From NCBI GenBank assembly GCA_001802945.1, contig MHAK01000018.1:10941-74940 (forward strand): a DNA stretch of 64,000 nucleotides, read 5' to 3'. Numbering within the stretch: position 1 is the first letter of the stretch; every line of letters begins with the position of its first letter. This stretch comes from Ignavibacteria bacterium RIFCSPLOWO2_12_FULL_56_21 (lineage in GTDB: Bacteria > Bacteroidota > Ignavibacteria > UBA10030). This document shows positions 1 to 64,000 of this stretch, piece by piece. The position numbers and the translations under genes are program-made. A model generated the notes under the pieces. The model was given only the letters and a program-made list of their open reading frames with translations, made no database searches and was not told the DNA's origin.

Positions 1-34
1 CTGATCGAGATCGGACAGAGGATGGCGTCCGGTT

Positions 35-1912
35 ATGGAGAATGATGGCCCTTCCACGATACTCATCGGGTCGAACGACCTGAGCCTGGCTGAAAAGCTC
101 GATTCGTTACCGGCGCAGCCGGGCGTCTATCAGTTCAAGAACAACGAGGGCAAAGTTCTCTACGTCGGGAAAGCGTCGAACCTGCGCAGCAGAGTCCGTC
201 AGTATTTTCAGCGCTCACGGTCTGTTGAACCGAGGATCGACGCAATGGTTCGGAAGATTCACGACGTCGAACTGACCGTGACTTCGTCGGAAGTGGAAGC
301 CCTCATCCTCGAAGCCAATCTTATCAAGCAGTTCAAGCCGCGGTACAACGTCGTCCTCAAGGACGACAAGTCCTACCCGTACATTGTCATTACCAAGGAG
401 CTGTATCCCCGCGTTTTTGTCACCCGCCGCAAAGTGTCCGGTGCGCGCTATTTTGGGCCGTACACGGACGTAAAGACCATGCGATTTGCGCTGAAGACAG
501 TACGGGACATTTTCATGATCCGATCGTGCAATTACGACCTGACCGACGAAACGATCACCGCCGGGAAGTACAAGGTCTGCCTCGATTACCATATCAAGAA
601 GTGCGAAGGTCCATGTGAGGGCCTGGTTTCTCACGAACATTACAACCGCATGATCGACCAAGTGGCGCAAGTGCTCAGGGGACGCACGCATCCCGTCGTC
701 GACGCGATCGAAACGGAAATGCAACGACTCGCCGATGACCTGCGATTCGAAGAGGCTGCCCGGTTGCGGGACCGCATGCAGGCATTGCGCGTGTACACCG
801 AAAAGCAGCGAATGGTGGAAAGTAAAGAAGCCGAGAGGGATGTGTTTGCAGTGGCTGCCCGCGGGGACGACGCATGCGGAGTGGTGTTCAAGGTGAGGGA
901 AGGAAAGGTTGTCGGAAGTCTCCATATGTACATGTCGCACGCTGAAGGTCGGTCGGAATCGGACCTCGTCGAGCAATTTGTGGAGCGATATTATCTCGAC
1001 GAGGAAGACATTCCCGGCGAGATCATGCTTTCATCTCCCATTGAGACCGTCAAAGTGTTTTCTGCGTGGTTGAAGGCAAAGGCCGGACGGGATGTCGCAT
1101 TCGAGGTTCCGCAGACGGGCGAAAGGGTGAAGTTGATCGCCATGGTTCGTTCGAACGCCCAATTCTGGCTGGATGAGCTGGAAGTACAAAGGCTGAAACG
1201 GGGCGAAACCGTGCCGCATGCGGTGAAAATGCTCCAAACGGACCTTCGCCTCTCATCGTTGCCCCGGCGAATCGAATGCTTCGACAATTCCAATATTCAG
1301 GGGAGCGATCCGGTTTCGTCCATGGTCGTTTTTGTAGACGGCAAACCGAAAAAGAGTGAATATCGGAAGTTTCGTGTTCGGACAGTCACCGGTTCGGACG
1401 ATTTTGAAACCATGCGCGAGATCATTCAGCGGCGCTATCGGCGGGTTGTCGCAGGAGAGATACCGCCTCCTGACCTCATCGTCGTCGATGGCGGGAAAGG
1501 TCAATTGTCAAGCGCCGTCTCGGTGCTCAAAGAACTTGGACTTGAACATCTTCCCATAATCGGTTTGGCGAAGCGGCTGGAAGAGGTTTTCGTCCCCGAA
1601 GTACAGGACTCCGTTCAGCTCCCCCGCACATCGGCTTCGTTGCGACTGTTACAGCACCTGAGGGACGAGGCACATCGGTTCGCAATCACTTTCCATCGAC
1701 GGGTAAGGTCAAAACGCATCCTGAGCACTGAATTGGACCTGATCGAAGGGATCGGTAAGAAGAGGGCCGCGGAACTGTTGGAAGCATTCGGTTCCGTCCA
1801 GGGAGTGAAATTCGCCACGCAAGAGCAATTGGAAGAAGTCGTCGGAGAAAAGGTGGCTGAGAAAATCAAGAGTTACTTTGCTTCGGAAGAGAATGAAGAA
1901 AGTAGAGAATAG
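35..1912 (+). CDS. uvrC: Excinuclease ABC subunit C (UvrC)
   Basis: 625 aa. N-terminal GIY-YIG motif (PGVYQFKN...VLYVGKASNLRSRVRQYF), UvrC-type Cys cluster, and C-terminal RNaseH-like/HhH region typical of UvrC. Confidence 0.93.
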   Translation: MENDGPSTILIGSNDLSLAEKLDSLPAQPGVYQFKNNEGKVLYVGKASNLRSRVRQYFQRSRSVEPRIDAMVRKIHDVELTVTSSEVEALILEANLIKQFKPRYNVVLKDDKSYPYIVITKELYPRVFVTRRKVSGARYFGPYTDVKTMRFALKTVRDIFMIRSCNYDLTDETITAGKYKVCLDYHIKKCEGPCEGLVSHEHYNRMIDQVAQVLRGRTHPVVDAIETEMQRLADDLRFEEAARLRDRMQALRVYTEKQRMVESKEAERDVFAVAARGDDACGVVFKVREGKVVGSLHMYMSHAEGRSESDLVEQFVERYYLDEEDIPGEIMLSSPIETVKVFSAWLKAKAGRDVAFEVPQTGERVKLIAMVRSNAQFWLDELEVQRLKRGETVPHAVKMLQTDLRLSSLPRRIECFDNSNIQGSDPVSSMVVFVDGKPKKSEYRKFRVRTVTGSDDFETMREIIQRRYRRVVAGEIPPPDLIVVDGGKGQLSSAVSVLKELGLEHLPIIGLAKRLEEVFVPEVQDSVQLPRTSASLRLLQHLRDEAHRFAITFHRRVRSKRILSTELDLIEGIGKKRAAELLEAFGSVQGVKFATQEQLEEVVGEKVAEKIKSYFASEENEESRE

Positions 1913-1944
1913 AGATGTGTGGAGTCTTATGAAAGACCTGCGCA

Positions 1945-3219
1945 ATGCGCAATCGCTCAAGTAATTCCATGCGGACTCGAACGCATGCCGTGAAAAAGAA
2001 AACTCGCGCGCACGACGAGACATGGGACGTGGTTATCGTTGGCGGAGGAATCGTTGGGTTGGCGACAGCGTATCGCCTGCGGAAGGTCAGGCGATCATGG
2101 AAGATACTTCTCCTGGAAAAGGAACGGGAAGTCGCGCTCCATCAAACGGGCAACAACAGCGGTGTGGTCCACTCCGGCGTGTATTACAAGCCGGGGAGTC
2201 TCAAAGCGCGGCTCTGCGTTGAGGGAGGGAAGGAACTTCTGCAGTTCTGTCGGAAGGAGAAGATTCCGTTTCGAGTGTGCGGAAAGGTCATCGTTGCGGT
2301 GCAGGAAGAGGAACTCGGTCGACTTGACGAGTTGTATCGCCGTGGGAAGGAGAATGGGTTGAAAGGCATCCGTCTCATCAGTCGGGAGGAAATCACCGAA
2401 GTTGAACCGGTGGCCGAGGGTATTCGGGGGCTTCACGTTCCGTCGACTGCGATAGTCGATTACGGTCGGGTAAGCAGGCGGATCGCCGAGCTACTTGAGA
2501 GGGATGGTGTTCGGATCAAGTATTCCGAACAAGTCACGAGTATACAGCAGGTGAACGGCGTAAACATGGTCGTCGTCGAGTCCACAAAAGCACGGTATTC
2601 GTCAAAACGAGTCGTTACATGTGCCGGTCTGCATTCGGACAGACTTGCGTCAATGACGCATCCCGATGCACGTGTAAAGATCATCCCGTTCCGGGGAGAA
2701 TACTACAGGGTCCGGGGAGGACGGCAGGAACTCGTGCGCGGACTCGTCTATCCTGTTCCCGACCCTCGATTTCCGTTTCTCGGTGTGCATCTCACGCGTA
2801 AGATCGACGGAGGCCTTGAAGTCGGACCGAACGCGGTGCTCGCGTTTCAGAGGGAAGGTTATCGTAAGAGCGATGTTTCTATGAAGGATACGTGGGAAAC
2901 ACTTTCGTGGCCCGGATTTCGCGTCATGGCCAGGAAGTATTGGAAAACGGGGTTGGGGGAGTTCTACAGATCATTCAGCAAAGCTGCGTTTGTTCGTGCG
3001 CTGCAGCGATTAGTACCGGAGATCAGGTTGGAAGATCTTGCACCTGGAGGGGCGGGTGTGCGCGCACAGGCTTGCGGAATAGACGGGGGATTGATCGACG
3101 ATTTTCTTTTTGTCGGTGATGGGAGGATACTGCATGTCTGCAACGCCCCATCGCCGGCGGCGACGGCTTCGCTGGCGATTGGAAGATTCATCGTTGACAG
3201 ATTACTCCGCAAATCATAG
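1945..3219 (+). CDS. FAD-dependent oxidoreductase, L-2-hydroxyglutarate oxidase/dehydrogenase-like
   Basis: Rossmann FAD motif VVIVGGGIVGLATAYRL and DAO-family architecture; resembles LhgO/L2HGDH family. Exact start uncertain (ATG at 1945 or 1969). Confidence 0.7.
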   Translation: MRNRSSNSMRTRTHAVKKKTRAHDETWDVVIVGGGIVGLATAYRLRKVRRSWKILLLEKEREVALHQTGNNSGVVHSGVYYKPGSLKARLCVEGGKELLQFCRKEKIPFRVCGKVIVAVQEEELGRLDELYRRGKENGLKGIRLISREEITEVEPVAEGIRGLHVPSTAIVDYGRVSRRIAELLERDGVRIKYSEQVTSIQQVNGVNMVVVESTKARYSSKRVVTCAGLHSDRLASMTHPDARVKIIPFRGEYYRVRGGRQELVRGLVYPVPDPRFPFLGVHLTRKIDGGLEVGPNAVLAFQREGYRKSDVSMKDTWETLSWPGFRVMARKYWKTGLGEFYRSFSKAAFVRALQRLVPEIRLEDLAPGGAGVRAQACGIDGGLIDDFLFVGDGRILHVCNAPSPAATASLAIGRFIVDRLLRKS

Positions 3220-3234
3220 TTGCTCGACTTCTCG

Positions 3235-3263
3235 TTGACAATCCGTAGATTCAACGGTATATT
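3235..3263 (+). promoter_or_regulatory. Sigma-70-type promoter (TTGACA-17-TATATT) upstream of tRNA-Val
   Basis: Exact TTGACA at 3235-3240, a 17-nt spacer, and TATATT at 3258-3263, about 43 nt upstream of the tRNA 5' end. Confidence 0.55.
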
Positions 3264-3305
3264 ACCATTTGACATCCGCTCGCACAAAACGCTCGCGGGT
3301 CACAT

Positions 3306-3380
3306 GGGCGCTTAGCTCAGTTGGTTCAGAGCGTACGCCTCACACGCGTAAGGTCGCTGGTTCGACCCCAGCAGCGCCCA
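3306..3380 (+). tRNA. tRNA-Val (anticodon CAC)
   Basis: 75-nt cloverleaf. Acceptor GGGCGCT/AGCGCCC, D-arm GCTC..GAGC, anticodon stem TACGC/GCGTA with loop CTCACAC (anticodon CAC), T-arm GCTGG-TTCGACC-CCAGC, discriminator A; CCA not encoded. Confidence 0.85.
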
Positions 3381-3400
3381 CATGGAAGCAGGATACAAGC

Positions 3401-3573
3401 GAGGCGCTTAGTCCCGTCCCGTCCAAAGTTAGCGAGACGAAGTCGAAGCTAACTTTGAGGACGGGACGAGGATCCCGTTCACGTTCGCCGCAGGCGAACG
3501 GAACGGGACTCAGTTGGTTCAGAGCGTACGCCTCACACGCGTAAGGTCGCTGGTTCGACCCCAGCAGCGCCCA
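3401..3573 (+). pseudogene. Second tRNA-Val copy interrupted by a 97-bp insertion in the D-stem (probable pseudo-tRNA)
   Basis: GAGGCGCTTAG (3401-3411) matches the tRNA-Val 5' end with one acceptor mismatch. After a 97-bp insertion the sequence resumes, identical to tRNA-Val from CTCAGTTGG through AGCGCCCA (3509-3573). Confidence 0.6.
3412..3508. mobile_element. 97-bp double-hairpin insertion element (MITE/REP-like) with terminal inverted repeats TCCCGT(C/T)C
   Basis: Two near-perfect hairpins: tcccgtcccgtccaaagttagc...gctaactttgaggacgggacga and tcccgttcacgttcgcc-gcag-gcgaacggaacggga. The element begins TCCCGTCC and ends GAACGGGA, the reverse complement. Confidence 0.45.
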
Positions 3574-3599
3574 CTTGGCAAGTAAGAAGGTAAAAGGGT

Positions 3600-3800
3600 A
3601 AAGGAAGAAGTTGGTAGGTCGCTGGTTCCCCGCCCGCCATGATTCACCTTTTGGCGGGCCTACCCGCCATGTGCGTTGTCCAGCCTGCCCGCCGTTTGAA
3701 GTGCTCAATATTGGCAGGCGGGCATCCCGCCGTTTTTTGGCGGGGACGCCGTCGGCACCCACCAAAAAGGGTAAATGTAAGAAGTAGGAAGTGCGAGGGT
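3600..3800. repeat. Cluster of GC-rich CCCGCC...GGCGGG palindromic hairpins (REP-like) plus a degenerate tRNA-Val T-arm fragment
   Basis: Hairpins cccgccatgattcaccttttggcggg, cctgcccgcc..ggcaggcggg and atcccgccgttttttggcgggga; the fragment aggtcgctggttc at about 3612 matches the tRNA-Val T-arm. Confidence 0.45.
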
Positions 3801-3821
3801 TGTCAGTAGCCGCCTCAATGA

Positions 3822-3852
3822 AAACGCCATGAATCGTGGCGTTTTTCTTTTT
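3822..3852. terminator. Bidirectional rho-independent terminator
   Basis: Stem aacgcca/tggcgtt with loop tgaatcg, flanked by an A-run upstream and tttttcttttt downstream. It lies 35 nt past the stop of the minus-strand gene that ends at 3884. Confidence 0.5.
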
Positions 3853-3883
3853 ACCAGAACACAACTAAATCTCGTGCGAACGA

Positions 3884-6800
3884 TTATGTGACTGATGGCG
3901 GGACTTTTCCCCCTACCGGTAGCGGGCGTGCCGGGTCCGTGGTGGCGCCGATCTTTGCCGCGTAACTCGTCCGTTTCCGAATGTCTTCGTCCGTTATGAA
4001 GTGCACATCAAGGAATCGTTCGATGGCAATTCCCGTCCTCAGATAGTTCATATGACCAAGGCTGAGGCTCCAACCTTCAAGCCAATGGACCAGCTCTTTC
4101 TTCTGCTGGGAAGTGCCGGTAAAGTGGAGCAGGAGATTGATATCGCTCTTGGGGCCGGCTGTGGCATTCTTCGTACTCCCAAAGATGTATGCCGCCTTCA
4201 CTCCGAACCGCGAGGGATCCAGTCGCGCGGTCAGCTCATGAACGGTTCGAAGGCGCCATCGCCAGTGGGAATCATCCTCTTTCGGCGACGCCTCGATTTC
4301 GCTCGGCTGCGCCCGTTCCGTGACCGGTTCCGCTGAAGGCTCGCCCAGTAGTCCCACCGCTTCGTCCGTCTCTCCATTCATAAGAATGGATACAACAAGC
4401 CCGTTTGTGGAAGCCGGGACGTCAATTACCCGCACGATGCTCTCCAATTGAGCCATATCCGGAAGCAGGTCTTTCAAGACGTTGGGAGACTGCGTGAAGA
4501 ACGACTCATTGAACGCGGTTCCCGTCTCATCGGGATATAATGGAAGATACCGGATGTCGGCCTCCACGAGATCCTGGAAGAAATGGGTCCCGAACGACAA
4601 TTCCGGCTCGTATTCACGCTGTTTACGGGCGACCTCGATCAGCATAGCCGTGTTGCTGATGTCGGAATACGTTACACTCACGCCTAGTTTGATATCGCCG
4701 CGGCTGCCCCAGCGACCGGGACCGATCAAAATGAACTGGCGTTTGGGAAGTGACTGGTTGAGGCGACCTATCGCTTTTCCGACTGCGACGAGATCGGCAT
4801 GCCGCTTGATCTCGGCATACCGCTGTGGGTCGACGTACACGATGTGTGTAATGCTGGCGACAGTGCCGTTCGACACATACCGGTTCGCCGTAAAGAGAAC
4901 CTTGTGCCGCGGGATATCGCGGGGAATTATTGCAGGCTGTGATGTTTCACTATAGCTCTGAGGCCTGCATTGCAGCAAGTACAGATTCCGGCCGTCGTGC
5001 GCGAACTCGATGTCAACAGGCATTCTGAATTCCCGTTGTAACACCCCGAGAATGTTCTTCATCTGTTCGACAAACGGCGATCGGGAGATGAGCCCCTCAA
5101 AGGTCGCAACGGGAAAACCTGTTTCCGGGTCGGGTGTGGCCGAAGCGAAACGTTCGAACCGATTATCCCGCAGGATAGAAACGAGCTGATCGAGCAGGGG
5201 GTAGTCGTCCGAACACCGTTCGATCAGGTCGCGCAGATCGACCGTCTCGAACGTCTGGGACCGCAAGTTGATCACGTCCACTTTTCTCGGAGAGTACCTC
5301 ACCTGTTCGTCCAACGTGACGTTCACACGAAGGCCGGGCTGCCCGGGGGCGACCAGAACGGGATAATCGTCCGTCATTCTGTCGACGGCACGCGTTCCGA
5401 GTCCTGGAACCATCCGTAAGAGACCGTCCTCCCGTCTGATCCTCTTTGACCATCGGAACTCATTGTTGCTGAACGCAACGCCCGAGAATGCGGGCAGATA
5501 GTACTCTCCGACGCGAACGCCGATGACCTCCTGTATCAACACCCCCATCTCTTCATGCGAATCGAGAAGCCGCCGTTCAAGCCGATATTCAATCGGGTCC
5601 GGCCCGAACGTTGACGCATACACCTCTGTGATCGCATCCATCAATGCTACGAGGCGCTGCTGCTTCGTCCCCTGATTCGCAATGAAGAGACTCTTATATT
5701 TTCCGGCAAAGGACGTACCAAGTCGGTCTTCGAGGAGACTCGAACTCCGGACTATAAGCGGCGTGTCTCCAAAATCGTCGAGGGCAACGGATAACCCTGT
5801 GACGATCTCGGGCGGGAGGGGAGAGTTCTTGAACACGTGCACGATATACGGATATTCCTGCCGCACTTGTCCGATGTCCTCGTACTTCTGTTCGACGATC
5901 TCTTCCAGGTCGTTGTAGTTAATGAAATTGAGAATCCCGTCGGAAGTAAGATACCAGGTCTTGGGGGTCAGGATCGTCGACACATCTTCTCCATCTGCAC
6001 GGGACTTCTGAAGCATGTTGCTGGCGAGGAAAAGGCCGGCTCCTTTGCCGCCGAGTCGGCCGTGGCTTCCGGCCGGGTAGATCACCCGATGCAGGAGCTC
6101 GTAGAAATCGTTGACGTCAAGGTACTGCTTTGCGGTGTTGATGAATTGCGGATGGTCGCTAAGGAGTCTCCGAATCAGCGAGACACGGAAGGCCCGTTCT
6201 CGGGGTGAGGAAAGTTCTATTCCCTGGGGGGACAGGTGATGAAATCGCTCTATTGCGCTCGAGATCTCCGCAAGCGAGGAGCCGGCATTCTCCAGGATTT
6301 TCACGAGGAATCCCGAACGGTCCTCCTTGATCCAGTTCTGGATATTGTTCAGGATCTCCTTTTCACTCAGATGGTCGCTCGCGATCCGGAATATCTCTTC
6401 TGTGAGGCTGAGAAGGTCCGGTTTCTTCATCACGTGGACGGGACGATTGTCGTCCATCCCGGGGGTCGCAGAACCGCCGCTCATCGAAGGATTGAACGTT
6501 GCAAGGATGCGATCTGCGTCCTCGATTCCCGCCCAGGAGAGGTAGTTAAGCATCTTGCGCAGCAGGCGAGTCAAGAGCTTCGGGTCCGTCCGCCGAAGGA
6601 GGTCTATGATGACCTCCCACTCGTGATCTTGTGGATGCGTCAACTTCTGATTTTCGAAGACTCTCTTCAGCTTCTCGTGCAGAATTCGTCGTTCAAGACG
6701 GTCGGCGATTGTATTGATCAGTTTTCGTTCCTCCTTGAAGAACGGACCTTCGTCGGCGGCCGGACGCTCCTCGAGGTAACATACTGTGATCGACCCGACG

Positions 6801-7078
6801 ATTTCTCCTTGCACATCAAGGGCGGCGTGCAGTGCCCATGGCGACTCCCGGAATCCCGGTGATGCGCAAATAGCGCCGTCGATCTCAACTTGCGCAACGC
6901 ACACCTCAGGATACTGCCACCCGGCAGGAATGGAGCGCACAATACCGCTGGAGATCTCGTCGAGCGTGATCTCCGACTTGCTGAAGAGCTCTTCAACCTC
7001 ATAAAGACAATTCAGCTCCTTCGCCCGTTCCTTCAACGAGCGCAGCAGGTGCTCAACGGACTTGTCGTTCTCCTTCAT
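3884..7078 (-). CDS. Multidomain protein: N-terminal GAF domain + PEP-synthase/PPDK-type ATP-grasp (PPDK_N-like) domain + C-terminal pol-beta-type nucleotidyltransferase domain
   Basis: 1064 aa. GAF-like N-terminus; central GGKGAGL and VRSSSLLED...FAGKY motifs of the PEP/pyruvate-binding ATP-grasp domain; C-terminal GSTKNATAGPKSDINLLL minimal-nucleotidyltransferase motif. No recognisable PEP-utilisers phospho-His (GGxxSHAAI) motif. Confidence 0.65.
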   Translation of the reverse strand: MKENDKSVEHLLRSLKERAKELNCLYEVEELFSKSEITLDEISSGIVRSIPAGWQYPEVCVAQVEIDGAICASPGFRESPWALHAALDVQGEIVGSITVCYLEERPAADEGPFFKEERKLINTIADRLERRILHEKLKRVFENQKLTHPQDHEWEVIIDLLRRTDPKLLTRLLRKMLNYLSWAGIEDADRILATFNPSMSGGSATPGMDDNRPVHVMKKPDLLSLTEEIFRIASDHLSEKEILNNIQNWIKEDRSGFLVKILENAGSSLAEISSAIERFHHLSPQGIELSSPRERAFRVSLIRRLLSDHPQFINTAKQYLDVNDFYELLHRVIYPAGSHGRLGGKGAGLFLASNMLQKSRADGEDVSTILTPKTWYLTSDGILNFINYNDLEEIVEQKYEDIGQVRQEYPYIVHVFKNSPLPPEIVTGLSVALDDFGDTPLIVRSSSLLEDRLGTSFAGKYKSLFIANQGTKQQRLVALMDAITEVYASTFGPDPIEYRLERRLLDSHEEMGVLIQEVIGVRVGEYYLPAFSGVAFSNNEFRWSKRIRREDGLLRMVPGLGTRAVDRMTDDYPVLVAPGQPGLRVNVTLDEQVRYSPRKVDVINLRSQTFETVDLRDLIERCSDDYPLLDQLVSILRDNRFERFASATPDPETGFPVATFEGLISRSPFVEQMKNILGVLQREFRMPVDIEFAHDGRNLYLLQCRPQSYSETSQPAIIPRDIPRHKVLFTANRYVSNGTVASITHIVYVDPQRYAEIKRHADLVAVGKAIGRLNQSLPKRQFILIGPGRWGSRGDIKLGVSVTYSDISNTAMLIEVARKQREYEPELSFGTHFFQDLVEADIRYLPLYPDETGTAFNESFFTQSPNVLKDLLPDMAQLESIVRVIDVPASTNGLVVSILMNGETDEAVGLLGEPSAEPVTERAQPSEIEASPKEDDSHWRWRLRTVHELTARLDPSRFGVKAAYIFGSTKNATAGPKSDINLLLHFTGTSQQKKELVHWLEGWSLSLGHMNYLRTGIAIERFLDVHFITDEDIRKRTSYAAKIGATTDPARPLPVGGKVPPSVT

Positions 7079-7091
7079 ACGGTTGGAACTG

Positions 7092-8813
7092 TCACTCGTG
7101 TGAGGCTACCATGCCCGTCCCGGAACGGCCATCCACTTTGAGCGTAAGTGGGTTGGGAAGGGTAATGTGTCGCGTGAACTTCCTGTCATTGACGATTCGC
7201 TGGCTTTGAAGCCACTGCCAATCGATGCTGTCGGACCCTCCGGATCGTATGCAGAAATAGCTCACATGAAAGCTCGTCAGATTATGGAAGAAATGCGATC
7301 CCTGGCTAAAATCGATGTTCAGGTCTGGAATGGACGCCTCGACGATTGCTTGTGCCCCGGAGATCTGACCCCATGCGACAGGAATTCCGAGAAATGGGTC
7401 GGCGCTGCCCCATCGTCCGAACCCGATCAGAATGTACGGCCTGTGGGAGGATGTCAGCACATTGTTGAGGTCGGCCAATTCGTCTGCAATCGCACGTGTC
7501 GAGGTGGTGGCAAACATCTCGGGCTTTACATACACAATATCGGAGATCGTATCGACGATGCCATTGCCCAGCACTGTGCCGGATCGAATGCGAGTCCGAT
7601 CCGATCGAAGATCGGCCTCGGTCAGCGTGACTTCTGCCTGTGAAACGACCATGGGACGTGCCTGGAGAAATCCGAAGCGTGGCGGGTCGAAGGTCATCGC
7701 AAATTCGGCCTCGAGCGGCGCTCCCACGGACTCTGCACACACTGCCAGAATGTTCCGAACGAGTTGATTCACCGGCAACTCACGGCTGGCCAGCAACATT
7801 GAAAAATCGAGGACGCGAATGCCGACGCGACTCGTGCCGGGTGTGCGGCTGTCTGACGCTGGGTCATACGTCGAAGCTATATACTGCAGCCGGCCGTCCT
7901 CTTCGGCGTCCTGCAGCGTTCCTTCGACCAGATATTCCCGCTCGTTAATGGGGTCGTAAGCGGGCGGTTTCCCCATGTTTACCGCCCAAAATGTCGACTG
8001 CGTACTTTTGACCAGTTCGACCGATGAACGATATGGTGGAGCTATCGTTGGATAGGCGGGGGAGTATGTCCAACACTTGCCGCCATCCACAATCGTTTTC
8101 CCGAGTCCGAGCGCGAGACTGACAACTCCATCTTCGGGACGTGCGCGGCCCATCGCGTAAAAATTGTAGGAGCGCGCGACACCGGATACGTTGGGATAGA
8201 ACCTGTCGCCAACCGGACTTCCCACAACTTCCTGGAGAATGACTGCCATTTTCTCATCTTCCGTTCGATGACTGGTTGCGCGGACATAATCCCTCGCCGA
8301 ACGAAAGAATGTCGACGCATACACGAACTTGACCGCCTCGGAAAGTCGCCGAAACCGTTCGTCCACACTCGGCTGGTTGTTCGGGATCATTTTTGTTTCA
8401 TACACGCCGGCGAACGGTTCGCTGAGTGCATCTTCAAGCAGGCTCGAAGATCGCACTGCAAGGGGCGTATGCACCTGCTCAACCAGCGCCCGCAGGTCCC
8501 CCAGGATTTCGGCGGGAAGGGCTGCTTTCTGAAAAGCGTACGCCTTATATGAGTCGTCCTCGTCCGCATAAGCAATCTTGTGAAGCTCATTCCGCGTCAG
8601 GAACGCGTCGAAGACATCGGTACGGATGACCGTCAGGCTGGGAATGGAAACGTCGATCCCCGGGAACGATGTATTGTCCCATGACATCGCAAGAATGTCC
8701 TGGATGACCGCCAGTCCGTGCGCCTTTCCACCCAACGATCCGGTTCCGATGACCTTGAACCTCTGCGACGGGTCAAAGAAGGTCCGGTCGAACGGAGCAA
8801 GCAGGCTTTCCAA
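7092..8813 (-). CDS. PEP-synthase/PPDK N-terminal ATP-grasp (PPDK_N-like) domain protein, paralog of the downstream gene
   Basis: 573 aa. GGKAHGL and VRSSSLLED..FAGVYET motifs. Shares a C-terminal block (ILIGFGRWGS...SxGSHFF) with the 1064-aa neighbour. 14-nt gap to the next gene on the same strand. Confidence 0.65.
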   Translation of the reverse strand: MESLLAPFDRTFFDPSQRFKVIGTGSLGGKAHGLAVIQDILAMSWDNTSFPGIDVSIPSLTVIRTDVFDAFLTRNELHKIAYADEDDSYKAYAFQKAALPAEILGDLRALVEQVHTPLAVRSSSLLEDALSEPFAGVYETKMIPNNQPSVDERFRRLSEAVKFVYASTFFRSARDYVRATSHRTEDEKMAVILQEVVGSPVGDRFYPNVSGVARSYNFYAMGRARPEDGVVSLALGLGKTIVDGGKCWTYSPAYPTIAPPYRSSVELVKSTQSTFWAVNMGKPPAYDPINEREYLVEGTLQDAEEDGRLQYIASTYDPASDSRTPGTSRVGIRVLDFSMLLASRELPVNQLVRNILAVCAESVGAPLEAEFAMTFDPPRFGFLQARPMVVSQAEVTLTEADLRSDRTRIRSGTVLGNGIVDTISDIVYVKPEMFATTSTRAIADELADLNNVLTSSHRPYILIGFGRWGSADPFLGIPVAWGQISGAQAIVEASIPDLNIDFSQGSHFFHNLTSFHVSYFCIRSGGSDSIDWQWLQSQRIVNDRKFTRHITLPNPLTLKVDGRSGTGMVASHE

Positions 8814-8896
8814 ATCTTTTTCTGAGGCGTTCTTCAGAGGTCAACTCCCAATGTCGTCGAGTATGAAGCCGTCCTCCATCCACCTCACTACCCATC

Positions 8897-10183
8897 TCAC
8901 ACCCAACCGCGATCCTTACATGCCTGTGCGACCCGGCTGATAGAGATAACGTAAGCGGCCTCACGCATGGTCAATTTTCGCTTGTTCGCAGTTTCCCGCA
9001 CGGCGTGATATGCAGAGGTCATGGTTGTGTCGAGCTTTCCGAATACTTCATCCTTGTTCCAGTAGTAGTTCATGTTGCTTTGCACCTGCTCAAAATAGCT
9101 GCATGTCACTCCGCCGGCGTTTGCGAGGAAATCTGGAATGACAAACATGTTTCTTGCACACAATGCGACGTCGGCTTCGGATGTCGTAGGTCCGTTCGCC
9201 GCTTCGGCGATGAGCTTGACGCCTTTGCCGATTCTGCCAACATTGTCTCTGGTGATCTGGTTCTCGAGCGCGGCAGGAATAAGCATGTCGACGTCTTGTT
9301 CAATCCAAGCGTCTTCTTGTAATACCTCATACCCGAGGTCTTGCGCCTTGCCGCGGTCAATTCCTCCGAACGGATCGGTGATTGTGCGGAGTTCTTCCAC
9401 GCTGACCCCGGATTTCTTGCGGAATGAGAAAGCGCATTTGGCTCCCTGGTCCCAACTGGAAACGCACACCACGGTTCCGCCGATCTGCTGCAAAAGCTCC
9501 ACTGCATACTGTGCAACATTCCCGAATCCCTGAACGCTCGCCGTGACGCCCTGCGGTTTCAGCTTCAAATCTTTCAGTGCCTCGCGCACAGTGAAAATAA
9601 CGCCGTACCCGGTCGCTTCTTTTCTGCCTTGCGATCCGCCTATGCTGAGAGGTTTTCCGGTGATGAAGCCGGGGTATTTGCCTCCATGGATCACTTCGTA
9701 TTCGTCCAGCATCCACAACATGTTCTGAGGATTTGTCATGACGTCTGGCGCAGGCACGTCGAGCACCGGACCTACGTTGCGGGAGACCTGTCGCACCCAG
9801 CCGCGACAGAGCTGCTCCACTTCACGCTGGCTCATATTGTGCGGGTCGCACACCACTCCGCCTTTGCTGCCCCCGAGTGGAATATCAACGACTGCGCATT
9901 TCCACGTCATCCAGACGGCAAGGGCGCGAACAGTGTCGATGGTCTCCATGGGATGGAATCGGATGCCCCCTTTTCCGGGTCCGCGCGCATCGTTATGCTG
10001 CACACGGAATCCGCGATAGATATGTACCGAGCCGTCATCCATTCGAACTGGAATGCTGAAATGGTATTCCCGCATGGGCCAACGGAGGAGATCTCGCGTC
10101 GCCTGACCAAGGTCTAACAGGTCGGCAACATGGTCGAATTGATGTTGAGCAGTTTCGAAAGGATTGTAACTCTGGGTGGACAT
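8897..10183 (-). CDS. gdhA: NAD(P)-specific glutamate dehydrogenase
   Basis: 428 aa. Glu/Leu/Phe/Val dehydrogenase signature region GGSKGGVVCDP with N-terminal dimerisation and C-terminal NAD(P)-binding domains. Confidence 0.9.
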   Translation of the reverse strand: MSTQSYNPFETAQHQFDHVADLLDLGQATRDLLRWPMREYHFSIPVRMDDGSVHIYRGFRVQHNDARGPGKGGIRFHPMETIDTVRALAVWMTWKCAVVDIPLGGSKGGVVCDPHNMSQREVEQLCRGWVRQVSRNVGPVLDVPAPDVMTNPQNMLWMLDEYEVIHGGKYPGFITGKPLSIGGSQGRKEATGYGVIFTVREALKDLKLKPQGVTASVQGFGNVAQYAVELLQQIGGTVVCVSSWDQGAKCAFSFRKKSGVSVEELRTITDPFGGIDRGKAQDLGYEVLQEDAWIEQDVDMLIPAALENQITRDNVGRIGKGVKLIAEAANGPTTSEADVALCARNMFVIPDFLANAGGVTCSYFEQVQSNMNYYWNKDEVFGKLDTTMTSAYHAVRETANKRKLTMREAAYVISISRVAQACKDRGWV

Positions 10184-10464
10184 GTACGTTCGCCTTTTGA
10201 ATTGATCGGATAAACTGCCGACAGGTTGTGAGAATAGAGATGCTGGAGGGGACAGTACAAAAAAACGTGCCGCAAGAGAGATGGCAAAAAAATGCCCAAA
10301 CTCATCCGCATTCTTTGTAGGATCGTGCGAGTATTCCCCATATGAGGGAATATTCTTAGAATCGAGACCCGCATTCTACGACCGGAGAACACGGATGCCA
10401 TTATGACGTTGTTGCATCAGCAACGCCCGCTTCGTATATTTAAGACAGTGTTCTTTCTCAGTTG

Positions 10465-10498
10465 TCCTTTAATACCTGTCCAGCGAGGCAGGAAAGGA
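10465..10498 (+). promoter_or_regulatory. Putative PyrR-binding loop in the pyr leader RNA
   Basis: tcctttaatacctgTCCAGcGAGGCaggAAAGGa resembles the conserved PyrR binding-loop consensus (UUUAA..UCCAGAGAGGCU..AAGG); the stem tccttt/aaagga encloses it. Located about 190 nt upstream of pyrR. Confidence 0.45.
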
Positions 10499-10631
10499 TG
10501 CCGGTAATGCAGGCGCGTGTGAAACCTCGGCCTGTATTCGCCTTGAATGATCTGACGACTTCCCGGATGAAGCTTGCCGCCCCTGACAGTGGCGCGCCTC
10601 CTCTCCAGTCAAGTCTCCAGCGGGTCATGAC

Positions 10632-10672
10632 GAAGCCTCCTTTCGAACCTCGAATGGAGGCTTTTCTCTTTC
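10632..10672 (+). terminator. Attenuator/terminator hairpin in the pyrR leader
   Basis: Stem gaagcctcc/ggaggctt followed by a T-rich tract ttttctctttct, immediately before the pyrR SD (GAGGAG) and start codon. Confidence 0.5.
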
Positions 10673-10685
10673 TGAGGAGTTGTCC

Positions 10686-11240
10686 ATGACCCAAACCCGC
10701 ATCATCGACGCAGCAGGCATGCGGCGCACCGTCAATCGACTAGCCCATGAGATCGTCGAAAAGAACAAGGGGGCGGAGGAAGTTGCCGTGGTCGGCATTC
10801 GCACACGGGGGGAATTCCTTGCGCGGCGCATCGCCAGAAAGCTCGAAGAAATCGAGCACCATCCCATTCAGGTGGGAATACTCGATATAACGCTGTATCG
10901 TGACGACCTTCGCGGCCGGCTTGATCAACCCCGTCTCCAAAGCACGGACATCCTCTTCGATGTCAACGGCAAGATCCTCGTCCTTGTCGATGACGTGCTG
11001 TTCACCGGAAGGACTGTCCGCTCGGCGCTTAACGCAATCATGGACCTGGGGAGGCCGAAGTCCATCCAGTTGCTCGTCCTCGTCGATAGGGGACATCGAG
11101 AACTTCCCATCAAGGCAGATTTTGCGGGGAAGAACGTCCCCACCTCGCAGCTTCAGGAGATCAAGGTGCTCATGGAAGAAGTTGACGGGGAAGATGGAGT
11201 TCTCCTCATCGAACGTTCGCCGTCGGAGGAGAGCCTATGA
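10686..11240 (+). CDS. pyrR: Bifunctional pyrimidine operon regulator / uracil phosphoribosyltransferase PyrR
   Basis: PRTase fold motif VLVDDVLFTGRTVRSAL and PyrR-like N-terminus. SD GAGGAG lies 6 nt upstream of the ATG at 10686; the ORF track starts at TTG 10680. Confidence 0.88.
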   Translation: MTQTRIIDAAGMRRTVNRLAHEIVEKNKGAEEVAVVGIRTRGEFLARRIARKLEEIEHHPIQVGILDITLYRDDLRGRLDQPRLQSTDILFDVNGKILVLVDDVLFTGRTVRSALNAIMDLGRPKSIQLLVLVDRGHRELPIKADFAGKNVPTSQLQEIKVLMEEVDGEDGVLLIERSPSEESL

Positions 11241-12154
11241 AACTCTCCGGAAGACACCTCCTTGGTCTCGAGAACATGTCCCGGGACGAACTGGACTTGA
11301 TCCTCGAAACTGCGGTCTCCTTCAAAGAGGTCCTCGAACGTCCCATCAAAAAGGTTCCGCCGCTGCAGGGGAAAACGATCGCAAACCTCTTCTTTGAAAG
11401 TTCTACGCGAACAAGGATATCGTTCGAACTGGCAGAGCGTCGGCTTTCCGCGGATGTCATTTCATTCAGTCAGTCAGGGAGCAGCGTGTCGAAAGGAGAA
11501 ACCCTGAAAGACACGGCGCGGAACATCGAAGCAATGAAGATCGACATGGTCGTTGTGCGGCACGCGTCGGCGGGGGCCGCACATTTCTTGAGCCGCGTTG
11601 TTGATGCGAACATCATCAACGCTGGGGACGGCGCACATGAACATCCGACTCAGGGCCTTCTCGATATGTTCACGTTGCGCGAAAAGCACGGGTCGCTTGA
11701 AAATCTTCGCGTGTGTGTCGTCGGAGATATTCTTCACAGCCGTGTCGCACGTTCGAATATATACGGCCTGCAGACGATGGGAGCCAAGGTATCCGTCTGC
11801 GGTCCTGCAACACTCATTCCCCGCGAGATTGAACGGATGGGCGTAGCAGTGTACCATCGCCTGGAAGACGTCATTCCGGAAGTGGATGCCCTGAACGTTC
11901 TTCGGGTTCAACTGGAACGACAAAAGAGGGGACTCTTTCCGTCGCTCAGAGAATATCATCGGTACTTCGGCGTTACGAAGGAGAAAGTGCAGAAGGCTTC
12001 GCGGCCGCTGACCATCATGCATCCCGGACCGATTAATCGCGACGTTGAGCTCTCGGCCGACCTGGCAGACAGTGAACATTCTGTCATCCTTCAACAGGTG
12101 ACAAACGGAGTTGCGGTGCGGATGGCAGTCTTGTATCTGTTGGGCACAGTGTAA
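11237..12154 (+). CDS. pyrB: Aspartate carbamoyltransferase catalytic subunit
   Basis: STRTR motif (FFESSTRTRISFE) and HPTQ/HPxQ carbamoyl-P binding; overlaps the pyrR stop (ATGA). Confidence 0.9.
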   Translation: MKLSGRHLLGLENMSRDELDLILETAVSFKEVLERPIKKVPPLQGKTIANLFFESSTRTRISFELAERRLSADVISFSQSGSSVSKGETLKDTARNIEAMKIDMVVVRHASAGAAHFLSRVVDANIINAGDGAHEHPTQGLLDMFTLREKHGSLENLRVCVVGDILHSRVARSNIYGLQTMGAKVSVCGPATLIPREIERMGVAVYHRLEDVIPEVDALNVLRVQLERQKRGLFPSLREYHRYFGVTKEKVQKASRPLTIMHPGPINRDVELSADLADSEHSVILQQVTNGVAVRMAVLYLLGTV

Positions 12155-12193
12155 CGAACGTCGTTAACTAATTTCATGAACAAAGGAACTTCC

Positions 12194-13483
12194 ATGAAGA
12201 TTCATATCAAGGGCGGCCGAATTGTCGACCCGGTCAGCGGCATGGACGAGGAGCGGGATATACTGGTGGTGAACGGGATCATCGAGCGGATCTCGTCGAG
12301 GCCGAGCGTCGACGGGAGCTACCAGACGGTTGATATGAAGGGTAATATTATCGTTCCCGGATTGCTCGATATGCACGTGCACCTTCGGGAACCGGGTTAC
12401 GAACACAAAGAGACCATTGAGACGGGTTGCGAATCAGCACGGGAGGGGGGATTCACGGCGGTTTGTTGTATGCCCAACACGAATCCCGCTATCGACGACG
12501 AATCCGTTGCGCGGTACGTTCGTCAGAAAGGACAGCAGGTGTGCGACGGCATTGTCGAGGTCTATCCGATTGCAGCAGCGACCAAGGGCCGATTGGGGGA
12601 GGAATTGTCGCCGATGGCAGAATTGGCAGGCGCGGGGGCTGTCGGATACTCCGACGACGGATCGCCGATCGCGAGCGCGGAGATCATGCGCAGGGTTCTT
12701 GAGTATTCATCGATGTTTGGCATACCCGTCATTCAGCACGCAGAAGAGCCGACCATGACCATGGGCGGTTGCATCAATGAAGGGTTCGTGTCGACAAAGA
12801 GCGGACTGCCGGGTATTCCGCCCGTCGCCGAAGAATTGATGGTGGCACGCGACCTCATTCTCCTGCGATACATACCGGCGGCGAAATATCATGTTGCCCA
12901 TATCAGCACGGCCTCAGCGATCGAGCTCGTGCGCAGGGCGAAAGCGGACGGTCTCCAGGCGACGGCTGAGGCGACGCCGCATCATTTTACTCTGACGGAC
13001 GATGTCACCGCTTCATTTGACACGAACACGAAGATGAACCCGCCACTCCGGACGGCCGACGACGTCGAAGCGGTCCGTCAGGCCCTAAAAGACGGCACTA
13101 TCGACGCAATTGCAACAGACCATGCTCCCCATACGATCGATGAAAAAGAAGTTGAATATATTGAGGCGCCGTTCGGCATTGTTGGATTGGAAACCGCGAT
13201 CGGTCTGACCATGACGGAGCTCGTTGAAACTGGCCTGCTTGCGCTTGACGAAGCGATCGCCAAGCTCTCCACGAATCCCCGGCGAATTGTCGGATTGCCG
13301 GCGATCAAGTTCACTCAGGGTGAACCAGCGAACATGACATTCATCGACCCTCGCGCAAAGTGGACGGTGGATGTGCAACGTTTCAAATCGAAATCCAAGA
13401 ATTCACCGTTTCACGGGCGAGTGCTCACGGGGAAGGCAATCGGCGTTCTGAATAACGGGAAAATGTACATTGCCGGAGTATGA
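12194..13483 (+). CDS. pyrC: Dihydroorotase (PyrC-type amidohydrolase)
   Basis: GLLDMHVHLREPG metal-binding motif and cyclic amidohydrolase family; positioned in the pyr operon after pyrB. Confidence 0.85.
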   Translation: MKIHIKGGRIVDPVSGMDEERDILVVNGIIERISSRPSVDGSYQTVDMKGNIIVPGLLDMHVHLREPGYEHKETIETGCESAREGGFTAVCCMPNTNPAIDDESVARYVRQKGQQVCDGIVEVYPIAAATKGRLGEELSPMAELAGAGAVGYSDDGSPIASAEIMRRVLEYSSMFGIPVIQHAEEPTMTMGGCINEGFVSTKSGLPGIPPVAEELMVARDLILLRYIPAAKYHVAHISTASAIELVRRAKADGLQATAEATPHHFTLTDDVTASFDTNTKMNPPLRTADDVEAVRQALKDGTIDAIATDHAPHTIDEKEVEYIEAPFGIVGLETAIGLTMTELVETGLLALDEAIAKLSTNPRRIVGLPAIKFTQGEPANMTFIDPRAKWTVDVQRFKSKSKNSPFHGRVLTGKAIGVLNNGKMYIAGV

Positions 13484-13604
13484 CCCCCCGTGTGCACAAA
13501 ACTAGACGTCGAAACGGAATGCAGTGAGTGAATCCGTCGAAAATCAACGGGGAACTTGGCATAAGGATTGAATTTTTCGTTCGAGTCAAGACCCAGGAGA
13601 CACC

Positions 13605-14405
13605 ATGAAAACACTTGCGCTGTTGGTCGCCACCTTTGTCACTCTTGCCGGATGCAGGAGCTTGAACGAAGTCGATACGACCGCTCCCGCAGCACCCCGA
13701 GGAATTCGGACAGTGTCGCTTGACGATGCCGTCTACGTACAGTGGTTAGCGAACACGGAACCGGACCTTGCTGCATACAACATCTGGAGCAGCAATGCTT
13801 ATGATGGTCAATATACGCTCGTCGCGACCACAACAGCGACTTCCTTTGAAGACTTGCGGCCGCGAAATGGTGTGACGGTGTATTATGCACTGAGCGCGTT
13901 CGACAATGAAGGCAATGAAAGCGATCTCAGTGCAGATGTCGTCTACGACACGCCGCGCCCGGAAGGCTCCAATGTACTCCTGAATAATTACCTCACGCAA
14001 CCCTCTACGGCGGGATACGATTTCTCTACGTATAGTGTCGGCCTGTACAACGACGAATTCACGGATGTGTTTTTTGAGTCTGTGAATGGCAGATACTATC
14101 TCGACGTATTCGACGACACCGAAATCCAGGACATGGGATACACCGAATCGTTGGACGAGATCTCTGTAGCGCCGGTGAACGGTTGGTCGCCGTCAAGGTC
14201 GGTAGAAGCGATCCCCGGCCATACATACGTGGTTTGGACCTGGGATGACCATTATGCGAAAGTACGGGTGACAGAGACCAGTGCGATCCGTGTGCACTTC
14301 GATTGGGCATACCAGACTGCGCCGGGAAATACTGAGCTGAGGGCGGCGAAACCTGCACCCCGCCGTCGTGCACCGCTGCAACGTGCGTCAGTTGCTCAAA
14401 ATTGA
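13605..14405 (+). CDS. Hypothetical lipoprotein (FN3-like domain)
   Basis: Signal peptide with lipobox LAGC; the remainder resembles a fibronectin-III-like beta-sandwich; no enzymatic motifs. Confidence 0.5.
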   Translation: MKTLALLVATFVTLAGCRSLNEVDTTAPAAPRGIRTVSLDDAVYVQWLANTEPDLAAYNIWSSNAYDGQYTLVATTTATSFEDLRPRNGVTVYYALSAFDNEGNESDLSADVVYDTPRPEGSNVLLNNYLTQPSTAGYDFSTYSVGLYNDEFTDVFFESVNGRYYLDVFDDTEIQDMGYTESLDEISVAPVNGWSPSRSVEAIPGHTYVVWTWDDHYAKVRVTETSAIRVHFDWAYQTAPGNTELRAAKPAPRRRAPLQRASVAQN

Positions 14406-14436
14406 TTCTCATGGCCTTTTCCAATACTTTGCCATC

Positions 14437-14907
14437 ATGAAGTTCGCGTTGTCCATCCTGATAATCGTGTGTGCTGTGGATACATCAGACGCTCAGATCC
14501 GCAGTCGGCGGACGGACAGGCAACAGCTTCTCCCATCGGATCTTCCTCTTCCAGAAGCGCAGCAACAAGAGGTCGGTGCAGTATTCGCTTCTGTGCAAAG
14601 AGGACTGGCAGCCTCTTCTGTGACGCCGTTCAGCGGACACTTTGCCGGCTCTGTTCATCTAGCGCTTCCGGCAAGCGACAGGGGACAATTCTCGCCAAAT
14701 CAGGCCTCGCAGATCCTCTCCAAGTTCTTTGCCGACCACCGAACCAAGTCGATGCGATTCGAGAATACCGCGACGACTGTGGCGGCGCCCTTCGCGTTTG
14801 GCACACTCGTGGTCGATGGACGCGGTCGACCTGATACACTCCGCGTGTACGTGGCGTTGACCCGTGTCGACACCCGGTGGTTGATCTCCCAACTTGCAGT
14901 CTATTGA
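14437..14907 (+). CDS. Hypothetical secreted protein
   Basis: Start at MKFALSILIIVCAV (signal peptide); the upstream part of the listed ORF overlaps the previous gene. No motifs recognised. Confidence 0.45.
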   Translation: MKFALSILIIVCAVDTSDAQIRSRRTDRQQLLPSDLPLPEAQQQEVGAVFASVQRGLAASSVTPFSGHFAGSVHLALPASDRGQFSPNQASQILSKFFADHRTKSMRFENTATTVAAPFAFGTLVVDGRGRPDTLRVYVALTRVDTRWLISQLAVY

Positions 14908-17900
14908 ACCTCGCACCTCCCCCACGATGACGAAGACCGATCGCAGACTCCGCTTGTCAGTGTGGGCGGCAGGTGTGTGCGGTCTCTCCGCCTTCCTTCT
15001 TTGGGCAGTCTTGCCGAATCTGAAAACTCAGGACAATGACCGGCCGGAAATGGCGGCGCAGATGCTGAAACGCGTCCGGGAAGCTTCCCTGGAGTATATT
15101 CGCTCATTGTACGCGAACGCCGAATCGGTTGCGGCCGACAGAGAGTTGTATCGGCTCGCGCTTTCGCGCGATCCGCTTGAAGTGGCCGGAGCATTCGATC
15201 GTTTGGCGGGATACCCACGGCCGCAGAGTACAACACTTGAGCTGACCGACGCCCGCGGTGAGATTCTCGCGTGGGCCGGCCGGCATTGGCGAGGTGCGAC
15301 GCCGTTTGAGGCGACCGGGGTGCAGCGCGACTCCGCGACCGTCATCGCTCCAACCGGTGCTTTCCTCGTGCTGTCTGTCTTTGCGACTCGCGACAGTGGA
15401 AAGTCGTTCGCGGTCGTTTCTACTCCGGTTCAGATCGACGAAGAAGCCGTTGCTCGGCTATTTCCAGTCCCGTCGCTGACCTCCATCCTCCACGAACTCG
15501 CGGGAACTCATGCCACATTCGAATCGATTGGAAATGTCAACCCCCTAAATCTGCAATCTCCGGTGGTTGGCTTGCGGGGCGAGATGATAGCATGTCTCAG
15601 TGGTCCGTCGATTGACGGACCGGCACAAGAGTTCCCTGGGTTGCCGGCAATCGGGCCGACAATCCTGCTTGTCCTCACCATCGTATTTGGCTGGACGGCC
15701 TTTTGGACCGTCACTGGTCGATTGCACGATGGAATGAGCTCGACGCTCCGAGTTGCCGCTGTTTGGGTGACACGGTATGCACTGCTCCTCTTGGGCATTC
15801 CCGGAAGATTCGACCTTGGACCCTTGGTAGATTCGGCCGCATACGGTTCGCCGTTTGGAAACGGCATAACAGGGACACCGCTTGACCTTTTGTTGAGTGC
15901 GATCGCACTCACACTTTCCCTCGCTTGGTTGGAGAAAACGATTGATGGACGCCTGGCTCACACTCGGATGCTCGCTTTTCGAACGCGCCGGTTACGGTGG
16001 TTGTCGTTGGCAGTCATGATTGTCGTCGTGTCTGCGCTGTTGATCGCGATTTCGCGTGCATTTGCGGCGTCAATCAAGAGCATCGTTGTGGATTCAACAC
16101 TGAAGCTGTATGATTCATTGAACATCGTGCCAGATGCCGGAGTTGTTGTACTTCTTACCGCATCGTTGTTACTCACGGCCTGCCTCATTATTTCCTGGAC
16201 GTCTCTCCTTCGATACATGGCGTCAGCTGCTTCCGGTGTAGCATCACATTTCGCATTTTCGACATGGGTGTATGTCGTCGCTGGAATTGCATTTGCTGTC
16301 GGTGTCTTTACGTTTGTCGATAGTTCTGGTGTCCTTCCGTTGACCCTCCCGGTTGCGGCGGTCGTTGTCGGCATTCTTCTGGCCGACCCGGAGCGTATTT
16401 CATCGGGTCGACAGACGACACTCTGGACGATCAGAGCAGTGGCGGTGATCGTGCTGGCACTTCCCGTTATCGACTCGATGGTCCGACAGAAATCTCGCGA
16501 TGGAATTCGCCACGAAGTCGAAGACAAGCTTCGTCCTGAAGATTCGTGGTTTTCCTTTCTCTTATCGACCGACCTCGCCGCGCTATCGCGTGATGCGGCA
16601 GAAACGGCACCGTTTTCGTCGGCTGCCAACGGTATCCGCGGAACACAGGCGTTTCGATTATGGGCTCGCACGACCATCAGCCGCCAGCCGTTGAATTCGG
16701 GTGTTGTTCTCTATGACGCTGCCGGTCGGGAAACCGACCGCTTTGTTGTCGGATTCAGCTCGTTCGAACAACAGATGGCTTTGAACGCAGTCTTCCAGGG
16801 CGACGAGGAAACGGCACAAACGTTGGATTCGCGTTCTCTGGGCAGTAAGTCTCATGTGTACGGCATGTGGGGGACATTTCGGAATTCTGAGAACGGGGTC
16901 CTTGGCAGTCTGGCATTGATCCTGTCTCCCGCTGAAGAGGAACCGCTCCTGCTTGCTGTGGCCGAGCGTTCAAGCACCGGGTTGACGCAAGCTCCAGAGG
17001 TAGAATATCTTGGAGGCGAGGCAGTGCGAAGCACGGACCCGTATGTGAGGTCCGGCTCCTTGCTCGGTGCGGACGTCTTTTCCGAACTTGAAAGCGTCCG
17101 TCGCAATTGGGTTTGGACTCGCTCGCACAATCGGGACGCCGACATTCTGTATGTACGCGATCCGGCAGTCCCGGGACGCATTCTCGCTGTGGCATTTGAG
17201 GATCAAGACATTCGTTGGCAGGTGTTCCACGCGGTACGGATCATAGCGGTGTATGCAATGATCGTGCTGCTGGTATTACTTGTGCGGTGGGTCGTCCGAT
17301 GGTTTTCGGGCACGCGCAACGTGATGAGTTTCCGCACCAGGCTTTTCCTTGCTTTCGGATCGATCGCAGTCATTCCTTTGATCCTGCTCGCCATTTACAA
17401 CCAGTCCTTATCGGAGGAACGTACGTCACGGTCTATCCGGACTGCGCTTCAGCGCGAACTCTCCCAGGTCGTTCAGCGGATGAATGCTTCCGTGCAAAGC
17501 GAAGAGGACATTGACCGCGGCGTGACGGACGATTTCTGCAGCTCGGTGGCTGCAGAATTGGATATCGAGTTTTCCTTTTTTCGCGGCGAACGGCTCCAGG
17601 CAAGCAGCAGGCCGGAACTGTATGCGTCGTCGTTGCTGGGAGACCGGGTGCCCGGGAAGGTGTTCGCTGCTGTGCAATTGTTGTCGGACGATCTTGTCGT
17701 TGAAACACAGAGGATCGGTTCGGTGACATACGCCGTCGGGTACGGTCCTTGGATCGTCAACGGGCGTCCGGCGGGAATTCTTTCGGTCCCGACACTGAAT
17801 CGACAGATGGAGATCGAGCAGGAGCTCGCCGAGCGAAACGCATACATACTTGTGGCATATGTCGTCGCTCTCGTTCTTATGCTCGTCGTCGGAGGTTATC

Positions 17901-18736
17901 TATCCGAGAGGATAGCACGTCCCTTGCGCGAACTCACCGCAACAACGCGGGAGCTTGGACAGGGAAGAGTCGTACCCGTCACCCGGTCGAGTCGGACGGA
18001 CGAGGTCGGTGAATTGATAAATGCCTTCGACGATATGTTGCAGCAGCTCGAGACCAGCCGCCAGCAACTTGCCCGTGCCGAGCGGGAACACGCCTGGAAG
18101 GAAATGGCAAAACAGGTTGCGCACGAGATCAAGAATCCGTTGACCCCGATGAAGTTGTCCGTCCAACATCTTCGCCAGGCGTTCAAGGACAAAGCACGTG
18201 ACCGGGAACGCATCCTCGCACAGGTCACGAAGATGCTTCTCGAACAGATCGACACGCTGTCGCGGATCGCAACTGAATTCGCACATTTCGCAAGATTACC
18301 GCAGCGAACGTTTGAACGCGTCGATGTTTGCAGAGTGATTCGTGAAGTCAAGGACCTGTTCACGGACAACCGTGGTATTGCAATTACTCTTCGCCTGCCG
18401 AAAGAAGCGGTGCTCGTGATCGCCGATGCAGATGAGCTTCAACGAGTCTTCATCAACCTCTTCCGCAACAGCATACAGGCGATGAGTGAACGGGGCTCAA
18501 TTGATGTATCAGCGTCGGTCGAACGGGGAATGCTGCATGTGGTTTTTGCAGATTCGGGTCCCGGTGTGCCGGAGCATCTCAGGTCGCGAATCTTTGAGCC
18601 GAGTTTCTCGACAAAGACCGAGGGGATGGGATTGGGACTCGCGATCGTCCGCCGCGTGATCGAAGATATGGGAGGCACCATCACGCTTCGTCCGATCGAC
18701 AAAGGGGCCGCGTTTGACATCCATATCCCTATATGA
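14894..18736 (+). CDS. Multi-pass membrane sensor histidine kinase
   Basis: 1280 aa with many predicted TM helices in the N-terminal 900 aa, a HAMP-like linker, H-box AHEIKNPLTPM, N-box, G1 (DSGPGV) and G2 (GMGLGLAIV). True start may be ATG 14927 (MTKTDRRL). Confidence 0.85.
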   Translation: MQSIEPRTSPTMTKTDRRLRLSVWAAGVCGLSAFLLWAVLPNLKTQDNDRPEMAAQMLKRVREASLEYIRSLYANAESVAADRELYRLALSRDPLEVAGAFDRLAGYPRPQSTTLELTDARGEILAWAGRHWRGATPFEATGVQRDSATVIAPTGAFLVLSVFATRDSGKSFAVVSTPVQIDEEAVARLFPVPSLTSILHELAGTHATFESIGNVNPLNLQSPVVGLRGEMIACLSGPSIDGPAQEFPGLPAIGPTILLVLTIVFGWTAFWTVTGRLHDGMSSTLRVAAVWVTRYALLLLGIPGRFDLGPLVDSAAYGSPFGNGITGTPLDLLLSAIALTLSLAWLEKTIDGRLAHTRMLAFRTRRLRWLSLAVMIVVVSALLIAISRAFAASIKSIVVDSTLKLYDSLNIVPDAGVVVLLTASLLLTACLIISWTSLLRYMASAASGVASHFAFSTWVYVVAGIAFAVGVFTFVDSSGVLPLTLPVAAVVVGILLADPERISSGRQTTLWTIRAVAVIVLALPVIDSMVRQKSRDGIRHEVEDKLRPEDSWFSFLLSTDLAALSRDAAETAPFSSAANGIRGTQAFRLWARTTISRQPLNSGVVLYDAAGRETDRFVVGFSSFEQQMALNAVFQGDEETAQTLDSRSLGSKSHVYGMWGTFRNSENGVLGSLALILSPAEEEPLLLAVAERSSTGLTQAPEVEYLGGEAVRSTDPYVRSGSLLGADVFSELESVRRNWVWTRSHNRDADILYVRDPAVPGRILAVAFEDQDIRWQVFHAVRIIAVYAMIVLLVLLVRWVVRWFSGTRNVMSFRTRLFLAFGSIAVIPLILLAIYNQSLSEERTSRSIRTALQRELSQVVQRMNASVQSEEDIDRGVTDDFCSSVAAELDIEFSFFRGERLQASSRPELYASSLLGDRVPGKVFAAVQLLSDDLVVETQRIGSVTYAVGYGPWIVNGRPAGILSVPTLNRQMEIEQELAERNAYILVAYVVALVLMLVVGGYLSERIARPLRELTATTRELGQGRVVPVTRSSRTDEVGELINAFDDMLQQLETSRQQLARAEREHAWKEMAKQVAHEIKNPLTPMKLSVQHLRQAFKDKARDRERILAQVTKMLLEQIDTLSRIATEFAHFARLPQRTFERVDVCRVIREVKDLFTDNRGIAITLRLPKEAVLVIADADELQRVFINLFRNSIQAMSERGSIDVSASVERGMLHVVFADSGPGVPEHLRSRIFEPSFSTKTEGMGLGLAIVRRVIEDMGGTITLRPIDKGAAFDIHIPI

Positions 18737-19500
18737 AGCCGATCAACCCTTCCGCTGAAATCCTTGTTCCTCGTGTATTCGGTCGGGTCAGCAACATCGT
18801 CTGCGGGATGAGCACGAGGCGAGGCGGTGTATCGCCCGATCCGTTGGGAATGAACATGAGCTATTCAGTGGACGATGACGTGGCAAACGTCCGACAGAAC
18901 AGGGCTTTCATGTTCGGATCGATCGGTCGGCGGGAAAGCGACATCGCGTTCGCAGGCCAATGCCACTCGGCGACGGTGGTCATTGTAGACCACCCGGGTA
19001 TGTACCCGGAATGCGATGCGCTCGTTTCTGCTGCTCCCAACGTGGTTCTCGCAGTTTCGGTGGCAGATTGCTCGCCGGTTCTTCTGTGTGATCCACGCCG
19101 GAAGGTGGTGGCCTCGGTCCATTCCGGTTGGCGGGGAACTCACCAGCGGATTGTCGCAAATGCGGTCAGATGCATGGAACGGGAATTCGGTTCCCTCCCG
19201 ACTGATCTTCTCGCCTACATTGGGCCCTGTGCTGGACCGTGCTGCTATTCTGTGGGTCCGGAGGTCTCGTCACTGTTTGACGAAGTCGTGATCAGAAGAA
19301 TAGAAGAAAAGACGAACCTGAATCTAACACTCGAAAATCGACGCCAGCTTCAGTCTGCCGGATTGTCGTCAGGGAACATCGAAGCCGACGGTCGGTGCAC
19401 CATCTGCGGTCCGGAATTGTTCCATTCATTCCGCCGTGACGGACGGAAGTCGGGGAGGATGCTGGCGTTCATTGGACTTACGCAAGATGGAGATAGATGA
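18733..19500 (+). CDS. yfiH: YfiH/PgeF-family protein (DUF152 laccase-domain / purine nucleoside phosphorylase)
   Basis: Conserved ...SVADCSPVLLCD...SGWRGT motifs of the Cu-oxidase_4/YfiH family; start overlaps the histidine kinase stop. Confidence 0.8.
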   Translation: MKPINPSAEILVPRVFGRVSNIVCGMSTRRGGVSPDPLGMNMSYSVDDDVANVRQNRAFMFGSIGRRESDIAFAGQCHSATVVIVDHPGMYPECDALVSAAPNVVLAVSVADCSPVLLCDPRRKVVASVHSGWRGTHQRIVANAVRCMEREFGSLPTDLLAYIGPCAGPCCYSVGPEVSSLFDEVVIRRIEEKTNLNLTLENRRQLQSAGLSSGNIEADGRCTICGPELFHSFRRDGRKSGRMLAFIGLTQDGDR

Positions 19501-19502
19501 AC

Positions 19503-21341
19503 ATGTGCGGAATCGTGGGATATCTTGGATTTCGAGAGCCGTTGCCGATCATTCTCGACGGACTTCGTCGGTTGGAATATCGCGGCTACGACTCGGCAGG
19601 TGTGGCGCTAAATCGCAATGGCTGCATCACTGTGCGGAAAAGTGCGGGCAAGGTTGCCGAGCTGGCGGCCCAGGTGGAATCGAACCCGGAGTACGCGGGA
19701 GCCCGGGCGGGAATGGGTCATTCTCGCTGGGCTACGCACGGTGAACCAAACGATGTGAACGCGCATCCGCATGTCGATTGCACGGGCAGGGTCGCGGTCA
19801 TCCACAACGGCATCATCGAGAATTATGCCGCATTGAAGACTCAGCTGCAACACCGCGGGCACGTGTTTGCGAGCGCCACAGACACGGAAGTCCTGGCGCA
19901 TCTTATTGAAGACTTTCTCCGAACGACACCGGACCTGTATGGGGCGGTCAAAGCATCCTTGCGGGAGGTTCGCGGTACGTACGGTCTTGTCGTGATGGAC
20001 GCGCATGCTCCGGAGGTCATGATCGCCGCGCGCATGGGAAGTCCGTTGATCATCGGTGTTGGTGAGGGGGAGCACATCATTGCGTCCGACGCGGCAGCTA
20101 TAGTCGCCCATACGAGACAAGTGGTCTATTTGAACGATGGAGAGGTCAGCGAAGTGAGGCCCGACGGGATGCGGACGTCAACGATCTTTGACGTGCCGAT
20201 TTCAAAAGAGATCACTAACGTAACAATTGAACTTTCCCAGATTGAAAGGGGCGGATACGAACATTTCATGTTAAAGGAGATCCACGAGCAGCCGGAAACG
20301 ATTCGAAACGGCATGCGGGGCCGGTTGCGGGTTGAAGACGGGGAGGTCAAACTTGGCGGACTTGAACATGTGCGCGACAAGCTCGTCCAGGCGAAACGGA
20401 TTGTGCTTATCGGATGCGGTACGTCCTGGCATGCCGGTCTCGTCGGCGAATATATGCTTGAACAGATCGCCAAGGTTCCGGTGGAGGTCGAATATGCCTC
20501 GGAATATAGGTACCGCAGTCCGCTTGTTGGCAAAGACGACGTTGTTTTCCTCATCAGTCAGAGCGGAGAAACGGCCGATACGCTGGCTGCGTTGCGCGAG
20601 GCGAAGCGTCATGGCGCGACGGTGCTGGGGATCGTCAATGTCGTGGGAAGCACCATTCCCCGCGAAACGGACGGCGGAATGTACGTCCATGCGGGTCCCG
20701 AGATCGGGGTCGCATCTACGAAGGCCTTCACGTCGCAGTTGACGGCGCTTGGCCTGATCACTATCATGATCGCCCGGGCGAAGGGTCTTCCGCGGGAAGA
20801 GGCGAATGTGCTTACCAGGGAGTTGGCCTCCATCCCAGATAAGGTTGCGCGAGTGCTTGCACAATCCGACGCCATCAAGCAACTTGCTCAAGAGTTCAAA
20901 GACTCACGGAATTTTCTTTTTCTCGGCAGGGGTGCGAATTTCCCCGTCGCCTTGGAAGGCGCCCTCAAGCTGAAGGAAATCTCTTATATCCATGCGGAAG
21001 GTTATCCGGCAGCCGAAATGAAGCATGGTCCGATTGCGCTCATTGACGAGCATATGCCGGTAGTGTTCGTCGTGCCGAAAGATGCCATCTACGAAAAAGT
21101 ACTAAGTAACATCCACGAAGTTCGCGCACGGAAGGGACAGATCATTGCCATCGCCAATGAGGACGACACCGAGATCGACAAACTTGCGGACCATGTCATA
21201 CGTGTTCCACGAACGTATGGATTCTTCGGTCCGATCGTGAATGTCATTCCACTGCAGCTTCTGGCATACTATATTGCTGTTGCCAGAGGGACAAACGTCG
21301 ACCAACCCCGGAATCTTGCCAAAAGCGTAACAGTAGAGTAG
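19503..21341 (+). CDS. glmS: Glutamine--fructose-6-phosphate aminotransferase
   Basis: N-terminal MCGIVGY (catalytic Cys2), glutaminase and two SIS domains, C-terminal ...VDQPRNLAKSVTVE; ATGA overlap with yfiH. Confidence 0.95.
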   Translation: MCGIVGYLGFREPLPIILDGLRRLEYRGYDSAGVALNRNGCITVRKSAGKVAELAAQVESNPEYAGARAGMGHSRWATHGEPNDVNAHPHVDCTGRVAVIHNGIIENYAALKTQLQHRGHVFASATDTEVLAHLIEDFLRTTPDLYGAVKASLREVRGTYGLVVMDAHAPEVMIAARMGSPLIIGVGEGEHIIASDAAAIVAHTRQVVYLNDGEVSEVRPDGMRTSTIFDVPISKEITNVTIELSQIERGGYEHFMLKEIHEQPETIRNGMRGRLRVEDGEVKLGGLEHVRDKLVQAKRIVLIGCGTSWHAGLVGEYMLEQIAKVPVEVEYASEYRYRSPLVGKDDVVFLISQSGETADTLAALREAKRHGATVLGIVNVVGSTIPRETDGGMYVHAGPEIGVASTKAFTSQLTALGLITIMIARAKGLPREEANVLTRELASIPDKVARVLAQSDAIKQLAQEFKDSRNFLFLGRGANFPVALEGALKLKEISYIHAEGYPAAEMKHGPIALIDEHMPVVFVVPKDAIYEKVLSNIHEVRARKGQIIAIANEDDTEIDKLADHVIRVPRTYGFFGPIVNVIPLQLLAYYIAVARGTNVDQPRNLAKSVTVE

Positions 21342-21410
21342 TTCGTTTTCCTTGACTTTCCTCGGAATAGTGCTAACTTCAATCGTCGCCTAGACTTGTG
21401 AGGACTTTCA

Positions 21411-22259
21411 GTGAGTAATTCACCTATACGATTCAAGAATACAGATTGGGCTTTGATTCTTGGTGCTTCAAGCGGGTTCGGCGGAGCAACTTCCGTAGCA
21501 CTTGCCGAGCATGGCATGAATATCTGCGGTGTTCACTTCGACAGGGCGCAGACCATGCACCTTGTGGACGATGTTAAGAAAAAAGTAACGGCGGCTGGGG
21601 TACGATCTATGTTCTTCAACGTCAATGCTGCCGATGCACAAAAGCGTGGCGAGATCCTGGAAGCGCTGAAGAAAGAAACGGGAAAATCGCCCGATGGATT
21701 CGTCAGGGTCTTGATGCATTCTCTGGCATTCGGGACATTGAAGCCCTATATCTCAGAGAATTCGGAAGAAATGGTGACGCAGGCGCAGATCGAAATGACG
21801 ATGGACGTCATGGCGAATTCGGTTGTCTATTGGACACAAGGAGCGTTCTCGCAAGGCCTGTTGCGGAAAGGGAGCAGGATCTTTGGGATGACCAGTAGTG
21901 GCGGGCGAACTCAGATTCCGTATTACGGGGCGGTCTCGGCGGCAAAGACGGCACTTGAATCGCATCTTCGGCAATTGAACATGGAATTAGGAGCATGGGG
22001 GATCACCTGCAATGCTATCATGGCGGGTGTCACGGATACACCGGCTCTGAGAAAGATCCCGGGCGCCGATAAGATGATCAACACCGCACGCGCAAAGAAT
22101 CCTCAAATGCGATTGACGACGCCCGAAGACATCGGCAAGTTTATCGTTCTTATGTCGCATGAGTATGGCGATTTCGTTGCAGGAAACGTTCTCGGAGTTG
22201 ATGCCGGAGAAGAAACCGTGAGCTTCATCGGTCAAAAAAGCGCTCGGTCGCTCGACTGA
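21411..22259 (+). CDS. SDR-superfamily oxidoreductase, enoyl-reductase-like (Tyr-x6-Lys)
   Basis: N-terminal GASSGFGGATSVALAEHG dinucleotide-binding motif; YGAVSAAK active-site spacing resembles FabI/FabL-type enoyl-ACP reductases. Confidence 0.5.
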   Translation: MSNSPIRFKNTDWALILGASSGFGGATSVALAEHGMNICGVHFDRAQTMHLVDDVKKKVTAAGVRSMFFNVNAADAQKRGEILEALKKETGKSPDGFVRVLMHSLAFGTLKPYISENSEEMVTQAQIEMTMDVMANSVVYWTQGAFSQGLLRKGSRIFGMTSSGGRTQIPYYGAVSAAKTALESHLRQLNMELGAWGITCNAIMAGVTDTPALRKIPGADKMINTARAKNPQMRLTTPEDIGKFIVLMSHEYGDFVAGNVLGVDAGEETVSFIGQKSARSLD

Positions 22260-22297
22260 CCGTTGACTTCCCTTGGAACATTCGCTATATTTCAAAG

Positions 22298-22328
22298 TGG
22301 TGCAGGTTGTGCTGCACCACTTTTTTTT
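22298..22328 (+). terminator. Rho-independent terminator after the SDR gene
   Basis: Stem gtggtgcag/ctgcaccac with loop gttgt, followed by tttttttt. Confidence 0.7.
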
Positions 22329-22334
22329 CGTTAG

Positions 22335-22456
22335 AAATTGTCGGATCCCGCCAAAAAACGGCGGGGATCCTGAGAATTTCAAACACGTAGCTTCGGTCGC
22401 TTCCTGCGACCTCGCTAAGTGTAGAAATTTTCGGACAGGTAGCTCAGTTCCAATTC
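22335..22456 (+). repeat. Direct repeat unit 1 (about 120 bp, two hairpins) ending in a 17-nt copy of the tRNA-Phe 5' end
   Basis: Hairpin ggatcccgcc-aaaaaacg-gcggggatcc, hairpin ggtcgc-ttcc-tgcgacc, then gaaattttcGGACAGGTAGCTCAGTT, which matches tRNA-Phe positions 1-17. Confidence 0.6.
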
Positions 22457-22562
22457 GACTGAACTTGCCGAACGGAGTGAAGGTAAGTTCAAGGTCGAAT
22501 TGAGAATCCCGCCGAAAGGCGGGATTGGTAGGACAGAGTTACACGATAAACAGATACATTTG

Positions 22563-22679
22563 GAGATTTTCGGATCCCGCCAAAAAACGGGCGGGATCCT
22601 GAAAATTTCACAAACTTAACTTCGGTGGGTTCCACCCACCTCGTTAAGTTTGGAAATTTTCGGACAGGTAGCTCAGTTG
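22563..22679 (+). repeat. Direct repeat unit 2 (about 117 bp), leading into the intact tRNA-Phe
   Basis: About 80% identical to unit 1. Hairpin ggatcccgcc-aaaaaacg-ggcgggatcc and hairpin aacttaac..ggtggg-ttcc-acccacc..gttaagtt. The inner stem differs from unit 1 by compensatory changes. Confidence 0.6.
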
Positions 22680-22733
22680 GTAGAGCAATGGACTGAAAAT
22701 CCATGTGTCGGCGGTTCGATTCCGTCCCTGTCC
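22661..22733 (+). tRNA. tRNA-Phe (anticodon GAA)
   Basis: 73-nt cloverleaf. Acceptor GGACAGG/CCTGTCC, D-arm GCTC-AGTTGGTA-GAGC, anticodon stem ATGGA/TCCAT with loop CTGAAAA (anticodon GAA), T-arm GGCGG-TTCGATT-CCGTC. Confidence 0.85.
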
Positions 22734-23139
22734 ACGAAAGTCACATCACTCATGGAGCTGAGCGACTGTAACTGATCGGTGACTTTCAGTGTCCCGACAT
22801 GCTTCTAGTCGGGACCCATTCATCGTGCAAATGTCCGCCGCGACTTTCAATCTGTATTCCGCCCACTGCCTACTCTCAATCACGTTTTCATCTTTTCAAG
22901 ATACTCGGCCTCGCCTGCCAATTTTCGCATTCCAATTTCTTCCTTCGCCGCCCTGCCCAATAGCTGCAACAATCGTCCGGCGGGATTTCCGCATCTTCTT
23001 TTCTTTTCGCGTCTGATGGCTACACCTTTCCTTGATCCTTGCAAAACACATCCTCGAGTATCAATCCTCACATGCCGCATTGCGGTGACGTATGCCTCGC
23101 CGGGATATTGCGAAAACATGGAGTGCCATCGTGGGAAGG

Positions 23140-24609
23140 TCAGATCCGCGCCAGGTCGCGCATCAGGGCCTCGTGAACTGGGCCTTCGGCTGCGAGATAG
23201 GACGCGAAACAGGAGGCGATCTCGTCGGCGTGACGCGCCGCCTTGGGGTCGCTACGAGAGGTGGTCCATGCGGAGAGATTCAGGAGTTGGCATGGTTCCA
23301 ACAGTTGAAGAAGATCCATCAGGTCGAGAGAGGCGGAATACTTCAAAAGCGCCGTGCGCGTATTCCTGAGGCGCGCAGCTATGCACGCGGATTGAGTCAT
23401 CTTGGAAATGAGCGACTGTGAAGAGACTGGAAAAGCATTGGAAGCAAGCACTTGGCCTTGTGCGGTCACATGCAATTCGTCCCCGTCGAAGAACGATGCT
23501 GCGTCATTACCCATTGGCGTTCCCGGGAACAACATCAGTCGGAACACATTGATCGCCCGAAATCCCAGGTCAAGCACGTCTTTCAGTGTGCGTTCAAATC
23601 CTTCTGGTGAATCTCCAGGGAGTCCCACGATCACGTCCGCAGGAATGTCGGGAAATTCGCGGAGAAGAAGTCCGATGGCGGCGCGGTGCCGGTGCGTAGC
23701 CTGGCGGCCGATTCGCCGAAGGCATGCGGGATTCGTGGATTCAATGCCGATCGAAATCATCTCTATTCCGGCATCTCTGGCGAGGGTGACATATTCTCGG
23801 TCCACATGTGTGAGGTCAGGGTATGCCTTGATGCTCGTCTGCCGATTGACCCGTCCAAGGAGCGCGAAGATCTTTTTTGCCCGGTCACGTGTCCCCCCAA
23901 AATGCGCATCACAGATCCGGAGATGGCGCACGCCGTGCCGGCACAAAAAGGGAAGCTCCTGCTCTATCAGCGTGTCATCCAGAATCGTCATATTGCCGTC
24001 GGGATATTGACAATACGCGCATCGCGACCGACAACCTGCGACAGTCTCATAGGACACTTCTGAAACGGAACTGATGCATTGCATTACGTCGGTGTTCGCT
24101 TCGTGGAAGATTACTCCTCGCCCCGGTTCTGGGTCGGGGCGTACAGGCATATGGACGATCCGGTTGTCGGTCCTGAAACTGATGCAGTCGACGGCGTCGA
24201 ATGGTTTGTGGGATGCAATAGCTTCGAGTACGCGAACCAGGGGTCGTTCTCCCGCGCCACGGATGACAACATCAACGGCGTTGTGGTGCATCAAGATCTC
24301 TTCTGCGGCCGCCGTTGAATTTACCTGTGGACCGCCGAGCAGAACTCGTGCTTTTGGCAAGAGAAGTTTTACTGTGGAGGCCGCATCGAGGAATGCAGGA
24401 AGGGACCAGTAGTGGCAGGAAAAACCGACTGCATCCGGCGTCCAAGTGCCAATTGCCTGCACCAGAAGGTCGTTGGCGGGGATTCCTGCCGTCGGAATGT
24501 CAAGGGCACGTACACTGATCGGAAAAGCACACCGGCTGTGCAGAGCCTCCTTGAGGTACCACTCTGCCAGCGAGAATCCTTGCCATGAGTGCACAAACAA
24601 GAATTTCAT
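23140..24609 (-). CDS. B12-binding (class B) radical SAM protein
   Basis: 489 aa. N-terminal cobalamin-binding-like domain, then CRSRCAYC (CxxxCxxC) radical-SAM motif. Last gene of the six-gene minus-strand operon. Confidence 0.75.
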   Translation of the reverse strand: MKFLFVHSWQGFSLAEWYLKEALHSRCAFPISVRALDIPTAGIPANDLLVQAIGTWTPDAVGFSCHYWSLPAFLDAASTVKLLLPKARVLLGGPQVNSTAAAEEILMHHNAVDVVIRGAGERPLVRVLEAIASHKPFDAVDCISFRTDNRIVHMPVRPDPEPGRGVIFHEANTDVMQCISSVSEVSYETVAGCRSRCAYCQYPDGNMTILDDTLIEQELPFLCRHGVRHLRICDAHFGGTRDRAKKIFALLGRVNRQTSIKAYPDLTHVDREYVTLARDAGIEMISIGIESTNPACLRRIGRQATHRHRAAIGLLLREFPDIPADVIVGLPGDSPEGFERTLKDVLDLGFRAINVFRLMLFPGTPMGNDAASFFDGDELHVTAQGQVLASNAFPVSSQSLISKMTQSACIAARLRNTRTALLKYSASLDLMDLLQLLEPCQLLNLSAWTTSRSDPKAARHADEIASCFASYLAAEGPVHEALMRDLARI

Positions 24610-24636
24610 TTCAGTGATATTGCTTGGGCAGGATTT

Positions 24637-24987
24637 CTACCAGCTGACAATGTAGTAGTTGTAGTAGTAGTTGTAGTAGTTGTTGTATGCGTGATAATAG
24701 TTGCTGTAGCTGCTGTAACTGCCATAGCTGCCGTAGCTGGAATAATTTCCATAGCTTGTATAACTGCTGTAGTTACTATAGCTCGTGTAGCTGCTATAGC
24801 TGGCGTAGCTGTTGTACTTTTCCGGTTCGAACGGATTATCACATCCGGGAATCAGTTGGGCCCCGAGCGAACCGGCGAGCGCGGCAAATGCAATCCTCCG
24901 AAGTGCCTCCCGGCGTTTCATCGAGGGGGCAGAAGGTGCAGCGGGCAATTCGGTCCCGTCGTCAGGTTCGGTATGTTCAGTGGTCAT
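24637..24987 (-). CDS. Ser/Asn/Tyr-rich (X-X-Y)n repeat peptide with Tat/lipobox-like leader; candidate RiPP precursor
   Basis: 116 aa. Strong SD AAGGAG 6 nt upstream of the ATG; start overlaps the upstream GT stop (ATGA). Leader MKRREALRRIAFAALAGSLGAQLIPGC. Core NSYASYSSYTSYSNYSSYTSYGNYSSYGSYGSYSSYSNYYHAYNNYYNYYYNYYIVSW has perfect 3-residue periodicity. Confidence 0.55.
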   Translation of the reverse strand: MTTEHTEPDDGTELPAAPSAPSMKRREALRRIAFAALAGSLGAQLIPGCDNPFEPEKYNSYASYSSYTSYSNYSSYTSYGNYSSYGSYGSYSSYSNYYHAYNNYYNYYYNYYIVSW

Positions 24988-25856
24988 GATCCGCTCCTTT
25001 GCAAGAGGTTTTCTATGGCGCTAGTGAGTTGAGCCGGGAGAATGGTGTTCAAGCAATGACGCGCTTCCATTGGACAAGGCAGGAAGTAGTGGTCGGGATG
25101 CTTGGGGCCGAGGCAATGCTCCCGTTCCTGGCAATATTCTCGTGAACCCTTGAGGTGAATTTGCTCTGGATATCCATACACGTGTGGGTCCGTCGGGCCC
25201 CACACAACGACGGCCGGCACTCCCACGAGATGTGCAACGTGCACAAAGAAATTGTCCACCGTCACAATGGCACTGCATCGACAGGCAAGCCCGATGGCTT
25301 GGGCCGGTGAAGTGACACCAAGCAGGGAATACGCTCCCTTGATATGGGTATCTTGGTGTTGGCCGAGTTGCAGTACAAAGAGCCCCTCTTTTCGCAGCAA
25401 CTGTACCAGATCAATCCAGACGTGCAACGGCATCATTTTCCTTGGTGCATCGGATGAAGGAGCGATCAGCACAACGCAACTCCGATTCCAGGGAATCATG
25501 TTTTCCAATGATCCGGCAGCGGCAAATCCGCCGGGGAAGTACAATCGTTCTTCAACCGGCGTGGGAAGTCCGAACATTCGTGCAAGAATCTGAAAGGCCC
25601 TCCGGTCCCCGGATCCCAATTCTTCCCTGCTCCAATAATCCGTCCGGACGATTGTCGCGTCGGGTGGTGGGAAACCAATTTCCTCTATTGCCGGGTGCCC
25701 CGCAAGAATGCCCTGGTACCTCGTCCGTCGTACCAAACGGAAACGGCGTGACGGCTGATGCTCGATCACCTGCTTAAGCACGCCGGAAAGCATGAGACTG
25801 TCCCCCAAGCCTCCTATGGGATTGATCCATTCACTTTGTCCGGGCATGTCAGGCAT
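24984..25856 (-). CDS. Glycosyltransferase family 9 (heptosyltransferase-like)
   Basis: 290 aa. N-terminal GGLGDSLMLSGVLKQV motif and overall GT-B RfaF/RfaC-like pattern; 8-nt overlap with the upstream rSAM gene. Confidence 0.6.
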   Translation of the reverse strand: MPDMPGQSEWINPIGGLGDSLMLSGVLKQVIEHQPSRRFRLVRRTRYQGILAGHPAIEEIGFPPPDATIVRTDYWSREELGSGDRRAFQILARMFGLPTPVEERLYFPGGFAAAGSLENMIPWNRSCVVLIAPSSDAPRKMMPLHVWIDLVQLLRKEGLFVLQLGQHQDTHIKGAYSLLGVTSPAQAIGLACRCSAIVTVDNFFVHVAHLVGVPAVVVWGPTDPHVYGYPEQIHLKGSREYCQEREHCLGPKHPDHYFLPCPMEARHCLNTILPAQLTSAIENLLQRSGS

Positions 25857-26985
25857 GGGTGTTTTCCGACAAGGAACCTACGGGTGCAGGGAAGTCCGCG
25901 TGTAGTCCAGTGACTGGTTCGATATATCGTTCGATAAGCCTTTTTGTGGCGGCGCAATTCGGGGACTTATGCATATACGTTCCGTAGTGTTGCTTCGATT
26001 CCAATGGGCAGCCGCCATGGCAGATTCCCCACAGCCGGCACTCCCGGCACTCGGTTTCAGGAAGCAGCGATTGACGCTGTAAAAATGCGTCGCGCCGGGC
26101 ATCATGAAGAATAGATTCCAAGGTGCAGTCCTGGATCCGGCCGTATGATTCCATGTTGTAATCACCCGCTTTTCCGCATTGCGACGTGTGGCCCTCCGGA
26201 CCGATGTATACCCATTCATATGTGCAGGAACCCGAGGACTCGCAGACCAATCCTACGTTGCGATCCCGGAGACTCCGGATAATTCCTTCAAACGGTTTTA
26301 CGTGAGGGAATCGGACTCGATGTTTCCACCACACGGGGAAAATAGCGCCCAGAAAGTCGGCGAATTCCTCCGGAGTAATTGCCAGCTCGTGTTCGTCCGA
26401 ACCATACACCCAAACCATGTTGAAGTTTGGCTGCGATCGTAAATTCATGTTCGTCAGGTGATAGAACAGCTCCAGCGGTATGGCAAGAGATTTCCGGTGA
26501 ACAACATAGATAACTCCCCAGTAGATATTGTTTTCTTCGAGCAATTCCACTGACCGCATGAACGCGCGGTTGTAGGCGTCGGAATCCCGGTTCTTGCCGA
26601 ATCCCCGCAATCCGGGAATCGGCTCATAACTGGAGCCAATCTGACGAATCCCGAGCTGTCGGAACACTTCGATCAATTCCTGAGTCAACAGCGTCAAGTT
26701 CGATTGTACGAGGTGTTCGATTCTGTCTTGTGTTTGGGGACAATGCTTTTTTTGGTGTTCAAGCGCAAGTCTGAAATACTCCGGTCCGAGCAAGCATACT
26801 TCGCCGCCATGCCAGGTCAGGGTCATCGTTTCCCGGGGATGGGCGCAGAGGTATTCATTGATTCGCTGGAAGACTAGCTCGAGCAGAGAAGACGAAAGAA
26901 TCGTGTTTTGACGCTTCTTGATCACGTCGCAATAAATACAGTTGGAATTGCACCGCTCGACGGCCTTGAATATAATTACCGGCAT
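25849..26985 (-). CDS. Radical SAM / SPASM-domain protein (anSME-like peptide-modifying enzyme)
   Basis: 378 aa. CNSNCIYC (CxxxCxxC) at residues 12-19; C-terminal Cys cluster CGKAG...CRECRLWGICHGGC typical of SPASM auxiliary Fe-S domains. Confidence 0.8.
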   Translation of the reverse strand: MPVIIFKAVERCNSNCIYCDVIKKRQNTILSSSLLELVFQRINEYLCAHPRETMTLTWHGGEVCLLGPEYFRLALEHQKKHCPQTQDRIEHLVQSNLTLLTQELIEVFRQLGIRQIGSSYEPIPGLRGFGKNRDSDAYNRAFMRSVELLEENNIYWGVIYVVHRKSLAIPLELFYHLTNMNLRSQPNFNMVWVYGSDEHELAITPEEFADFLGAIFPVWWKHRVRFPHVKPFEGIIRSLRDRNVGLVCESSGSCTYEWVYIGPEGHTSQCGKAGDYNMESYGRIQDCTLESILHDARRDAFLQRQSLLPETECRECRLWGICHGGCPLESKQHYGTYMHKSPNCAATKRLIERYIEPVTGLHADFPAPVGSLSENTHA

Positions 26986-27836
26986 TCGTCCATCCTCCCG
27001 TCGTCGCGTTTACGGCGATAGAAGTCGGCCGCGTCCAAGAGGTCCGAAAAGAATTCCGAACATCCGGTCGTTGGGGGGACTGCATCTGCGTACTTGCCCA
27101 GACAAACTCTCCATCCCGGGCAGGACGCACACGAGCTCATCTCGAGAAATCTCTTCCGCCATGCGTACTGTGATTTCCGGAATGCAGGCGACGCCGTGAT
27201 CGTTTCCAGCGCCCCGAGACCCTTCGCTAGAATTCGACCGCTTTGCAGATCCTCTTGGGTCAACGCGATCTCTTCCCGGTTGTTCACATGGAGGTATTGA
27301 CCCGGTGCATTGAAATACGCAGCATCGAAATCGGTCATCTTCTCGGGATGGTAATGAGTCACGACGTAGTTAAACGGCTCGATGGGAGCGTGCGGGGCCT
27401 TGCAGTAGACAGCATAATGCATCAGGTCGTTCAGTTCCTGCCAGCGGTCAAACGAAGCATCAACGATCAGTCCGCAGGAAATTCCCAGTGAAGAGAGAAT
27501 GTGCAGGTCGACGAAGGCGCTTGGGAGGTGAGCCGGAATGAATATGCGCAGGGGAAGACGCCGGAGCAACGGCATGCGAGGCGAGAGGCCCTTTACCGAT
27601 GCGATCCCGGCGCAGCGGATGACAAGTGTCACACCTGCCCAGCGACTTTCGATTGGAATATCGTCCAGCGGTTGGTCAGAATCCAACCACACAGCGTGCA
27701 ATGCGTTGGTGCCGTTGGTCCGGACAGCCAAAGAAGCTATCGCTGCCGGATCACGAGTACGAATCACGAGTGCCTGGCCACGCATTCGGGTAAGGAGCAC
27801 CGGTTCGTCGGGACACACAATGATTGGCTCGTTCAC
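26976..27836 (-). CDS. Hypothetical protein with C-terminal SPASM-like Cys cluster but no CxxxCxxC motif
   Basis: 286 aa. SSCASCPGWRVCLGKY...TGCSEFF cysteine cluster near the C-terminus; no radical-SAM core motif. Translationally coupled between two rSAM genes. Confidence 0.5.
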   Translation of the reverse strand: MNEPIIVCPDEPVLLTRMRGQALVIRTRDPAAIASLAVRTNGTNALHAVWLDSDQPLDDIPIESRWAGVTLVIRCAGIASVKGLSPRMPLLRRLPLRIFIPAHLPSAFVDLHILSSLGISCGLIVDASFDRWQELNDLMHYAVYCKAPHAPIEPFNYVVTHYHPEKMTDFDAAYFNAPGQYLHVNNREEIALTQEDLQSGRILAKGLGALETITASPAFRKSQYAWRKRFLEMSSCASCPGWRVCLGKYADAVPPTTGCSEFFSDLLDAADFYRRKRDDGRMDECR

Positions 27837-28834
27837 CCGTATACCTCTGTAATACGGACGGGGGCTTCGGTATGAAACCGGTCAACAAGATGAGCAATGC
27901 ATCCGCCTTCGCAAAGTCCGCTTTCCCGATGCCGACACGTATCGCATTCCAAGCGCACCCCCCCGGATTCCTGCCGGACCAGTTTGTGCAATCTCTCATA
28001 GAATTGCCGGATATCCTGGAGCGAATTGAAATCATACAGAGACCTTCTCCGAAAACCGGAGAGAGGAAAACATGACCATACCGTCATATCGGGGCCGATG
28101 TCAATGGCCGGTCCGCAATTGAAATGCAAGTTGCCCTGACTGATCCGATACAGTATGCCCAGCTGCTCGTCGGAAAACAGGCACAAGGGCATTCCACAAT
28201 CAAACCCTATCGTAATATGAAACTGATCCAGGTTTGGGACAAACTGCATCAACCGCTGGGCCATGTGTTTGAGTTCATGGGAAGCCAGACAGCGATTGTG
28301 TTCGCCCGGAATCGGATGTGCAAGTCCGATCCGCAGGTGGCGTCGCGTGCCATACCGGTTGATGTAATCGAAGAGCACAGCGAGGTCGAAATCAGGGCGA
28401 TAGATATTGTATCCGAGCGAAGAGTGATGGCCGAACAATTCGAGGAATCGTTCTAACCGTTCGGTCTCTTTGTCGGAGGAGATGTCAGGCTGATTGACAT
28501 TGACAACAAAGGACAACTGATCCGGTGCAACATCCCGCAGATGTTTCCATGCATCGTCGAGGACAGGGGTCGACATGATGCCGCTCGTGAAGACCGAAAC
28601 ATGGAATTGACGGGCGATCAGGTATGCGACAAAATCGACGAAGTGTGGATTAAGGGTGGGTTCACCGCCGAGGAGCGAAATGTGTCGCTCATGCGATGAT
28701 TCAAGGAAGTCGATAACGTACAGGAAGTTTTCCCACGTCAGGCTTCCGTCCGGGGAAGGGTCGTTCATCTGCTCTCGCGCAAAACAGTATGGACAGGATC
28801 GAACGCATTTCCGTGTGAGGAGGAGGTTCGCCAT
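27833..28834 (-). CDS. Radical SAM / SPASM-domain protein
   Basis: CVRSCPYC (CxxxCxxC) near the N-terminus and C-terminal CDTCRHRESGLCEGGC SPASM motif. Start set at MANLLL (ATG 28834) because a consensus promoter lies inside the longer ORF-track extension. Confidence 0.78.
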   Translation of the reverse strand: MANLLLTRKCVRSCPYCFAREQMNDPSPDGSLTWENFLYVIDFLESSHERHISLLGGEPTLNPHFVDFVAYLIARQFHVSVFTSGIMSTPVLDDAWKHLRDVAPDQLSFVVNVNQPDISSDKETERLERFLELFGHHSSLGYNIYRPDFDLAVLFDYINRYGTRRHLRIGLAHPIPGEHNRCLASHELKHMAQRLMQFVPNLDQFHITIGFDCGMPLCLFSDEQLGILYRISQGNLHFNCGPAIDIGPDMTVWSCFPLSGFRRRSLYDFNSLQDIRQFYERLHKLVRQESGGVRLECDTCRHRESGLCEGGCIAHLVDRFHTEAPVRITEVYG

Positions 28835-28853
28835 AACGTGAGCAGCTTGACCG

Positions 28854-28882
28854 AATATATCTTTCCCACCTCTGAGTGTCAA
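28854..28882 (-). promoter_or_regulatory. Sigma-70-type promoter (TTGACA-17-TATATT) for the rSAM/peptide operon
   Basis: On the minus strand, TTGACA (plus coordinates 28877-28882), a 17-nt spacer, and TATATT (28854-28859), about 20 nt upstream of the MANLLL start codon. Confidence 0.55.
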
Positions 28883-28925
28883 GCAATTGAAGTTCCGGCG
28901 TCGGTCTGAGATGCGGCATTCACCA

Positions 28926-30896
28926 TCAGCTTTCTGTTTTCTTCAACTTCTCAATGAATTCGGATTCGATACTTTGAATGTGCTTTCCAAGATTTTCCCA
29001 TTCCTGCAAAAGCATAGTAAGCCGCAGTTTGCCCTTTTTGACCTCCTTTCCAGTTCTTTTCAGCTCATCGGACCGCTTGTAGGCATCGGGCTCGATCATT
29101 GCCCGTTCGAGCGCGCGGATTTCCCGTTCCAACTTGTCGATCTCCCGTTCCTTCTCTCGCAACTCTGTCATGAGCGGATGAAGTAGTCGACTCTTCTCCT
29201 GTCGCAGACCGGCCAAACGCCGCCGTTCATATTTGTCCGGACGGACGGCCTCGCTTGCGGACGCGGCTTTTCCCGACCATGCCTTCGCTTGTTCCTTCCT
29301 CCGCATTTCAACATACTCCGACACGGTCGAAAAAAACGTTCTCACACCCGAGGCTGAGACCTCAAGCACCGTATTGACGATCGGGTCAAGAAACCCGCGA
29401 TCATGGGAAACAATCACAAAGGACCCCGTATACGCCAGGAGTGCTTCCTGCAATATCGCTTTCGACCTGATGTCGAGGTGATTGGTCGGTTCGTCGAGAA
29501 GAAGTAAGTTGGAGGGACGGAGTAGCATGCGTGCCAAGGCGAGTCGGCTCTTTTCCCCGCCGGAGAGGACCTTAACCTTCTTGAAAACATCGTCGCCGTG
29601 GAACAAGAAGGAGCCCAGGATGGATCTGAGCTTTTTCCTGATCTCACCCTGGGCGACATCGTCCACGATCTCAAGGACTTCCTGGTTGGGATCCAGGTCG
29701 TCAGCCTGGTGCTGGGCGAAATACGAGAGCGTAAGATTATAGCCAGGGATTCTGTCGCCGGACTCAAAGGGTTCGATACCGGCCATGATGCGCAAAAGCG
29801 TTGATTTTCCCGCTCCGTTGACGCCGACGACGGCGATCCGGTCGCCGTTTCCCACTGTAAGAGAAATGCCGCGGAAGACTTCAGCCGAGCCGTACGACTT
29901 GACGATCTCCTTCAGCGACATCACTACCTTGCCCGACGACGGTGGTTCGGGGAAACTGAATGCGATCTCCTCCTGCCCCTCAACATCCTCGATCCTCTCC
30001 AATCTGTCGAGCTGCTTTATCCGGCTTTGCACTTGACGGGCTTTTGACGCCTTGTACCGGAATCGTTCGATGAAGCGTTCAGTATCCCGGATGCGATCCT
30101 GCTGTTTCTTCCGTTCCCGGCCGAGTTGTTCGTTGCGCTCGTCCAGCATGCTCACATACGAGGAATAATTGCCGCGATGATCATCCAAAGTACGCCGGCT
30201 CAAGCCAAGAGTACGAACGGTGGCGCGGTCAAGGAACACCGTATCGTGGGAAACGACGATGACAGCGCCGTCATAGGAAGCAAGATAGTCTTCCAGCCAT
30301 GCGAGGGACTCAATGTCCAGGTGATTCGTCGGCTCATCGAGGAGCAACACGGATGGTGTTTGTAAGAGCAGCTTTGCGAGCGCGATCCGCATCTGCCAGC
30401 CGCCGCTGAACTCCTCGGACTTGCGTGACAGGTCATTCACCGTAAATCCCAGGCCCATGAGCACTTTCTCGATCCTCGATCGCATGCGATATGCATCGAG
30501 GTCTTCGAGACGGTGCTGCAGTTCGCCAATCACTTCAAGGAGCTCGGCATGTTGATCCGAATCCGGCGCAATGGAATTCAGCGAGTTCACGCCTTCATCG
30601 AGTCGGGTCTGCAGGGAAATGAGATCTTCAAAAGCGGTCGCCGCTTCGTCGTACAGCGTCCTCCCTCGAAGTGCGATGTTTTCCTGCGGCAAATAGCCGA
30701 TCGTGACATAATGAGCGCTGGAGATCGATCCTTCGTCGGCCGGGAGTTCACCGGCAAGGACCCGCAGCAACGTGGTTTTGCCGCTGCCATTCGCTCCCAC
30801 AAGTCCAATTCGATCGTGAGGACGGATGAGAAACGAGACGTGCTCGAACAATGCCTGCCCGCCGACATGAACGGCGAGGTTGGAAACGGAAACCAT
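28926..30896 (-). CDS. ABC-F family ATPase (Uup-like, tandem ABC domains with C-terminal coiled coil)
   Basis: Two Walker A motifs (GANGSGKTTLL, GVNGAGKSTLL), ABC-F signature FSGGWQMR, and a charged coiled-coil C-terminus. Start set at MVSVSNL (30896); the 150-aa ORF-track N-terminal extension has no similarity. Confidence 0.8.
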   Translation of the reverse strand: MVSVSNLAVHVGGQALFEHVSFLIRPHDRIGLVGANGSGKTTLLRVLAGELPADEGSISSAHYVTIGYLPQENIALRGRTLYDEAATAFEDLISLQTRLDEGVNSLNSIAPDSDQHAELLEVIGELQHRLEDLDAYRMRSRIEKVLMGLGFTVNDLSRKSEEFSGGWQMRIALAKLLLQTPSVLLLDEPTNHLDIESLAWLEDYLASYDGAVIVVSHDTVFLDRATVRTLGLSRRTLDDHRGNYSSYVSMLDERNEQLGRERKKQQDRIRDTERFIERFRYKASKARQVQSRIKQLDRLERIEDVEGQEEIAFSFPEPPSSGKVVMSLKEIVKSYGSAEVFRGISLTVGNGDRIAVVGVNGAGKSTLLRIMAGIEPFESGDRIPGYNLTLSYFAQHQADDLDPNQEVLEIVDDVAQGEIRKKLRSILGSFLFHGDDVFKKVKVLSGGEKSRLALARMLLRPSNLLLLDEPTNHLDIRSKAILQEALLAYTGSFVIVSHDRGFLDPIVNTVLEVSASGVRTFFSTVSEYVEMRRKEQAKAWSGKAASASEAVRPDKYERRRLAGLRQEKSRLLHPLMTELREKEREIDKLEREIRALERAMIEPDAYKRSDELKRTGKEVKKGKLRLTMLLQEWENLGKHIQSIESEFIEKLKKTES

Positions 30897-30974
30897 GGAA
30901 GTACGAAGTAACCCGGGAAATGTGAGCAATAAAACTACTGTGGTCTTGGTCCAGATGCAACGCTTTCCTTTCGG

Positions 30975-31331
30975 ATGATTTTTTCGGTTCTTCCAAGCGA
31001 ACTGGACCTCACGATGATCCTCATTCTCTGGCGGTTCACTGCGAAATCGGATTCCGTCGACACTTTTGCTCAAATGTACGACAGCTCCGGCCCGTGGGTT
31101 GACATTTTCCGTCGTTACCATGGTTATCTTGGTACGGAGCTCCACCGATCGGTCGACGATGTGCGGGTGTTCATGACGATCGACAGATGGGAAGACAGAT
31201 GGTCGTATGAGACGTTTCTGGCAAACCATGACCCCGAGTATACGGCGCTCGACAAACGATGCCAGGAGCTGACGGAATCCGAAGATTTTGTCGGGCTCTA
31301 TGAAAATGTAACCGCCGTACCGGGCGAATGA
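30975..31331 (+). CDS. Small ABM-like (antibiotic biosynthesis monooxygenase / dimeric alpha+beta barrel) protein
   Basis: About 105-118 aa with ferredoxin-like ABM pattern (…LILWRF…FAQMY…FMTIDRWEDRWSYETF); weak assignment. Confidence 0.4.
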   Translation: MIFSVLPSELDLTMILILWRFTAKSDSVDTFAQMYDSSGPWVDIFRRYHGYLGTELHRSVDDVRVFMTIDRWEDRWSYETFLANHDPEYTALDKRCQELTESEDFVGLYENVTAVPGE

Positions 31332-33172
31332 AGTTGGCCGATTCACACTCTTACTTTGAGGAAGCCATGCGTAGCCGTCTCTTACTTACAGGATTGATAC
31401 TGATCATCGCCACAGGCGTGGACGCCCAGAACACATCCCGTTCCGGACGGACAGTCGCGGAGGCCAAGGTCTTTGTCGATTCCGCGGAACAACGATTACG
31501 AGAATTGTGGGTCCGATCGTCGCGGGCTTCATGGGTGCAGAACAATTTCATCACCGACGACACAGAAGCACTTGCAGCGGATGCACAGAAGGACGTGACT
31601 GCGGCAAGCGTCGCGTTCGCAAAAGGAGCGGCGCGATTCGACGGTGTGAAGTTACCGTATGAGATCGAACGCAAATTGAAGCTCCTGAAACTGTCGCTGA
31701 CGCTTCCCGCGCCTTCCAACGACAACGATCAACAAGAAGTGACGCAGATCGCCGTCTCTCTTGAAAGCGACTATGGCAAGGGAAAATTCTCAACTCAGAA
31801 CGGGACAGTATATACTCTGAACGATGCGTCGCGTGTCATGGCGACCAGCAGAAACTACGACACGTTGCTCCTGATGTGGAAGGGATGGCATGAAGTCGCA
31901 CGTCCAATGCGTGAACGATATACCCGTCTCGCAAAGTTGACGAACAAGGGGGCGAAAGAGCTTGGGTTCGCCGACGTCGGATCGCTCTGGCGGTCGAACT
32001 ACGATATGCCTCCCGGCGAGTTTGCGAAGGAGATCGACCGATTGTGGCTGCAAGTGAAGCCGCTGTACGACGCTCTCCATGCCTATGTTCGGACCGCACT
32101 CGCGAAAGAATATGGAAAAGGGAAGGTGGAGCGGGGGGGACGAATTCCCGCACACCTCCTGGGAAATATGTGGGCTCAGAGCTGGCTGAATATCTATCCC
32201 CTCGTGGCTCCCCCGTCTGGCGATCCGGGATACGATCTGACAAAGATTCTCCAGGAGAGAAAAGCGACGGAAGAGGACCTCGTCCATATCGGGGAAAGAT
32301 TCTTTGTCTCGATCGGTTTTGACCCGCTGCCTGCTTCGTTTTGGACACGGTCGCTCTTTCGAAAGCCGCAGGATCGGGAGGTCATATGTCATGCGTCCGC
32401 CTGGAGCATTGACTTCCACGACGACTTGCGGATCAAGATGTGCATTGAAGTGAACGATGAGGATTTTCAGACGATCCACCACGAATTGGGGCACAACTTT
32501 TACCAGCGTGCGTACAACGGCCAGCCGTTGTTGTTCCAGGGGAGCGCTAACGACGGGTTCCATGAGGCACTTGGCGACGCGGTTGCGCTGTCGCTGAGCC
32601 CGGAATACCTGCAGCAGCTCGGCATGATCTCGACGGTGCCGGATGCTTCGGGGGACCTCGGCTTGCTGATGAAGATGGCACTGGATAAGGTCGCATTCCT
32701 CCCGTTCGGGCTTGTCGTCGATCAGTGGCGATGGAAAGTATTTTCGGGCGAGATCAGTCCCAACGAGTACAACTCGTCCTGGTGGTCGTTGCGGGAAAAA
32801 TATCAGGGGGTTCAAGCGCCGGTAGAGCGAACGGAGAAAGATTTCGACCCCGGAGCGAAATTCCACGTTGCGGGAAGCGTTCCATACACCCGGTATTTTA
32901 TTTCGACGATCCTTCAGTTCCAGTTCCACAGGGCTTTGGCCAGAGAGATGGGGCACACCGGACCGATTCACAGGGCGTCGATCTACAACAACAAGCGGGC
33001 GGGAGAAAAACTCAAAGCAATGATGGCTATGGGACAAAGCCGTCCATGGCAGGAGGCTTTGGAGGCACTAACCGGAGAGAAACAGATGGACGCAAGCGCC
33101 ATTGTCGATTATTTCGCGCCCCTGAAACGTTGGCTGGATGAGCAGAACAAAGGACAGAAGGTGGGATATTGA
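31328..33172 (+). CDS. Peptidase M2 family (angiotensin-converting-enzyme-like dipeptidyl carboxypeptidase)
   Basis: N-terminal signal peptide, zinc motif HHELGHNFYQ and downstream EALGDAVALS, as in ACE/XcACE. Confidence 0.75.
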   Translation: MKLADSHSYFEEAMRSRLLLTGLILIIATGVDAQNTSRSGRTVAEAKVFVDSAEQRLRELWVRSSRASWVQNNFITDDTEALAADAQKDVTAASVAFAKGAARFDGVKLPYEIERKLKLLKLSLTLPAPSNDNDQQEVTQIAVSLESDYGKGKFSTQNGTVYTLNDASRVMATSRNYDTLLLMWKGWHEVARPMRERYTRLAKLTNKGAKELGFADVGSLWRSNYDMPPGEFAKEIDRLWLQVKPLYDALHAYVRTALAKEYGKGKVERGGRIPAHLLGNMWAQSWLNIYPLVAPPSGDPGYDLTKILQERKATEEDLVHIGERFFVSIGFDPLPASFWTRSLFRKPQDREVICHASAWSIDFHDDLRIKMCIEVNDEDFQTIHHELGHNFYQRAYNGQPLLFQGSANDGFHEALGDAVALSLSPEYLQQLGMISTVPDASGDLGLLMKMALDKVAFLPFGLVVDQWRWKVFSGEISPNEYNSSWWSLREKYQGVQAPVERTEKDFDPGAKFHVAGSVPYTRYFISTILQFQFHRALAREMGHTGPIHRASIYNNKRAGEKLKAMMAMGQSRPWQEALEALTGEKQMDASAIVDYFAPLKRWLDEQNKGQKVGY

Positions 33173-34470
33173 AAACGAGACTCTGTGGTTCCATTGAATG
33201 CACGCGACTCAGTGTCAAGGCGGCGTATGGACACGCGACGAAGGTTTTGCTCGTCGGATGTGTTCTTTGGCTTGCGGCACATCAGCCGCTCGCCGGTCAG
33301 CATGGTTCCCTAATCGGCTTCGCACACGAATCTTCGGCAAACTCATTCGTCGTCGTTGTGTCGGACGACAGCATTCAGACGCGAACGATTCGCAAAGGCA
33401 TTATTCATACCGAGTACACGCTGACAGGCCCGTACACACTCGACGTTCTGACCGTGGATCTCACGTCGACTGCGTGCCGCATCGGTACATTCCGACCGGA
33501 CAGCCTCACGCGAACATCCGTGCAAGCGAGGCAGAACAGCGTCGGAGCGAAGAACGTCGTCACGGCGATCAATGCGGATTTTTTTTCGTTCTCGACACAC
33601 TGGCCCCAAGGCAATCAAGTCAAGGAAGGAATGATGATACACGGTACTCTGTCCAACCGGCGTTCGCACTTCGTCACCGATGTGACCGGTCGGCCGTATT
33701 TGACCACGTTGACTTTTCATGGGTCAGTGATGTCGACGATGGGAAAGGTTTTGACAATTGACGGAGTCAACCTCCACAGGGATTCTGGCACGATCGTGCT
33801 GTACAATATGTATAGGGGTCAAAGGATCAGAAGAGATTCGACGGGGTGGGAGATGCCCCTTCGCATCCTCAGCGATAAGTGGGTTACGAACGATACAATG
33901 CGTTTTGTCGTCGGTGGTGTGCAGGCGGGAGGAACGTCGTCGATCAGAGATGGGAATGCCGTCCTTGCGTTCGGTGCGGAGTCTGCGGGGAACATGAAAA
34001 ACTTCGCTGACGGCGATACGGTCCGGTTGTATATAGGATTTCGTGAGATTCCGGGACGCGTCGCGGAGGTTATCGGCGGGTCGGGAAGGATACTGTGGAA
34101 CGGAGAGATTGCGGACAACAATTTCCGGCGGGCAGAGTCGCTCGGTCAGGCCTTTCTACGGACCCGTCATCCTCGGACGTTTCTCGCGATTGACAAGGAC
34201 ACAACACGATTGTACTTATGCACAGTGGACGGACGTCAGAAGACGAGCATCGGAATGAACTTTGAAGAGATGGCGAAGTTCCTGCTGTCCATAGGCGCAT
34301 GGAATGCCATCAATCTGGACGGCGGAGGATCGACGACCATGGTGATCGACGGCCAGATCGTAAACTCTCCCTCTGACAAATCGGGGGAACGGGCAGTCGC
34401 AAATTCGCTGCAGGTGATTGAAGAAAGAGAATACAACCCATCTCAAAAACTGCACCCCGGAAAAGAATGA
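33169..34470 (+). CDS. Phosphodiester glycosidase family protein (NAGPA-like, DUF2233)
   Basis: C-terminal NLDGGGSTTM motif and overall similarity to the N-acetylglucosamine-1-phosphodiester alpha-N-acetylglucosaminidase-like domain. Confidence 0.6.
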   Translation: MKTRLCGSIECTRLSVKAAYGHATKVLLVGCVLWLAAHQPLAGQHGSLIGFAHESSANSFVVVVSDDSIQTRTIRKGIIHTEYTLTGPYTLDVLTVDLTSTACRIGTFRPDSLTRTSVQARQNSVGAKNVVTAINADFFSFSTHWPQGNQVKEGMMIHGTLSNRRSHFVTDVTGRPYLTTLTFHGSVMSTMGKVLTIDGVNLHRDSGTIVLYNMYRGQRIRRDSTGWEMPLRILSDKWVTNDTMRFVVGGVQAGGTSSIRDGNAVLAFGAESAGNMKNFADGDTVRLYIGFREIPGRVAEVIGGSGRILWNGEIADNNFRRAESLGQAFLRTRHPRTFLAIDKDTTRLYLCTVDGRQKTSIGMNFEEMAKFLLSIGAWNAINLDGGGSTTMVIDGQIVNSPSDKSGERAVANSLQVIEEREYNPSQKLHPGKE

Positions 34471-34660
34471 GCCACAAAAATGCACCCCGGCCACGCTCCG
34501 TCTCGCTACGCTCGACGAGAGCTTTCAGCCCGAGGCTCGGCCGAGGGCGGGCAGAACGCACAAAAATCGATTTTGTGCCTTTTGTGGCAAATGTTTTTGA
34601 GATGGCTTCTCATATCCCGGCGAAAAACGAGGTGTGCGGAAGGAAGCGATCACCGACGCA

Positions 34661-37600
34661 TTACTTGTGTTTGCCGGTAAGAGTCAGACGGAGGGTCTTG
34701 ATCTCGAAGGGTTTGAACTTGAGGCCTAGCCGGGCGCCCTTCAGTGGAAGGGGCTTGATGTCCCGTTCGATCAGGTCGCATTCAGAGACTAATAGAGGCT
34801 TGTGTCCAAATGCAATGGACGCGTCGGTCGAACGACCGTGAGCCTCGTACAAGCGAACAATGACGCCGGCGCCATCTTCCGAGATCTTCAGCGCCGTGCA
34901 ATGTATGTTGGCTCGATTCAGCGTGAAGATCGACTCTTGCGCTTTGAGCGGTGTGCCAGAATAGACCTGCACCGGGACGTTGATTCCGCGCGCAGTCGCA
35001 GTAACGTTTGCAGAACGCCAATCGCCGGCAAACGGGACCAGGGAATACGTAAACAGGTGGTCTTCCTGGTCGGTCGTCTCAGGCGCAGTCATGTGACGCG
35101 GGTCGATGGGATGAGGGAAGCGGGGTGAGCGCAGGAGCGTTATACGTAGTGCATTGTCCCTGCAATCGTAGCCGTACTTGCCGTCGTTCACGACTGCTCC
35201 GCCGTATTTACCATCGCTCAATGACGCCCACCGTTGAGTCGGGACCTCGAATTTGGCTTTGTCTTCGGGTACTTTTGATCGTGTCGGCCGGCTCACGACT
35301 CCAAACTGGGTCTCGTATGTGGCGTTGGGGGGACGGACCGACAATGGGAATGCCGCCTTCAGCAATGTCTGGTGCTCCCTCCAGCGGACCGAGGTCTCAA
35401 AGTCCACGCGCGACGTTTTGTGGAACAATCGTATGTGCTGGACAATATACGTTCCGGAAGCGGTTCGGAATTCCTGCCGCAGCGTTCCCCGCAACGGCCC
35501 GGCTTCGACGACCTTCGATCCCTTGAACTGAAGCACGGCGAGTTTGTTCCGCTCGACGTCCGCATCAAGATCCCAGGCCTCCCACTCCTTTGGTACGTCC
35601 TTGAACGTTTGCAGGGTGTTTGCCCGTTTTCCCTTCTGCACCAACTCCCGTCGAATCGACTTGTCATACACGGAACTCAGTCCGCCCCGATTGTCAAATC
35701 GGATGCGCAGTCGCGGTGTTTCTATGAATCGCTGGGACATTTTCCACGTGCCCGCGGAAGGAACAGGAGACTCCTGCGCGGCTTTTACCGTGAATGATGT
35801 GAACCCGAACGCGGGTACATCCGGCAGAAAGACGAGTAATTTGCATGAGATCTTCGTCCGTTCAAGAAGCTGGAAATCAAGAGGGGTCCCGTCGTCGGCG
35901 TGAACGCTCCACCCAGTACTCACGTTCGGAACGTCGACTTCGATGTAGGTTGGACGCGAATAGGAAAGCGAATTGAACGCGGTGAACGTGTGCGAGCCTT
36001 TCGTGTCCGTACCGGCGTGCAAAAGCCCCCTGGCAGCTTTTGCCGCGACTGTGGACGCCGCCTTCCGGACTTCGTTAAGGTCGAGTCGGGCATCATCCAT
36101 GGCCTCACGAATGGATGTTCCGGTGACGATATTGTGAGACTGATTCTGGAGAAGCAGCTTCCAGGCGCGGGAAAGGTCGGAGGTCCAGGCGGGGGAGGCT
36201 CCTGGCAGGGTCGACCGCAGCACGGTGAGAACTTCAGCGACATACAGATCGCGTTCGGCCTCGCGATTCGCCCGTTTGATCCATCCATGGGTTGTATACG
36301 TTCCCCTGTGCTTCTCCAGGTACAATTCCTTCTTCCAAACGGGGAATGTGTCGGAACGAGCTGCAAGTTCTTTGAAGAAAGCCGCCGGACCGCTGAGTTT
36401 CGACGGAACAAGTCCGGGAGTTTTCGAGAGCACGCCGGCAACGTCGAGTTCTTCTGTAGTAACGCCAACGCCATTGGCGTACCCAAAGGTCTGAAGAACC
36501 GGGGCAGGGTCCTCGTCCACTTCGACGGCTTTGGCCGTTTTCAAGAGGTCTTTGGGCGTCAAGCGGGCTTCAAGCCCTTGCGGAGGGATGTGAACGAGTA
36601 TGCGGCTTCCGTCCAATCCTTCCCACCAGAAAGATGAGTACGGGAATGTGGTGGTATCGTTCCACAGGAGTTTTGTGGTGAAGAAATAGTTGATTCCCGC
36701 CTTCTTCATGATCTGTGGGAGAGAAGGAGGGAAACCGGATGAGTCGGGAAGCCACAGAACTTCGGTCGATTGTCCGAATTCTGACTGAAGAAAGCGCATA
36801 CCATGGAGAAGATGACGTACGAGGGACTCGCCCGAAGGAATGTTGCAGTCGGGTTCAACCCATGTTGCGGCCGCCGTTTCCCACCTTCCGGCCGAAACGT
36901 AGTTCCTAACTTCTTTATACAGCGGCGGGAAATGCCGCTTTGCCAGGTCGTACAGGAGCGCCTGGCTTTGGGAGTATGTATACTCCGGAAATTCCTCGAG
37001 CTGCCTGATGGCGGTGGAAAACGAGCGTCCGCATTTCCGGATGGTTTCTTGCAGACGCCCTAGCCGGGCAACGTCGAGATGCGATTGTCCGACGAGATGT
37101 ATGGACCCCTGGCGGACTTCCGTGTATTCCGTGGCGACTGTTGACTGGAGAAAAGACAACGCGCGCACGATGGCATTTGGGTATTCTTCGCCATCGGGGG
37201 AAAAGTACTTCAGAAAGATCAGTGTGCGGCGAATGAGTTCCCGAACTTCGCTCAGGCCAGGGAGGCCATGTTCGAGAAGTTTTTCCAGCTCGTGCAGCGA
37301 ATTCAGATTGTTGGTGAGCGCGCGGGCGGTCGTGTTGACTTCAACAAGCTCGGCAGTGCCAAATTGGTGATTCCGATCGGAGCGGTCGGAATATGCCTCT
37401 ACGGCAAAAAGGAAATCCTGATTCCGACGGGCCTTGTGAGCGAGGAGAACTTCACAATGTTGCGGATCGACCCCGGAGAGCGGCGCTCCGTTGACATAGA
37501 GAAGGGCATCCGGAAGAGCAAGCCGCAGGGCAATCGTTTTGCCGGCAAATTCTTCAGGAATCCTGATAGAAGAACGAAACCAGATATTCCTGTCATTCTT

Positions 37601-37873
37601 CCCCCAATCGAACGGTATGCGAACGTCTGACCAACCCTTTTCCTTGAATCCCACAAGGTGGGCTTCAGGGAAATTCCCCACTTTCATCCGCCAATCGAGG
37701 AGAGGCAAACGACGGGGAAATATAGCCTTTCGTACATGGGGAAGGATCTGTTCGAGGAGTTCTGTTGCCATTCTGTCAGAACAGGACGACGTTCTTTTGA
37801 AAAAAGGTGGAAGAAGATAAGAAATTCCCAATATCGGGGCAATGGAAAAAAGCGGGCAAATTCTGCATTGCAA
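34661..37873 (-). CDS. Glycoside hydrolase family 38 alpha-mannosidase
   Basis: 1070 aa. GH38 N-terminal catalytic domain (LVGQSHLDVARL, WLPDSSGFPPSLPQIMKKAGINYFFTTKLLWND), central and C-terminal beta-sandwich domains. Confidence 0.88.
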   Translation of the reverse strand: MQCRICPLFSIAPILGISYLLPPFFKRTSSCSDRMATELLEQILPHVRKAIFPRRLPLLDWRMKVGNFPEAHLVGFKEKGWSDVRIPFDWGKNDRNIWFRSSIRIPEEFAGKTIALRLALPDALLYVNGAPLSGVDPQHCEVLLAHKARRNQDFLFAVEAYSDRSDRNHQFGTAELVEVNTTARALTNNLNSLHELEKLLEHGLPGLSEVRELIRRTLIFLKYFSPDGEEYPNAIVRALSFLQSTVATEYTEVRQGSIHLVGQSHLDVARLGRLQETIRKCGRSFSTAIRQLEEFPEYTYSQSQALLYDLAKRHFPPLYKEVRNYVSAGRWETAAATWVEPDCNIPSGESLVRHLLHGMRFLQSEFGQSTEVLWLPDSSGFPPSLPQIMKKAGINYFFTTKLLWNDTTTFPYSSFWWEGLDGSRILVHIPPQGLEARLTPKDLLKTAKAVEVDEDPAPVLQTFGYANGVGVTTEELDVAGVLSKTPGLVPSKLSGPAAFFKELAARSDTFPVWKKELYLEKHRGTYTTHGWIKRANREAERDLYVAEVLTVLRSTLPGASPAWTSDLSRAWKLLLQNQSHNIVTGTSIREAMDDARLDLNEVRKAASTVAAKAARGLLHAGTDTKGSHTFTAFNSLSYSRPTYIEVDVPNVSTGWSVHADDGTPLDFQLLERTKISCKLLVFLPDVPAFGFTSFTVKAAQESPVPSAGTWKMSQRFIETPRLRIRFDNRGGLSSVYDKSIRRELVQKGKRANTLQTFKDVPKEWEAWDLDADVERNKLAVLQFKGSKVVEAGPLRGTLRQEFRTASGTYIVQHIRLFHKTSRVDFETSVRWREHQTLLKAAFPLSVRPPNATYETQFGVVSRPTRSKVPEDKAKFEVPTQRWASLSDGKYGGAVVNDGKYGYDCRDNALRITLLRSPRFPHPIDPRHMTAPETTDQEDHLFTYSLVPFAGDWRSANVTATARGINVPVQVYSGTPLKAQESIFTLNRANIHCTALKISEDGAGVIVRLYEAHGRSTDASIAFGHKPLLVSECDLIERDIKPLPLKGARLGLKFKPFEIKTLRLTLTGKHK

Positions 37874-37995
37874 GTTCCTCTTGTGTCATGTACATTAGGC
37901 GCGTTTACCGCCTTTGCTCGCGTGACGGTTGAACTGCGGCCGTCAAAAACTCCCTTTCCCAAGAACAATCGACGTTCATCACACTTCCTCCTTCC

Positions 37996-39756
37996 ATGCA
38001 AGTCCTCGACTGGTTCATTGTTATCGTCTATTTTGTGTTGAGTGCCGCAATTGGACTGTATTACGCGCGGCGCGCCGGCAAAGATATCAGTGAGTTCTTT
38101 TTGTCCGGCAGAAGTCTGCCATGGTGGCTTGCCGGAACCTCGATGGTGGCCACGACATTCGCGGCCGATACACCGCTCGCCGTCACGGAGCTCGTTGCCC
38201 TCAACGGCATTGCGGGCAACTGGTTGTGGTGGAACTTTGCATTCGGGTCGATCCTTACGGTCTTTTTTTTCGCCCGACTTTGGCGGCGTGCGGGCATCCT
38301 GACGGACGTGGAATTCGTCGAAGTCAGGTATGACGGACGTGCGGCTGCGTTTCTCCGTGGATTCCGTGCGTTGTATCTCGGAGTGTTCATGAATTGCATA
38401 ATCATGGCATGGGTCAATGTCGCCATGGGCGCGATTCTGGAGGGCATGTTTGATATTCCCCATGACAAGGTGATCTTGTATGTGGTCCTTGCCATGCTGA
38501 TCACCGCGGGCTATTCTGCCGCTTCGGGGATGTGGGGCGTCGCCGTTACCGATGCGGTGCAGTTTGTCCTTGCCATGACGGGAACGATCGTGTTGGCCAT
38601 TTTCGTGCTCGACCTTCCGGCCATCGGCGGCATAGCGGGACTTCAGTCGCAGCTGCCCGAGTGGACGTTCCGTTTCGTCCCCGTCATTGGAGATATCGGC
38701 GTCAGTGAAAGCGTTGGCGGAGTGCTTGCACTGAGCGCGGGAACGTTCATGGCGTATGTCGGCCTCCAATGGTGGTCATCCTGGTATCCAGGGGCTGAGC
38801 CGGGGGGTGGAGGCTACATTGCACAGCGAATGATGTCTGCCAAGGATGAAAAGCATTCCCTGTTCGCGACCCTGTGGTTCACTATCGCCCACTACTGTAT
38901 CAGGCCTTGGCCGTGGATACTCGTCGGGCTTTCGTCGCTCGTGCTGTATCCCGACCTTTCCACAGCCGATAAGAAACTCGGCTATGTGTACGCCATGCGC
39001 GATTATCTTCCCTCTGGACTGAAGGGCCTTCTGGTCGCTGCTTTCTTTGCCGCATATATGTCGACGATTGCCACGCAATTGAATTGGGGGACATCCTACA
39101 TTATCAACGATTTCTATAAGCGATTCATCCATCCGAATGCACCGGAGAAGAAGTTGGTCGGTGTGTCGCGCATTTCGACGATCGTTATCATGCTGCTGTC
39201 GGTGGTCGTTACACAGTTCATCGACACTATCTCCGGGGCCTGGACCTTCCTCATTGAAGCAAGCGCCGGGCTGGGATTGGTGCTCATCCTCCGTTGGTTT
39301 TGGTGGCGCGTCAATGCCTGGAGCGAAATAGCAGCAATGCTCACGCCGATCATAGTGTACACCGTGTTGATCACTTTCACGAGTATTGTATTTCCCAGCA
39401 CGATGTTCATCATTGTTGGTATCACGACCGTTGTTTGGGTGGGAGTAACATACTTGACGCCCCCCGTTTCTGCATCCACGCTCGATTCGTTCTTTCGTCG
39501 TGTGCATCCCGGCGGAATAGGCTGGCGCGCAGTGCAGGCCAGAATACCGGAGATTCAAGGCGACGAACACTATGGCGTACTTGCCGGATCTTGGCTCGCA
39601 GGAGTCATCATGGTATATGCCGCCCTTTTTGGGATCGGATCGATCATCTTCGGTGATTACCTGCGGGGTGCAGGGTACGCGGTGGTCGTCGGAGTCTGCG
39701 CATTCTGGATCAATGCGGCCATGAAACGCGTTGGATTTGCGGCCCTCGCGAAATAG
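37996..39756 (+). CDS. Sodium:solute symporter family (SSF) transporter
   Basis: 586 aa, about 13 TM helices, SSF-type N-terminal motifs (GRSLPWWLAGTSMVATTFAADT). Confidence 0.75.
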   Translation: MQVLDWFIVIVYFVLSAAIGLYYARRAGKDISEFFLSGRSLPWWLAGTSMVATTFAADTPLAVTELVALNGIAGNWLWWNFAFGSILTVFFFARLWRRAGILTDVEFVEVRYDGRAAAFLRGFRALYLGVFMNCIIMAWVNVAMGAILEGMFDIPHDKVILYVVLAMLITAGYSAASGMWGVAVTDAVQFVLAMTGTIVLAIFVLDLPAIGGIAGLQSQLPEWTFRFVPVIGDIGVSESVGGVLALSAGTFMAYVGLQWWSSWYPGAEPGGGGYIAQRMMSAKDEKHSLFATLWFTIAHYCIRPWPWILVGLSSLVLYPDLSTADKKLGYVYAMRDYLPSGLKGLLVAAFFAAYMSTIATQLNWGTSYIINDFYKRFIHPNAPEKKLVGVSRISTIVIMLLSVVVTQFIDTISGAWTFLIEASAGLGLVLILRWFWWRVNAWSEIAAMLTPIIVYTVLITFTSIVFPSTMFIIVGITTVVWVGVTYLTPPVSASTLDSFFRRVHPGGIGWRAVQARIPEIQGDEHYGVLAGSWLAGVIMVYAALFGIGSIIFGDYLRGAGYAVVVGVCAFWINAAMKRVGFAALAK

Positions 39757-39767
39757 AACGCGGTCAC

Positions 39768-41519
39768 ATGAATCGAACTCGTCGTATCGCCATTGCTGTT
39801 GGTATTGTTCTTCTCGGTGTGCTTGTCATCTGGATGATGATGCCGCAACCTGCCGATGTCATATTCGTGAATGGAAAGATCCGCACAATGTCCGACAATA
39901 TGCCTCGTGCAGAGGCAATGTCGGTGTACGCGGGAAAGATCGTCGGCGTTGGTTCGACAGAACTGATGAGGCGGAAATTTCGCGCAGTGGAGGAAGTCGA
40001 CCTGGGCGGTTCGGCGGTGCTCCCCGGACTGATCGACGCTCACGCACACTTTCTCTCGCTGGGCATTTCAACGATGACGGTGGACCTTGTCGGCTCAACT
40101 TCCGCGGCGGACGCGGCGGACCGAGTGCGGCAACGGGTGCGGGCAGCCCGGGCCGGACAGTGGATTCGCGGTCGCGGATGGGACCAGAACCTTTGGCCGG
40201 GACGGCAATTTCCGTCGCATGAAACCCTCGACCGTATCGCTCCAGAGCATCCCGTTGTTCTCGGACGCGTTGACGGTCATGCGCTTTGGGTCAATGCGCG
40301 GGCGATGGCATTCGCAGGAATCACGAGGGGGACACCCGATCCACCGGGTGGGCGCATTATCCGTGACGCGAAGGGTATGCCGACGGGAATTCTCATCGAT
40401 AATGCAAAGAATCTCATCGTGAGCGTCATTCCGCTCATATCGGACGCCGAGCGTCAGGAAGCGCTGCTATCGGCGCAGCGGCTGTGTCTGTCCGTTGGAC
40501 TGACCGGCGTGCACGACATGGGTGTAGACACAGCGGATCTCAACGCGATGGTGCGACTTATCGATGATGGTGAACTGCACATACGATTGTATGCAGCCGT
40601 CGGCGGTCCGGGACCATTGTGGGAAAGAATGAAAAGGGAAGGACCTCTCGTCGGGTATGGGCAGGGACGTTTGACGGTGCGTGCACTGAAGCTCTATGCG
40701 GACGGTGCGTTGGGATCGAGAGGTGCGGCGTTGATCGAGCCATATGCAGATGATCCGGAGAATCGAGGCCTGACGGTAACTTCAGAAGGCGAGCTGCGCC
40801 GGTTCACAGACGAAGCCGTCGCCGCGGGTTTCCAAGTGTGCACTCATGCCATTGGCGACCGCGGAAACAATATCATTCTCAATGTGTATGACAGCGTCCT
40901 GGCAAAGTACGGTCAAGCAGATCGGCGACTCCGCGTTGAACATGCACAAGTACTCCACAAGGATGATATTCCACGATTTGCCCAGCTACATGTCCTGCCC
41001 TCAATGCAACCGACCCACTGCACTTCAGACATGTATTGGGCGGAGTCACGCCTGGGCGCTGTGCGTGTAAGGGGTGCGTACGCATGGAGGTCGTTGCTGC
41101 AAACCGAAGTCGTGATTCCTTGCGGTTCAGATTTTCCCGTCGAGCATCCAAACCCGCTGGCAGGCATCTATGCGGCAATAACTCGTCGCGACAAGAACGG
41201 CCAGCCGAAAGGGGCTGCCGAGATGGGCGACGAGTTTCAGTTTTCAAAGGACGGGATCAGAGATTCCTCCGATTTCAGTCACGGATGGTACGGCGGTCAG
41301 CGATTGACGTTGGATGAGGCATTGCGAGGGTTCACGGTGTGGGCGGCATATTCGGCCTTTGAAGAGAACGAACGAGGTTCGATCGAACCGGGAAAGTTGG
41401 CCGACTTTATTCTCCTGTCCAGAGACCTTGACGAAAACGCTCCTGAAAACATACTCACTACTACGGTCCGGGCGACGTATATTGGGGGGCGCAAAGTCTA
41501 CGAGAGAGGTGCCCCATGA
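39768..41519 (+). CDS. Amidohydrolase-3 family metal-dependent hydrolase
   Basis: N-terminal TM/signal, LPGLIDAHAHFLSLG metal-binding motif, C-terminal amidohydrolase barrel motifs. Confidence 0.75.
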   Translation: MNRTRRIAIAVGIVLLGVLVIWMMMPQPADVIFVNGKIRTMSDNMPRAEAMSVYAGKIVGVGSTELMRRKFRAVEEVDLGGSAVLPGLIDAHAHFLSLGISTMTVDLVGSTSAADAADRVRQRVRAARAGQWIRGRGWDQNLWPGRQFPSHETLDRIAPEHPVVLGRVDGHALWVNARAMAFAGITRGTPDPPGGRIIRDAKGMPTGILIDNAKNLIVSVIPLISDAERQEALLSAQRLCLSVGLTGVHDMGVDTADLNAMVRLIDDGELHIRLYAAVGGPGPLWERMKREGPLVGYGQGRLTVRALKLYADGALGSRGAALIEPYADDPENRGLTVTSEGELRRFTDEAVAAGFQVCTHAIGDRGNNIILNVYDSVLAKYGQADRRLRVEHAQVLHKDDIPRFAQLHVLPSMQPTHCTSDMYWAESRLGAVRVRGAYAWRSLLQTEVVIPCGSDFPVEHPNPLAGIYAAITRRDKNGQPKGAAEMGDEFQFSKDGIRDSSDFSHGWYGGQRLTLDEALRGFTVWAAYSAFEENERGSIEPGKLADFILLSRDLDENAPENILTTTVRATYIGGRKVYERGAP

Positions 41520-41592
41520 GCCGGTCGTTTGTTTTTCGCTCGAAAAGTTCGTAGAATCGCATACTTGAACGGTCTTTTCCACCCTCCTTCCG

Positions 41593-42003
41593 ATGCCGTA
41601 TAAAGTTCTGATCGCCGACGACGACGAGGGCCAACGAAAATCGCATGGTTTTGCGCTTGAGGTCGCCACGGCGATCATCGAAGACGAGATCGCGATTGTC
41701 GAAACGGCCAACAGCGTCGACAGTTGGGCAAAGATCAAATCGGAGCAATTCGACCTGATCATCCTTGATAATGATTTTAAGGATACGGGACTGAAAGGCC
41801 ATTTGCCGGGCATTGCCCTGCTCCAATTGGCCAAGAAAGAGGGCCCGAATCGCGCTACACCGACGTTCTTCTGCAGTGCCGATGCCTACGACACGCTTAA
41901 GGCCATGGTCGAAAAACACGGGGGTTTCTACCTGCCCAAGGTCGGGTACGATATTGAAAAGGTGGCACAGCTCTTCGCAGAAAAAATGAAAAAGAAGAAG
42001 TAA
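41593..42003 (+). CDS. Stand-alone response-regulator receiver (REC) domain protein
   Basis: 136 aa; ADDDEG acidic pocket and phospho-acceptor Asp in LIILDNDF; no output domain. Confidence 0.55.
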   Translation: MPYKVLIADDDEGQRKSHGFALEVATAIIEDEIAIVETANSVDSWAKIKSEQFDLIILDNDFKDTGLKGHLPGIALLQLAKKEGPNRATPTFFCSADAYDTLKAMVEKHGGFYLPKVGYDIEKVAQLFAEKMKKKK

Positions 42004-42070
42004 GCAGATTCCGAATATTCGCACGAACCATCCAAGGTCGCCTGTGGCGGCCTTTTTTCTTTCCCAGCTC

Positions 42071-43191
42071 ATGAATTCCCTTACCCGCCGCCGAAATGCC
42101 AGGCTTCATCTTGTTGAAGGGGCGCTGTATGTTGCGAGCGGAGCCTTCCTATCGCCGCAAACAGTGCTACCCGCGCTGATCGTAATGCTAGGGGGGAGGT
42201 CCGGTCGTCGTCGGCATGCTTCCGGTGGTCATGTATTTGGCGATGTTCGTACCGCAACTTGGGGCTGCCGTTCGGATACGACGTCTCCCGTACCGAAAGC
42301 CCTAGACCATTGCCGGCGGTCTCGTACAGCGTTCGATCATTCTAGCTCTATCGTTCGCCGTACTGCTCGCTGCTGTGGTAGAGGGGTCATTGCCGCTTGT
42401 GGTCGTACTCGTGCTCCTGACGCTCAACCAACTCGCAGCCGGCGTGACATCGCCAGCTTGGTTCGAGTTCCTCGTAAAAACGACGGAAACGACAGATCGG
42501 GGAAAACTCATGGGGTGGAGAAATTCAGCCGGCGCGATTCTGGCGTTTGTCAATAGTCTTTTGCTGACAGCGCTGCTGACATGGTTTCCCGATCCATACA
42601 ATTATTCTGCGGTGTTTGCGGCAGCGTTCGCATACCAAATGGCATCGCTGTTGGTGCAAAAACGAGTCGAGGAGTCGCATGCTTCACCGCCTGCAGCCGC
42701 GGACGCACATCTCGGGAGCTTGCATCACGCCATATCAGTACTCCGGAAGGACAGACGGTTCCTCCGCTTTCTTGTTTCTGCCGGGTTTATCACCGGCTGT
42801 ATATAGGGATCATGAATGCTTGGATCGCCCCGTGGTTTCTTTGCAGTCTTCTTGCTGGTGCACTAGCAGGATGTGGAAAAAAGGGCCTTAGAAGAATTTC
42901 ACGCAATGCCGCTATGACCGCAATGGACGCAAAGGGAGAAAATTCACTAAAATCTTATTGCGCCCGCCCTCGGCCGAGCCTGGCCTCGGGCGAGGCCGGG
43001 GAACTTTGCGTAGTCGCAGTACATGGCCCTTTGCGTCATTGCGTGATCTCTTTTTCCGCAAGCTGCTAGTCCCATCGGTCGGATATACCGGAGTTTTTGT
43101 TGGTTCACTGGTCTGCTCGCTGTTCGGAGTAATTTTGCTGATGCGCGTGGAAGACCCCCGGCGGTCTCATCTTGCGCTTTCCTCTGAATAA
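42071..43191 (+). pseudogene. Possible disrupted MFS-type transporter gene (fragments in three reading frames)
   Basis: TM-helix-rich MFS-like fragments at 42071-42200 (frame 2), about 42196-42300 and 42375-42806 (frame 0), and 43045-43191 (frame 1), separated by frameshifts, stops, and an unrelated segment at about 42810-43040. Confidence 0.35.
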
Positions 43192-43235
43192 CTCTACATT
43201 GACAGCATCAGTTCGGCAGTATCTGCATCCATTCC

Positions 43236-43706
43236 GTGTACGAAAAGACTCTCCAAACAGCTGAACGGCTCCTCGCCGTTCGACCTTCGTCGCCGGTCCC
43301 TGTGCGGGATCTGTGGCAATCCGTGTGCAAAGAGGCCCAGGCAGGGAAGATCGAGCCATGTACGCTGCCCGATTTCGCAGCGCTCCTCGAAGCCGACCCC
43401 CGGTTTGAATTCTTTCAGAAAGACTTCTCTGACGAAGAGCTCGATGCGCGCCCTGAATCCGACGGCGACAACGAACTCAAGAGTCTCGGTTTCCTGACGG
43501 AAAGCACGGTCCGGCTGAAGTCCGCCAGGTCCGTCCGTGATGTCGATGAAGAAGAAGAAATCCCAAGTATTTCATTGCGACATTTGTCTGAAACCGCCCC
43601 GTCGCGCATGGTTGGACAGAAAAAGGCCATTTCCCAGAAGGGCCCGAAGAAATCGGCGCCGGTGCATCGATCATCCCGCAAGCGTCGTACCCCCCGCAAA
43701 CGCTGA
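43236..43706 (+). CDS. Hypothetical protein with basic C-terminal tail
   Basis: 156 aa, no recognisable motifs; highly basic C-terminus (SSRKRRTPRKR). Confidence 0.35.
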   Translation: MYEKTLQTAERLLAVRPSSPVPVRDLWQSVCKEAQAGKIEPCTLPDFAALLEADPRFEFFQKDFSDEELDARPESDGDNELKSLGFLTESTVRLKSARSVRDVDEEEEIPSISLRHLSETAPSRMVGQKKAISQKGPKKSAPVHRSSRKRRTPRKR

Positions 43707-43711
43707 CCGAC

Positions 43712-44611
43712 ATGTTCGAAACTTCAACCCGCAGATGGACGGTGCGGGAGTTGATGCGCGTTGCCATTGAGCATTTGCAGCAGCGTGGCGTCGACGAATC
43801 GCGCCTCAGCGTCGAGTTGCTGCTCGCCGATGCCCTAAAATGCCCTCGCATTAGGCTGTACACCAATTTCGATGTACCCGTCACGGCGGCGGAACTTGGA
43901 ACTTTCCGAACGCTGATGCAGCGCAGGCTTCACGGAGAGCCCGTGCAGTACATCGTCGGCTCGACACATTTCATGGGACTGGAGTTTCGGGTCGATCCGC
44001 GGACACTGATCCCGCGTCCGGAGACGGAGACGCTAGTGGAGGCCGTCATCATGTGGGCCAATGATCGACAGGAGGAACGTCCGCCCAGCCTGATCGACAT
44101 CGGAACGGGATGCGGAAACATTGCCGTGTCTTCTGCAAAGCTCGTTCGCCGACTGCAGGCGGTGGCTGTGGACATCAGCGAACCTGCGCTCGATGTTGCG
44201 CGTTCCAACGTGCAATTGCACGGCGTCGGCGATCATGTCGCTTGCCGAGTGTGGGACATTTATTCCGATCCACCCGCAGACGTCCTAGGACGGTTTGATG
44301 CGGTCGTGAGCAATCCTCCATACATTGCCCTCGTCGAATGGGAAGGTCTGCAGCGTGAAGTCCGCGACCACGAACCGCAGCGCGCGTTGACGGACGGCGG
44401 CGACGGATATCGTGCGTTGCGACGGATTATTGACATCGGACCGAGTCTTCTGCGCAACGGTGGCCCGGTAATGCTTGAAGTCGGAGATGGCCAGGCGGAA
44501 GAGATCATCCGTGTCATGCGGAGGGCAGGATATGAGAATGTCATTGCCAAGCCCGATCTACAGGGAACGTATCGGGTGGTGTCGGGAACGATCGTGCGCA
44601 GAAACGGTTGA
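43712..44611 (+). CDS. prmC: Peptide chain release factor N5-glutamine methyltransferase
   Basis: HemK/PrmC family: SAM-binding DIGTGCGNIAV and catalytic NPPY (VVSNPPYIA). Confidence 0.85.
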   Translation: MFETSTRRWTVRELMRVAIEHLQQRGVDESRLSVELLLADALKCPRIRLYTNFDVPVTAAELGTFRTLMQRRLHGEPVQYIVGSTHFMGLEFRVDPRTLIPRPETETLVEAVIMWANDRQEERPPSLIDIGTGCGNIAVSSAKLVRRLQAVAVDISEPALDVARSNVQLHGVGDHVACRVWDIYSDPPADVLGRFDAVVSNPPYIALVEWEGLQREVRDHEPQRALTDGGDGYRALRRIIDIGPSLLRNGGPVMLEVGDGQAEEIIRVMRRAGYENVIAKPDLQGTYRVVSGTIVRRNG

Positions 44612-44614
44612 TCG

Positions 44615-45082
44615 ATGCGGGCGTTGATCCAGCGCGTTGCCCGTTGCACCGTGCGCGTGGAGGGACGTGAAGTTGGATCGATCGGTGCAGGAATGCTCAT
44701 TCTCCTGGGGGTGCGCCGCGATGACACCGAGCAGGACGCGTCCTTCCTCGCACGTAAGTGCGCGAGGCTCAGGATCTTCAGCGACAGCGAAGGGAAGATG
44801 AATATTTCGTTGCGGGACACCGGCGGCAGCGCATTGGTGGTCTCACAATTTACGCTCTACGGCGACACGAAGAGGGGTTTGCGACCGAGTTACACAGATG
44901 CCGCTCCGCCTGTCGACGCTGAACGGCTGTATACTTCTTTTATCATCATGCTTCAATCTGAACTGGGAATGGACCGCGTGGCTGCCGGCATCTTTCGTGC
45001 AGCAATGGAGGTCGAACTTCTGAATGACGGTCCGGTAACGTTGCTTATTGAAAGTACTCCCGATTCGAGTGGTCAGGTGTGA
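44615..45082 (+). CDS. dtd: D-aminoacyl-tRNA deacylase
   Basis: 155 aa; N-terminal MRALIQRV and SQFTLYGD motif of the Dtd family. Confidence 0.88.
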   Translation: MRALIQRVARCTVRVEGREVGSIGAGMLILLGVRRDDTEQDASFLARKCARLRIFSDSEGKMNISLRDTGGSALVVSQFTLYGDTKRGLRPSYTDAAPPVDAERLYTSFIIMLQSELGMDRVAAGIFRAAMEVELLNDGPVTLLIESTPDSSGQV

Positions 45083-45993
45083 AGGTATTCCTGCTTTTTC
45101 TGGACGGCGTCGGCATTGGGACCATGGATCCCGGACGCAATCCATTCTTCCGCGCACGATTGCCGTTTCTCCGATGGTTGCTCGATGGCGATCTCCCGCA
45201 TCTTCGCAGGCGGCGCCTGGAAACCCGCCATGCCGCCCTGATCCCAGTAGATGCAACGCTCCATATGCCGGGTCTTCCACAGAGCGGAACAGGTCAAGCG
45301 ACGATCTTCACAGGCATTAATGCGGCCCGAATGTTCGGACGACATTACGGTCCGTATCCCCCCACCTCGCTCCGGTCCGTCATTGCGGAGCAGAGCATCT
45401 TTCGCCGCGTGCGGGATGCCAATGGCAGCGCCGTGCTGGCGAACGCATTCCCAAAGAAATTCTTTGACTACACTCATGCGGGAACCCGACGCCTGACGGT
45501 CACAACGATGGCCTCCGTGACGGCAGGTATTCCGTTGTTGACGGCTGACGATCTGCATCGCAACAAGGCGGTCTCGGCGGATTTCGTCCGGTCGCGATGG
45601 AAGGAAATGGGACATTCCGCCGTTGAACCCGTCAGCGCAGATGAGTCAGGACGTCATTGTGCTGCGATAATAGCCGAACACGACTTTACGGTATTCGACT
45701 ATTGGCTGACCGATCATGCAGGTCACGAACAAAGTATGGACAAGGCTGTTCGAACGTTGGAATCACTGGATGAATTTCTGGGGGGAGTGGTCCGGTATGC
45801 GGATCTTTCGGACACGCTGATCCTTGCGATCAGTGATCACGGCAACATCGAAGACCTTTCGCTGAAGACGCATACGCGCAACCCCGTCCCATGTCTGCTT
45901 CTGGGTGCGGGACGACAGCTCATGGCTCATCGTATCCGCTCCTTGACGCACATAGCACCGTGTGTCCTTGAGTGCCTGAACATACCACGCTGA
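45079..45993 (+). CDS. Metalloenzyme-superfamily (alkaline-phosphatase-like core) protein, cofactor-independent phosphoglycerate mutase / phosphopentomutase-like
   Basis: N-terminal FLLFLDGVGIG and C-terminal AISDHGNIED metal-binding motifs; overlaps the dtd stop. Confidence 0.5.
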   Translation: MKVFLLFLDGVGIGTMDPGRNPFFRARLPFLRWLLDGDLPHLRRRRLETRHAALIPVDATLHMPGLPQSGTGQATIFTGINAARMFGRHYGPYPPTSLRSVIAEQSIFRRVRDANGSAVLANAFPKKFFDYTHAGTRRLTVTTMASVTAGIPLLTADDLHRNKAVSADFVRSRWKEMGHSAVEPVSADESGRHCAAIIAEHDFTVFDYWLTDHAGHEQSMDKAVRTLESLDEFLGGVVRYADLSDTLILAISDHGNIEDLSLKTHTRNPVPCLLLGAGRQLMAHRIRSLTHIAPCVLECLNIPR

Positions 45994-48362
45994 GGGGATT
46001 CCTTGCTGCGCGGCCCGCGATCCGACTTGCGGTCCTGCTCGCAGCCGGCATACTGCTGTCGGATGTGACATACATCCGGCCTTCGGTGGTATGCGCCTTT
46101 TTCATTGCGACCGGCAGTGTCGCCGTTGTCTGTTCGGCGTTCGACCGACTTGGCTCGGCCGCAATCATCTTCCTGCATATCTCCATGCTCCTCCTTGGTT
46201 CGGCCATGTACTCTGTCCGCAGCTCGACCGACAATCGCCTGCGTCTCGACCCCGTCTCTGAATCCGACCCCGTTGTTCTGACGGGTTCAGTGATAGCTCC
46301 GCCAACGCCCACACGATCAGGTTGGAGTCTCATCGTTCGCCCGGAACGGCTGATCGTTCGGGGATTGGAGATCAGGAATGATCGGGATGTTCTCGTGTAT
46401 GTCCGGTCGAAAAAAGGGTCCGCGGACGGATCACCCGCGAATTCGGGAGAGCACGTCGTTGTTCACGGACTCCTGGACAGGTTCCCACGGCCGAAAAACC
46501 CCGGCGAATTCGACTACGGACTCACCTTGTCAATGAATGGGATCGAGGTGGTCGTCCGGGCCGACAGCCTCGCGGCGAATGGGAGGGTCTTGGACGGGAG
46601 TTCAATGCGATTGCTGAATGCCCGCGTGCAAGAAGCATTGTATGATTGGCTGGATCGGCTGCATCCGCCAGAGCATGCGGCCTTTCTCAAGGGCCTCATG
46701 CTGGGGTATCGGGCTGAACTATCGGATGAATTGAAGGAAGCATTCCAGGTCACGGGAACAGTGCATATTCTCGCTGTTTCCGGTTCAAATGTCGCCCTCA
46801 TTGCGCTTGTGGCGCTGGCCTTTGCCGGTTCGCTTCGGGTCGGACGGCGCATAATGATACTAATAACGCTGATATCTCTGGCAGCCTACATGGTTGTTAC
46901 AGGATCGAGCCCTTCCGTTGTTCGCGCGACGATCATGGGGGCAATAGTGGTTGCTTCCGGTCTTTGTTCACGTAGAACCGACGCAGTGCAATCCCTTGCG
47001 GTGGCCGCGGTCATTCTCCTGCTTGTTGACCCGAGAAATGTGTTTGATGTCGGATTTCAACTTTCCTTCGTATCCGTGGCCTCGTTGATCATCGGAGTAC
47101 CGTATGCGGCGGAATGGACGCAACGATTTCCCGAGGAGATAAGAGAATCCAGGATTCTTTCCGGAATCGTGCAGCTCATGTCAGTTACCGTGGTTGCGCA
47201 GATCGGAACATTGCCGTTGACAGCGGCTTACTTTGGCCGGGTGTCGATCGCGGCGCTCCTTGTCAACATGATCGTGGTTCCCCTTTCCGGTCTCGTATTA
47301 CTGGTGGGCGTGGCAGAAACAGCCTTCATGACGGTGTGGGAGGGACTCGCTTCCGTGTATGCAACTGTGAACGATGCGCTCATGGCCGTGCTGCTTGGGC
47401 TTGTTCGCAGAGCTTCTGCGATACCGTACGCTGCCGTCGATATCGACATGCCCGGTCCGCTCACTGTGGTTCTTTGGTACAACGCGCTGGTCCTCCTGCT
47501 GGCCTGGCGGACTCCGCGACTGAGGGCGTGGACCGTTTGTACGATGTTCGTACTTCTTGACATTGTAGTGTGGCTGGGCGTTGTGTCGGCGTGGCGGCCG
47601 CGTGCGGAATGGACGACACTTGATGTAGGGCAAGGAGACGCCCACATTCTGCGGTCGATGCGCGGTTCGGTGATGATGGTCGATGCAGGTCCTTCACCCG
47701 AAGTGGCAGAACGCGCGATCATTCCGTGGTTGAAACGGGCGGGCATTGAGCGGATAGACCTCCTCGTTCTTTCCCATCCTCATGCCGACCATATTGGCGG
47801 AGCCGGCGTGTTGCTCGACCGGATTCCTGTGCGTACATTGGCCGTTGACGACACTGCGAAGTACCCGCTTTGGCTGAGATCAAGCGCTTGGAGGGCCGGT
47901 ACACGGATGATCAATGTCGCACGAGGAGATCGTTTGGATCCAGATGCTTCGATGCGTGCATATGTCGTGCATCCAGGGACCGAAAGCAGGAATGAATCCG
48001 CGAACAATCGGTCTGTCGTCGTAAAAGTGATGATCGGCGGAACGTCGGTGCTGTGTACGGGCGATGCGGAGGAAGAGGCGGAGACACTCATGGTGTTGCG
48101 TTATGGCACATTCCTGGCGGCCGACGTCCTCAAGGTGGCGCATCACGGGAGCGCTACAGGTACCACTGATTTGTTCCTGGACTGTGTCAATCCTGTGTCG
48201 GCGCTCGTTTCCGTCGGATGGCGCAACAAGTTTCACCATCCGTCGTCGGAACGCATGGCGGAGCTCCGGCAGCGGGATGTTCACGTTTTGACAACGTCGC
48301 TGGTCGGAGCTGCTCGGTTGTCGTCGGATGGAACCGTATGGTCGCCGGTGGCATGGCGATGA
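45972..48362 (+). CDS. comEC: DNA internalization competence protein ComEC/Rec2
   Basis: N-terminal DUF4131 TM region, central competence domain, C-terminal metallo-beta-lactamase domain (LDVGQGDAHIL...HPHADHIGG). True start likely a few codons downstream. Confidence 0.85.
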   Translation: MPEHTTLRGFLAARPAIRLAVLLAAGILLSDVTYIRPSVVCAFFIATGSVAVVCSAFDRLGSAAIIFLHISMLLLGSAMYSVRSSTDNRLRLDPVSESDPVVLTGSVIAPPTPTRSGWSLIVRPERLIVRGLEIRNDRDVLVYVRSKKGSADGSPANSGEHVVVHGLLDRFPRPKNPGEFDYGLTLSMNGIEVVVRADSLAANGRVLDGSSMRLLNARVQEALYDWLDRLHPPEHAAFLKGLMLGYRAELSDELKEAFQVTGTVHILAVSGSNVALIALVALAFAGSLRVGRRIMILITLISLAAYMVVTGSSPSVVRATIMGAIVVASGLCSRRTDAVQSLAVAAVILLLVDPRNVFDVGFQLSFVSVASLIIGVPYAAEWTQRFPEEIRESRILSGIVQLMSVTVVAQIGTLPLTAAYFGRVSIAALLVNMIVVPLSGLVLLVGVAETAFMTVWEGLASVYATVNDALMAVLLGLVRRASAIPYAAVDIDMPGPLTVVLWYNALVLLLAWRTPRLRAWTVCTMFVLLDIVVWLGVVSAWRPRAEWTTLDVGQGDAHILRSMRGSVMMVDAGPSPEVAERAIIPWLKRAGIERIDLLVLSHPHADHIGGAGVLLDRIPVRTLAVDDTAKYPLWLRSSAWRAGTRMINVARGDRLDPDASMRAYVVHPGTESRNESANNRSVVVKVMIGGTSVLCTGDAEEEAETLMVLRYGTFLAADVLKVAHHGSATGTTDLFLDCVNPVSALVSVGWRNKFHHPSSERMAELRQRDVHVLTTSLVGAARLSSDGTVWSPVAWR

Positions 48363-48398
48363 CTTTCTCATCTTCCACATTGCAACTGAACAGGATCG

Positions 48399-50045
48399 AT
48401 GAACAACACACTGCAGGATGAGTTGCGCCGCTGGGACCTCAACATTCGGAAGCCTTCGATGAACAAAGGACCAGAACGGCGGACAGACTTTCGGACTGAC
48501 TCGGGATGTCTTATAGGGCCAGTATACATTCCCGGAAACCTGGACTATCCCAAAAAGCTCGGATTCCCGGGAGAGTTTCCGTTCACCCGCGGCGTCTATC
48601 CCACAATGTACCGCAGTCGATTTTGGACGATGCGACAGTATGCGGGATTCGGGACGGCGGAAGAGTCGAACGCGCGATACCGGTATTTGATCGCGAACGG
48701 TACGACGGGTCTGTCTGTCGCGTTTGACTTGCCGACTCAGATAGGGTACGATTCGGACCATCCGATGGCGGAAGGGGAAGTGGGAAAGGTCGGCGTGGCG
48801 ATCGACACGCTCGATGACATGCTTCGGCTCTTTGACGATATCGAAGTGCAGAAAGTCACGACCTCGATGACCATCAACGCAACTGCTGCCATTGTGCTTG
48901 CGCTCTACGTCGCCGTCGCCAAACGACAGGGGGCGGACCTTTCCAGGATCTCGGGGACCGTCCAGAACGACATCTTGAAGGAATATGCCGCGCGCGGGAC
49001 GTACATCTTCCCTCCGGTCCCCTCCATGCGGCTCGTTACCGACGTCTTTGGGTGGTGTAAGGACAACCTTCCCAGATGGAACACGATCTCGATCAGCGGT
49101 TACCATATCCGTGAAGCTGGGGCGACTGCGGTCCAGGAATTGGCGTTTACTCTGGCAAACGGAATCGCGTATGTACAGGCAGCGATCGACCGGGGCCTCG
49201 CTGTGGATGAGTTTGCGGCGAACATTTCTTTCTTTTTCAACGCGCACAACAATTTCTTCGAGGAAGTCGCGAAATTCCGCGCGGCTCGCCGGTTGTGGAG
49301 CCAAATCATGAAGGAGCGCTTCGGAGCCCGTAACCCGGACAGTCTGAAGCTTCGGTTCCACGCACAAACAGGCGGAGCCACTCTGACGGCGCAGCAGATC
49401 GATACCAACGTCGTTCGTGTGACAGTGCAGGCGCTTGCCGCCGTGTTGGGCGGTTGTCAGTCCCTTCACACCAATTCCCGGGATGAAGCGCTTGCGTTGC
49501 CGACAGAGGAATCGGCGCAACTTGCCTTGCGGACGCAACAGGTGCTCGCATTCGAGTCCGGCGTGACGGAGACAGCCGACCCTCTCGGCGGGTCGTACTA
49601 CGTAGAATCTCTCACTGACGACATCGAACAGCGTGTGAACGAGTATCTCGCGAAGATCGATGAACTAGGCGGTGCAATACGGGCAATCGAGACGGGGTTT
49701 GTCCAGGGGCAAATTGCAGACAGCGCATATACCTATCAGAAAGAAATCGAAGCCGGCGACAAAGTGATCGTCGGCGTCAATCGATTCCAATCAGACGAAA
49801 CAGTACAGTCGAATCTTCTATCGATCGATGAGGCAATCCGGCACAAGCAGGTGGAGCGGCTTGCGTCCATTCGGCGAAGGCGGGATGCTGGTGCATGGTC
49901 GGCGGGTTTGCGGGCTGTCCGTTCAGCCGCAACCGAGGGCCGGAACATCATGCCTGCGCTCATAGAGGCGGTCGAATCTCAGGCGTCCGTGGGCGAAATT
50001 GCGGACGTTTTGCGGTCAGTTTGGGGAGAGTACGGTGGGTCGTAG
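48399..50045 (+). CDS. Methylmalonyl-CoA mutase family catalytic (large, TIM-barrel) subunit without fused B12-binding domain
   Basis: 548 aa. MCM N-terminal substrate-binding barrel motifs ([36 protein letters not shown]...[17 protein letters not shown]); the protein ends where the B12-binding domain would begin. Confidence 0.8.
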
Positions 50046-50100
50046 TCAAGACGTCGCCGCGAGATTCGCTTGAAACCGCGGTTGCAATTCACGCGGCGAA

Positions 50101-52050
50101 GTGGCAAGTTACCATGGTCCAATCAAAGTGTCGAGGTGTAATCGCAACTTTGTGAACAATTGGGGGGAGGCCCCCGAAGTGAAAAGTGTTCTTGCAGTCC
50201 GCGCACACCGCACGGAGAGAGTCTTTCGTGCGTCCATGGCGATGTTCGCGGTGATGATTCCGTTCGCCGTACAGGCGCAGGTTGCCCGCATGGCGATTGA
50301 AGGGAGCGTACAGCTTGACGGAGCGGCCGTTCCGCCGGGGACGGTCATTCGTATTCTTCGTCAAAATGGTTCGGTTGCTCGCACGGTCTCCCCTTATTCG
50401 ACGAACCCGTCGCAATTTGGTGTGCGGCTTTCGACAACCGACGGATTTCGTGAGGGCGAACCATTAGGGTTTCGCGTGGTCGTCTCTCGGCGGGATTCTT
50501 TCGAATCCAGGATCGCGGGACCCGCCCCCGTCTTCCGCGGCGCTTCCACCCCTGAACTCTCGGTGTACCGTTTCTTGTTGTTCCGCAATCATCTGCCTTC
50601 CATCCGGCGCCAGTTTCCGGACACGCTCATCAATGAGTATCAGCTGTTCAGATTACGTGTGTCGGCGATCGATGTCGATTCTGACACGCTGCGTTACCGC
50701 CTCATTGCTGCTCCGCCCGGTGCATTCGTAGAAAGCCTGACGGGATATGTGACGTGGGTCCCGACGTATGAACAGTCGGGATCGCACCAATTCATCGTCG
50801 GTGTCAGTGATGGATTGGAGGAATCGCAGTCTCGTCGCGCGACAATCCGTGTGCGTCATGTCAACCGCGCACCACGGATCACAGGACCTCTGCAATCTGT
50901 GACGGGCGCAGAAGGGGAATCGATCGTCATCATCGTGGAGGCTCTCGACGACGACAAAGATTCCCTTCAGTATTCTCTGATCGAAAAAGGGTATAAGACG
51001 CGACTGTTCAGCAGGAATGGGGTCTTTGAATGGAAACCGGACTATGAAGCTGCAGGTCTGTATCACTTTGTGACAATTGTGAGCGACGGCGAATTCACCG
51101 ACACGTCCAACGTCTTCACCGTTTCGGTGGCCAACACGAATCGATTGCCCCATTTCGACCGGTCGTTGGTCGACACCATTGCCATCGAGGGAGAACGGAT
51201 TTCCGTCGGCATGACTGCCGCGGACCCCGACGGTGACACTGTGCAATATGGGCTTGAACTTGCCCCGGAGGGTGTCTCCGTCGATTCGGTCGGTCAGTTG
51301 GTATGGACACCGACGTTTGATCAGGCAGGATCCTACGTCGTCGTGGTGAGCGCTTCCGACCAACAGTCATCGAGCGAAAGTGTCGTGAGGATAAATGTTC
51401 TCAACCGGAACCGGCGCCCGGTCTTTGTGCATACGGGAGGGAAGGGTGGACGAGAGACTCTGCGCATTCCGGACGGACGGCTGATAGAATTGACGTGGCC
51501 AACGGCGATCGACCCCGACCTGGACGACACGCTCCGATACGCGATACGACTGACAGGCGTTGGCGTCGACACAAGCATATTCGGCATTATGGATACGAGC
51601 CTAAGCCTTCTTGGCCGTAATCGACTGCAGACCGACGTTGTCTATACCTGGTCGGTAATTGCGACGGACGGTGCGGTGGAAGTAGCATGTCCGGACACGT
51701 TTGCTTTTCGCCTTGCAGCACAGCCGGCCACTGCAGTTCGCGATCCATTGCCGATAGTCCCTCGTTCATTCTCTCTTGAACACTCCTCGCCGAATCCGCA
51801 GAGTTCGATCACGTCGATCCGTTTTAACCTCGCGGAACGGAGCGACGTCAATTTGGCAATCTATAACATGCTGGGAGAACGAATACAGACGATAATAAGC
51901 GGCGAACGCGATGCCGGTCAGTATGAGACGACGTTCGACGCCAGTTCGCTCAGCAGCGGCGTCTATATGTTCAAGCTGGAAGCGCATCCGCTCCAGGGGG
52001 GCCGGCTCAGGGATTTTGTCAGTACAAAGAAAATGGTCCTCGTAAAATGA
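50101..52050 (+). CDS. Secreted cadherin/Ig-like repeat protein with T9SS C-terminal sorting domain
   Basis: Signal peptide (MAMFAVMIPFAVQAQ, probable true start about 50236), repeated beta-sandwich modules, and a C-terminal 80-aa Por_Secre_tail-like domain (…NLAIYNMLGERIQT…SGVYMFKLEA…KKMVLVK). Confidence 0.55.
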   Translation: MASYHGPIKVSRCNRNFVNNWGEAPEVKSVLAVRAHRTERVFRASMAMFAVMIPFAVQAQVARMAIEGSVQLDGAAVPPGTVIRILRQNGSVARTVSPYSTNPSQFGVRLSTTDGFREGEPLGFRVVVSRRDSFESRIAGPAPVFRGASTPELSVYRFLLFRNHLPSIRRQFPDTLINEYQLFRLRVSAIDVDSDTLRYRLIAAPPGAFVESLTGYVTWVPTYEQSGSHQFIVGVSDGLEESQSRRATIRVRHVNRAPRITGPLQSVTGAEGESIVIIVEALDDDKDSLQYSLIEKGYKTRLFSRNGVFEWKPDYEAAGLYHFVTIVSDGEFTDTSNVFTVSVANTNRLPHFDRSLVDTIAIEGERISVGMTAADPDGDTVQYGLELAPEGVSVDSVGQLVWTPTFDQAGSYVVVVSASDQQSSSESVVRINVLNRNRRPVFVHTGGKGGRETLRIPDGRLIELTWPTAIDPDLDDTLRYAIRLTGVGVDTSIFGIMDTSLSLLGRNRLQTDVVYTWSVIATDGAVEVACPDTFAFRLAAQPATAVRDPLPIVPRSFSLEHSSPNPQSSITSIRFNLAERSDVNLAIYNMLGERIQTIISGERDAGQYETTFDASSLSSGVYMFKLEAHPLQGGRLRDFVSTKKMVLVK

Positions 52051-52862
52051 GATCTTCAGCGGACCGCACCCCTTCCTATCCGGTGTTGACACAAGCCGAG
52101 GCGAAGAAGGTCCGGTCGTACACAACGAAGAAGGGGCGCGAAGAGAGTTCTCGCTTCCTTGTTGAGGGGTGGAAGAATGTCGGAGAGGCGCTTGATGCTG
52201 GCTGGTCGCCGGAACTTGTCATCGTGGAAACGGAGCGGGAGCGTCCCCCGTCAGCTCCGCCTGTGTTGGAGCGCTTGCAGAGTGATAGGATCAAGGTCCG
52301 TTCGGCCTCGCACCGGACTATGTCTTCATTGGCCATGGTTGACACCAGTCAGGGGATCATCGCCTGCCTGCGTCAGCGAACGTGGTCGGTGCAGGATATT
52401 ATCGGAGCCGGAGGAAAGGTCATCCTCGTGTTGGACGGAGTTAGCGACCCCGGTAACGTGGGCACACTCATCCGGACAGCTGCCTGGTTCGGCACGACGG
52501 GTGTCATACTTGGTCCCGGTTGCGCGTCCCCCTTCAACGAAAAATCGGTCCGGTCCACCTCGGGAGCGTTGTTTCGCGTCCGATTATGTTTAGCGGCCGA
52601 CCTCCGGAAAGAGCTCGAACAGCTTCGGATTGCGGGCTTTGAAGTGGTGGGGACTGATGCCCGCGGGACGGGTGTGGCGAAACTCCCTGCGGCGAAGCCT
52701 ATCGCGATCGTTCTCGGAAGTGAGGCGCATGGTATGTCGCAAGTTTCGCGTGAATTCATTTCCACAACGATAAGCATTCCTGGAAATGGCAAGGTCGAGT
52801 CGCTCAATGTTGCGGCTGCAGGCGCCGTCATGCTCTATATGATCTCTCTTCGGGCGCAGTAA
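52047..52862 (+). CDS. TrmH/SpoU-family RNA 2'-O-methyltransferase (RlmB-like)
   Basis: SPOUT motifs LDGVSDPGNVGTLIRTAAWFG and IVLGSEAHGMS...SLNVAAAGAV. Confidence 0.75.
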   Translation: MRSSADRTPSYPVLTQAEAKKVRSYTTKKGREESSRFLVEGWKNVGEALDAGWSPELVIVETERERPPSAPPVLERLQSDRIKVRSASHRTMSSLAMVDTSQGIIACLRQRTWSVQDIIGAGGKVILVLDGVSDPGNVGTLIRTAAWFGTTGVILGPGCASPFNEKSVRSTSGALFRVRLCLAADLRKELEQLRIAGFEVVGTDARGTGVAKLPAAKPIAIVLGSEAHGMSQVSREFISTTISIPGNGKVESLNVAAAGAVMLYMISLRAQ

Positions 52863-52941
52863 AAGTCCCGAAAAACTGCCCGCACAACATTCGTTCTTCA
52901 GCGGTACTCCGACCGGATCTCTGCAAGCGAAGGCGCCTTTT

Positions 52942-53733
52942 TTGAACACAGTGAAAAATCGACTATCTTCATCCTTTCGACCACCGGGAAAACGTCGGCC
53001 ATTGCGTCCACGCGTCTCGCTCCAGCGCGCGCTTTCTAAGTTGGGGCTGTGTTCACGTGCCGAAGCCGAAGAGGTGATCAAGGGCGGCAGGGTCACGGTC
53101 AATGGGAACAAAGTAATCGACCCGGCGTACCGGGTGGACCTCGGCCTTCAGCGCATTCATGCGGAAGGTTTGGCGCATCGGGTCAGCGCATCGCAGACGA
53201 TTGCGTTTCACAAACCCCCGGGGATCGTTACAACCAGAAAGGATGAGAGAGGACGGCACACAGTCTTCGATGTCCTTGGCTCCATTGCCAATGGGCTGAA
53301 AGCTGTCGGTCGATTGGACATTGAGTCTTCGGGTTTGTTGTTGTTGACGACCGATCACCGACTGCTCGACAACTTAACGCGGCCCGACGCACTTGTTGAA
53401 AAAGAATACGAAGTGGTAGTTGAGGGAAACCTCGATCATGCAACGCTGGAACAATTGCGGCATGGTGTTTCGATCTCTGCAGGAGGACGCCGATATACGA
53501 CTCGGCCCGCGAGAGTCGATATCGTCCGACCATCAACGCTTCGTATGATCCTGACGGAAGGAAAGAACCGCCAAATACGGAAGATGGCCCAGGCGGTTGG
53601 ATTGACTGTGCGCCGCCTTCATCGGGTTCGCGTCGGCAATGTGTCGCTGGGAAGTCTGCCGGAAGGATCCTGGCGTCCAGTGGCTGCGGCGGAAATACCG
53701 GGAATGACCTCTCGAAAGCCTTCGTTGCGCTGA
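52942..53733 (+). CDS. RsuA/RluB-family pseudouridine synthase (S4 domain + catalytic domain)
   Basis: S4-like LSKLGLCSRAEAEEVIKGGRVTVNG; catalytic HKPPGIVTT...GRLDIESSGLLLLTTD with conserved Asp. Confidence 0.8.
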   Translation: MNTVKNRLSSSFRPPGKRRPLRPRVSLQRALSKLGLCSRAEAEEVIKGGRVTVNGNKVIDPAYRVDLGLQRIHAEGLAHRVSASQTIAFHKPPGIVTTRKDERGRHTVFDVLGSIANGLKAVGRLDIESSGLLLLTTDHRLLDNLTRPDALVEKEYEVVVEGNLDHATLEQLRHGVSISAGGRRYTTRPARVDIVRPSTLRMILTEGKNRQIRKMAQAVGLTVRRLHRVRVGNVSLGSLPEGSWRPVAAAEIPGMTSRKPSLR

Positions 53734-54197
53734 TGCCGACGATTTCAGCGGATATCATCGAAGTAGTTGTGTTTCGGAAGGGAACGGGGGGCACGGAATA
53801 TCTTGTACTCCAACGCGCGGAGCATGAACGATTGTATCCCGGTATCTGGCAGATCGTCAGCGGAAAGATCAAAGGGAACGAAACGGCTGCGCAGGCAGCA
53901 CTGCGGGAGGTTCGCGAAGAAACTGGCCTGCACCTCAGGGGATTTTGGTCCCTTCCCGTGGTAAATGCATTCCACAGCGTTGAATCGGATGTTGTGCATG
54001 TGACGCCGATGTTTGCGGCGGAAGTGAAATTGCCGGATGTGCCGACGTTGTCGAAGGAACATCAGTCATGGAAGTGGATCAGCCAGACTGATGCCAAATC
54101 CGTCCTCCTTTGGCCGGGAACGCACCATGCGCTCGAAGTGTGCGAGGCATACATCCTTGGCCGTCCGGACGTAGGTCGATTGCTGCGAATAGAGTGA
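53733..54197 (+). CDS. NUDIX hydrolase
   Basis: Nudix box GKIKGNETAAQAALREVREETGL. Confidence 0.7.
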   Translation: MPTISADIIEVVVFRKGTGGTEYLVLQRAEHERLYPGIWQIVSGKIKGNETAAQAALREVREETGLHLRGFWSLPVVNAFHSVESDVVHVTPMFAAEVKLPDVPTLSKEHQSWKWISQTDAKSVLLWPGTHHALEVCEAYILGRPDVGRLLRIE

Positions 54198-54269
54198 AGG
54201 ATTCAGCAAGTTAGCATCTGCTGCCGCTGTAATCACAACGAAGACCTCCTTTCTCGAGGTCTTTGTACT

Positions 54270-55214
54270 GTGTACGTGTTTACGCATCAAGGAGTGAATG
54301 TGAGCCTGCTCGTGGTTGGTTCGGTCGCGCTCGATACCGTGGAAACTCCTTTTGGCCGCGTCAAAGATGCTCTGGGAGGATCTGCCGTATATATATCGAC
54401 AGCGGCAAGTTTTTTTACGACACCCATTCGGCTCGTGGGAGTTGTCGGCGGCGACTTCCCAAAGGAATATTTCAGCTTCCTGGAATCCCGTCAGATCGAC
54501 CTGGATGGTCTTCGTGTCATCCAAGACGGCCGGACATTCCGATGGTCCGGACGGTATCACTATGATCTGAACAACCGGGATACTTTGCTCACAGAGTTGA
54601 ACGTGTTCAGCTCCTTCGAGCCCCAAATCCCGGACGGGTACAAGCGCAGTCTGTACGTGTGTTTGGGCAACATTCATCCAAACCTGCAACGACGTGTTCT
54701 GGCCCAGATCAGCAAGCCGCGGCTTGTCGTTGGCGACACGATGAACTATTGGATCGAGACCACGCCGCAAGAACTTCGTCAAACCCTCGAATTGCTCGAT
54801 GTTCTCATTTTGAACGATTCTGAAGTGCGCCTACTCGCAAAGGAACCTAATCTGGTCCGGGCGGCGAAGGTGATTCGATCGATGGGTCCACGAGTCATCA
54901 TTATTAAGAAGGGGGAACACGGCGCGCTCCTCGTCACGGAAGACACGATCTTTTCTGCTCCCGCTTACCCGCTCGAGAACATCTATGACCCGACGGGAGC
55001 CGGCGATTCTTTCGCCGGAGGATTCATCGGATGGCTTGCCAAAACGGATGACGTGTCCGACGGAAACCTCAAACGTGCGGTCATCTATGGTAGCGCTCTC
55101 GCCTCCTTTTGTGTGGAACGATTCAGCGTAGACGGCCTTCGTGAGCTCTCCTACCTCAAGATCCAGGACAGATACCGGTCGTTCATGGAACTTTCCCGAT
55201 TCGATGAAAGGTAG
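54270..55214 (+). CDS. PfkB-family carbohydrate/nucleoside kinase
   Basis: Ribokinase-like fold with C-terminal DPTGAGDSFAGGF signature. Confidence 0.75.
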   Translation: MYVFTHQGVNVSLLVVGSVALDTVETPFGRVKDALGGSAVYISTAASFFTTPIRLVGVVGGDFPKEYFSFLESRQIDLDGLRVIQDGRTFRWSGRYHYDLNNRDTLLTELNVFSSFEPQIPDGYKRSLYVCLGNIHPNLQRRVLAQISKPRLVVGDTMNYWIETTPQELRQTLELLDVLILNDSEVRLLAKEPNLVRAAKVIRSMGPRVIIIKKGEHGALLVTEDTIFSAPAYPLENIYDPTGAGDSFAGGFIGWLAKTDDVSDGNLKRAVIYGSALASFCVERFSVDGLRELSYLKIQDRYRSFMELSRFDER

Positions 55215-55220
55215 CAGATT

Positions 55221-56288
55221 GTGCGGGCGGTAGTGTGGGAAGACGGGTCCGTGCGTTTCCTCGACCAAACTCAGCTTCCAGAACGGGAGGTGTGGATCAC
55301 GACCGACGATCCCTCCGTTCTCGTCGGAGCTATGCAGTGTCTGGCCATTCGGGGCGCCCCGTTGATCGGCATCGCTGCCGCATACGGCGCCGTCTTGGCA
55401 GTCCACCGACTCCGCGATCCTCTGACCGATGCGACGATTGCATCGCTCCGCAGATCCCTTGACGCTATCGCCGAATGCCGGCCGACTGCGGTAAACCTTC
55501 ACGCCGCCATCGAGCGAATGCGCATGGTTTTGGCTTACCAGACATTCGGATCACGGGGTGAGCTTGCAGATGCTTTCCTCGCTGAGGCGCGGGCGATAAC
55601 GCACGAAGACGAAGCGGCGTGTGAAGCGATCGCACGTCACGGGAGTCCCCTCGTTCTGCCCGGTTCCACTCTCCTGACCCACTGCAATACCGGTTCGCTC
55701 GCGACCGGGGGGCGGGGAACAGCACTGGGGGTCATTACGCGTGCCTGGGAACAGGGGACCGTCCGACACGTGTATGTCTGCGAAACACGTCCGCTCTTCC
55801 AAGGCTCCCGGCTGACAGCGTGGGAACTTGACCGTGCCGGTGTGCCGGCAACGATCATCACGGATTCAACAACCGCTGTTCTTTTCCAACAGAAGAAGAT
55901 CAATGCGGTCTTCGTGGGGGCCGACCGGATCGCGAGGAATGGAGACGTTGCAAACAAGATCGGCACGCTGGGGTTGGCGCTCCTTGCTAGAATGCATGGA
56001 ATACCGTTCTTTGTAGCCGCACCTATGTCATCGGTAGATGTCGGAACGCAGCGTGGCGAGGACATACCCATTGAGGAACGTTCTGGGGATGAAATCATGG
56101 TCATCAACGGTAAGCGCATTGCCCCAAGCGGATCACATGCGTATGCGCCGGCGTTCGACGTGACGCCTGCAGATTACGTTACGGCGATCATCACGGAACT
56201 TGGCGTGTGTCGCCCGCCACTGGCTCCGGCCCTATCGTCCATGCAGAAAAAAGTCCTGCAAAAGGCGGGAACGGGAACCATGGCATGA
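55221..56288 (+). CDS. mtnA: S-methyl-5-thioribose-1-phosphate isomerase (eIF-2B-like)
   Basis: GTG start. MtnA/eIF2B family motifs (WEDGSVRFLDQTQLP, RGAPLIGIAAAYG, THCNTGSLAT, GADRIARNGD). Confidence 0.8.
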   Translation: MRAVVWEDGSVRFLDQTQLPEREVWITTDDPSVLVGAMQCLAIRGAPLIGIAAAYGAVLAVHRLRDPLTDATIASLRRSLDAIAECRPTAVNLHAAIERMRMVLAYQTFGSRGELADAFLAEARAITHEDEAACEAIARHGSPLVLPGSTLLTHCNTGSLATGGRGTALGVITRAWEQGTVRHVYVCETRPLFQGSRLTAWELDRAGVPATIITDSTTAVLFQQKKINAVFVGADRIARNGDVANKIGTLGLALLARMHGIPFFVAAPMSSVDVGTQRGEDIPIEERSGDEIMVINGKRIAPSGSHAYAPAFDVTPADYVTAIITELGVCRPPLAPALSSMQKKVLQKAGTGTMA

Positions 56289-57088
56289 TCGTCAAAGATG
56301 AGGCCGTCGTACTACGGGGACTGAAATACGGGGACACGTCCAAGATCGTGACCCTGTATACGCGTGACCATGGTCGCGTCACCGTCTTGGCCAAAGGCGC
56401 TCGCGCGCGGAACGCAAAGTACGGGTCCGCACTGGAGCCGGGCAGTCGCATCTTGGCAGTGTATTATTCTAAAGAGACCCGGGAAATACAAACGCTTTCA
56501 CAAGCGGACGTCATCGAGCCCTTCCGTGTTGTCGCGTCATCGCTCCCGTCATTGGCGGCTGCATTGCAGATGCTCGAGGTAGTGTATGACATCTCGTTTT
56601 CCGGCCATCCTCACCGCGAGGTGCACGACCTCCTCGTCGATGGATTACGTACACTGGACAAAGTCTCCGAAGGCCTTCCGCAGGTGTTGATCGGATTCCG
56701 GCTTCACGTCGCTTCCTCGCTGGGATTTGCCCCTTCCCTGTATGGATGCATCCGCTGCGGGAGCCCAATCGAACCGGAAGACGGCACGATGGTCCGATTC
56801 CACATTCCAAGGGGTGGACCTATGTGTAAGCGCTGCTTCGGAGAAATTCGGGAACAGCGAGGACAGACGGCGGCCGAGGGATTTTGGACCGATCACGTCA
56901 TTCATGTGCGAACGCTCACGGCATTGAAGGAACTTATGACCGTACCTCTCGTAGAATCGCATACTGTAGCATGCGACCACGACACAAGGAACGAATTGGA
57001 ATCGACGCTGCGTTTGTACGAACGCTTTCATGTGGAACGATCACGCCCATTGCGGACCGCAGCTCTCGTTCGCGACGTCGTGGTATGA
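56285..57088 (+). CDS. recO: DNA repair protein RecO
   Basis: N-terminal OB-fold (MIVKDEAVVLRGLKYGDTSKIVTLYTRDHGRV), C-terminal zinc motif CIRCGS...CKRC. Start set at the ATG that overlaps the mtnA stop. Confidence 0.8.
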   Translation: MIVKDEAVVLRGLKYGDTSKIVTLYTRDHGRVTVLAKGARARNAKYGSALEPGSRILAVYYSKETREIQTLSQADVIEPFRVVASSLPSLAAALQMLEVVYDISFSGHPHREVHDLLVDGLRTLDKVSEGLPQVLIGFRLHVASSLGFAPSLYGCIRCGSPIEPEDGTMVRFHIPRGGPMCKRCFGEIREQRGQTAAEGFWTDHVIHVRTLTALKELMTVPLVESHTVACDHDTRNELESTLRLYERFHVERSRPLRTAALVRDVVV

Positions 57089-57109
57089 ACAAGGAGGAAG
57101 AACAGCATA

Positions 57110-58662
57110 TGTCTACACGATCAATTCTCGTCGCAGTGGTGCTAATATCCCTCGGCATCGTCTTCGGTGTACTGCTTGTCTCGGGATGGAAGGGCGTCGG
57201 CGTTTCGTTTGCAAGTCAGGAAGTTCAGTTGGGCGCCCAGAAAGCTGCGTCGAAGGCCAATCCAACCCTGAAGGCGATCAACGACGCCTACCATGAAATA
57301 GCTGCGGCGGTGACCCCGACGGTCGTCTCTATCACCGTCAAGACGTCGGGTGAGACGGGAGATGAGGAAAGTGGCGGCGGGCAATTCTTTCACAGATTCT
57401 TTGGTCCGGATTTTCGCATGCCGCGGCGCGGACCTGAACTCGGAGCAGGTTCGGGCGTCATTTTGACTCCGTCAGGGTACATTCTTACGAACAATCACGT
57501 CGTCGAGAATGCGGCGAAGGATGGGATCACTGTGCGGCTCATGGACACGCGGGAATATCAGGCAAAGTTGATCGGCACGGATAAGTATACCGACCTTGCC
57601 GTTATCAAGGTTGAAGCGAGCGGATTACCGGTTTCGGCCCTGGGCAACTCCGACGAAGTAGAAGTCGGCCATGTCGTATTCGCCTTCGGCAATCCCCTGG
57701 GCCTGACGTCGACGATGACACAAGGGATTGTCAGTGCGCTGGGCCGTCAGATCCGGATTATTGATGATGAGAATACTGGGTACGGTATTGAGAACTTCAT
57801 CCAGACGGATGCGGCGGTCAATCCAGGGAACAGCGGAGGAGCGCTCGTGGATATCAACGGTGCCGTCGTTGGCATCAATACGGCGATCGCAACGACCAAC
57901 GCCCGGTATCAGGGATACAGTTTCGCCATCCCGATGAATCTGGCAAAGAAAGTGGCCTCCGATATTATCAAATACGGTGCAGTTCGACGGGGCTTCATTG
58001 GCGTGACGATCCAGTCCGTCGATGCCGTGACCGCAAAGGCGGCCGGCCTCGAAAAGCCTCAGGGCGTGATCGTGCAGGAAGTGAAACCGAACAGTGCCGG
58101 TGAAGAAGCCGGGCTTCAACCGCTCGATATCATCATTTCGGTCGACGGTCGAGAAGTGAATACGGCGAACATGCTCCAGAGCATCGTCGCAAGCAACGAT
58201 CCCGGCGAGTCCGTGACTTTGAAAGTGTTTCGCAACAAAAAGATGATCGAAAAGAAGGTCACGCTGAAGCCCAGGGAAGACGATAGCGCGGTTGTAGCGG
58301 CAACCGACAGCAAGGAAGAACGACCTCCTTCAACCGAACATTCGACCACAAAGCAGCTTGATGTGGATGAACTTGGGTTGTCAGTCCGCGCCATGGACCC
58401 CGGAACAAAGAAAACATACGAAACGGACAAAGGCGTCATCGTTGTTAAAGTGGAACCCTTTGGTCCCGCAAGCAATCGCGGTCTCGAACGTGGCGACGTG
58501 ATACTCTCGATCGGGGATAAAGACGGTCGCCACAAACCGTTAGACTCGCTGGACGATTTCAAAGAGACGATTGGCAAACTACGCCCGGGCGATGCGGTGA
58601 TGCTCCGCGTCAAACAGGCCGATAAGCGAGTGAAGTACCTGGCTGTGGAAATTCCCAAATAG
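57110..58662 (+). CDS. htrA: HtrA/DegP/DegQ-family periplasmic serine protease (trypsin domain + 2 PDZ)
   Basis: SD AGGAGG upstream of ATG 57110; N-terminal TM/signal; catalytic triad context (…TNNHVV…D…GNSGGALVD); two PDZ domains. Confidence 0.88.
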
Positions 58663-58683
58663 GGCTTCCTGTCGAAAAAAGTG

Positions 58684-58719
58684 AGGCGCGTCCGGTTCCC
58701 GGGCGCGCCTTTTTCGTTT
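58684..58719 (+). terminator. Rho-independent terminator after htrA
   Basis: Stem aggcgcgtccgg/ccgggcgcgcct with loop ttc, followed by ttttcgttt; an A-run upstream makes it potentially bidirectional. Confidence 0.7.
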
Positions 58720-58785
58720 CCGGCAGATTGCCCTTGCCGTCATTTTCGAGTATGTTTCGTATGAAACCAGCACATCGAGGCTTAC

Positions 58786-59985
58786 GTGATCCGGTATTTG
58801 ACTGCAGGAGAATCACACGGGAAAGCGCTAGTGGGCATCGTCGAAGGCCTGCCGGCAGGTATCACCATCACTTCCGACTACATCAATCATCAACTCAAGC
58901 GTCGTCAGCAAGGATTCGGCCGAGGTGCCCGAATGCGGATCGAATCTGATCGTGTGGAGATTCTCTCAGGTGTGCGATTTGGGAAGACATTGGGCAGCCC
59001 ATTGTCCCTCGCGATATGGAACAAGGACAACGAGAACTGGCTGGAACGGATGTCGGTGGAAGGTTCCGGCGAAGGAGTTGAACCGATTGTGATTCCGAGG
59101 TCGGGTCATGCTGACTATGCGGGCGCTGTTAAATATGGATTCACGGATATTCGGAACGTGATCGAACGGGCGAGCGCACGCGAAACGGCGATGCGGGTGG
59201 CATGCTGCACCATTTTGCGCAAATTCCTCGAGGAAGTCGGAGTGTTCGTTGGCAGTCATGTGATCGCCATCGGTCAATCGTCGATCATCGACCGATCAGC
59301 GATCGATCGTCGCATCAAGCGCCTGACCACGGCTTCATGCGGAGCGTATAAGGTTACCGAGGAAGCCGATAGATCCGACGTCCGCATGCTTGACGCGAAA
59401 GTTGCACAAAAGGCAATGCGCGAGATCCGAAGCGCAAGAAAATCAGGCGACACCATTGGCGGTGTTTTTGAAGTGCTCATAAGCGGCATCCCTGTCGGCT
59501 TGGGAAGTCACGTCCAGAGCGATCGCAAACTCGACGGACTTCTCGCCCAGGCGCTAATGTCAATTCAGGCGATAAAAGGTGTCGAGATTGGCGGGGGATT
59601 TCGGAATGCAGGAAGGCCAGGGTCGGAGGTCCATGATCCATTTGTTGTGAATAACGGGTCGATTCGGAGGAGGTCGAATAACGCAGGCGGATTGGAAGGC
59701 GGTATGTCCAATGGAGAGAATATTGTGCTTCATGCAGCAATGAAGCCGATATCAACGCTGGCCCATCCATTGGCGTCGGTGAACATTCAGACGGGTAAGG
59801 CGTCACCGGGCAGGTATGAAAGATCTGACGTGTGCGCAGTCCCCGCGGCCTCGGTCATAGGGGAGGCTGTCGTTGCGCCCATACTTGCGAGTTCTTTTCT
59901 GGAAAAGTATGGTGGCGATTCCCTGGACGAAATCCGTTCACATATTTACAAAACGGAGGGGAAAAAGAGGAAGAAAGGCCGTTAA
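58786..59985 (+). CDS. aroC: Chorismate synthase
   Basis: N-terminal RYLTAGESHGKALVGIVEGLPAG and conserved AroC motifs throughout; 399 aa. Confidence 0.92.
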   Translation: MIRYLTAGESHGKALVGIVEGLPAGITITSDYINHQLKRRQQGFGRGARMRIESDRVEILSGVRFGKTLGSPLSLAIWNKDNENWLERMSVEGSGEGVEPIVIPRSGHADYAGAVKYGFTDIRNVIERASARETAMRVACCTILRKFLEEVGVFVGSHVIAIGQSSIIDRSAIDRRIKRLTTASCGAYKVTEEADRSDVRMLDAKVAQKAMREIRSARKSGDTIGGVFEVLISGIPVGLGSHVQSDRKLDGLLAQALMSIQAIKGVEIGGGFRNAGRPGSEVHDPFVVNNGSIRRRSNNAGGLEGGMSNGENIVLHAAMKPISTLAHPLASVNIQTGKASPGRYERSDVCAVPAASVIGEAVVAPILASSFLEKYGGDSLDEIRSHIYKTEGKKRKKGR

Positions 59986-59998
59986 ACATTGGCTGTTC

Positions 59999-60027
59999 TT
60001 GACTCTGGTATTGGATTCCATTATATT
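59999..60027 (+). promoter_or_regulatory. Sigma-70-type promoter (TTGACT-17-TATATT)
   Basis: TTGACT at 59999-60004, a 17-nt spacer, and TATATT at 60022-60027, about 70 nt upstream of the HNH gene start. Confidence 0.5.
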
Positions 60028-60095
60028 TTTTTTGAGTCAATTTGACGTATCCCTCAAGAAGATAGTGAAGCAAGTGCTCTAACTCCATTTGGAGG

Positions 60096-60647
60096 TTGCC
60101 AGTCTTCAGCGCGAAAGCAGATGAACATCGTGGCATAGGCCTGCAGGGCCACAAGGTCCTTGTGCTCAACCATAACTACGAGCCTTTGAGCGTCTGCAAC
60201 GTTCGAAAAGCTGTTGTTTTGCTGTGGCTGGGAAAGGCCGAGCTTATCGCGGCCACCGAGGGGAAGGTCCTCCGATCCGTCTCTCGAACGATGCCGTTTC
60301 CAAGCATCGTTCGCCTGTCAGTATACGTCCGCATTCCCTTCAAGAAGATCGTTCTGTCCCGCAAAAACGTCCTTCGCCGCGACGGTCACCAGTGTCAGTA
60401 TTGCGGCCGGTCGGATGTAACCCTGACTGTCGATCACATTATTCCGCGCGCTCATGGCGGAGACGAAACGTGGGAGAATTTGGTGGCCGCTTGTGTAGGC
60501 TGCAATAATCGAAAGGGAGATCGAACCCCCAGCGAAGCAAACATGCAGCTCAAACGCAGGCCTATTCGTCCGAATCATGTCATGTTCATACGTCATTTCG
60601 TCGGTTCTGTTGACGACCACTGGAAACCGTATCTTTTCATGAACTGA
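60096..60647 (+). CDS. HNH endonuclease family protein
   Basis: Conserved N-terminal block (KVLVLNHNYEPLSVCNV) and HNH motif HQCQYCG...DHIIPRAHGG...NLVAACVGCNNRKGD. Start codon uncertain (TTG 60096 lies immediately after GGAGG). Confidence 0.7.
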   Translation: MPVFSAKADEHRGIGLQGHKVLVLNHNYEPLSVCNVRKAVVLLWLGKAELIAATEGKVLRSVSRTMPFPSIVRLSVYVRIPFKKIVLSRKNVLRRDGHQCQYCGRSDVTLTVDHIIPRAHGGDETWENLVAACVGCNNRKGDRTPSEANMQLKRRPIRPNHVMFIRHFVGSVDDHWKPYLFMN

Positions 60648-60703
60648 GCATTTCGCAGAGAGCAAACCCCCTGAAAAGTCTGAAGAAAGTCATCCTGAGC
60701 GGC

Positions 60704-61654
60704 ATGCGCCCGACCGGGCGATTGCACCTCGGACACCTGGTGGGAGCCCTGGAAAACTGGGTGTCCCTGCAGGATGAATACCAGAATTATCACCTCATTG
60801 CTGATTATCACGCGCTCACGACAAATCCCGACACTCGCGGTTTGTATGAGAACTCCATTGAATTGCTGATTGACTGGCTGGCCGCGGGTCTGGACCCCGC
60901 ACGAAGCCCGATGTTTCGTCAATCACAAATTAAGGAGCATGCCGAACTCCACCTTATTTTCTCCATGTTGATAACGACGGCGCGATTAGAGCGCAACCCG
61001 AGTCTGAAGGAGCAGGTGCGTGATCTGGAGCTCAATTCGGTGGTGTATGGCCACCTCGGATATCCGGTTCTCCAGGCTGCGGACATTCTCCTATACAAAG
61101 GCGACCTTGTGCCCGTAGGAGAAGATCAAATACCGCACGTCGAGATCAGCCGGGAGATCGCGCGTCGATTCAACTCCCAGTATGCCGAAGTGTTTCCTGA
61201 GCCCGCGGGCAAAGTTTCAAAATTTCCGAGGTTGCCGGGCCTCGACGGCAAGAAAATGAGCAAGTCGCTCGGGAATGCGATCCTGCTTTCCGATGGACCG
61301 GACGAAGTATGGGCCAGAATGCGCACTGCCGTAACGGACCCGCTGAAGGTACGTCGCAATGACCCCGGTCGGCCCGACATATGCCTGGTGTTCTCGTACC
61401 ATCAGAAGTTCAATCCGGGCGAGCTGACGGAGATCCGGGCGGGTTGTGAAAGCGGATCCCTCGGATGCGTCGACTGCAAGAAACGATGCGCCGACAGGAT
61501 CTCGGAGACGACCGCGCCGTTGCGTGAACGCCGGGCGTATTTTGAGCAACGAAGGGATGCAGTGAAGGAAATTCTCGCTGATGGTGAGCGTCGCGCACGC
61601 GGGGTCGCCCAATCAACCATGCTGGAAGTACATTCGGCAATGGCGCTCGGATGA
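60704..61654 (+). CDS. trpS: Tryptophan--tRNA ligase
   Basis: Class I motifs TGRLHLGH (HIGH) and KMSKS. No in-frame ATG or GTG precedes the conserved ILSG, so the N-terminus may be slightly longer with a rare start. Confidence 0.88.
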   Translation: MRPTGRLHLGHLVGALENWVSLQDEYQNYHLIADYHALTTNPDTRGLYENSIELLIDWLAAGLDPARSPMFRQSQIKEHAELHLIFSMLITTARLERNPSLKEQVRDLELNSVVYGHLGYPVLQAADILLYKGDLVPVGEDQIPHVEISREIARRFNSQYAEVFPEPAGKVSKFPRLPGLDGKKMSKSLGNAILLSDGPDEVWARMRTAVTDPLKVRRNDPGRPDICLVFSYHQKFNPGELTEIRAGCESGSLGCVDCKKRCADRISETTAPLRERRAYFEQRRDAVKEILADGERRARGVAQSTMLEVHSAMALG

Positions 61655-62394
61655 GCACAGCCTCTCCTGTGTCCACATACGCTGTCAAACTCCATGATTT
61701 TGAAGGTCCGCTCGACCTGTTGCTATTCTTTATTAAGCGGGATGAACTGGACATCTACGATATTCCGATCGCCCGCATAACGAAGGAATTCTTTGGTTAC
61801 ATCCGGTACATGCAGGAGCTCGACCTCGAGGTCGCCGGCGAGTTCCTCGTCATGGCTGCGGAACTGATGCAGATCAAAGTGCGCATGCTGCTGCCGCCGG
61901 ACCCGGCGGCAGGAGAAGATGAGGCAGACCCCCGGGCCAGCCTCATTAAACGCCTGGTCGAATACAAGCGATTCAAGGAAGTAGCCGAAGGAATGAAAAC
62001 GCTCGAAGCCGATGCGATGCTTGTGGCACCGCGGGGGTATCGCGATGCGGACGAAGCGACGGTGCCGGAAGAAACAGCCGGAGACCTCGTTCGCGACGTG
62101 AGCTTGTTCGATCTCATCGCGTCGTTCCAGTTTGTCATGGATCGCATGCCCAAGCGGTCCGTGCACGAGATCGTGCGGATCAACGTTACGGTCGAAGAAC
62201 AGATGGCGTTCATCGTTGATTTCTTCTCACGAAGGTCGGAAGTCACATTTGCTGAACTGGTCGTCGACATGAAAGAGAGGATACGCGTTGTCGTCACGTT
62301 CCTTGCGTTACTTGAGGTCATTCGTGCCGGAACGGTGATCGTTCGTCAAATGGGCCCGTTCGGAGAACTCTCCATTATGAGGAGCGTGTTGTGA
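61651..62394 (+). CDS. scpA: Segregation and condensation protein A
   Basis: ScpA N-terminal motif FEGPLDLLLFFIKRDELDIYDIPIARIT; overlaps the trpS stop. Confidence 0.85.
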   Translation: MSTASPVSTYAVKLHDFEGPLDLLLFFIKRDELDIYDIPIARITKEFFGYIRYMQELDLEVAGEFLVMAAELMQIKVRMLLPPDPAAGEDEADPRASLIKRLVEYKRFKEVAEGMKTLEADAMLVAPRGYRDADEATVPEETAGDLVRDVSLFDLIASFQFVMDRMPKRSVHEIVRINVTVEEQMAFIVDFFSRRSEVTFAELVVDMKERIRVVVTFLALLEVIRAGTVIVRQMGPFGELSIMRSVL

Positions 62395-63557
62395 CAATCG
62401 AACCGACGCTGATGCAGCCGGAGGTCCAGGACGATCGTGCTAAGGCTCTGGTCGTACCCTCGACGCTGCGAAGTCTGATCGAAGGGCTGATCTTTGCGGC
62501 CGAAGAACCATTGTCGATCAAACAGCTGAAAGCGATCTTTGAATACAGCGCCCCCCCGGGAAGCGGGGTGGAAGAACGGAAACTCGACGCCGATTCTATC
62601 CGCAGTATCATTTCCGGTCTGAATCAGGAGTACGCGCAGGCCGACAAGCCGTTTCGAATTCTCCAAATCGCAGGGGGCTATCAGTTCGCGACGCTGAAGG
62701 AATACGCCGACTGGTTGGGGAAACTTCGGCGGGAACAGGCACGGCGCAAGCTTTCCCAATCGGGCATCGAGACGCTGGCGATCATTGCGTATAAGCAGCC
62801 AGTAACCAAGGCGGAGATCGAATCGATCCGGGGAGTAAATTGCGACTACGTCCTTAAGTCGCTTTTGGAAAAAGAACTCGTGACCGTGACTGGCCGCGCG
62901 GAAACAGTGGGACGTCCTCTCCTGTACGGCACAACGCGGGAATTCCTCAAGCATTTTGGTCTCAATGAAGTGACAGACCTCCCGCGACCGAGAGAGATCG
63001 AGGAGATCCTCGGAGAGACGCAGTTCGAAACGGAACGTCGAATGCTTGAGGCGCAGGCGAACGTTGAGAAAGCGAAGGAAGACGAAGATTTCAAGAGCCG
63101 TCTTCCACACATTCCAAAACGTCAGTCCGGGCTTGCATCTTCGTCGGTGGAAATCGTTGCCCGCTCAAAACGACGCGAGGTCAAAACGGTACAGGGTCCG
63201 GAATTGCCTTTTGTCAAGCCTGAACAGGCTGTCCCCGCACCTCTTTCTGGGGAGGTTGCGCCCGAATCGCAAGATGGTATCGCGGCCGGCGACGAAACCG
63301 TTATAGAACCTGAGCACCAGGACCTCACGGCACAACCGTCAGGTGAATCTCCAACCGCTCCGGAGGTCGTTGTCGGATCAATGGCGGCGACTGAGGCTCC
63401 GTCAGAGCAGGCTTTCACGCCCGTGGAATCCACACATCTTCCATCGGATGGTTCCCTGCCCGACAAATCAACGACAACGCAGGTTGAAGGGAACAAGAAT
63501 CGATGGCAAATGTGGAAGGAAAAGATCCAGGGTTACATCCGGCGCCTGTTCGACTGA
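62391..63557 (+). CDS. scpB: Segregation and condensation protein B with long low-complexity C-terminal extension
   Basis: Two winged-helix ScpB repeats (LIEGLIFAAEEPLSIKQLKAIF ...) in the first 200 aa. The remaining 190 aa are an acidic, Pro/Glu/Ser-rich tail. Confidence 0.8.
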   Translation: MTIEPTLMQPEVQDDRAKALVVPSTLRSLIEGLIFAAEEPLSIKQLKAIFEYSAPPGSGVEERKLDADSIRSIISGLNQEYAQADKPFRILQIAGGYQFATLKEYADWLGKLRREQARRKLSQSGIETLAIIAYKQPVTKAEIESIRGVNCDYVLKSLLEKELVTVTGRAETVGRPLLYGTTREFLKHFGLNEVTDLPRPREIEEILGETQFETERRMLEAQANVEKAKEDEDFKSRLPHIPKRQSGLASSSVEIVARSKRREVKTVQGPELPFVKPEQAVPAPLSGEVAPESQDGIAAGDETVIEPEHQDLTAQPSGESPTAPEVVVGSMAATEAPSEQAFTPVESTHLPSDGSLPDKSTTTQVEGNKNRWQMWKEKIQGYIRRLFD

Positions 63558-63571
63558 ACCGCTTTCTCGCC

Positions 63572-64000
63572 ATGGCCGGACTCGGCTCACGACGTAAAAT
63601 GGACGTTCTCATAGCGTCCGGAGCCGTTACCGTCAACGGTACCCCCGCCGCAACTCTCGGAATCAAGGTCGATCCCCTTCGCGATCGTGTCGTCGTGAAC
63701 GGCGCCACAGTCGGTTTGGCAGAAAAACCTGTGTATATTCTGCTCAACAAGCCGAAGGATTGCATCACTACCCTGAGCGACGAGCGGGGACGCACCACGG
63801 TGATGGAGTATGTTCATGTCCGCCAGCGCGTGTTTCCCGTTGGCAGGTTGGACAGAAATACAACAGGGGTCCTGATCCTCACGAATGACGGCATGATGGC
63901 CCACGCACTCCAGCATCCTCGGTATGAAGTAGAACGGCTATACCGTGTGACGCTTACGCGCGGCATCAGCGATGACGACATCAAGAGGCTGCGAAAGGGC
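63572..64000 (+). CDS. RluB-type pseudouridine synthase (S4 domain + catalytic domain), 3'-truncated by window end
   Basis: MAGLGSRRKMDVLIASGAVTVNG (S4), then VYILLNKPKDCITT...GRLDRNTTGVLILTNDG; reading frame is open to the window end. Confidence 0.75.
   Translation, partial: MAGLGSRRKMDVLIASGAVTVNGTPAATLGIKVDPLRDRVVVNGATVGLAEKPVYILLNKPKDCITTLSDERGRTTVMEYVHVRQRVFPVGRLDRNTTGVLILTNDGMMAHALQHPRYEVERLYRVTLTRGISDDDIKRLRKG

Follow-up and report, generated by a model that had tools for sequence, protein, structure and literature searches.

The window analysed here, a stretch of 64,000 nucleotides from Ignavibacteria bacterium RIFCSPLOWO2_12_FULL_56_21, carries on its minus strand an operon of three genes, of which gdh, for a hexameric glutamate dehydrogenase (GDH), is the first, the other two encoding proteins that we call SMALL and BIG (Table 1). 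The GDH is recognised by Pfam (ELFV_dehydrog_N, E=1e-53; ELFV_dehydrog, E=1e-67) and by the NCBIfam model GdhA_Arch (459 bits), and Thermococcus GDH 1euz is its nearest match in the PDB (E=6e-120). SMALL and BIG are separated here by 13 nt; in other genomes their stop and start codons overlap. The hairpin beyond BIG is likely to be the operon terminator, and tRNA genes come after it. A 174-aa ORF at 3340-3864 was discarded as spurious, since it overlaps this terminator-like hairpin, which the tRNA genes follow. At the other end of the operon, no supported ORF was found in the intergenic region, where the promoter is presumed to lie.

Table 1. Coordinates of the gdh operon, of the domains that it encodes and of the flanking features.
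Feature	Position	Strand	Residues	Description
Hairpin	3820..3846	.		37 nt past BIG stop codon; 12 bp, with A and T runs on its flanks
BIG	3884..7078	-		1064 aa; GAF-like, helical region, PPDK_N, C-block, NTase
BIG NTase	3887..4264	-	939-1064	Minimal Pol-beta-type; G967-S968 ... D979-I-N981
BIG C-block	4343..4918	-	721-912	Invariant His832 (codon 4583-4585)
BIG ATP-grasp (PPDK_N)	4919..6058	-	341-720	Pfam E=5.8e-58
BIG conserved helical region	6071..6637	-	148-336	All-helical in model, lower confidence
BIG GAF-like sensor fold	6638..7078	-	1-147	AlphaFold model and Foldseek
SMALL	7092..8813	-		573 aa, TTG start; PPDK_N, C-block
SMALL C-block	7095..7628	-	396-573	Invariant His507 (codon 7293-7295)
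SMALL ATP-grasp (PPDK_N)	7629..8738	-	26-395	Pfam E=1.8e-33
gdh	8897..10183	-		Hexameric GDH, 428 aa; Pfam ELFV_dehydrog_N and ELFV_dehydrog
Intergenic region upstream of gdh	10184..10461	-		Presumed operon promoter region; divergent from pyrR leader
PyrR-site-like RNA	10462-10669	+
pyrR	10680-11240			Downstream of PyrR-site-like RNA

Both ORFs lie exactly where the original prediction had placed them, and its reading of two paralogs with a PPDK_N ATP-grasp domain is confirmed, down to the motifs that it quoted, all of which were found (GGKGAGL/GGKAHGL, VRSSSLLED..FAG.Y, ILIGPGRWGS/ILIGFGRWGS, GTHFF/GSHFF and GSTKNATAGPKSDINLLL). The ATP-binding residues K, R, E, Q and R are invariant in both families (K30, R121, E370, Q384 and R386 in 32 SMALL sequences; K345, R444, E691, Q703 and R705 in 38 BIG sequences), and the motifs GGK, VRSS..ED..FAG, VQ.MV, GLG and D.E[FW]A...Q.RP of both proteins all align with E. 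coli PpsA; both domains therefore look catalytically competent, as far as sequence can predict. In a family profile-profile comparison, SMALL 11-526 aligns with BIG 324-851 (probability 100%, E=1e-48), and the common core thus consists of the ATP-grasp domain and the C-terminal block described below. To regard SMALL as a truncated paralog of BIG, as had been suggested, is too simple, given that it is nearer to the core of receiver-fused members of the family (~41% identity) than to BIG (~30%). SMALL homologs share 56-70% identity across phyla, and the top 120 homologs of BIG share 56-69% identity over at least 98% of its length; the entry P0001 is 100% identical to BIG. Fusions of SMALL with BIG also exist (P0114, verified by BLAST, and P0241-P0243, each with two C-blocks). 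No paper on the SMALL/BIG system was found in a literature search.

The C-terminal block shared by the two proteins (C-block), to which the original prediction had drawn attention, is indeed present in both and comprises ~190 aa with the signature L.G.GRWGS..D...G..V ... E ... S.G[TS]HFF, including 18 columns that are invariant across both paralogs (alignment A3). It is modelled by AlphaFold as an alpha/beta domain (pLDDT 89.2, pTM 0.86), is matched by no Pfam, NCBIfam or PDB family at the sequence level and by no PDB fold in Foldseek (best E=0.045, TM at most 0.32). The weak top fold matches are Rossmann-like nucleotide binders (USP, PPAT and WrbA), which, as far as the model goes, could equally indicate a ligand-binding domain. 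The C-block is a previously undescribed alpha/beta domain; a profile search retrieved 2401 clusters formed at 50% identity, and a Pfam scan placed PPDK_N in front of it in 10 of 10 further members. Its start coincides in alignment with that of the PpsA swivel domain. The predicted lack of a swivel phospho-histidine domain stands, however it is approached: Pfam finds neither PEP-utilizers (PF00391) nor PEP-utilizers_C nor a TIM barrel in SMALL or BIG, hhalign gives the C-block a probability of 0.2% against seven genuine swivel domains, and no swivel domain is detected in it by HMMER or among the top 50 Foldseek matches in the PDB. SMALL and BIG thus resemble PpsA and PPDK in the N-terminal ATP-grasp domain, whereas the C-block stands where those enzymes have a swivel phospho-histidine domain and a PEP/pyruvate barrel, BIG has additional sensor and NTase domains, and the genetic context is linked to GDH. 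The sole invariant histidine of the C-block follows G-[ST] and lies beside the N-terminus of a predicted helix. That it relays a phosphoryl group is a guess from its position and conservation, because the C-block shows no detectable kinship to swivel domains.

At the N-terminus of BIG, the GAF domain proposed earlier is recovered as a GAF-like fold in the AlphaFold model (m7f45a29f6174, pLDDT about 80-90 over residues 10-100), whereas no Pfam HMM reproduces the assignment. The top Foldseek matches in the PDB are almost all GAF domains (Nlh1 4g3k, 3p01, NifA 8jrc and 3cit), with the PtsP GAF domain 3ci6 lower in the list; the probability is ~1.0 for the best matches, but E-values are 0.03-0.5 and TM-scores by target 0.46-0.55. 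Residues C24, P51, G53, W54, Q55, C60 and W81 are invariant. The helical region that follows also contains many invariant residues and has no match in Pfam or the PDB.

The C-terminal tail of BIG, which had been called a nucleotidyltransferase (NTase), qualifies as a minimal Pol-beta-type domain at the level of the family, while in this copy it remains below threshold. Its Pfam scores fall short of the cut-offs (Polbeta, 22.4 bits vs 26.9; NTP_transf_2, 20.1 vs 21), a further sub-threshold Pfam match is to MTPAP, and MntA is the sole NTase model matched in NCBIfam (E=1e-3, 19 bits vs a cut-off of 60). Most BIG homologs, however, carry precomputed matches to PF01909 or PF18765, and the NTase profile retrieves mainly NTases from the PDB (URT1, 1wot, 2rff, kanamycin NTase, ANT(3'')(9) and MNT; E=0.0016-0.9), all matches being aligned over the GS..DxD motif. 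The sequence SDID is found in 37 of 37 aligned homologs, and this copy alone has SDIN (D981N; codon AAT, 4136-4138), with Asn for the second metal-binding Asp, so that its NTase may be inactive, to judge from this residue. The third acidic residue is missing in about 7 of 38 homologs, and for many homologs from Acidobacteria no NTase match is precomputed; together with D981N, this suggests that NTase catalysis may be dispensable.

The gene neighbourhood was compared across genomes. BIG is encoded in at least 588 species-level genomes, mostly of uncultured bacteria. In 71 of the 73 informative loci (those with enough upstream DNA, from ~14 phyla), GDH adjoins BIG; it is upstream and co-directional in 68 (gdh>SMALL>BIG in 57 and gdh>BIG in 11, at least one of these 11, L014, having a SMALL ~780 nt upstream), divergent in three, and missing from the remaining two. 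The other neighbours vary: the gene immediately after BIG encodes a metallophosphoesterase, absent from this window, in 41 of 68 loci, and apart from this phosphoesterase, GDH and BIG/SMALL no neighbouring family is present in more than 10 loci. This conserved gdh operon context had been missed in the original prediction. A second GDH class, the NADP-GDH of the E. coli GdhA type (743 bits vs a cut-off of 536; PDB 4fcc, E=3e-172), adjoins other members of the PPDK_N and C-block family, some fused to receiver domains; its partner is either a receiver/DUF5752-fused protein of ~1000-1077 aa (at least seven loci) or a protein of 860 aa (two loci). The two GDH classes are ~31% identical to each other and catalyse the same reaction. 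That each has a dedicated paralog therefore argues for protein-specific recognition over shared small-molecule chemistry, and the linkage as a whole suggests an undescribed control system for GDH, a central nitrogen enzyme.

On the basis of this linkage, we propose, at somewhat less than an even chance, that SMALL and BIG respond to a signal and modify GDH at the expense of ATP. A modification system governed by a signal had been put forward before in general terms and fits the evidence, including the receiver domains of relatives. SMALL and BIG would act together as a complex, in favour of which we count their fusions and the overlapping stop and start codons. The GAF-like domain would sense a metabolite of nitrogen/carbon status, 2-oxoglutarate and glutamine being candidate ligands. 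The ATP-grasp domains would use ATP to provide a phosphoryl group, probably onto His832/His507 of the C-block, from which it may pass to GDH or to a GDH-controlling partner, switching GDH activity. The NTase could act at a further level, for instance by AMPylating GDH, SMALL or BIG itself, and the metallophosphoesterase, where present, would act as an eraser that strips the modification. Sensor fusions, GAF-like on BIG and receivers on relatives, are typical of signalling output modules, and the likeness of the tail to minimal NTases, the protein-AMPylating MntA included, also counts for a modifier, as do the intact ATP-grasp sites and the frequency of the downstream metallophosphoesterase. 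Against it counts the fact that linkage to GDH would be expected of a metabolic partner as well, and in this window also D981N and the missing metallophosphoesterase.

It is conceivable, if on balance unlikely, that SMALL and BIG are such partners, namely dikinases or ligases for small molecules that GDH consumes or produces. Together with GDH they would then make up a short pathway, in which, for instance, an ATP-dependent step could activate glutamate, 2-oxoglutarate or an intermediate. Operon linkage to an enzyme is classic pathway evidence; here, however, each of two GDH classes with the same reaction has its own paralog, and fusions to receiver or GAF-like sensors are unusual among pathway enzymes. 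The weak fold matches of the C-block bind small molecules or nucleotides, and the weak NCBIfam neighbours are PEP synthase, PPDK, rifampin phosphotransferase (RPH) and PigC/RedH, the characterised PPDK_N enzymes, all of which have small-molecule substrates; yet neither a TIM barrel nor a rifampin-binding domain, nor any other recognisable domain for binding a substrate, is present in SMALL or BIG, and the NTase tail and phosphoesterase better match a cycle of writing and erasing.

We consider it improbable that the module senses nitrogen/carbon status in order to modify some protein other than GDH, or to synthesise a nucleotide signal, with GDH co-expressed. The sensor domains of the family and the weak resemblance of the C-block to nucleotide-binding folds would agree with this, and Pol-beta-type NTases include signal-nucleotide synthases. 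However, the adjacency to GDH is tight (71/73 loci) and has been re-created with a distant GDH class, which co-expression alone explains poorly, and the neighbours include no other conserved candidate target gene.

RPH and PigC/RedH, the best weak neighbours in NCBIfam and the PDB, likewise employ PPDK_N for something other than PEP metabolism and have a small catalytic domain following it; they have in addition a swivel His domain (RPH 5fbs matches that of PpsA with E=7e-17) and a dedicated small-molecule-binding domain, neither of which is present in SMALL or BIG, and the kinship to rifampin phosphotransferase and small-molecule kinases that had been suggested is unsupported. There is very little to commend an RPH-like xenobiotic kinase, or a toxin-antitoxin or defence element of the MNT type: the weak matches to RIF_Ptrans_rph (32.5 bits), PigC and MntA are far under the cut-offs (999, 1300 and 60), and those to PADLOC PDC-S09 on the NTase segment are also weak, while swivel domain, rifampin-binding domain and HEPN partner are missing and the neighbour is a core metabolic gene, chromosomal and conserved across phyla. 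Least credible of all is a canonical PEP synthase or PPDK split over two genes, which the genuine PPDK_N domain and the source annotation of P0001 and several homologs ('pyruvate, phosphate dikinase') might suggest and which is contradicted by the lack of PEP-utilizers, PEP-utilizers_C and barrel in both proteins, the hhalign result against swivel domains (0.2%), NCBIfam PEP-synthase scores of 20-58 bits vs cut-offs of 598-1063, and the fact that SMALL and BIG correspond to one and the same half of the enzyme instead of complementing each other.

The proposed modifier of GDH has several partial parallels. MntA-type proteins (type VII toxin-antitoxin), which AMPylate a protein, share the minimal NTase core GS-x(10)-DxD; here, by contrast, there is no HEPN partner and the NTase is fused to a ~940-aa enzyme. 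PtsP (Enzyme I-Ntr), which is reported to respond to glutamine and 2-oxoglutarate, also places a GAF sensor ahead of a phosphotransfer enzyme akin to the PEP-synthase superfamily, but it is driven by PEP, retains both swivel His domain and TIM barrel in canonical form, has no ATP-grasp domain, and passes the phosphoryl group to NPr. With GlnE (glutamine synthetase adenylyltransferase) and GlnD (PII uridylyltransferase), in which a Pol-beta-superfamily NTase and metabolite sensing exert reversible covalent control over a central nitrogen-assimilation enzyme, the analogy is functional alone, and the scans brought up neither family. Here the target is presumed to be GDH instead of GS or PII, ATP-grasp domains are the chief catalytic modules, and the NTase is a minimal domain of ~125 aa, possibly inactive in this copy (D981N). 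AceK (isocitrate dehydrogenase kinase/phosphatase) is of unrelated fold, combines both activities in one protein and phosphorylates serine; it is functionally analogous as a dedicated modifier of a central metabolic dehydrogenase alongside which it is encoded.

The two neighbouring minus-strand open reading frames, SMALL and its longer paralogue BIG, lie precisely where the original prediction had placed them, and every motif that it listed is found in their translations (coordinates in the table). Both proteins carry the predicted PPDK_N ATP-grasp domain (Pfam PF01326; E=5.8e-58 in BIG, E=1.8e-33 in SMALL), directly followed by a common C-terminal domain, here called the C-block. An alignment with E. 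coli PpsA indicates that both retain all the nucleotide-binding blocks (GGK; VRSS..ED..FAG; the VQ.MV hinge; GLG; D/E-x-E-F-A ... Q-x-R-P). Residues K345, R444, E691, Q703 and R705 are invariant in the alignment of 38 BIG homologues (A1), as are K30, R121, E370, Q384 and R386 in that of 32 SMALL homologues (A2), and both ATP-grasp domains look catalytically competent from their sequences. The profile-profile comparison of A1 with A2 places SMALL 11-526 onto BIG 324-851 (probability 100%, E=1e-48), so that the core common to the two consists of the ATP-grasp domain and the C-terminal block. SMALL is ~30% identical to BIG and ~41% identical to the core of a form fused to a receiver domain. The two genes frequently overlap in homologous loci, and SMALL-BIG fusion proteins were also found.

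Features of the SMALL-BIG region, of the remainder of the window and of homologous loci in other genomes (L0xx)
Feature	Position	Strand	Remarks
tRNA-Val(CAC)	3306-3381	+	~125 nt from the tRNA-like element
Second tRNA-like element	3505-3573	+	
174-aa ORF (rejected)	3340-3864	-	3' of BIG
Hairpin terminator	3820-3846		3' of BIG, followed by tRNA genes
BIG	3884-7078	-	1064 aa
Codon of BIG residue 981	4136-4138	-	AAT, one transition from GAT
SMALL	7092-8813	-	573 aa, TTG start
gdh, hexameric glutamate dehydrogenase	8897-10183	-	directly upstream of SMALL, same strand
PyrR-binding-site-like leader RNA	10462-10669	+	46.3 bits, under the gathering score of 54
pyrR (PRTase, 186 aa), pyrB, dihydroorotase-like pyrC	10680-13483	+	operon divergent from the gdh operon
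Histidine kinase	14894-18736	+	1280 aa
Bacterial ACE homologue	31328-33172	+	614 aa
PPDK_N domain	BIG 341-720; SMALL 26-395		
C-block	BIG about 721-912; SMALL 396-573		joint alignment A3
GdhA-type module	L027:14050-18915	-	also in L016, L018, L029, L055, L066, L072
GdhA-type module	L010:14229-18314	+	
Metallophosphoesterase gene	L010:13183-14040	-	example from loci L005-L084

The joint alignment of the C-block contains 18 columns that are unvarying in SMALL and BIG alike, with the signature L-x-G-x-G-R-W-G-S-x(1,2)-D ... G-x-x-V ... E ... S-x-G-[TS]-H-F-F ... Y and a single invariant histidine (His832 in BIG, His507 in SMALL). AlphaFold predicts a confident alpha/beta domain (pLDDT 89.2, pTM 0.86). 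A Foldseek search of this model against the PDB gave nothing significant (best E=0.045, TM-scores <=0.32), the weak best matches (among them a USP domain, PPAT and WrbA) being nucleotide binders of Rossmann-like fold, and the A3 profile found no match among PDB sequences. The start of the C-block coincides exactly with that of the swivel domain in the PpsA alignment, and its predicted order of strands and helices resembles that of a swivel domain; we therefore tested whether a swivel phospho-histidine domain had diverged to give the C-block, but Pfam and HMMER, hhalign and Foldseek all failed to support this. The C-block profile had no HMMER match in PpsA or PtsI, hhalign returned a probability of 0.2% against seven authentic swivel domains (those of PpsA, PtsI, RPH and three PEP synthases, and the C-terminal domain of a pyruvate kinase), and the top 50 Foldseek PDB matches included no swivel domain. 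The absence of the phospho-histidine motif from both proteins, as originally predicted, is thus borne out by each of these methods. Since the comparisons with PDB folds, PDB sequences and swivel domains were all negative, we regard the C-block as an undescribed domain, in which His832 may nevertheless play a swivel-like phospho-histidine role. The family is large: its profile recovered 2401 clusters (counted at 50% identity) from 1.84 billion representative proteins, 1733 of them at E<=1e-10, and PPDK_N preceded the C-block in all ten further members scanned with Pfam. Its architectures comprise SMALL (about 580 aa), BIG (about 1060 aa), BIG without the nucleotidyltransferase (about 920 aa), forms of about 770 and 860 aa, SMALL-BIG fusions (about 1520-1650 aa) and Response_reg (receiver) fusions of about 815-1077 aa with or without DUF5752, and no NCBIfam model spans any of them.

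BIG differs from SMALL by its two ends, for which a GAF sensor and a Pol-beta nucleotidyltransferase had been proposed. The GAF assignment found no echo in domain models, but it may be consistent with the predicted fold. Pfam GAF, GAF_2 and GAF_3 matched neither the whole protein nor residues 1-148 at E<=10, and the profile of the N-terminal region (A4) retrieved nothing meaningful from PDB sequences. In the AlphaFold model of BIG 1-336, the first domain is nevertheless predicted well (pLDDT about 80-90 for residues 10-100). It is of the order H-H-E-E-E-E-H, with only four clear strands, and its best Foldseek matches are almost throughout GAF domains (Nlh1, NifA, 3p01, 3cit, PtsP, phytochromes). 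The best of these reach a probability of about 1.0, but with E=0.03-0.5 and a TM-score by target of 0.46-0.55. There is therefore moderate support for a GAF-like sensor fold in the modelled N-terminus. The GAF domains of NifA and PtsP are reported sensors of 2-oxoglutarate and glutamine. Residues 148-336 form a strongly conserved helical region without a family match.

At the other end, the C-terminus of BIG is, as judged from motif and profile, a minimal Pol-beta-type nucleotidyltransferase at the level of the family, whereas the copy in the window appears degenerate. Precomputed PF01909 or PF18765 assignments exist for most BIG homologues, several being flagged weak or faint, and the profile of the tail retrieved mainly nucleotidyltransferases from the PDB (best E=0.0016), all aligned over the GS-x10-DxD motif. 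The FGS-x(10)-DID motif (S-D-I-D) occurs in 37/37 aligned homologues, while BIG of the window reads S-D-I-N, the second metal-binding Asp being replaced by Asn (D981N), the sole case among the 38 aligned proteins. Its Pfam scores also lie just under threshold (20.1 versus 21 for PF01909 and 22.4 versus 26.9 for PF18765). The enzyme of this organism may be inactive, or N981 may be a single-base assembly error. A candidate for the third catalytic carboxylate, expected on the following strand, is the Asp of LLDVH, which is Ser or Asn in about 7/38 homologues; H1026 and D1032 are unvarying.

The genomic context points to glutamate dehydrogenase (GDH). The product of the gene upstream of SMALL matches ELFV_dehydrog_N (E=1e-53) and ELFV_dehydrog (E=1e-67) in Pfam, and its best PDB matches are all named glutamate dehydrogenase (1euz, E=6e-120). 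As gdh lies upstream on the same strand, a terminator and tRNA genes follow BIG, and the pyr operon is divergent, we read gdh-SMALL-BIG as the transcription unit. The 174-aa frame 3' of BIG is an artefact, running antisense across the tRNA genes and the terminator hairpin. No obvious nitrogen-regulation genes were seen in the remainder of the 64,000-nt window. Across genomes, relatives of BIG occur in at least 588 species-level genomes, and all 80 loci examined are from MAGs, belonging to Ignavibacteria, Calditrichota, Acidobacteriota, Bacteroidota, Chloroflexota, Planctomycetota, Zixibacteria, Myxococcota, Eisenbacteria, Fermentibacteria, Delongbacteria, Marinimicrobia, Spirochaetota and others. 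A search for cultured hosts with an Acidobacteriaceae homologue as query likewise returned only MAGs among the matches with a named source. The gdh gene adjoins BIG in nearly all informative loci: among the 73 with sufficient upstream DNA, the order is gdh>SMALL>BIG in 57 and gdh>BIG in 11, gdh is divergent in three, and two are without it, while the remaining flanking genes differ between loci. Many loci also encode a further GDH, which belongs to the GdhA/NADP class of E. coli, is ~31% identical to the first and adjoins another protein with PPDK_N and C-block (a receiver-fused form in at least seven loci, the 860-aa form in two). The receiver/DUF5752-fused neighbour measures about 1000-1077 aa, and this GdhA-type module frequently lies <10 kb from gdh-SMALL-BIG. 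The pairing of GDH with the PPDK_N and C-block family is thus independently recurrent. Directly 3' of BIG, 41/68 loci carry a gene for a ~287-aa metallophosphoesterase, convergent in 38, the two stop codons being usually 0-20 nt apart. This protein has no characterised relatives, and none at all in the PDB or NCBIfam; its gene is absent from the window.

We propose that SMALL and BIG form a complex which would spend ATP on modifying GDH, or a partner bound to GDH, under the control of the GAF-like domain, through the invariant C-block histidine, the nucleotidyltransferase or both. We place this reading a little short of an even chance, because the gene linkage is strong and the mechanism of SMALL and BIG is one that we infer. 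With rather less confidence, it can be hypothesised that SMALL and BIG, together with the receiver-fused forms, are unrecognised ATP-dependent protein modifiers that switch GDHs on or off according to nitrogen or carbon status, with the C-block (His832/His507) as a phospho-carrier replacing the swivel domain and the metallophosphoesterase as eraser. The main alternative, that the two proteins are metabolic partners of GDH and work on glutamate or 2-oxoglutarate, seems less likely: each GDH class has its own dedicated paralogue although both classes catalyse the same reaction, and the sensor-type fusions (GAF-like fold, receiver domains), together with a nucleotidyltransferase and a phosphoesterase in the neighbourhood, suit a pathway enzyme less well than regulatory writing and erasing at GDH. 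A signalling enzyme aimed at a target other than GDH is less probable still. The nearest functional analogies to a modifier of GDH are GlnE and GlnD, the nitrogen-regulatory nucleotidyltransferases, as well as PtsP and AceK. They are analogies only, and the nucleotidyltransferase, HD and ACT domains of GlnE/GlnD are not among the Pfam and NCBIfam matches of BIG and SMALL. GlnE and GlnD control glutamine synthetase, and SMALL/BIG would be the counterpart for GDH.

Other identities are effectively excluded. By sequence, BIG and SMALL are members of the PPDK_N ATP-grasp superfamily that lack what defines PEP synthase, PPDK or rifampin phosphotransferase (RPH). Against a PEP synthase or PPDK split over the two genes, Pfam found neither PF00391 (PEP-utilizers, the swivel His with its GG.TSH motif) nor PF02896 (PEP-utilizers_C, the PEP/pyruvate-binding TIM barrel) in the whole proteins or, at E<=10, in isolated fragments, and the NCBIfam PEP-synthase equivalogues gave <=58 bits versus cut-offs of >=598. 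Taken together, the NCBIfam PEP-synthase, PigC/RedH and rifampin-phosphotransferase models scored 15-58 bits versus 598-1350, over part of the ATP-grasp domain only. An RPH-like xenobiotic kinase fares no better, since PDB chains of RPH matched only BIG 342-522 (E about 1e-4 to 8e-4) and the RPH model NF041857 gave 32.5 bits for BIG and 14.8 for SMALL against a cut-off of 999, with partial ATP-grasp coverage, leaving the rifampin-binding and C-terminal swivel His domains of RPH unmatched. A toxin-antitoxin or defence element is evoked by weak PADLOC matches to PDC-S09 over about 40 nucleotidyltransferase residues (E=8e-6 to 3e-3), but no PADLOC model matched SMALL or BIG significantly, no HEPN partner gene (as in MNT systems) is present, and the genes sit in a conserved metabolic operon. 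Databases list these proteins as 'pyruvate, phosphate dikinase' and 'phosphoenolpyruvate synthase', which is misleading.

Glutamate dehydrogenase is a meeting point of carbon and nitrogen metabolism and, to our knowledge, few details of its post-translational control in bacteria are available beyond a handful of model organisms. The SMALL/BIG family brings a previously undescribed domain and a novel, testable association with GDH genes of two classes. Our searches of the literature on DUF5752, on PPDK_N with GDH and on 'pyruvate-binding domain-containing protein' gave nothing relevant, and no paper on the family was found. Baggio and Morrison, whose paper is cited in PMC4539542, reportedly showed in 1996 that GdhA activity in Bacteroides thetaiotaomicron depends on one or more trans-acting genes 3' of gdhA, which we take to be BT1970. 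The neighbours of BT1970 are a malic enzyme (BT1969; PMC8865466) and a catalase (BT1971; PMC12596196); nothing was found to connect the trans-acting genes with a SMALL/BIG system, and the idea was dropped. Lineages with the family matter in sediments, soils and anaerobic digesters (Acidobacteriota, Ignavibacteria, Calditrichota, Zixibacteria, Aminicenantes, Anaerolineae, Bacteroidales). Should GDH be modified by SMALL/BIG, this would add a new regulatory layer to nitrogen flux in such communities, reveal a catalytic partner domain new to the PPDK-type ATP-grasp fold, and allow correction of a widespread misnaming ('pyruvate, phosphate dikinase'/'PEP synthase') that skews metabolic reconstructions of MAGs. 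Such a GDH-switching system would be widespread, reaching uncultured lineages as well as those of sediments, soils and anaerobic settings.

Some further features of the window were recorded. The second tRNA-like element scores 35.4 bits in Rfam, over the gathering threshold, without a call by ARAGORN, and has a ~55-nt 3' half in common with tRNA-Val(CAC); it is perhaps a tRNA that has diverged or been duplicated, or else a pseudogene. The histidine kinase downstream of the pyr operon ends in HAMP-HisKA-HATPase_c, preceded by ~1000 N-terminal residues without a Pfam match. Along its entire length, the bacterial ACE homologue matches Peptidase_M2 (727 bits), the family of angiotensin-converting enzyme.

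Follow-up and report, generated by a model that had tools for sequence, protein, structure and literature searches.

The window, by which we mean the entire 64-kb stretch of DNA that was analyzed, contains a tRNA-Val gene at positions 3306 to 3381 and a tRNA-Phe(GAA) gene at positions 22662 to 22735, as identified with ARAGORN and Rfam. The best named relatives of the SDR gene located upstream of tRNA-Phe (21411 to 22259) showed 74% to 76% identity and belonged to Ignavibacteriales/Bacteroidota MAGs. Look-ups of exact proteins revealed that the species of the window is also present in aquifer assemblies, including GCA_001802245.1 and GCA_001802915.1. A preliminary description had reported two direct repeats with about 80% identity upstream of tRNA-Phe, the first of which was said to end in nucleotides (nt) 1 to 17 of the tRNA. 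A direct-repeat search recovered 2 copies of 119 nt, at 22331 to 22449 and 22560 to 22678, with a spacing of 229 nt. The repeats were thereby confirmed, but their identity was higher, about 85% (85% in the repeat search and 86% of the columns in a pairwise alignment of unit 1 and unit 2). It was also confirmed that unit 1 ends in the start of the tRNA, since GGACAGGTAGCTCAG, the 15-mer core of the tRNA-Phe 5' end, was found at exactly two sites of the window, 22433 and 22662. The features of the locus are listed below, where R1 refers to a covariance model built from the unit.

22263 to 22291, plus strand: sigma-70-like promoter TTGACT-17-TATATT upstream of the module array, a candidate promoter of pre-tRNA-Phe
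22294 to 22331, plus strand: intrinsic-terminator-like hairpin (12 bp) with a T-run, at the end of the upstream SDR gene
22334 to 22432, plus strand: module copy 1 (unit 1), R1 79.7 bits; 9-mer at 22334 to 22342, hairpin A at 22343 to 22370, a T, GAGAATTTC at 22372 to 22380, and hairpin B with its core at 22382 to 22423 (apex 22392 to 22413) and GAAATTTTC at 22424 to 22432
22433 to 22449, plus strand: tRNA-Phe stub, nt 1 to 17 (GGACAGGTAGCTCAGTT); the related loci L016 and L048 have the same stub and junction
22450 to 22526, plus strand: alpha, an inverted double-hairpin module, CCAATTCGAC...GTCGAATTG, AGA, ATCCCGCC GAAA GGCGGGAT
22527 to 22562, plus strand: spacer with the 3' end ..TTGGAGATTTTC, the final 12 nt of which are the junction motif GArATTTTCGGA
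22563 to 22661, plus strand: module copy 2 (unit 2), the tRNA-proximal leader, R1 94.2 bits; hairpin A at 22572 to 22599 and hairpin B at 22601 to 22661, its 3' end being tRNA position -1
22662 to 22735, plus strand: intact tRNA-Phe(GAA), 74.7 bits
22736 to 22815, plus strand: 3' trailer double hairpin, CGAAAGTCAC...GTGACTTTC, AG, TGTCCCGAC...GTCGGGAC, a weak inverted member of the module family

A two-hairpin module of about 97 nt, located directly upstream of tRNA-Phe, is present in tandem as unit 1 and unit 2. The window contains 2 tandem cassettes, a dead one that consists of the module, nt 1 to 17 of tRNA-Phe and the inverted alpha module, and a live one that consists of the module, tRNA-Phe and the trailer hairpins. 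The earlier suggestion that the units represent a duplicated 5' leader of tRNA-Phe is thus supported. Every module, as well as the tRNA, starts with GGA after GArATTTTC, which creates a 12-nt direct repeat at each junction.

Hairpin A was identified in each unit, as previously described, with one additional bulged G in unit 1. Hairpin B was likewise present in both units, but it was much longer than had been noted, about 19 bp, and reached position -1 of the tRNA. Its apical loops were not strict TTCC tetraloops, but TTCCT in unit 1 and TCC or TTCCA in unit 2. The inner stems were as reported, GGTCGC/GCGACC in unit 1 and GGTGGG/CCCACC in unit 2, and differ by two C-G to G-C flips, corresponding to 4 nucleotide changes. 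The fold z-scores were -7.0 for unit 1, -10.1 for unit 2 and -7.6 for the stub region, and none of 200 shuffled sequences folded as well; the minimum-free-energy fold of unit 2 was the consensus structure. Unit 1 contained stem-weakening changes (ACGTAGC for ACTTAGC and GAGAATTTC for GAAAATTTC) at sites where the stems are intact in the corresponding unit of the L148 allele. Downstream of the stub, a hairpin of about 55 nt (CCAATTCGAC...GTCGAATTG) is followed by a GAAA-loop hairpin (AATCCCGCC GAAA GGCGGGATT). Both of these had been correctly recognized, but rather than being a random replacement of the tRNA they are an inverted copy from the same module family.

Related loci were collected in 2 scans. 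A metagenome scan with the query word GAAATTTTC followed by tRNA-Phe nt 1 to 17 identified 14 loci. A genome scan with the 17-mer GGATCCTGAAAATTTCA covered 596 Gb, for which about 70 chance matches were expected, and returned mostly unrelated genomes, from which the true loci were chosen by context, resulting in 17 loci that were all from Ignavibacteria-type MAGs. The final alignment, here called A2, contained 29 distinct units that were split by eye. Because an exact conserved word was prescribed in each scan, part of the sequence conservation in these blocks reflects ascertainment. Neither the second word nor the register was constrained in either set, and both still agree.

The module was found directly 5' of tRNA-Phe in 29 distinct Ignavibacteria-type loci, with the end of hairpin B at position -1. 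The search pattern used for the genome set contained no positional information, yet hairpin B still terminated at -1. The common plan begins with a poorly conserved 9-mer, followed by hairpin A (GGATCC CGnn-loop-nnCG GGATCC) and one T. The 3' part consists of GAAAATTTC, a bulged A and nnnACTTAGC, an apex of 8 to 22 nt, and GCTAAGTnnn and GAAATTTTC, after which tRNA-Phe starts with G+1. In the helix of hairpin B, GAAAATTTC-A-nnnACTTAGC pairs with GCTAAGTnnn-GAAATTTTC. Pairing of the 5' 9-mer with GAAAATTTC, by which hairpin A would be extended, was considered and rejected, as columns 1 to 6 were mostly unpaired and the 3' partner GAAATTTTC was favored.

In the 29 units, 94.9% of the cells were paired, as compared with 83.7% after shuffling, and 13 pairs had changed on both sides. 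The covariation score was 0.295 versus 0.085 for shuffled alignments, none of 500 shuffles reached 0.295, and slid registers yielded scores of only 0.02 to 0.06. Each of the nnn triplets of hairpin B displayed 3 to 4 pair types. Furthermore, the outer 9-bp helix was swapped for other complementary sequence in 3 loci, namely L017a (AAATTTTTC/GAAAAATTT), L099 (CAAAATTTC/GAAATTTTG) and L150 (GATCCT/AGGATC). The apex of hairpin B formed a stem in 7 of the 29 units, and elsewhere a C/U-rich loop such as TTCACTCCGTTC. The conserved and covarying helix is thus the outer part of hairpin B, together with hairpin A, whereas the inner stem is a lineage-specific apex. The preliminary description had regarded the inner stem as a sign of a kept structure and had proposed a comparative analysis of covariation. 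The signal from that analysis was strong, and the complementarity is indeed non-random, but the stem that had been singled out is paired in a minority of the units. It is because of the covariation across 29 lineages, and not because of a single pair of repeats, that we conclude that complementarity has been maintained.

In a search against Rfam 15, the tRNA alone passed, and the best other matches obtained 14.6 to 23.5 bits, as compared with gathering scores of 41 to 90. Overlapping ORFs of 76 and 71 amino acids had no Pfam match, and the indels of 139 bp and 229 bp seen between alleles are not multiples of three. We found no description of the element in the literature. The highly conserved blocks GGATCC T GAAAATTTC A and ACTTAGC/GCTAAGT, and the GAAAnTTTC sequence that is palindromic in itself, could be taken to indicate an independent small RNA gene or protein-binding DNA, such as promoter or operator palindromes, located beside the tRNA by chance. 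We consider this highly improbable: the covarying triplets with their 3 to 4 pair types argue against sequence-specific operator half-sites, an apex of such variable length leaves no promoter of fixed spacing across hairpin B, no Rfam family was matched, and there is no terminator between the module and the tRNA. A Bacteroidetes-type promoter, TTCG-N20-TAAGTTTG, across hairpin B was also rejected, since the spacing is not kept with an apex of 8 to 22 nt and the final bases of the putative -10/-7 box are part of the covarying stem.

Many loci contained 1 to 4 tandem copies of the module upstream of tRNA-Phe, as identified with R1. On the minus strand, the model matched alpha (22451 to 22536, 41.8 bits), the 3' trailer of tRNA-Phe (22736 to 22826, 34 bits) and, weakly, an insert in a second copy of tRNA-Val (3416 to 3514, 21.8 bits, E 0.07). 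Strong inverted matches were located directly 3' of tRNA-Phe in L110 (69 bits) and L091 (63 bits), and also in L078, L114, and L016. The inverted modules, which we refer to as alpha, trailer and beta, share a long hairpin with a TTAGC...GCTAA core, a GAGRATCC linker and a GC hairpin. The 5' start of alpha was invariably TTCCAA, its outer stem was paired at 9 of 9 positions in 8 homologous copies that represented 6 different sequences, and its fold z-score, as single-stranded DNA or RNA, was -7.6 to -7.8. It follows nt 17 of tRNA-Phe in the window, L016 and L048, and was also found within a unit (twice in L087), after a terminator (L013), in the anticodon loop of a tRNA-Phe copy (L017) and right after the intact tRNA (L091). 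The arrays in L087 contained modules of alternating orientation. The sequence GGTAG after alpha, which could be read as tRNA nt 18 to 22, is probably a chance match, and was absent from the homologous junctions in L016, L048, and L087.

The trailer copy was sporadic, being present in 5 to 6 of 28 loci, and most loci contained a plain terminator 3' of tRNA-Phe. A leader-trailer duplex was rejected as a general feature, since the trailer was the reverse complement of its own leader only in L091 and L078, and weakly in L016. In scans of the window with R1 and motifs, no modules were found away from tRNA genes, the copies being located only at its 2 tRNA loci, and in the same scans of 32 related loci (about 275 kb) modules were found only around tRNA-Phe. 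As for a phage or provirus origin, 2 scans of viral contigs gave only word matches at chance level, with no model match and no tRNA-Phe, and this origin was rejected.

Modules and hairpins were also found inside copies of tRNA genes, as follows.

3402 to 3574, plus strand: second tRNA-Val copy of the window, with nt 2 to 10 at 3402 to 3411, a 97-nt beta insert at 3412 to 3508 and nt 11 to 76 at 3509 to 3574
L017, copy 1: inserts between tRNA nt 15 and 16 (70 nt) and between nt 34 and 35 (alpha type)
L017, copy 2: insert of a 48-nt hairpin between tRNA nt 21 and 22
L110: insert of a 25-nt hairpin between tRNA nt 56 and 57

The split tRNA-Val is located 20 nt downstream of the intact tRNA-Val, and both flanks of its insert at nt 10/11 are identical to the intact gene. 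Six assemblies of this species shared exactly the same split structure; a strain polymorphism at this locus was rejected, as the length differences were runs of N. Alignments of the interrupted copies to the intact tRNA showed that the inserts are precise and without target duplication. Most interrupted copies are truncated, including the Phe stub of the window and copies 1 and 2 in L017, while the second tRNA-Val is complete and located beside an intact, identical copy. Modules usually interrupt spare tRNA copies in loops. No transposase, integrase or other module-moving enzyme was identified, and it is solely the insertion junctions that suggest that the modules may be mobile. With regard to a targeting of tRNAs, we noted that the modules end where the mature tRNA begins or ends, which are the cleavage sites of RNase P and RNase Z, and that spare tRNA copies are mostly entered within a single-stranded loop (the D-loop, anticodon loop or T-loop).

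In the helix of hairpin B, 535 pair cells were Watson-Crick, 3 were G.U and 6 were A.C, and for all stems together there were 14 G.U and 16 A.C cells, which are small counts for a comparison of G.U with A.C. If selection acts only on the RNA from the tRNA strand, G.U is normally tolerated far more than A.C. Because G.U pairs were not in excess over A.C, because both DNA strands of the module fold equally well and because the modules occur in both orientations, the constraint appears to be on the palindrome as such. Hairpin complementarity may be kept at the level of the palindrome, possibly through an element-level or DNA-level constraint, or through template switching or conversion from arm to arm. 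Selection for RNA structure does not follow from stems that are near-perfect Watson-Crick helices, with no excess of G.U and in modules of both orientations. This calls for caution, as "compensatory changes" are not necessarily a sign of selection on RNA.

Alternatively, the proximal module might be selected as RNA, functioning as a leader of pre-tRNA-Phe, with the duplicated and inverted copies as by-products. Hairpin B would then sequester the leader up to -1 and stack on the acceptor stem, and hairpin A would be an element for stability or processing, for example in RNase P/RNase III processing, precursor protection or insulation from read-through. A register fixed at -1 over 29 lineages with strong covariation is in line with such a function, as is L150, which retains the A-U-B architecture despite a different helix sequence. 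The proximal copies were the best-scoring ones, and the destabilizing changes of the window are in its distal unit 1. A promoter is also located upstream of the arrays in several lineages: the TTGACT-17-TAnnnT motif precedes the arrays in L007, L013, L015, and L091 as well, and L047 contains TTGAAA-16-TATATT, although with strict criteria a promoter was recognizable in only 6 of 27 loci. Against a leader RNA, however, speak the absence of a G.U excess, the finding of the same module in inverted orientation and inserted in tRNA copies, and the relatives in which the module is missing (L003 and L149, and partly L006 and L008). Moreover, a helix that extends to -1 is expected to hinder rather than help cleavage by bacterial RNase P. 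We therefore regard a selected leader RNA as possible, but not likely.

The explanation that we favor, and consider on balance probable, is a family of tRNA-associated, recombination-prone, palindromic double-hairpin repeats that are co-transcribed as pre-tRNA leader, a role that we infer. Its members would include the tandem arrays upstream of the tRNA, the inverted copies at tRNA 3' ends and within arrays, and the precise inserts in redundant tRNA copies. Judging from the promoter sequences, the arrays would be transcribed, and the tRNA-proximal copy would be transcribed from the upstream promoter as a fully structured leader that may then be removed by RNase P.

The preliminary description had also asked whether the region varies between strains, which proved to be the case. 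We compared the alleles in 10 contigs with an identical downstream rSAM protein and in 2 more with an identical SDR protein, and found variants with one module, two modules or an additional 139 bp. The sequence upstream of tRNA-Phe in L145 to L147 was the same as in the window. L001 and L002 contained a single module, with 229 bp missing. In L152, the first position held the unit 2 sequence, representing gene conversion. L148 and L151 contained an additional 139-bp copy of the stub, alpha and the spacer, joined at the junction motif, with gagattttc followed by ggacagg. Unit 1 and unit 2 are mutual closest relatives, with 83% identity. Because of this closeness, the 12-nt junction repeats, and an allele set that comprises the 229-bp loss, the 139-bp gain and the conversion of unit 1, we suggest that the arrays gain and lose copies through unequal homologous recombination or slippage, both at the GArATTTTCGGA junction repeats and between modules. 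The stub may have arisen by a deletion at a TT microhomology that removed nt 18 to 76 of tRNA-Phe. The R1 scores of distal copies were lower than those of proximal ones, and the distal copies are probably redundant and decaying. A fixed register, and a best-preserved copy that is always beside the tRNA, would also be expected of a functional leader RNA.

The preliminary description had further raised the possibility of an att-like scar. In this case, an integrative element carrying a replacement copy would have inserted into the 5' part of tRNA-Phe, and the duplicated leader with nt 1 to 17 would be the direct repeats that it left behind. tRNA-Phe is indeed an integration hotspot in this clade, with integrase-like or Fic/excisionase genes located directly 3' of it in L087 and L017, and in L017 a GIY-YIG gene is located between the truncated and the intact tRNA-Phe. 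The rSAM side is also common to genomes with different upstream flanks: L149 and L150 were identical to the window from the tRNA through the trailer, which accompanies the rSAM side in both, and the rSAM genes, and their upstream flanks were unrelated. The rSAM side therefore behaves as an island, but one that is joined at the 3' side of tRNA-Phe. The repeats themselves are 229 bp apart and enclose only about 100 nt of hairpins, with no ORF with a family match and no element between them. They consist of the 5' leader and nt 1 to 17, and their units are each other's closest paralogs. Furthermore, no recombinase adjoins the repeats, no second 3' fragment of tRNA-Phe was found elsewhere in the window, and the variants are explained by homologous unequal crossing-over at the 12-nt and module repeats. 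We consider an integration scar very unlikely.

A bolder reading would be a hitherto undescribed class of tRNA-targeting double-hairpin elements, whose ends and loop insertions would point to a mechanism that is RNA-guided or RNA-mediated or that recognizes a folded single strand, and that may even be intron-like, or alternatively a new obligatory structured tRNA leader. We consider this unlikely. Should the modules truly target the ends and loops of tRNAs, they could be regarded as the bacterial equivalent of the mitochondrial double-hairpin elements, and may help to explain fragile, duplicated and island-prone tRNA loci. The module, which is associated with a single tRNA gene throughout Ignavibacteria-type bacteria, is a candidate conserved element whose structure is well supported, with 29 lineages, 13 covarying pairs and no Rfam match, and it provides a basis for a new family model. 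It is also of relevance for assembly, as the arrays break metagenome assemblies at tRNA-Phe and several contigs end within arrays.

Several known systems share features with these modules. Stable-RNA operons contain flanking processing stems and functional transcribed spacers, such as the RNase III stems of rRNAs and the tRNA spacer-derived RNAs. Here, too, the mature RNA is directly flanked by a structured leader and, in some lineages, also by an inverted trailer, but unlike in rRNA-type processing stems each flank folds on itself and not with the other flank, and the trailer is sporadic. Classical att repeats are duplications of the 3' part of a tRNA that flank kilobases of element DNA with an integrase. 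The tRNA-Phe locus resembles such islands in having partial tRNA copies beside an intact tRNA, strain-variable content and a hotspot for islands, but it is the 5' leader with nt 1 to 17 that is duplicated, and about 100 nt are located between the copies.

REP/BIME repeats, the Rickettsia palindromic elements and the Neisseria Correia elements are clusters of imperfect palindromes of alternating orientation that are co-transcribed, prone to recombination and variable between strains, and REPs are found at hundreds of dispersed extragenic sites, have a conserved GTAG-type head and are linked to a RAYT (Y1) transposase. The modules likewise form clusters of palindromes with alternating orientation that vary between strains. 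However, all copies found in about 340 kb were located at tRNA genes, each unit is a two-hairpin module of about 80 to 100 nt with defined ends, and no RAYT gene was noticed beside the arrays. Unlike in MITEs, the junctions in the second tRNA-Val, L017 and L110 lack duplicated target bases, and the element ends (TTCCAA... and ...GGGAT) are not mutual inverted repeats. The boxes of integron attC sites (R'' RYYYAAC and R' GTTRRRY) are matched by ACTTAAC/GTTAAGT in only a minority of the units; most units contain ACTTAGC/GCTAAGT, in which the crossover GTT is absent, and the boxes are located within the helix rather than at its ends.

Archaeal-type tRNA introns interrupt an otherwise complete, sole functional tRNA gene and are bounded by a bulge-helix-bulge motif. 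In archaea, disrupted tRNA genes contain introns at non-canonical positions, and the inserts described here resemble these in being short and structured and located in the D-loop, anticodon loop and T-loop (PMC4033280, PMC3978253). They differ in that they are found in a bacterium, in tRNA copies that are truncated or located beside an intact copy, and also outside tRNAs. Closest in kind are the repetitive hairpin-forming and double-hairpin elements in the mitochondria of sponges and fungi, which consist of 1 to 3 hairpins with conserved stems and variable loops (PMC2800124). These are non-coding, intergenic and often located 5' of tRNA genes, they are also inserted in structural RNA genes, and their mobility has been inferred from their distribution (PMC2800124). 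The modules match the mitochondrial elements in all of these descriptive features, which is a resemblance in kind and not homology. Unlike the mitochondrial elements, the modules belong to a free-living bacterial lineage and are restricted to the flanks of tRNAs and to spare tRNA copies; furthermore, one copy is fixed at position -1 of the tRNA throughout the Ignavibacteria, and the stems covary strongly between lineages.

The radical-SAM (rSAM) gene cluster lies 3' of the intact tRNA-Phe and is encoded on the opposite strand:

23140-26985 and beyond, minus strand, rSAM cluster

Two contigs, L149 and L150, contained the tRNA-Phe, its 3' double hairpin (the trailer, from 22736) and the radical-SAM and glycosyltransferase genes, and were identical to the window from the tRNA-Phe onward, although their upstream flanks were wholly different, one with another allele of the SDR gene and the other with a gene for an acyl-CoA dehydrogenase. 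The identity on one side despite the different flanks on the other indicates that the rSAM side is a horizontally shared island that is joined at the tRNA-Phe. No integrase and no attR repeat were seen within the 64-kb window.

Four other loci (L087, L102, L017, and L011) are conventional 3'-side islands at tRNA-Phe. Repeated GCTAAC motifs were located directly 3' of the tRNA-Phe in all 4, and this side also contained an integrase-like N-terminus in L087 (MASLIRRPNGIYYIV..., positions 6940-7150) and genes for Fic and excisionase-like proteins in L017.

On the 5' side, the module array (tandem double hairpins of about 97 nt) was preceded at 22263-22331 by a consensus-like candidate promoter, followed only a few bases later by a terminator-type hairpin with a T-run, an arrangement that recurred in L007, L013, and L015. 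By its position, RNA from this candidate promoter would start within or just ahead of the terminator stem. Many metagenome contigs of the same species (L001, L002, and L150 to L154) ended within the module array or the tRNA, and the module repeats and their polymorphism evidently break short-read assemblies.

Copies of a tRNA gene and a hairpin insert were also identified at the tRNA-Val locus:

3306-3640, intact tRNA-Val, then a split copy, then a T-arm piece

The second copy, which is complete (nucleotides 2 to 76), starts 20 nt past the intact tRNA-Val and is split, with a double hairpin of 97 nt lying between its nucleotides 10 and 11. The T-arm GGTCGCTGGTTC near 3619-3630 represents a third fragment. 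This arrangement was the same in 6 assemblies of the species. It was also noted that a GC hairpin, ATCCCGCC GTTTTTT GGCGGGGA, located at 3724-3746 about 340 nt 3' of the tRNA-Val, was similar to the inverted hairpin A of the module, and that other GC-rich hairpins surrounded it (3630-3760).

Fragments of tRNA-Phe were found in 2 further settings, the first of which was in L110:

L110 2165-2411, 3' of the intact tRNA-Phe, 8 nt of a tRNA 3' end, one module in inverted orientation and a fragment of the 3' part of tRNA-Phe

The latter fragment covered nucleotides 40 to 74, with a 25-nt hairpin insert in the T-loop. The second was in L017, where an ORF for a GIY-YIG nuclease of 78 amino acids (942-1178; Pfam E = 3e-12) was flanked by a tRNA-Phe copy truncated at nucleotide 39 and the intact tRNA-Phe. 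This was the only locus with such an ORF at the tRNA-Phe, and its placement is reminiscent of phage tRNA clusters, in which homing endonucleases occur as free-standing genes (PMC2330249).

Follow-up and report, generated by a model that had tools for sequence, protein, structure and literature searches.

A conserved radical SAM gene cassette and its putatively exported tyrosine-repeat protein in an Ignavibacteria bacterium

Introduction

An operon in the genome of Ignavibacteria bacterium RIFCSPLOWO2_12_FULL_56_21 places radical SAM (rSAM) enzymes and a glycosyltransferase beside a small protein that consists largely of tyrosine repeats, raising the question of what such enzymes make from such a substrate. 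An earlier note on this DNA proposed an undescribed RiPP-type system. Searches of the literature and of NCBIfam (June 2026) yielded no description of this gene combination, and the system is apparently undescribed, but the N-terminus of the repeat protein has the features of a twin-arginine-type signal rather than those of an ordinary RiPP leader. The locus probably belongs to a conserved cassette that has spread horizontally and whose enzymes process a tyrosine-repeat protein by cytoplasmic rSAM cross-linking and glycosylation before its export via Tat.

Organization of the locus

The window, the whole stretch of 64,000 nucleotides that was analysed, contains six co-directional genes on the minus strand (23140-28834) that overlap in operon order by 4, 10, 8, and 4 nt before a 27-nt gap, and the open reading frames are as the earlier note described them. 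The first three genes form the core: rSAM1 (27833..28834), a 333-aa rSAM enzyme whose C-terminus has the complete set of SPASM-type Cys residues; a 286-aa Cys protein (26976..27836), a pseudo-rSAM/SPASM partner whose first 4 nt overlap the end of rSAM1; and a 378-aa rSAM/SPASM enzyme (25849..26985) of the anSME/DarE/cyclophane-synthase clade. They are followed by a short, 290-aa GT9 glycosyltransferase (24984..25856) with four invariant Cys residues in a C-lobe insertion, the 116-aa precursor protein (24637..24987), and a 489-aa B12-binding rSAM enzyme (23140..24609), a lineage-specific accessory gene. A near-consensus promoter-like site on the same strand (TTGACA-17 nt-TATATT, 28854..28882) lies about 20 nt upstream of the first gene and matches the consensus at 11 of 12 positions, a pattern match only, as such sites across the whole region do not exceed their number in shuffles. 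The start of rSAM1 was set at the ATG at 28834, because the TTG at 28882, which would give the longest reading frame, belongs to the −35 hexamer, and homologues align from the ATG. A tRNA-Phe gene (22662-22735) lies 405 bp from the last operon gene, and the suggested insertion of an island at this tRNA was not borne out, since the G+C content of the cassette equals that of its flanks, and neither an integrase nor an att repeat was found at the locus.

Distribution of the cassette

The three-gene core was found in 30 further loci and always travels together, with rSAM1 present in every cassette locus, and gene order and overlaps are kept across loci. The hosts are uncultured bacteria from nine or more phyla, represented by MAGs that include Bacteroidota, Nitrospirota, Spirochaetota, and Acidobacteriota, together with one archaeal bin. 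Metagenomic homologues comprise 393 representatives of the 286-aa Cys protein, 478 rSAM/SPASM homologues at E<=1e-10, and 292 GT9 matches. Transposases flank one locus (L003), and Cas6/HEPN genes lie near another (L001).

A Tyr-rich peptide with the same conserved N-terminal motif resides beside the core in 27 of the 30 other loci; two of the three remaining loci are cut by contig ends, and in the third (L024) the core is present with no precursor detectable nearby. The cassette is thus real and conserved, and the small open reading frame is a genuine partner of the enzymes. The opposite reading, that ordinary anSME or housekeeping rSAMs happen to neighbor a by-product of a DNA repeat, could draw on the tandemly repetitive DNA under the Tyr array, where other reading frames are also open, and on anSME being a joint top match of the 378-aa enzyme. 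However, the N-terminal motif is carried across phyla by the Tyr frame only, gene order and overlaps are conserved, a sulfatase is linked to none of the loci, and the anSME score of 127 bits stands against a cutoff of 349. This explanation is judged refuted by the comparative data and retains hardly any credibility.

Radical SAM proteins of the core

Profile searches with Pfam and NCBIfam upheld every earlier domain call (rSAM, SPASM, GT9, and B12-binding) and found Radical_SAM in three operon proteins, and no cassette enzyme reaches a curated family threshold. rSAM1 matches Pfam Radical_SAM at 55.5 bits and meets no NCBIfam family cutoff; its CxxxCxxC motif and Cys213, Cys218, Cys240, Cys255, Cys297, Cys300, and Cys308 are invariant among 11 homologues. 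The 286-aa protein has no Pfam or NCBIfam match and lacks the CxxxCxxC motif, and its four C-terminal Cys residues are invariant. It folds as a catalytically dead rSAM/SPASM enzyme that has kept one cluster site, a fold that the earlier description as SPASM-like anticipated without recognizing the dead enzyme. Pseudo-rSAM partners (IPR026418/TIGR04150 of the GG-Bacteroidales clusters, and TIGR04347) have likewise lost CxxxCxxC from an rSAM fold, and their genes adjoin those of a precursor and an active rSAM enzyme (PMC10352776), but the 286-aa protein matches none of their models by sequence, and the GG-Bacteroidales clusters, with their GG leader and PCAT transporter, differ from the cassette in precursor type and export route.

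The 378-aa enzyme carries a SPASM domain (TIGR04085, 38 bits vs. a cutoff of 27), and its closest curated models are DarE (128 bits), anSME (127, level with DarE), DarW (117), and DynA (112), followed by GrrM/OscB (81), YhhB (78), and FxsB (59); it scores 3 to 10 times under every curated family cutoff. DarE, DarW, and DynA make ether and C–C links from aromatic to aliphatic side chains. The scores stay far from their cutoffs of 450-650 bits, the N-terminal extension of roughly 75 residues in DarE is missing, and the cassette precursor lacks a W-x-W-x-K type core. anSME is the best solved-structure relative (4k37, beside ChlB 9gm3) and, as proposed for the cassette, works in the cytoplasm on proteins bearing export signals; in contrast, both a sulfatase and the C/S-x-P/A-x-R motif are absent from all loci.

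The weak matches of the enzymes include PqqE and MftC, SPASM enzymes that act on Tyr of small peptides. A sacrificial scaffold, in which the Tyr array yields many copies of a small PQQ- or mycofactocin-like cofactor or pigment, would gain in yield from the repeats. However, PqqB/C/F-like and MftD/E-like processing enzymes and a peptidase are absent from the loci, and the signal peptide, Cys, and tat linkage described below favor export of a polypeptide, which makes this a very improbable use of the precursor.

The tyrosine-repeat precursor

The peptide sequence is exactly as first quoted: precursor residues 58-96 form 13 consecutive, perfect Y-x-x triplets, and the Tyr-rich core (residues 58-116; 24640..24816, minus strand) consists of these Y-x-(S/N) units, a YYN-type tail, and a terminal IVSW; counted with overlaps, Y-x-[S/N/D/T] occurs 16 times in these final 59 residues. 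The ATG is preceded by AGGAG 8 nt upstream. The exact sequence has no match in a collection of 15 billion proteins and has therefore never been called as a gene. In family precursors (80-240 aa), a polar N-region is followed by a twin-arginine signal and then by Y-x-(S/N/D) units arrayed over 40-170 residues. Across the cores (27 sequences, with L001 and L007 on the same contig), 62% of Tyr residues have another Tyr at +3, and 60% have S/N/D/T at +2. The three-residue periodicity highlighted in the earlier note fits aromatic-X-X cyclophane logic, but a strict period of three is not universal, as some arrays are built from Y-x-S-G with a period of four or from Y-Y-x. By sequence, the repeat logic conserved across the family is Y-x-(S/N/D), a triceptide-type motif.

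In known triceptides, an aromatic carbon is bonded to the C-beta two residues further on (i+2); MscB forms such a link between Phe and Ser, YxdB between Tyr and Asp, and YhhB between Tyr and Arg (PMC11002830, PMC11499958). The triceptide systems (XncB/XyeB, OscB/GrrM, MscB/FxsB, YxdB, YhhB, HaaB, and ChlB) share with the cassette an rSAM-SPASM maturase of the broad anSME-like clade, the absence of an RRE domain, and repeated aromatic-X-X units whose third residue, S, N, or D, is a C-beta-linked residue in known triceptides. In contrast, the cassette enzyme scores 42-81 bits on curated 3-CyFE models with cutoffs of 310-450, and the cassette has an obligatory second rSAM-SPASM enzyme and a dead paralogue, far longer arrays, usually a GT9, and a precursor with a Tat-type signal, often with Cys, instead of a plain leader; its chemistry is one that we infer.

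Signal region and export

The precursor contains the motif K-R-R-E-A-L-R-R-I-A at residues 24-33 (24889..24918, minus strand), for which the family consensus is [S/T/K/M]-R-R-[D/E]-A-L-K-R-[I/M]-A, followed by the hydrophobic h-region FAALAGSLGAQLIPG (GRAVY 1.53) and then Cys49 (24841..24888, minus strand), a possible signal-peptidase II site. A Cys residue lies 14-18 residues past the twin-arginine motif in 17 of 28 precursors and is missing there in 11; a PROSITE-type lipobox is fitted by 11 of the 28, and the LIPGC of the window precursor does not fit it. The NCBIfam TAT_signal_seq model gives 13.4-16.4 bits for 4 of 10 family members, and its cutoff of 16.7 is formally reached by none of the ten. 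The Phe of the Tat consensus is consistently replaced by Ala, and the motif is under tighter conservation than ordinary Tat signals, so it may primarily be an enzyme-recognition element. Either tatA or tatC adjoins the precursor gene in 6 of 30 loci: tatC in L021, L027, and L028 (Pfam TatC E-values of 1e-46 to 1e-64; in L021, TIGR00945 gives 142.6 vs. a cutoff of 132.7), and tatA in L012, L014, L027, L028, and L031 (52-66 bits). Clustering of the flanking genes of 30 loci revealed no conserved protease or exporter.

Read from its sequence, the precursor N-terminus would be a twin-arginine-type signal peptide, which the earlier note had missed, and not an ordinary RiPP leader. Given this signal, the usual Cys, the adjoining tat genes, and the lack of a conserved protease or exporter, export of a modified (lipo)protein is more likely than release of a small natural product. 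A classical RiPP, with the RR-ALKRIA region as leader and the cross-linked array cut into small cyclophane peptides released as antibiotics or signals, is rather unlikely. It would account for the strictness of the RR motif, the fit of the repeats to triceptide motifs (PMC11499958), and the position of the 378-aa enzyme in the cyclophane/Dar/anSME clade, and multi-core repeat precursors are common among rSAM RiPPs. However, the loci conserve no PCAT or ABC exporter, the motif leads into a hydrophobic region with Cys at a fixed position, cores of up to 170 residues lack internal cleavage motifs, and one family precursor ends in a folded C-terminal S74 chaperone domain.

Bufferins (MNIO-modified RiPPs) rely on a general-secretion signal peptide rather than on a leader and exporter of their own; cytoplasmic enzymes mature these precursors, and the products remain in the periplasm (PMC11626156). 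They differ from the cassette in that the signal is of the Sec type, MNIO chemistry acts on Cys, the function is copper binding, and the enzymes are unrelated. HxsA of the HXS system (HxsA-D; Nat Commun 2026, PMC13128918) is likewise a signal-peptide-bearing precursor with cytoplasmic maturation enzymes. This system also combines two rSAM enzymes, a non-catalytic partner, and a periplasmic repeat protein with aromatic/heteroaromatic-X-Ser repeats akin to the Tyr repeats, and its HxsC and HxsD pair physically, to which the translational coupling of rSAM1 to the 286-aa protein may be likened. An HXS-like anti-phage system, whose repeat effector would block phage entry in the periplasm, is further suggested by HxsA4 as the only NCBIfam match of the precursor (22 bits) and by the patchy cross-phylum spread with the transposases and Cas6/HEPN genes mentioned above. 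However, no orthology links the two: the HxsA, HxsB, and HxsC models are absent or far under cutoff, HxsD (TIGR03976) is absent, PADLOC returns generic rSAM matches only, and defence genes are not consistently near the loci. The partner is a 286-aa rSAM-fold protein rather than a small LLNDYxLRE protein, the Tyr array is neutral to acidic and lacks a peptidoglycan-binding domain, whereas HxsA acts by means of basic His repeats and such a domain, and the cassette comes from anaerobe MAGs, whereas HXS is hosted by Gammaproteobacteria. Membership in such a defence system is quite unlikely.

Accessory enzymes

The GT9 matches Pfam Glyco_transf_9 (34.5 bits vs. a cutoff of 22), and its AF2 model (pLDDT 92) yields Foldseek matches to GT9 3tov and the heptosyltransferases WaaF and TibC, the latter a protein O-heptosyltransferase (TMq 0.70-0.72), and to WaaC. 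Like TibC/AAH, it combines a GT9-type GT-B fold with presumed cytoplasmic action, before export, on a repetitive Ser-rich substrate and with a Cys4 metal knuckle in the C-lobe (invariant Cys242, Cys248, Cys261, and Cys268; Cys339/342/358/370 in TibC). Sequence similarity is undetectable, however, Cys spacing differs, and the N-terminal beta-barrel is missing (290 vs. 406 aa). GT9 is frequent yet dispensable (present in 22 of 31 loci, absent from 8), and L003 has a single gene in which it is fused to the rSAM/SPASM enzyme. In L002, the genes immediately downstream encode an ADP-heptose 6-epimerase (297.7 vs. a cutoff of 274.6) and an RfaE-II-like adenylyltransferase; this is the only locus where ADP-heptose genes adjoin the cassette, and they could serve LPS.

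The 489-aa enzyme matches Pfam B12-binding (40.5 bits) and Radical_SAM (62.4 bits); its best NCBIfam matches, PhpK and KedN5, are far under cutoffs, and its PDB match is TokK 7kdx. It occurs in only 2 of 31 loci, the window and L002. Both may be tailoring enzymes, as first suggested, but they are accessory and not cassette-defining, a status overlooked earlier.

Proposed maturation and role

By analogy with these systems, we infer the chemistry by which the cassette probably matures its exported tyrosine-repeat protein. The anSME/DarE-clade enzyme would cross-link Tyr units in the cytoplasm, most likely from Tyr-C3 to the C-beta of residue i+2 in a triceptide-like manner, or alternatively by a Dar-type ether, and rSAM1 with its dead paralogue would carry out a second radical modification. 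Neither rSAM enzyme has an RRE or N-terminal extension, so the likely task of the dead paralogue is to bind the precursor or its signal region, or else to contribute an auxiliary cluster. GT9 would then place a sugar, probably heptose from ADP-heptose, on Ser or Tyr hydroxyls, and the B12-rSAM would methylate the product. The finished chain, rigid and branched, would be unable to thread through Sec and would leave via Tat, and a general signal peptidase would cut the signal; in many members, Cys+1 would acquire a lipid, and a modified poly-Tyr tail would remain in the envelope. As to its role, it might form a protective or adhesive layer associated with the envelope, a guess for which the anti-phage HXS effector would be the nearest functional precedent.

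Operon Organization and Genomic Context

All six minus-strand ORFs first described at 23140–28834 are present in the window, tightly coupled as had been noted, with consecutive genes overlapping by 4, 10, 8, and 4 nt and a 27-nt gap before the last gene, and pattern matching again places a promoter-like site upstream of the first gene (TTGACA-17-TATATT, 11 of 12 matches). This gene, rSAM1 (27833–28834), encodes a 333-aa radical SAM enzyme and is read from the ATG at 28834, since the TTG at 28882, the start option of a longer ORF, coincides with the −35 hexamer, and alignments with homologues begin no earlier than its residue 17. Profile searches with Pfam and NCBIfam upheld the domain assignments: three proteins match Radical_SAM, the 378-aa protein scores above the cutoff of a SPASM domain model (NCBIfam; rSAM/SPASM enzyme), Glyco_transf_9 is found in the 290-aa protein (GT9), and B12-binding and Radical_SAM domains are combined in the 489-aa protein (B12-rSAM). 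The 286-aa protein has no Pfam or NCBIfam match. The sequence of the 116-aa ORF (24637–24987), the putative precursor, is exactly that quoted earlier, and its ATG is preceded by AGGAG 8 nt 5'. In the annotation of the source MAG, an Ignavibacteria genome of the Rifle-aquifer type, the operon enzymes are hypothetical proteins, and the 116-aa peptide was never called.

The earlier note had also regarded the tRNA-Phe, which lies 405 bp past the last operon gene, as an island insertion point. This part of its interpretation found no support, while the operon, the domains, and the tyrosine-repeat partner stood. The G+C content of the cluster (0.51–0.57) equals that of its flanks, no integrase is found, and the 3' end of the tRNA is not repeated at the far side, so that insertion at the tRNA is unsupported. 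The sole tRNA-related repeat is a 119-nt direct repeat upstream of tRNA-Phe (22331–22449 and 22560–22678, 85% identical), each copy of which contains the hairpin GGATCCCGCC...GGCGGGGATCC. As both copies end with the first 17 nt of tRNA-Phe, the upstream copy is best read as a truncated 5' fragment of the tRNA with its leader region, and, lying on the side away from the operon, the repeat does not mark an island boundary.

Distribution of the Cassette

Three metagenomic contigs were reached via homologues of the 286-aa protein, and 28 further loci came from a profile scan with one genome per species. The host MAGs belong to Bacteroidales and other Bacteroidota, Nitrospirota, Spirochaetota, Phycisphaerae, Acidobacteriota, Thermodesulfobacteriota, Syntrophaceae, and Kiritimatiellae, with one Thorarchaeota bin. 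By tblastn, rSAM1, the 286-aa protein, and the rSAM/SPASM enzyme occur at every locus and in that order; GT9 accompanies them in 22 of 31 loci (once as a fusion with the rSAM/SPASM gene), a second rSAM/SPASM paralogue in four, and B12-rSAM in the window and one other locus (L002) only. A six-frame search recovered a Tyr-rich ORF beside this core in 27 of the 30 other loci, located upstream of rSAM1 in some and downstream of GT9 in others, which bears out the proposal that the Tyr-repeat peptide is a real, conserved partner; two of the three remaining loci (L004 and L009) are cut by contig ends, and in L024 none was found. Among the neighbour genes of the 30 loci, in which protease, exporter, and regulator genes were sought, no family besides the precursor peptides recurs in more than three loci, and no conserved protease or dedicated exporter was present in any.

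Homologues number in the hundreds, across at least nine bacterial phyla and one MAG labelled as archaeal: the 286-aa protein family has 393 representatives at 50% identity, the rSAM/SPASM family 478 matches at E ≤ 1e-10, and GT9 292 at E ≤ 1e-5, and no homologue of these three proteins carries an informative name. The Tyr-rich ORF is uncalled in L001 and called in the wrong frame in L002, and the system is invisible in current annotations because gene callers miss or mis-frame the precursor genes.

Several loci depart from the common arrangement. The fusion of rSAM/SPASM and GT9 forms a single 694-aa ORF (L003, 4828–6912), and the DDE transposase genes on both flanks of that cassette are consistent with mobility. 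A contig binned as Candidatus Thorarchaeota (L026) carries a full cassette of rSAM1, partner, rSAM/SPASM, and GT9, together with a YYYY-rich precursor that contains RREALKKIA; the system has either been transferred to archaea, or the contig was misbinned. A contig of a Kiritimatiellae MAG (L029, 2–616) opens with a Tyr/Ser-rich stretch that continues, without a change of frame, as the C-terminal half of rSAM1; this copy has either been rearranged or degraded, or it is an artefact of assembly.

The Signal Region of the Precursors

The 28 precursors share the motif [S/T/K/M]-R-R-[D/E]-A-L-K-R-[I/M]-A, which is preceded by 3–35 polar residues and followed by a hydrophobic stretch (GRAVY 1.0–1.9). 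A cysteine lies 14–18 residues past the motif in 17 of the 28, and 11 of these fit a PROSITE-type lipobox (a lipobox being [LVI][ASTVI][GAS]C where the signal peptide ends); LIPGC of the window peptide lies outside this pattern. Tat signals have an S/T-R-R-x-F-L-K motif with a moderately hydrophobic h-region, and the succession of polar N-region, motif, hydrophobic stretch, and frequent cysteine seen here appears to be arranged as in a twin-arginine signal peptide, in many cases one of the lipoprotein type. The Tat signal model TIGR01409 (TAT_signal_seq) matches 4 of 10 members at 13.4–16.4 bits against a cutoff of 16.7, and other weak matches are to the Tat leaders of formate dehydrogenase, Rieske protein, and MelC1. 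Six of the 30 loci, spread over two phyla, have tatA and/or tatC right next to the precursor gene, with tatC directly after it in L021, L027, and L028 and tatA beside it in L012, L014, L027, L028, and L031; the window has neither.

In the window, an internal ATG (24919–24921, Met23) lies directly 5' of KRREALRRIA, and translation from this codon would leave an n-region as short as is classic for Tat. Because most homologues have long polar N-regions, the ATG further upstream, which has the AGGAG, is the likelier start; dual starts are possible. In three Bacteroidota loci (L012, 8261–9898; also L014 and L031), the precursor and tatA are followed by a gene for a 545-aa lytic transglycosylase (SLT) with LysM repeats, a possible connection to peptidoglycan. 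In two Spirochaetales loci (L021, 4215–8010; L027, 2892–6908), genes for an rSAM protein of 546–567 aa, for a protein with a YcaO domain, and for a TPR protein come after those of the precursor and Tat, representing either extra tailoring (azoline or thioamide formation) or a separate neighbouring peptide system.

The Tyrosine-Repeat Core

Family cores consist of 38% Tyr, 23% Ser, 8% Asn, 6% Gly, and 4.5% Asp; the third position after a Tyr is again Tyr in 62% of cases, and the second is S/N/D/T in 60%. The window peptide contains 16 Y-x-[S/N/D/T] motifs. The aromatic-X-X units described earlier are thus confirmed, but a strict period of three does not extend across the family: the variants include Y-x-S, Y-Y-(S/N/D), and a period-4 Y-x-S-G, so that the conserved unit is Y-x-(S/N/D). 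The presence of GT9 does not clearly track the Ser content of the core, as D-rich short cores occur both with and without it.

Two precursor variants carry additional elements. In an uncultured Bacteroides MAG (L016, 8595–9353), the precursor continues C-terminally of its Tyr/Ser repeat with an intramolecular chaperone domain, Peptidase_S74 (59.5 bits), and with a tail resembling a coiled coil. Peptidase_S74 domains normally trimerize fibrous tail-spike or collagen-like proteins and then cleave themselves off, and by analogy with this usual role the Tyr array may form a trimeric fibre. A subfamily of precursors (L017, L018, L019, L025, and the L022 peptide) ends in the conserved motif YYSQYCSGxGSxYYYSxxC, with two extra cysteines, and four loci of this subfamily hold the second rSAM/SPASM paralogue (38–42% identical); the extra cysteines and the paralogue together suggest an additional thioether-type cross-link.

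Enzymes of the Cassette

The 378-aa rSAM/SPASM enzyme has CxxxCxxC right at its beginning and carries the canonical motif CX2CX5CX3C, and its nearest solved structures are anSME and the Tyr-cyclophane synthase ChlB. Its best curated models, among which is also TIGR04083, all score three- to ten-fold under cutoff. In rSAM1, CxxxCxxC is accompanied by seven or eight invariant C-terminal cysteines with SPASM spacing, and its similarity to known families covers only the first ~100 residues.

The 286-aa protein is predicted with high confidence (pLDDT 90.4) to adopt a fold strongly resembling those of rSAM/SPASM enzymes. It has no SAM-cluster cysteines and retains CX2CX5C with a distal cysteine, which we take, by comparison with the anSME structure, to be the ligands of auxiliary cluster II. 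The predicted fold indicates that this protein is a dead rSAM/SPASM paralogue. It had no match at E < 0.01 in NCBIfam, including the pseudo-rSAM models TIGR04150 and TIGR04347. A recent dead copy of a neighbouring gene can be set aside: hhalign finds nothing against rSAM1 and only CxxCxxWxxC against rSAM/SPASM, and this nearly empty comparison argues for an old, separate lineage. Pseudo-rSAM partners have been annotated in other peptide clusters without an assigned function (PMC10352776).

GT9 scores 34.5 bits against PF01075 (gathering score 22), and its predicted structure (pLDDT 92) is a short GT-B fold that matches GT9 structures in Foldseek at E 4e-12, with LPS heptosyltransferases and the protein O-heptosyltransferase TibC matched equally well. 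In L002, the operon is followed by genes for an ADP-heptose 6-epimerase and a heptose-1-phosphate adenylyltransferase-like protein. B12-rSAM has the class B (cobalamin) rSAM architecture (PF02310, 40.5 vs. 32.1 bits; PF04055, 62.4 vs. 29.5 bits) and does not reach the PhpK, KedN5, or TokK-like subfamily thresholds.

Comparison with Known Systems

The triceptide (3-CyFE) enzymes join an aromatic carbon to Cβ of residue i+2, including Phe–Ser, Tyr–Asp, and Tyr–Arg pairs (PMC11002830, PMC11499958). The window and family precursors share their aromatic-X-X motifs, but the 378-aa enzyme falls under the cutoff of every model tested: XyeB (41.8 bits; cutoff 450), GrrM/OscB (80.9; 310), FxsB (58.6; 370), YhhB (78.3; 445), and AmcB (71.1; 425). 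The likely chemistry of this cassette is nearest to that of the triceptides. The darobactin-type enzymes give higher scores (DarE 128, DarW 117, and DynA 112 bits) that likewise remain below their NCBIfam cutoffs (650, 650, and 450), and the window core lacks a Trp-containing heptapeptide-type motif. An anSME function would call for a sulfatase substrate (C/S-x-P/A-x-R), but across the 30 loci there is no conserved sulfatase family, and TIGR03942 scores 127 bits against a cutoff of 349.

In design, the nearest known system is HXS, an anti-phage system of two rSAM enzymes, a partner binding one of them, and a periplasmic His-x-Ser repeat effector with a signal peptide (PMC13128918). The cassette is built alike, with two rSAM enzymes, a partner that is not an enzyme, and a repeat effector bearing a signal peptide, but the resemblance is one of design only: the repeat chemistry differs, the family models score below their cutoffs (HxsB, 43.6 vs. 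370; HxsC, 20.9–21.8 vs. 268; HxsA4, 22 vs. 55), and HxsD has no NCBIfam match among the cassette proteins. PADLOC returned only generic viperin-like and PDC-M51A rSAM similarities, so no known defence system was recognized. One Nitrospirae locus (L001) has a Cas6 gene on one side (1422–2180) and a gene for a HEPN_Swt1/guanylate-cyclase/FHA protein on the other (11530–13359), the sole hint of a defence island among the loci examined.

The BAHT heptosyltransferases (TibC/AAH) are recognized by an N-terminal β-barrel, a β-hairpin thumb, a Cys4 iron finger, and a dodecameric assembly. The four invariant cysteines in a C-lobe insertion of GT9 are reminiscent of the Cys4 iron finger of TibC (PMC4358343), and the structures match (TMq 0.70–0.72), yet GT9 is 116 residues shorter and its model starts directly with a β-α unit. 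Neither phmmer nor profile searches detect a sequence relation to TibC; structure alone matches. For the replacement of a leader by a signal peptide, bufferins provide a precedent (PMC11626156). Under the topics of Tyr-rich rSAM, Tat-signal RiPP, heptosyltransferase RiPP, and pseudo-rSAM, no literature description of the cassette was found, one key triceptide survey lying outside the coverage, nor did any curated model describe it.

Proposed Maturation Pathway and Significance

A pathway can be sketched from what was observed: a conserved gene set, precursors with a signal-type N-terminus, linkage to tat genes, the logic of the repeat motif, and the fold of the dead enzyme. Since rSAM enzymes and nucleotide-sugar transferases are cytoplasmic, the precursor would be modified in the cytoplasm, where the 378-aa enzyme, of the anSME/Dar/cyclophane clade, would cross-link Tyr units; this fits the Y-x-(S/N/D) unit, as known triceptide enzymes link an aromatic carbon to Cβ of residue i+2. 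A second modification would be added by rSAM1 with its dead partner, which may hold the conserved signal motif of the precursor, as the system has no RRE domain. GT9 would add heptose, and in the lineage of the window B12-rSAM would methylate the product. The Tat pathway is a route for substrates finished in the cytoplasm, and it would export the rigid, branched product, whose signal would be cut by the general signal peptidase, with lipidation where a lipobox is present.

The cassette is read as a case of rSAM–SPASM maturation of a ribosomal repeat peptide, and as such it is unusual in three respects: a Tat/lipoprotein signal takes the place of the leader, a dead rSAM paralogue is an obligatory member, and the short GT9 is dedicated to the system. 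We tentatively put forward, as a possibility that we consider more doubtful than probable, that the products form an unrecognized class of envelope component: Tat-exported and often lipid-anchored, with a poly-(Tyr-x-Ser/Asn/Asp) tail made in the cytoplasm into rSAM-installed cyclophane or ether rings with heptose, the dead paralogue reading the Tat signal. Such a ribosomally made, cross-linked aromatic material would occupy the cell surface or the periplasm in many anaerobes that are still uncultured, and it might shield them from phage or other assaults. If the proposed maturation holds, rSAM–SPASM chemistry would extend from small secreted products to long exported, possibly lipid-anchored proteins, cyclophane-forming enzymes would have very long tandem Tyr-x-Ser substrates, and the Tat pathway would be tied to the export of heavily cross-linked peptides. 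It would also give pseudo-rSAM proteins, which are widely annotated with no function assigned, a testable role, and would make the cassette a second, much wider-spread example of the design recently demonstrated for the HXS anti-phage system.
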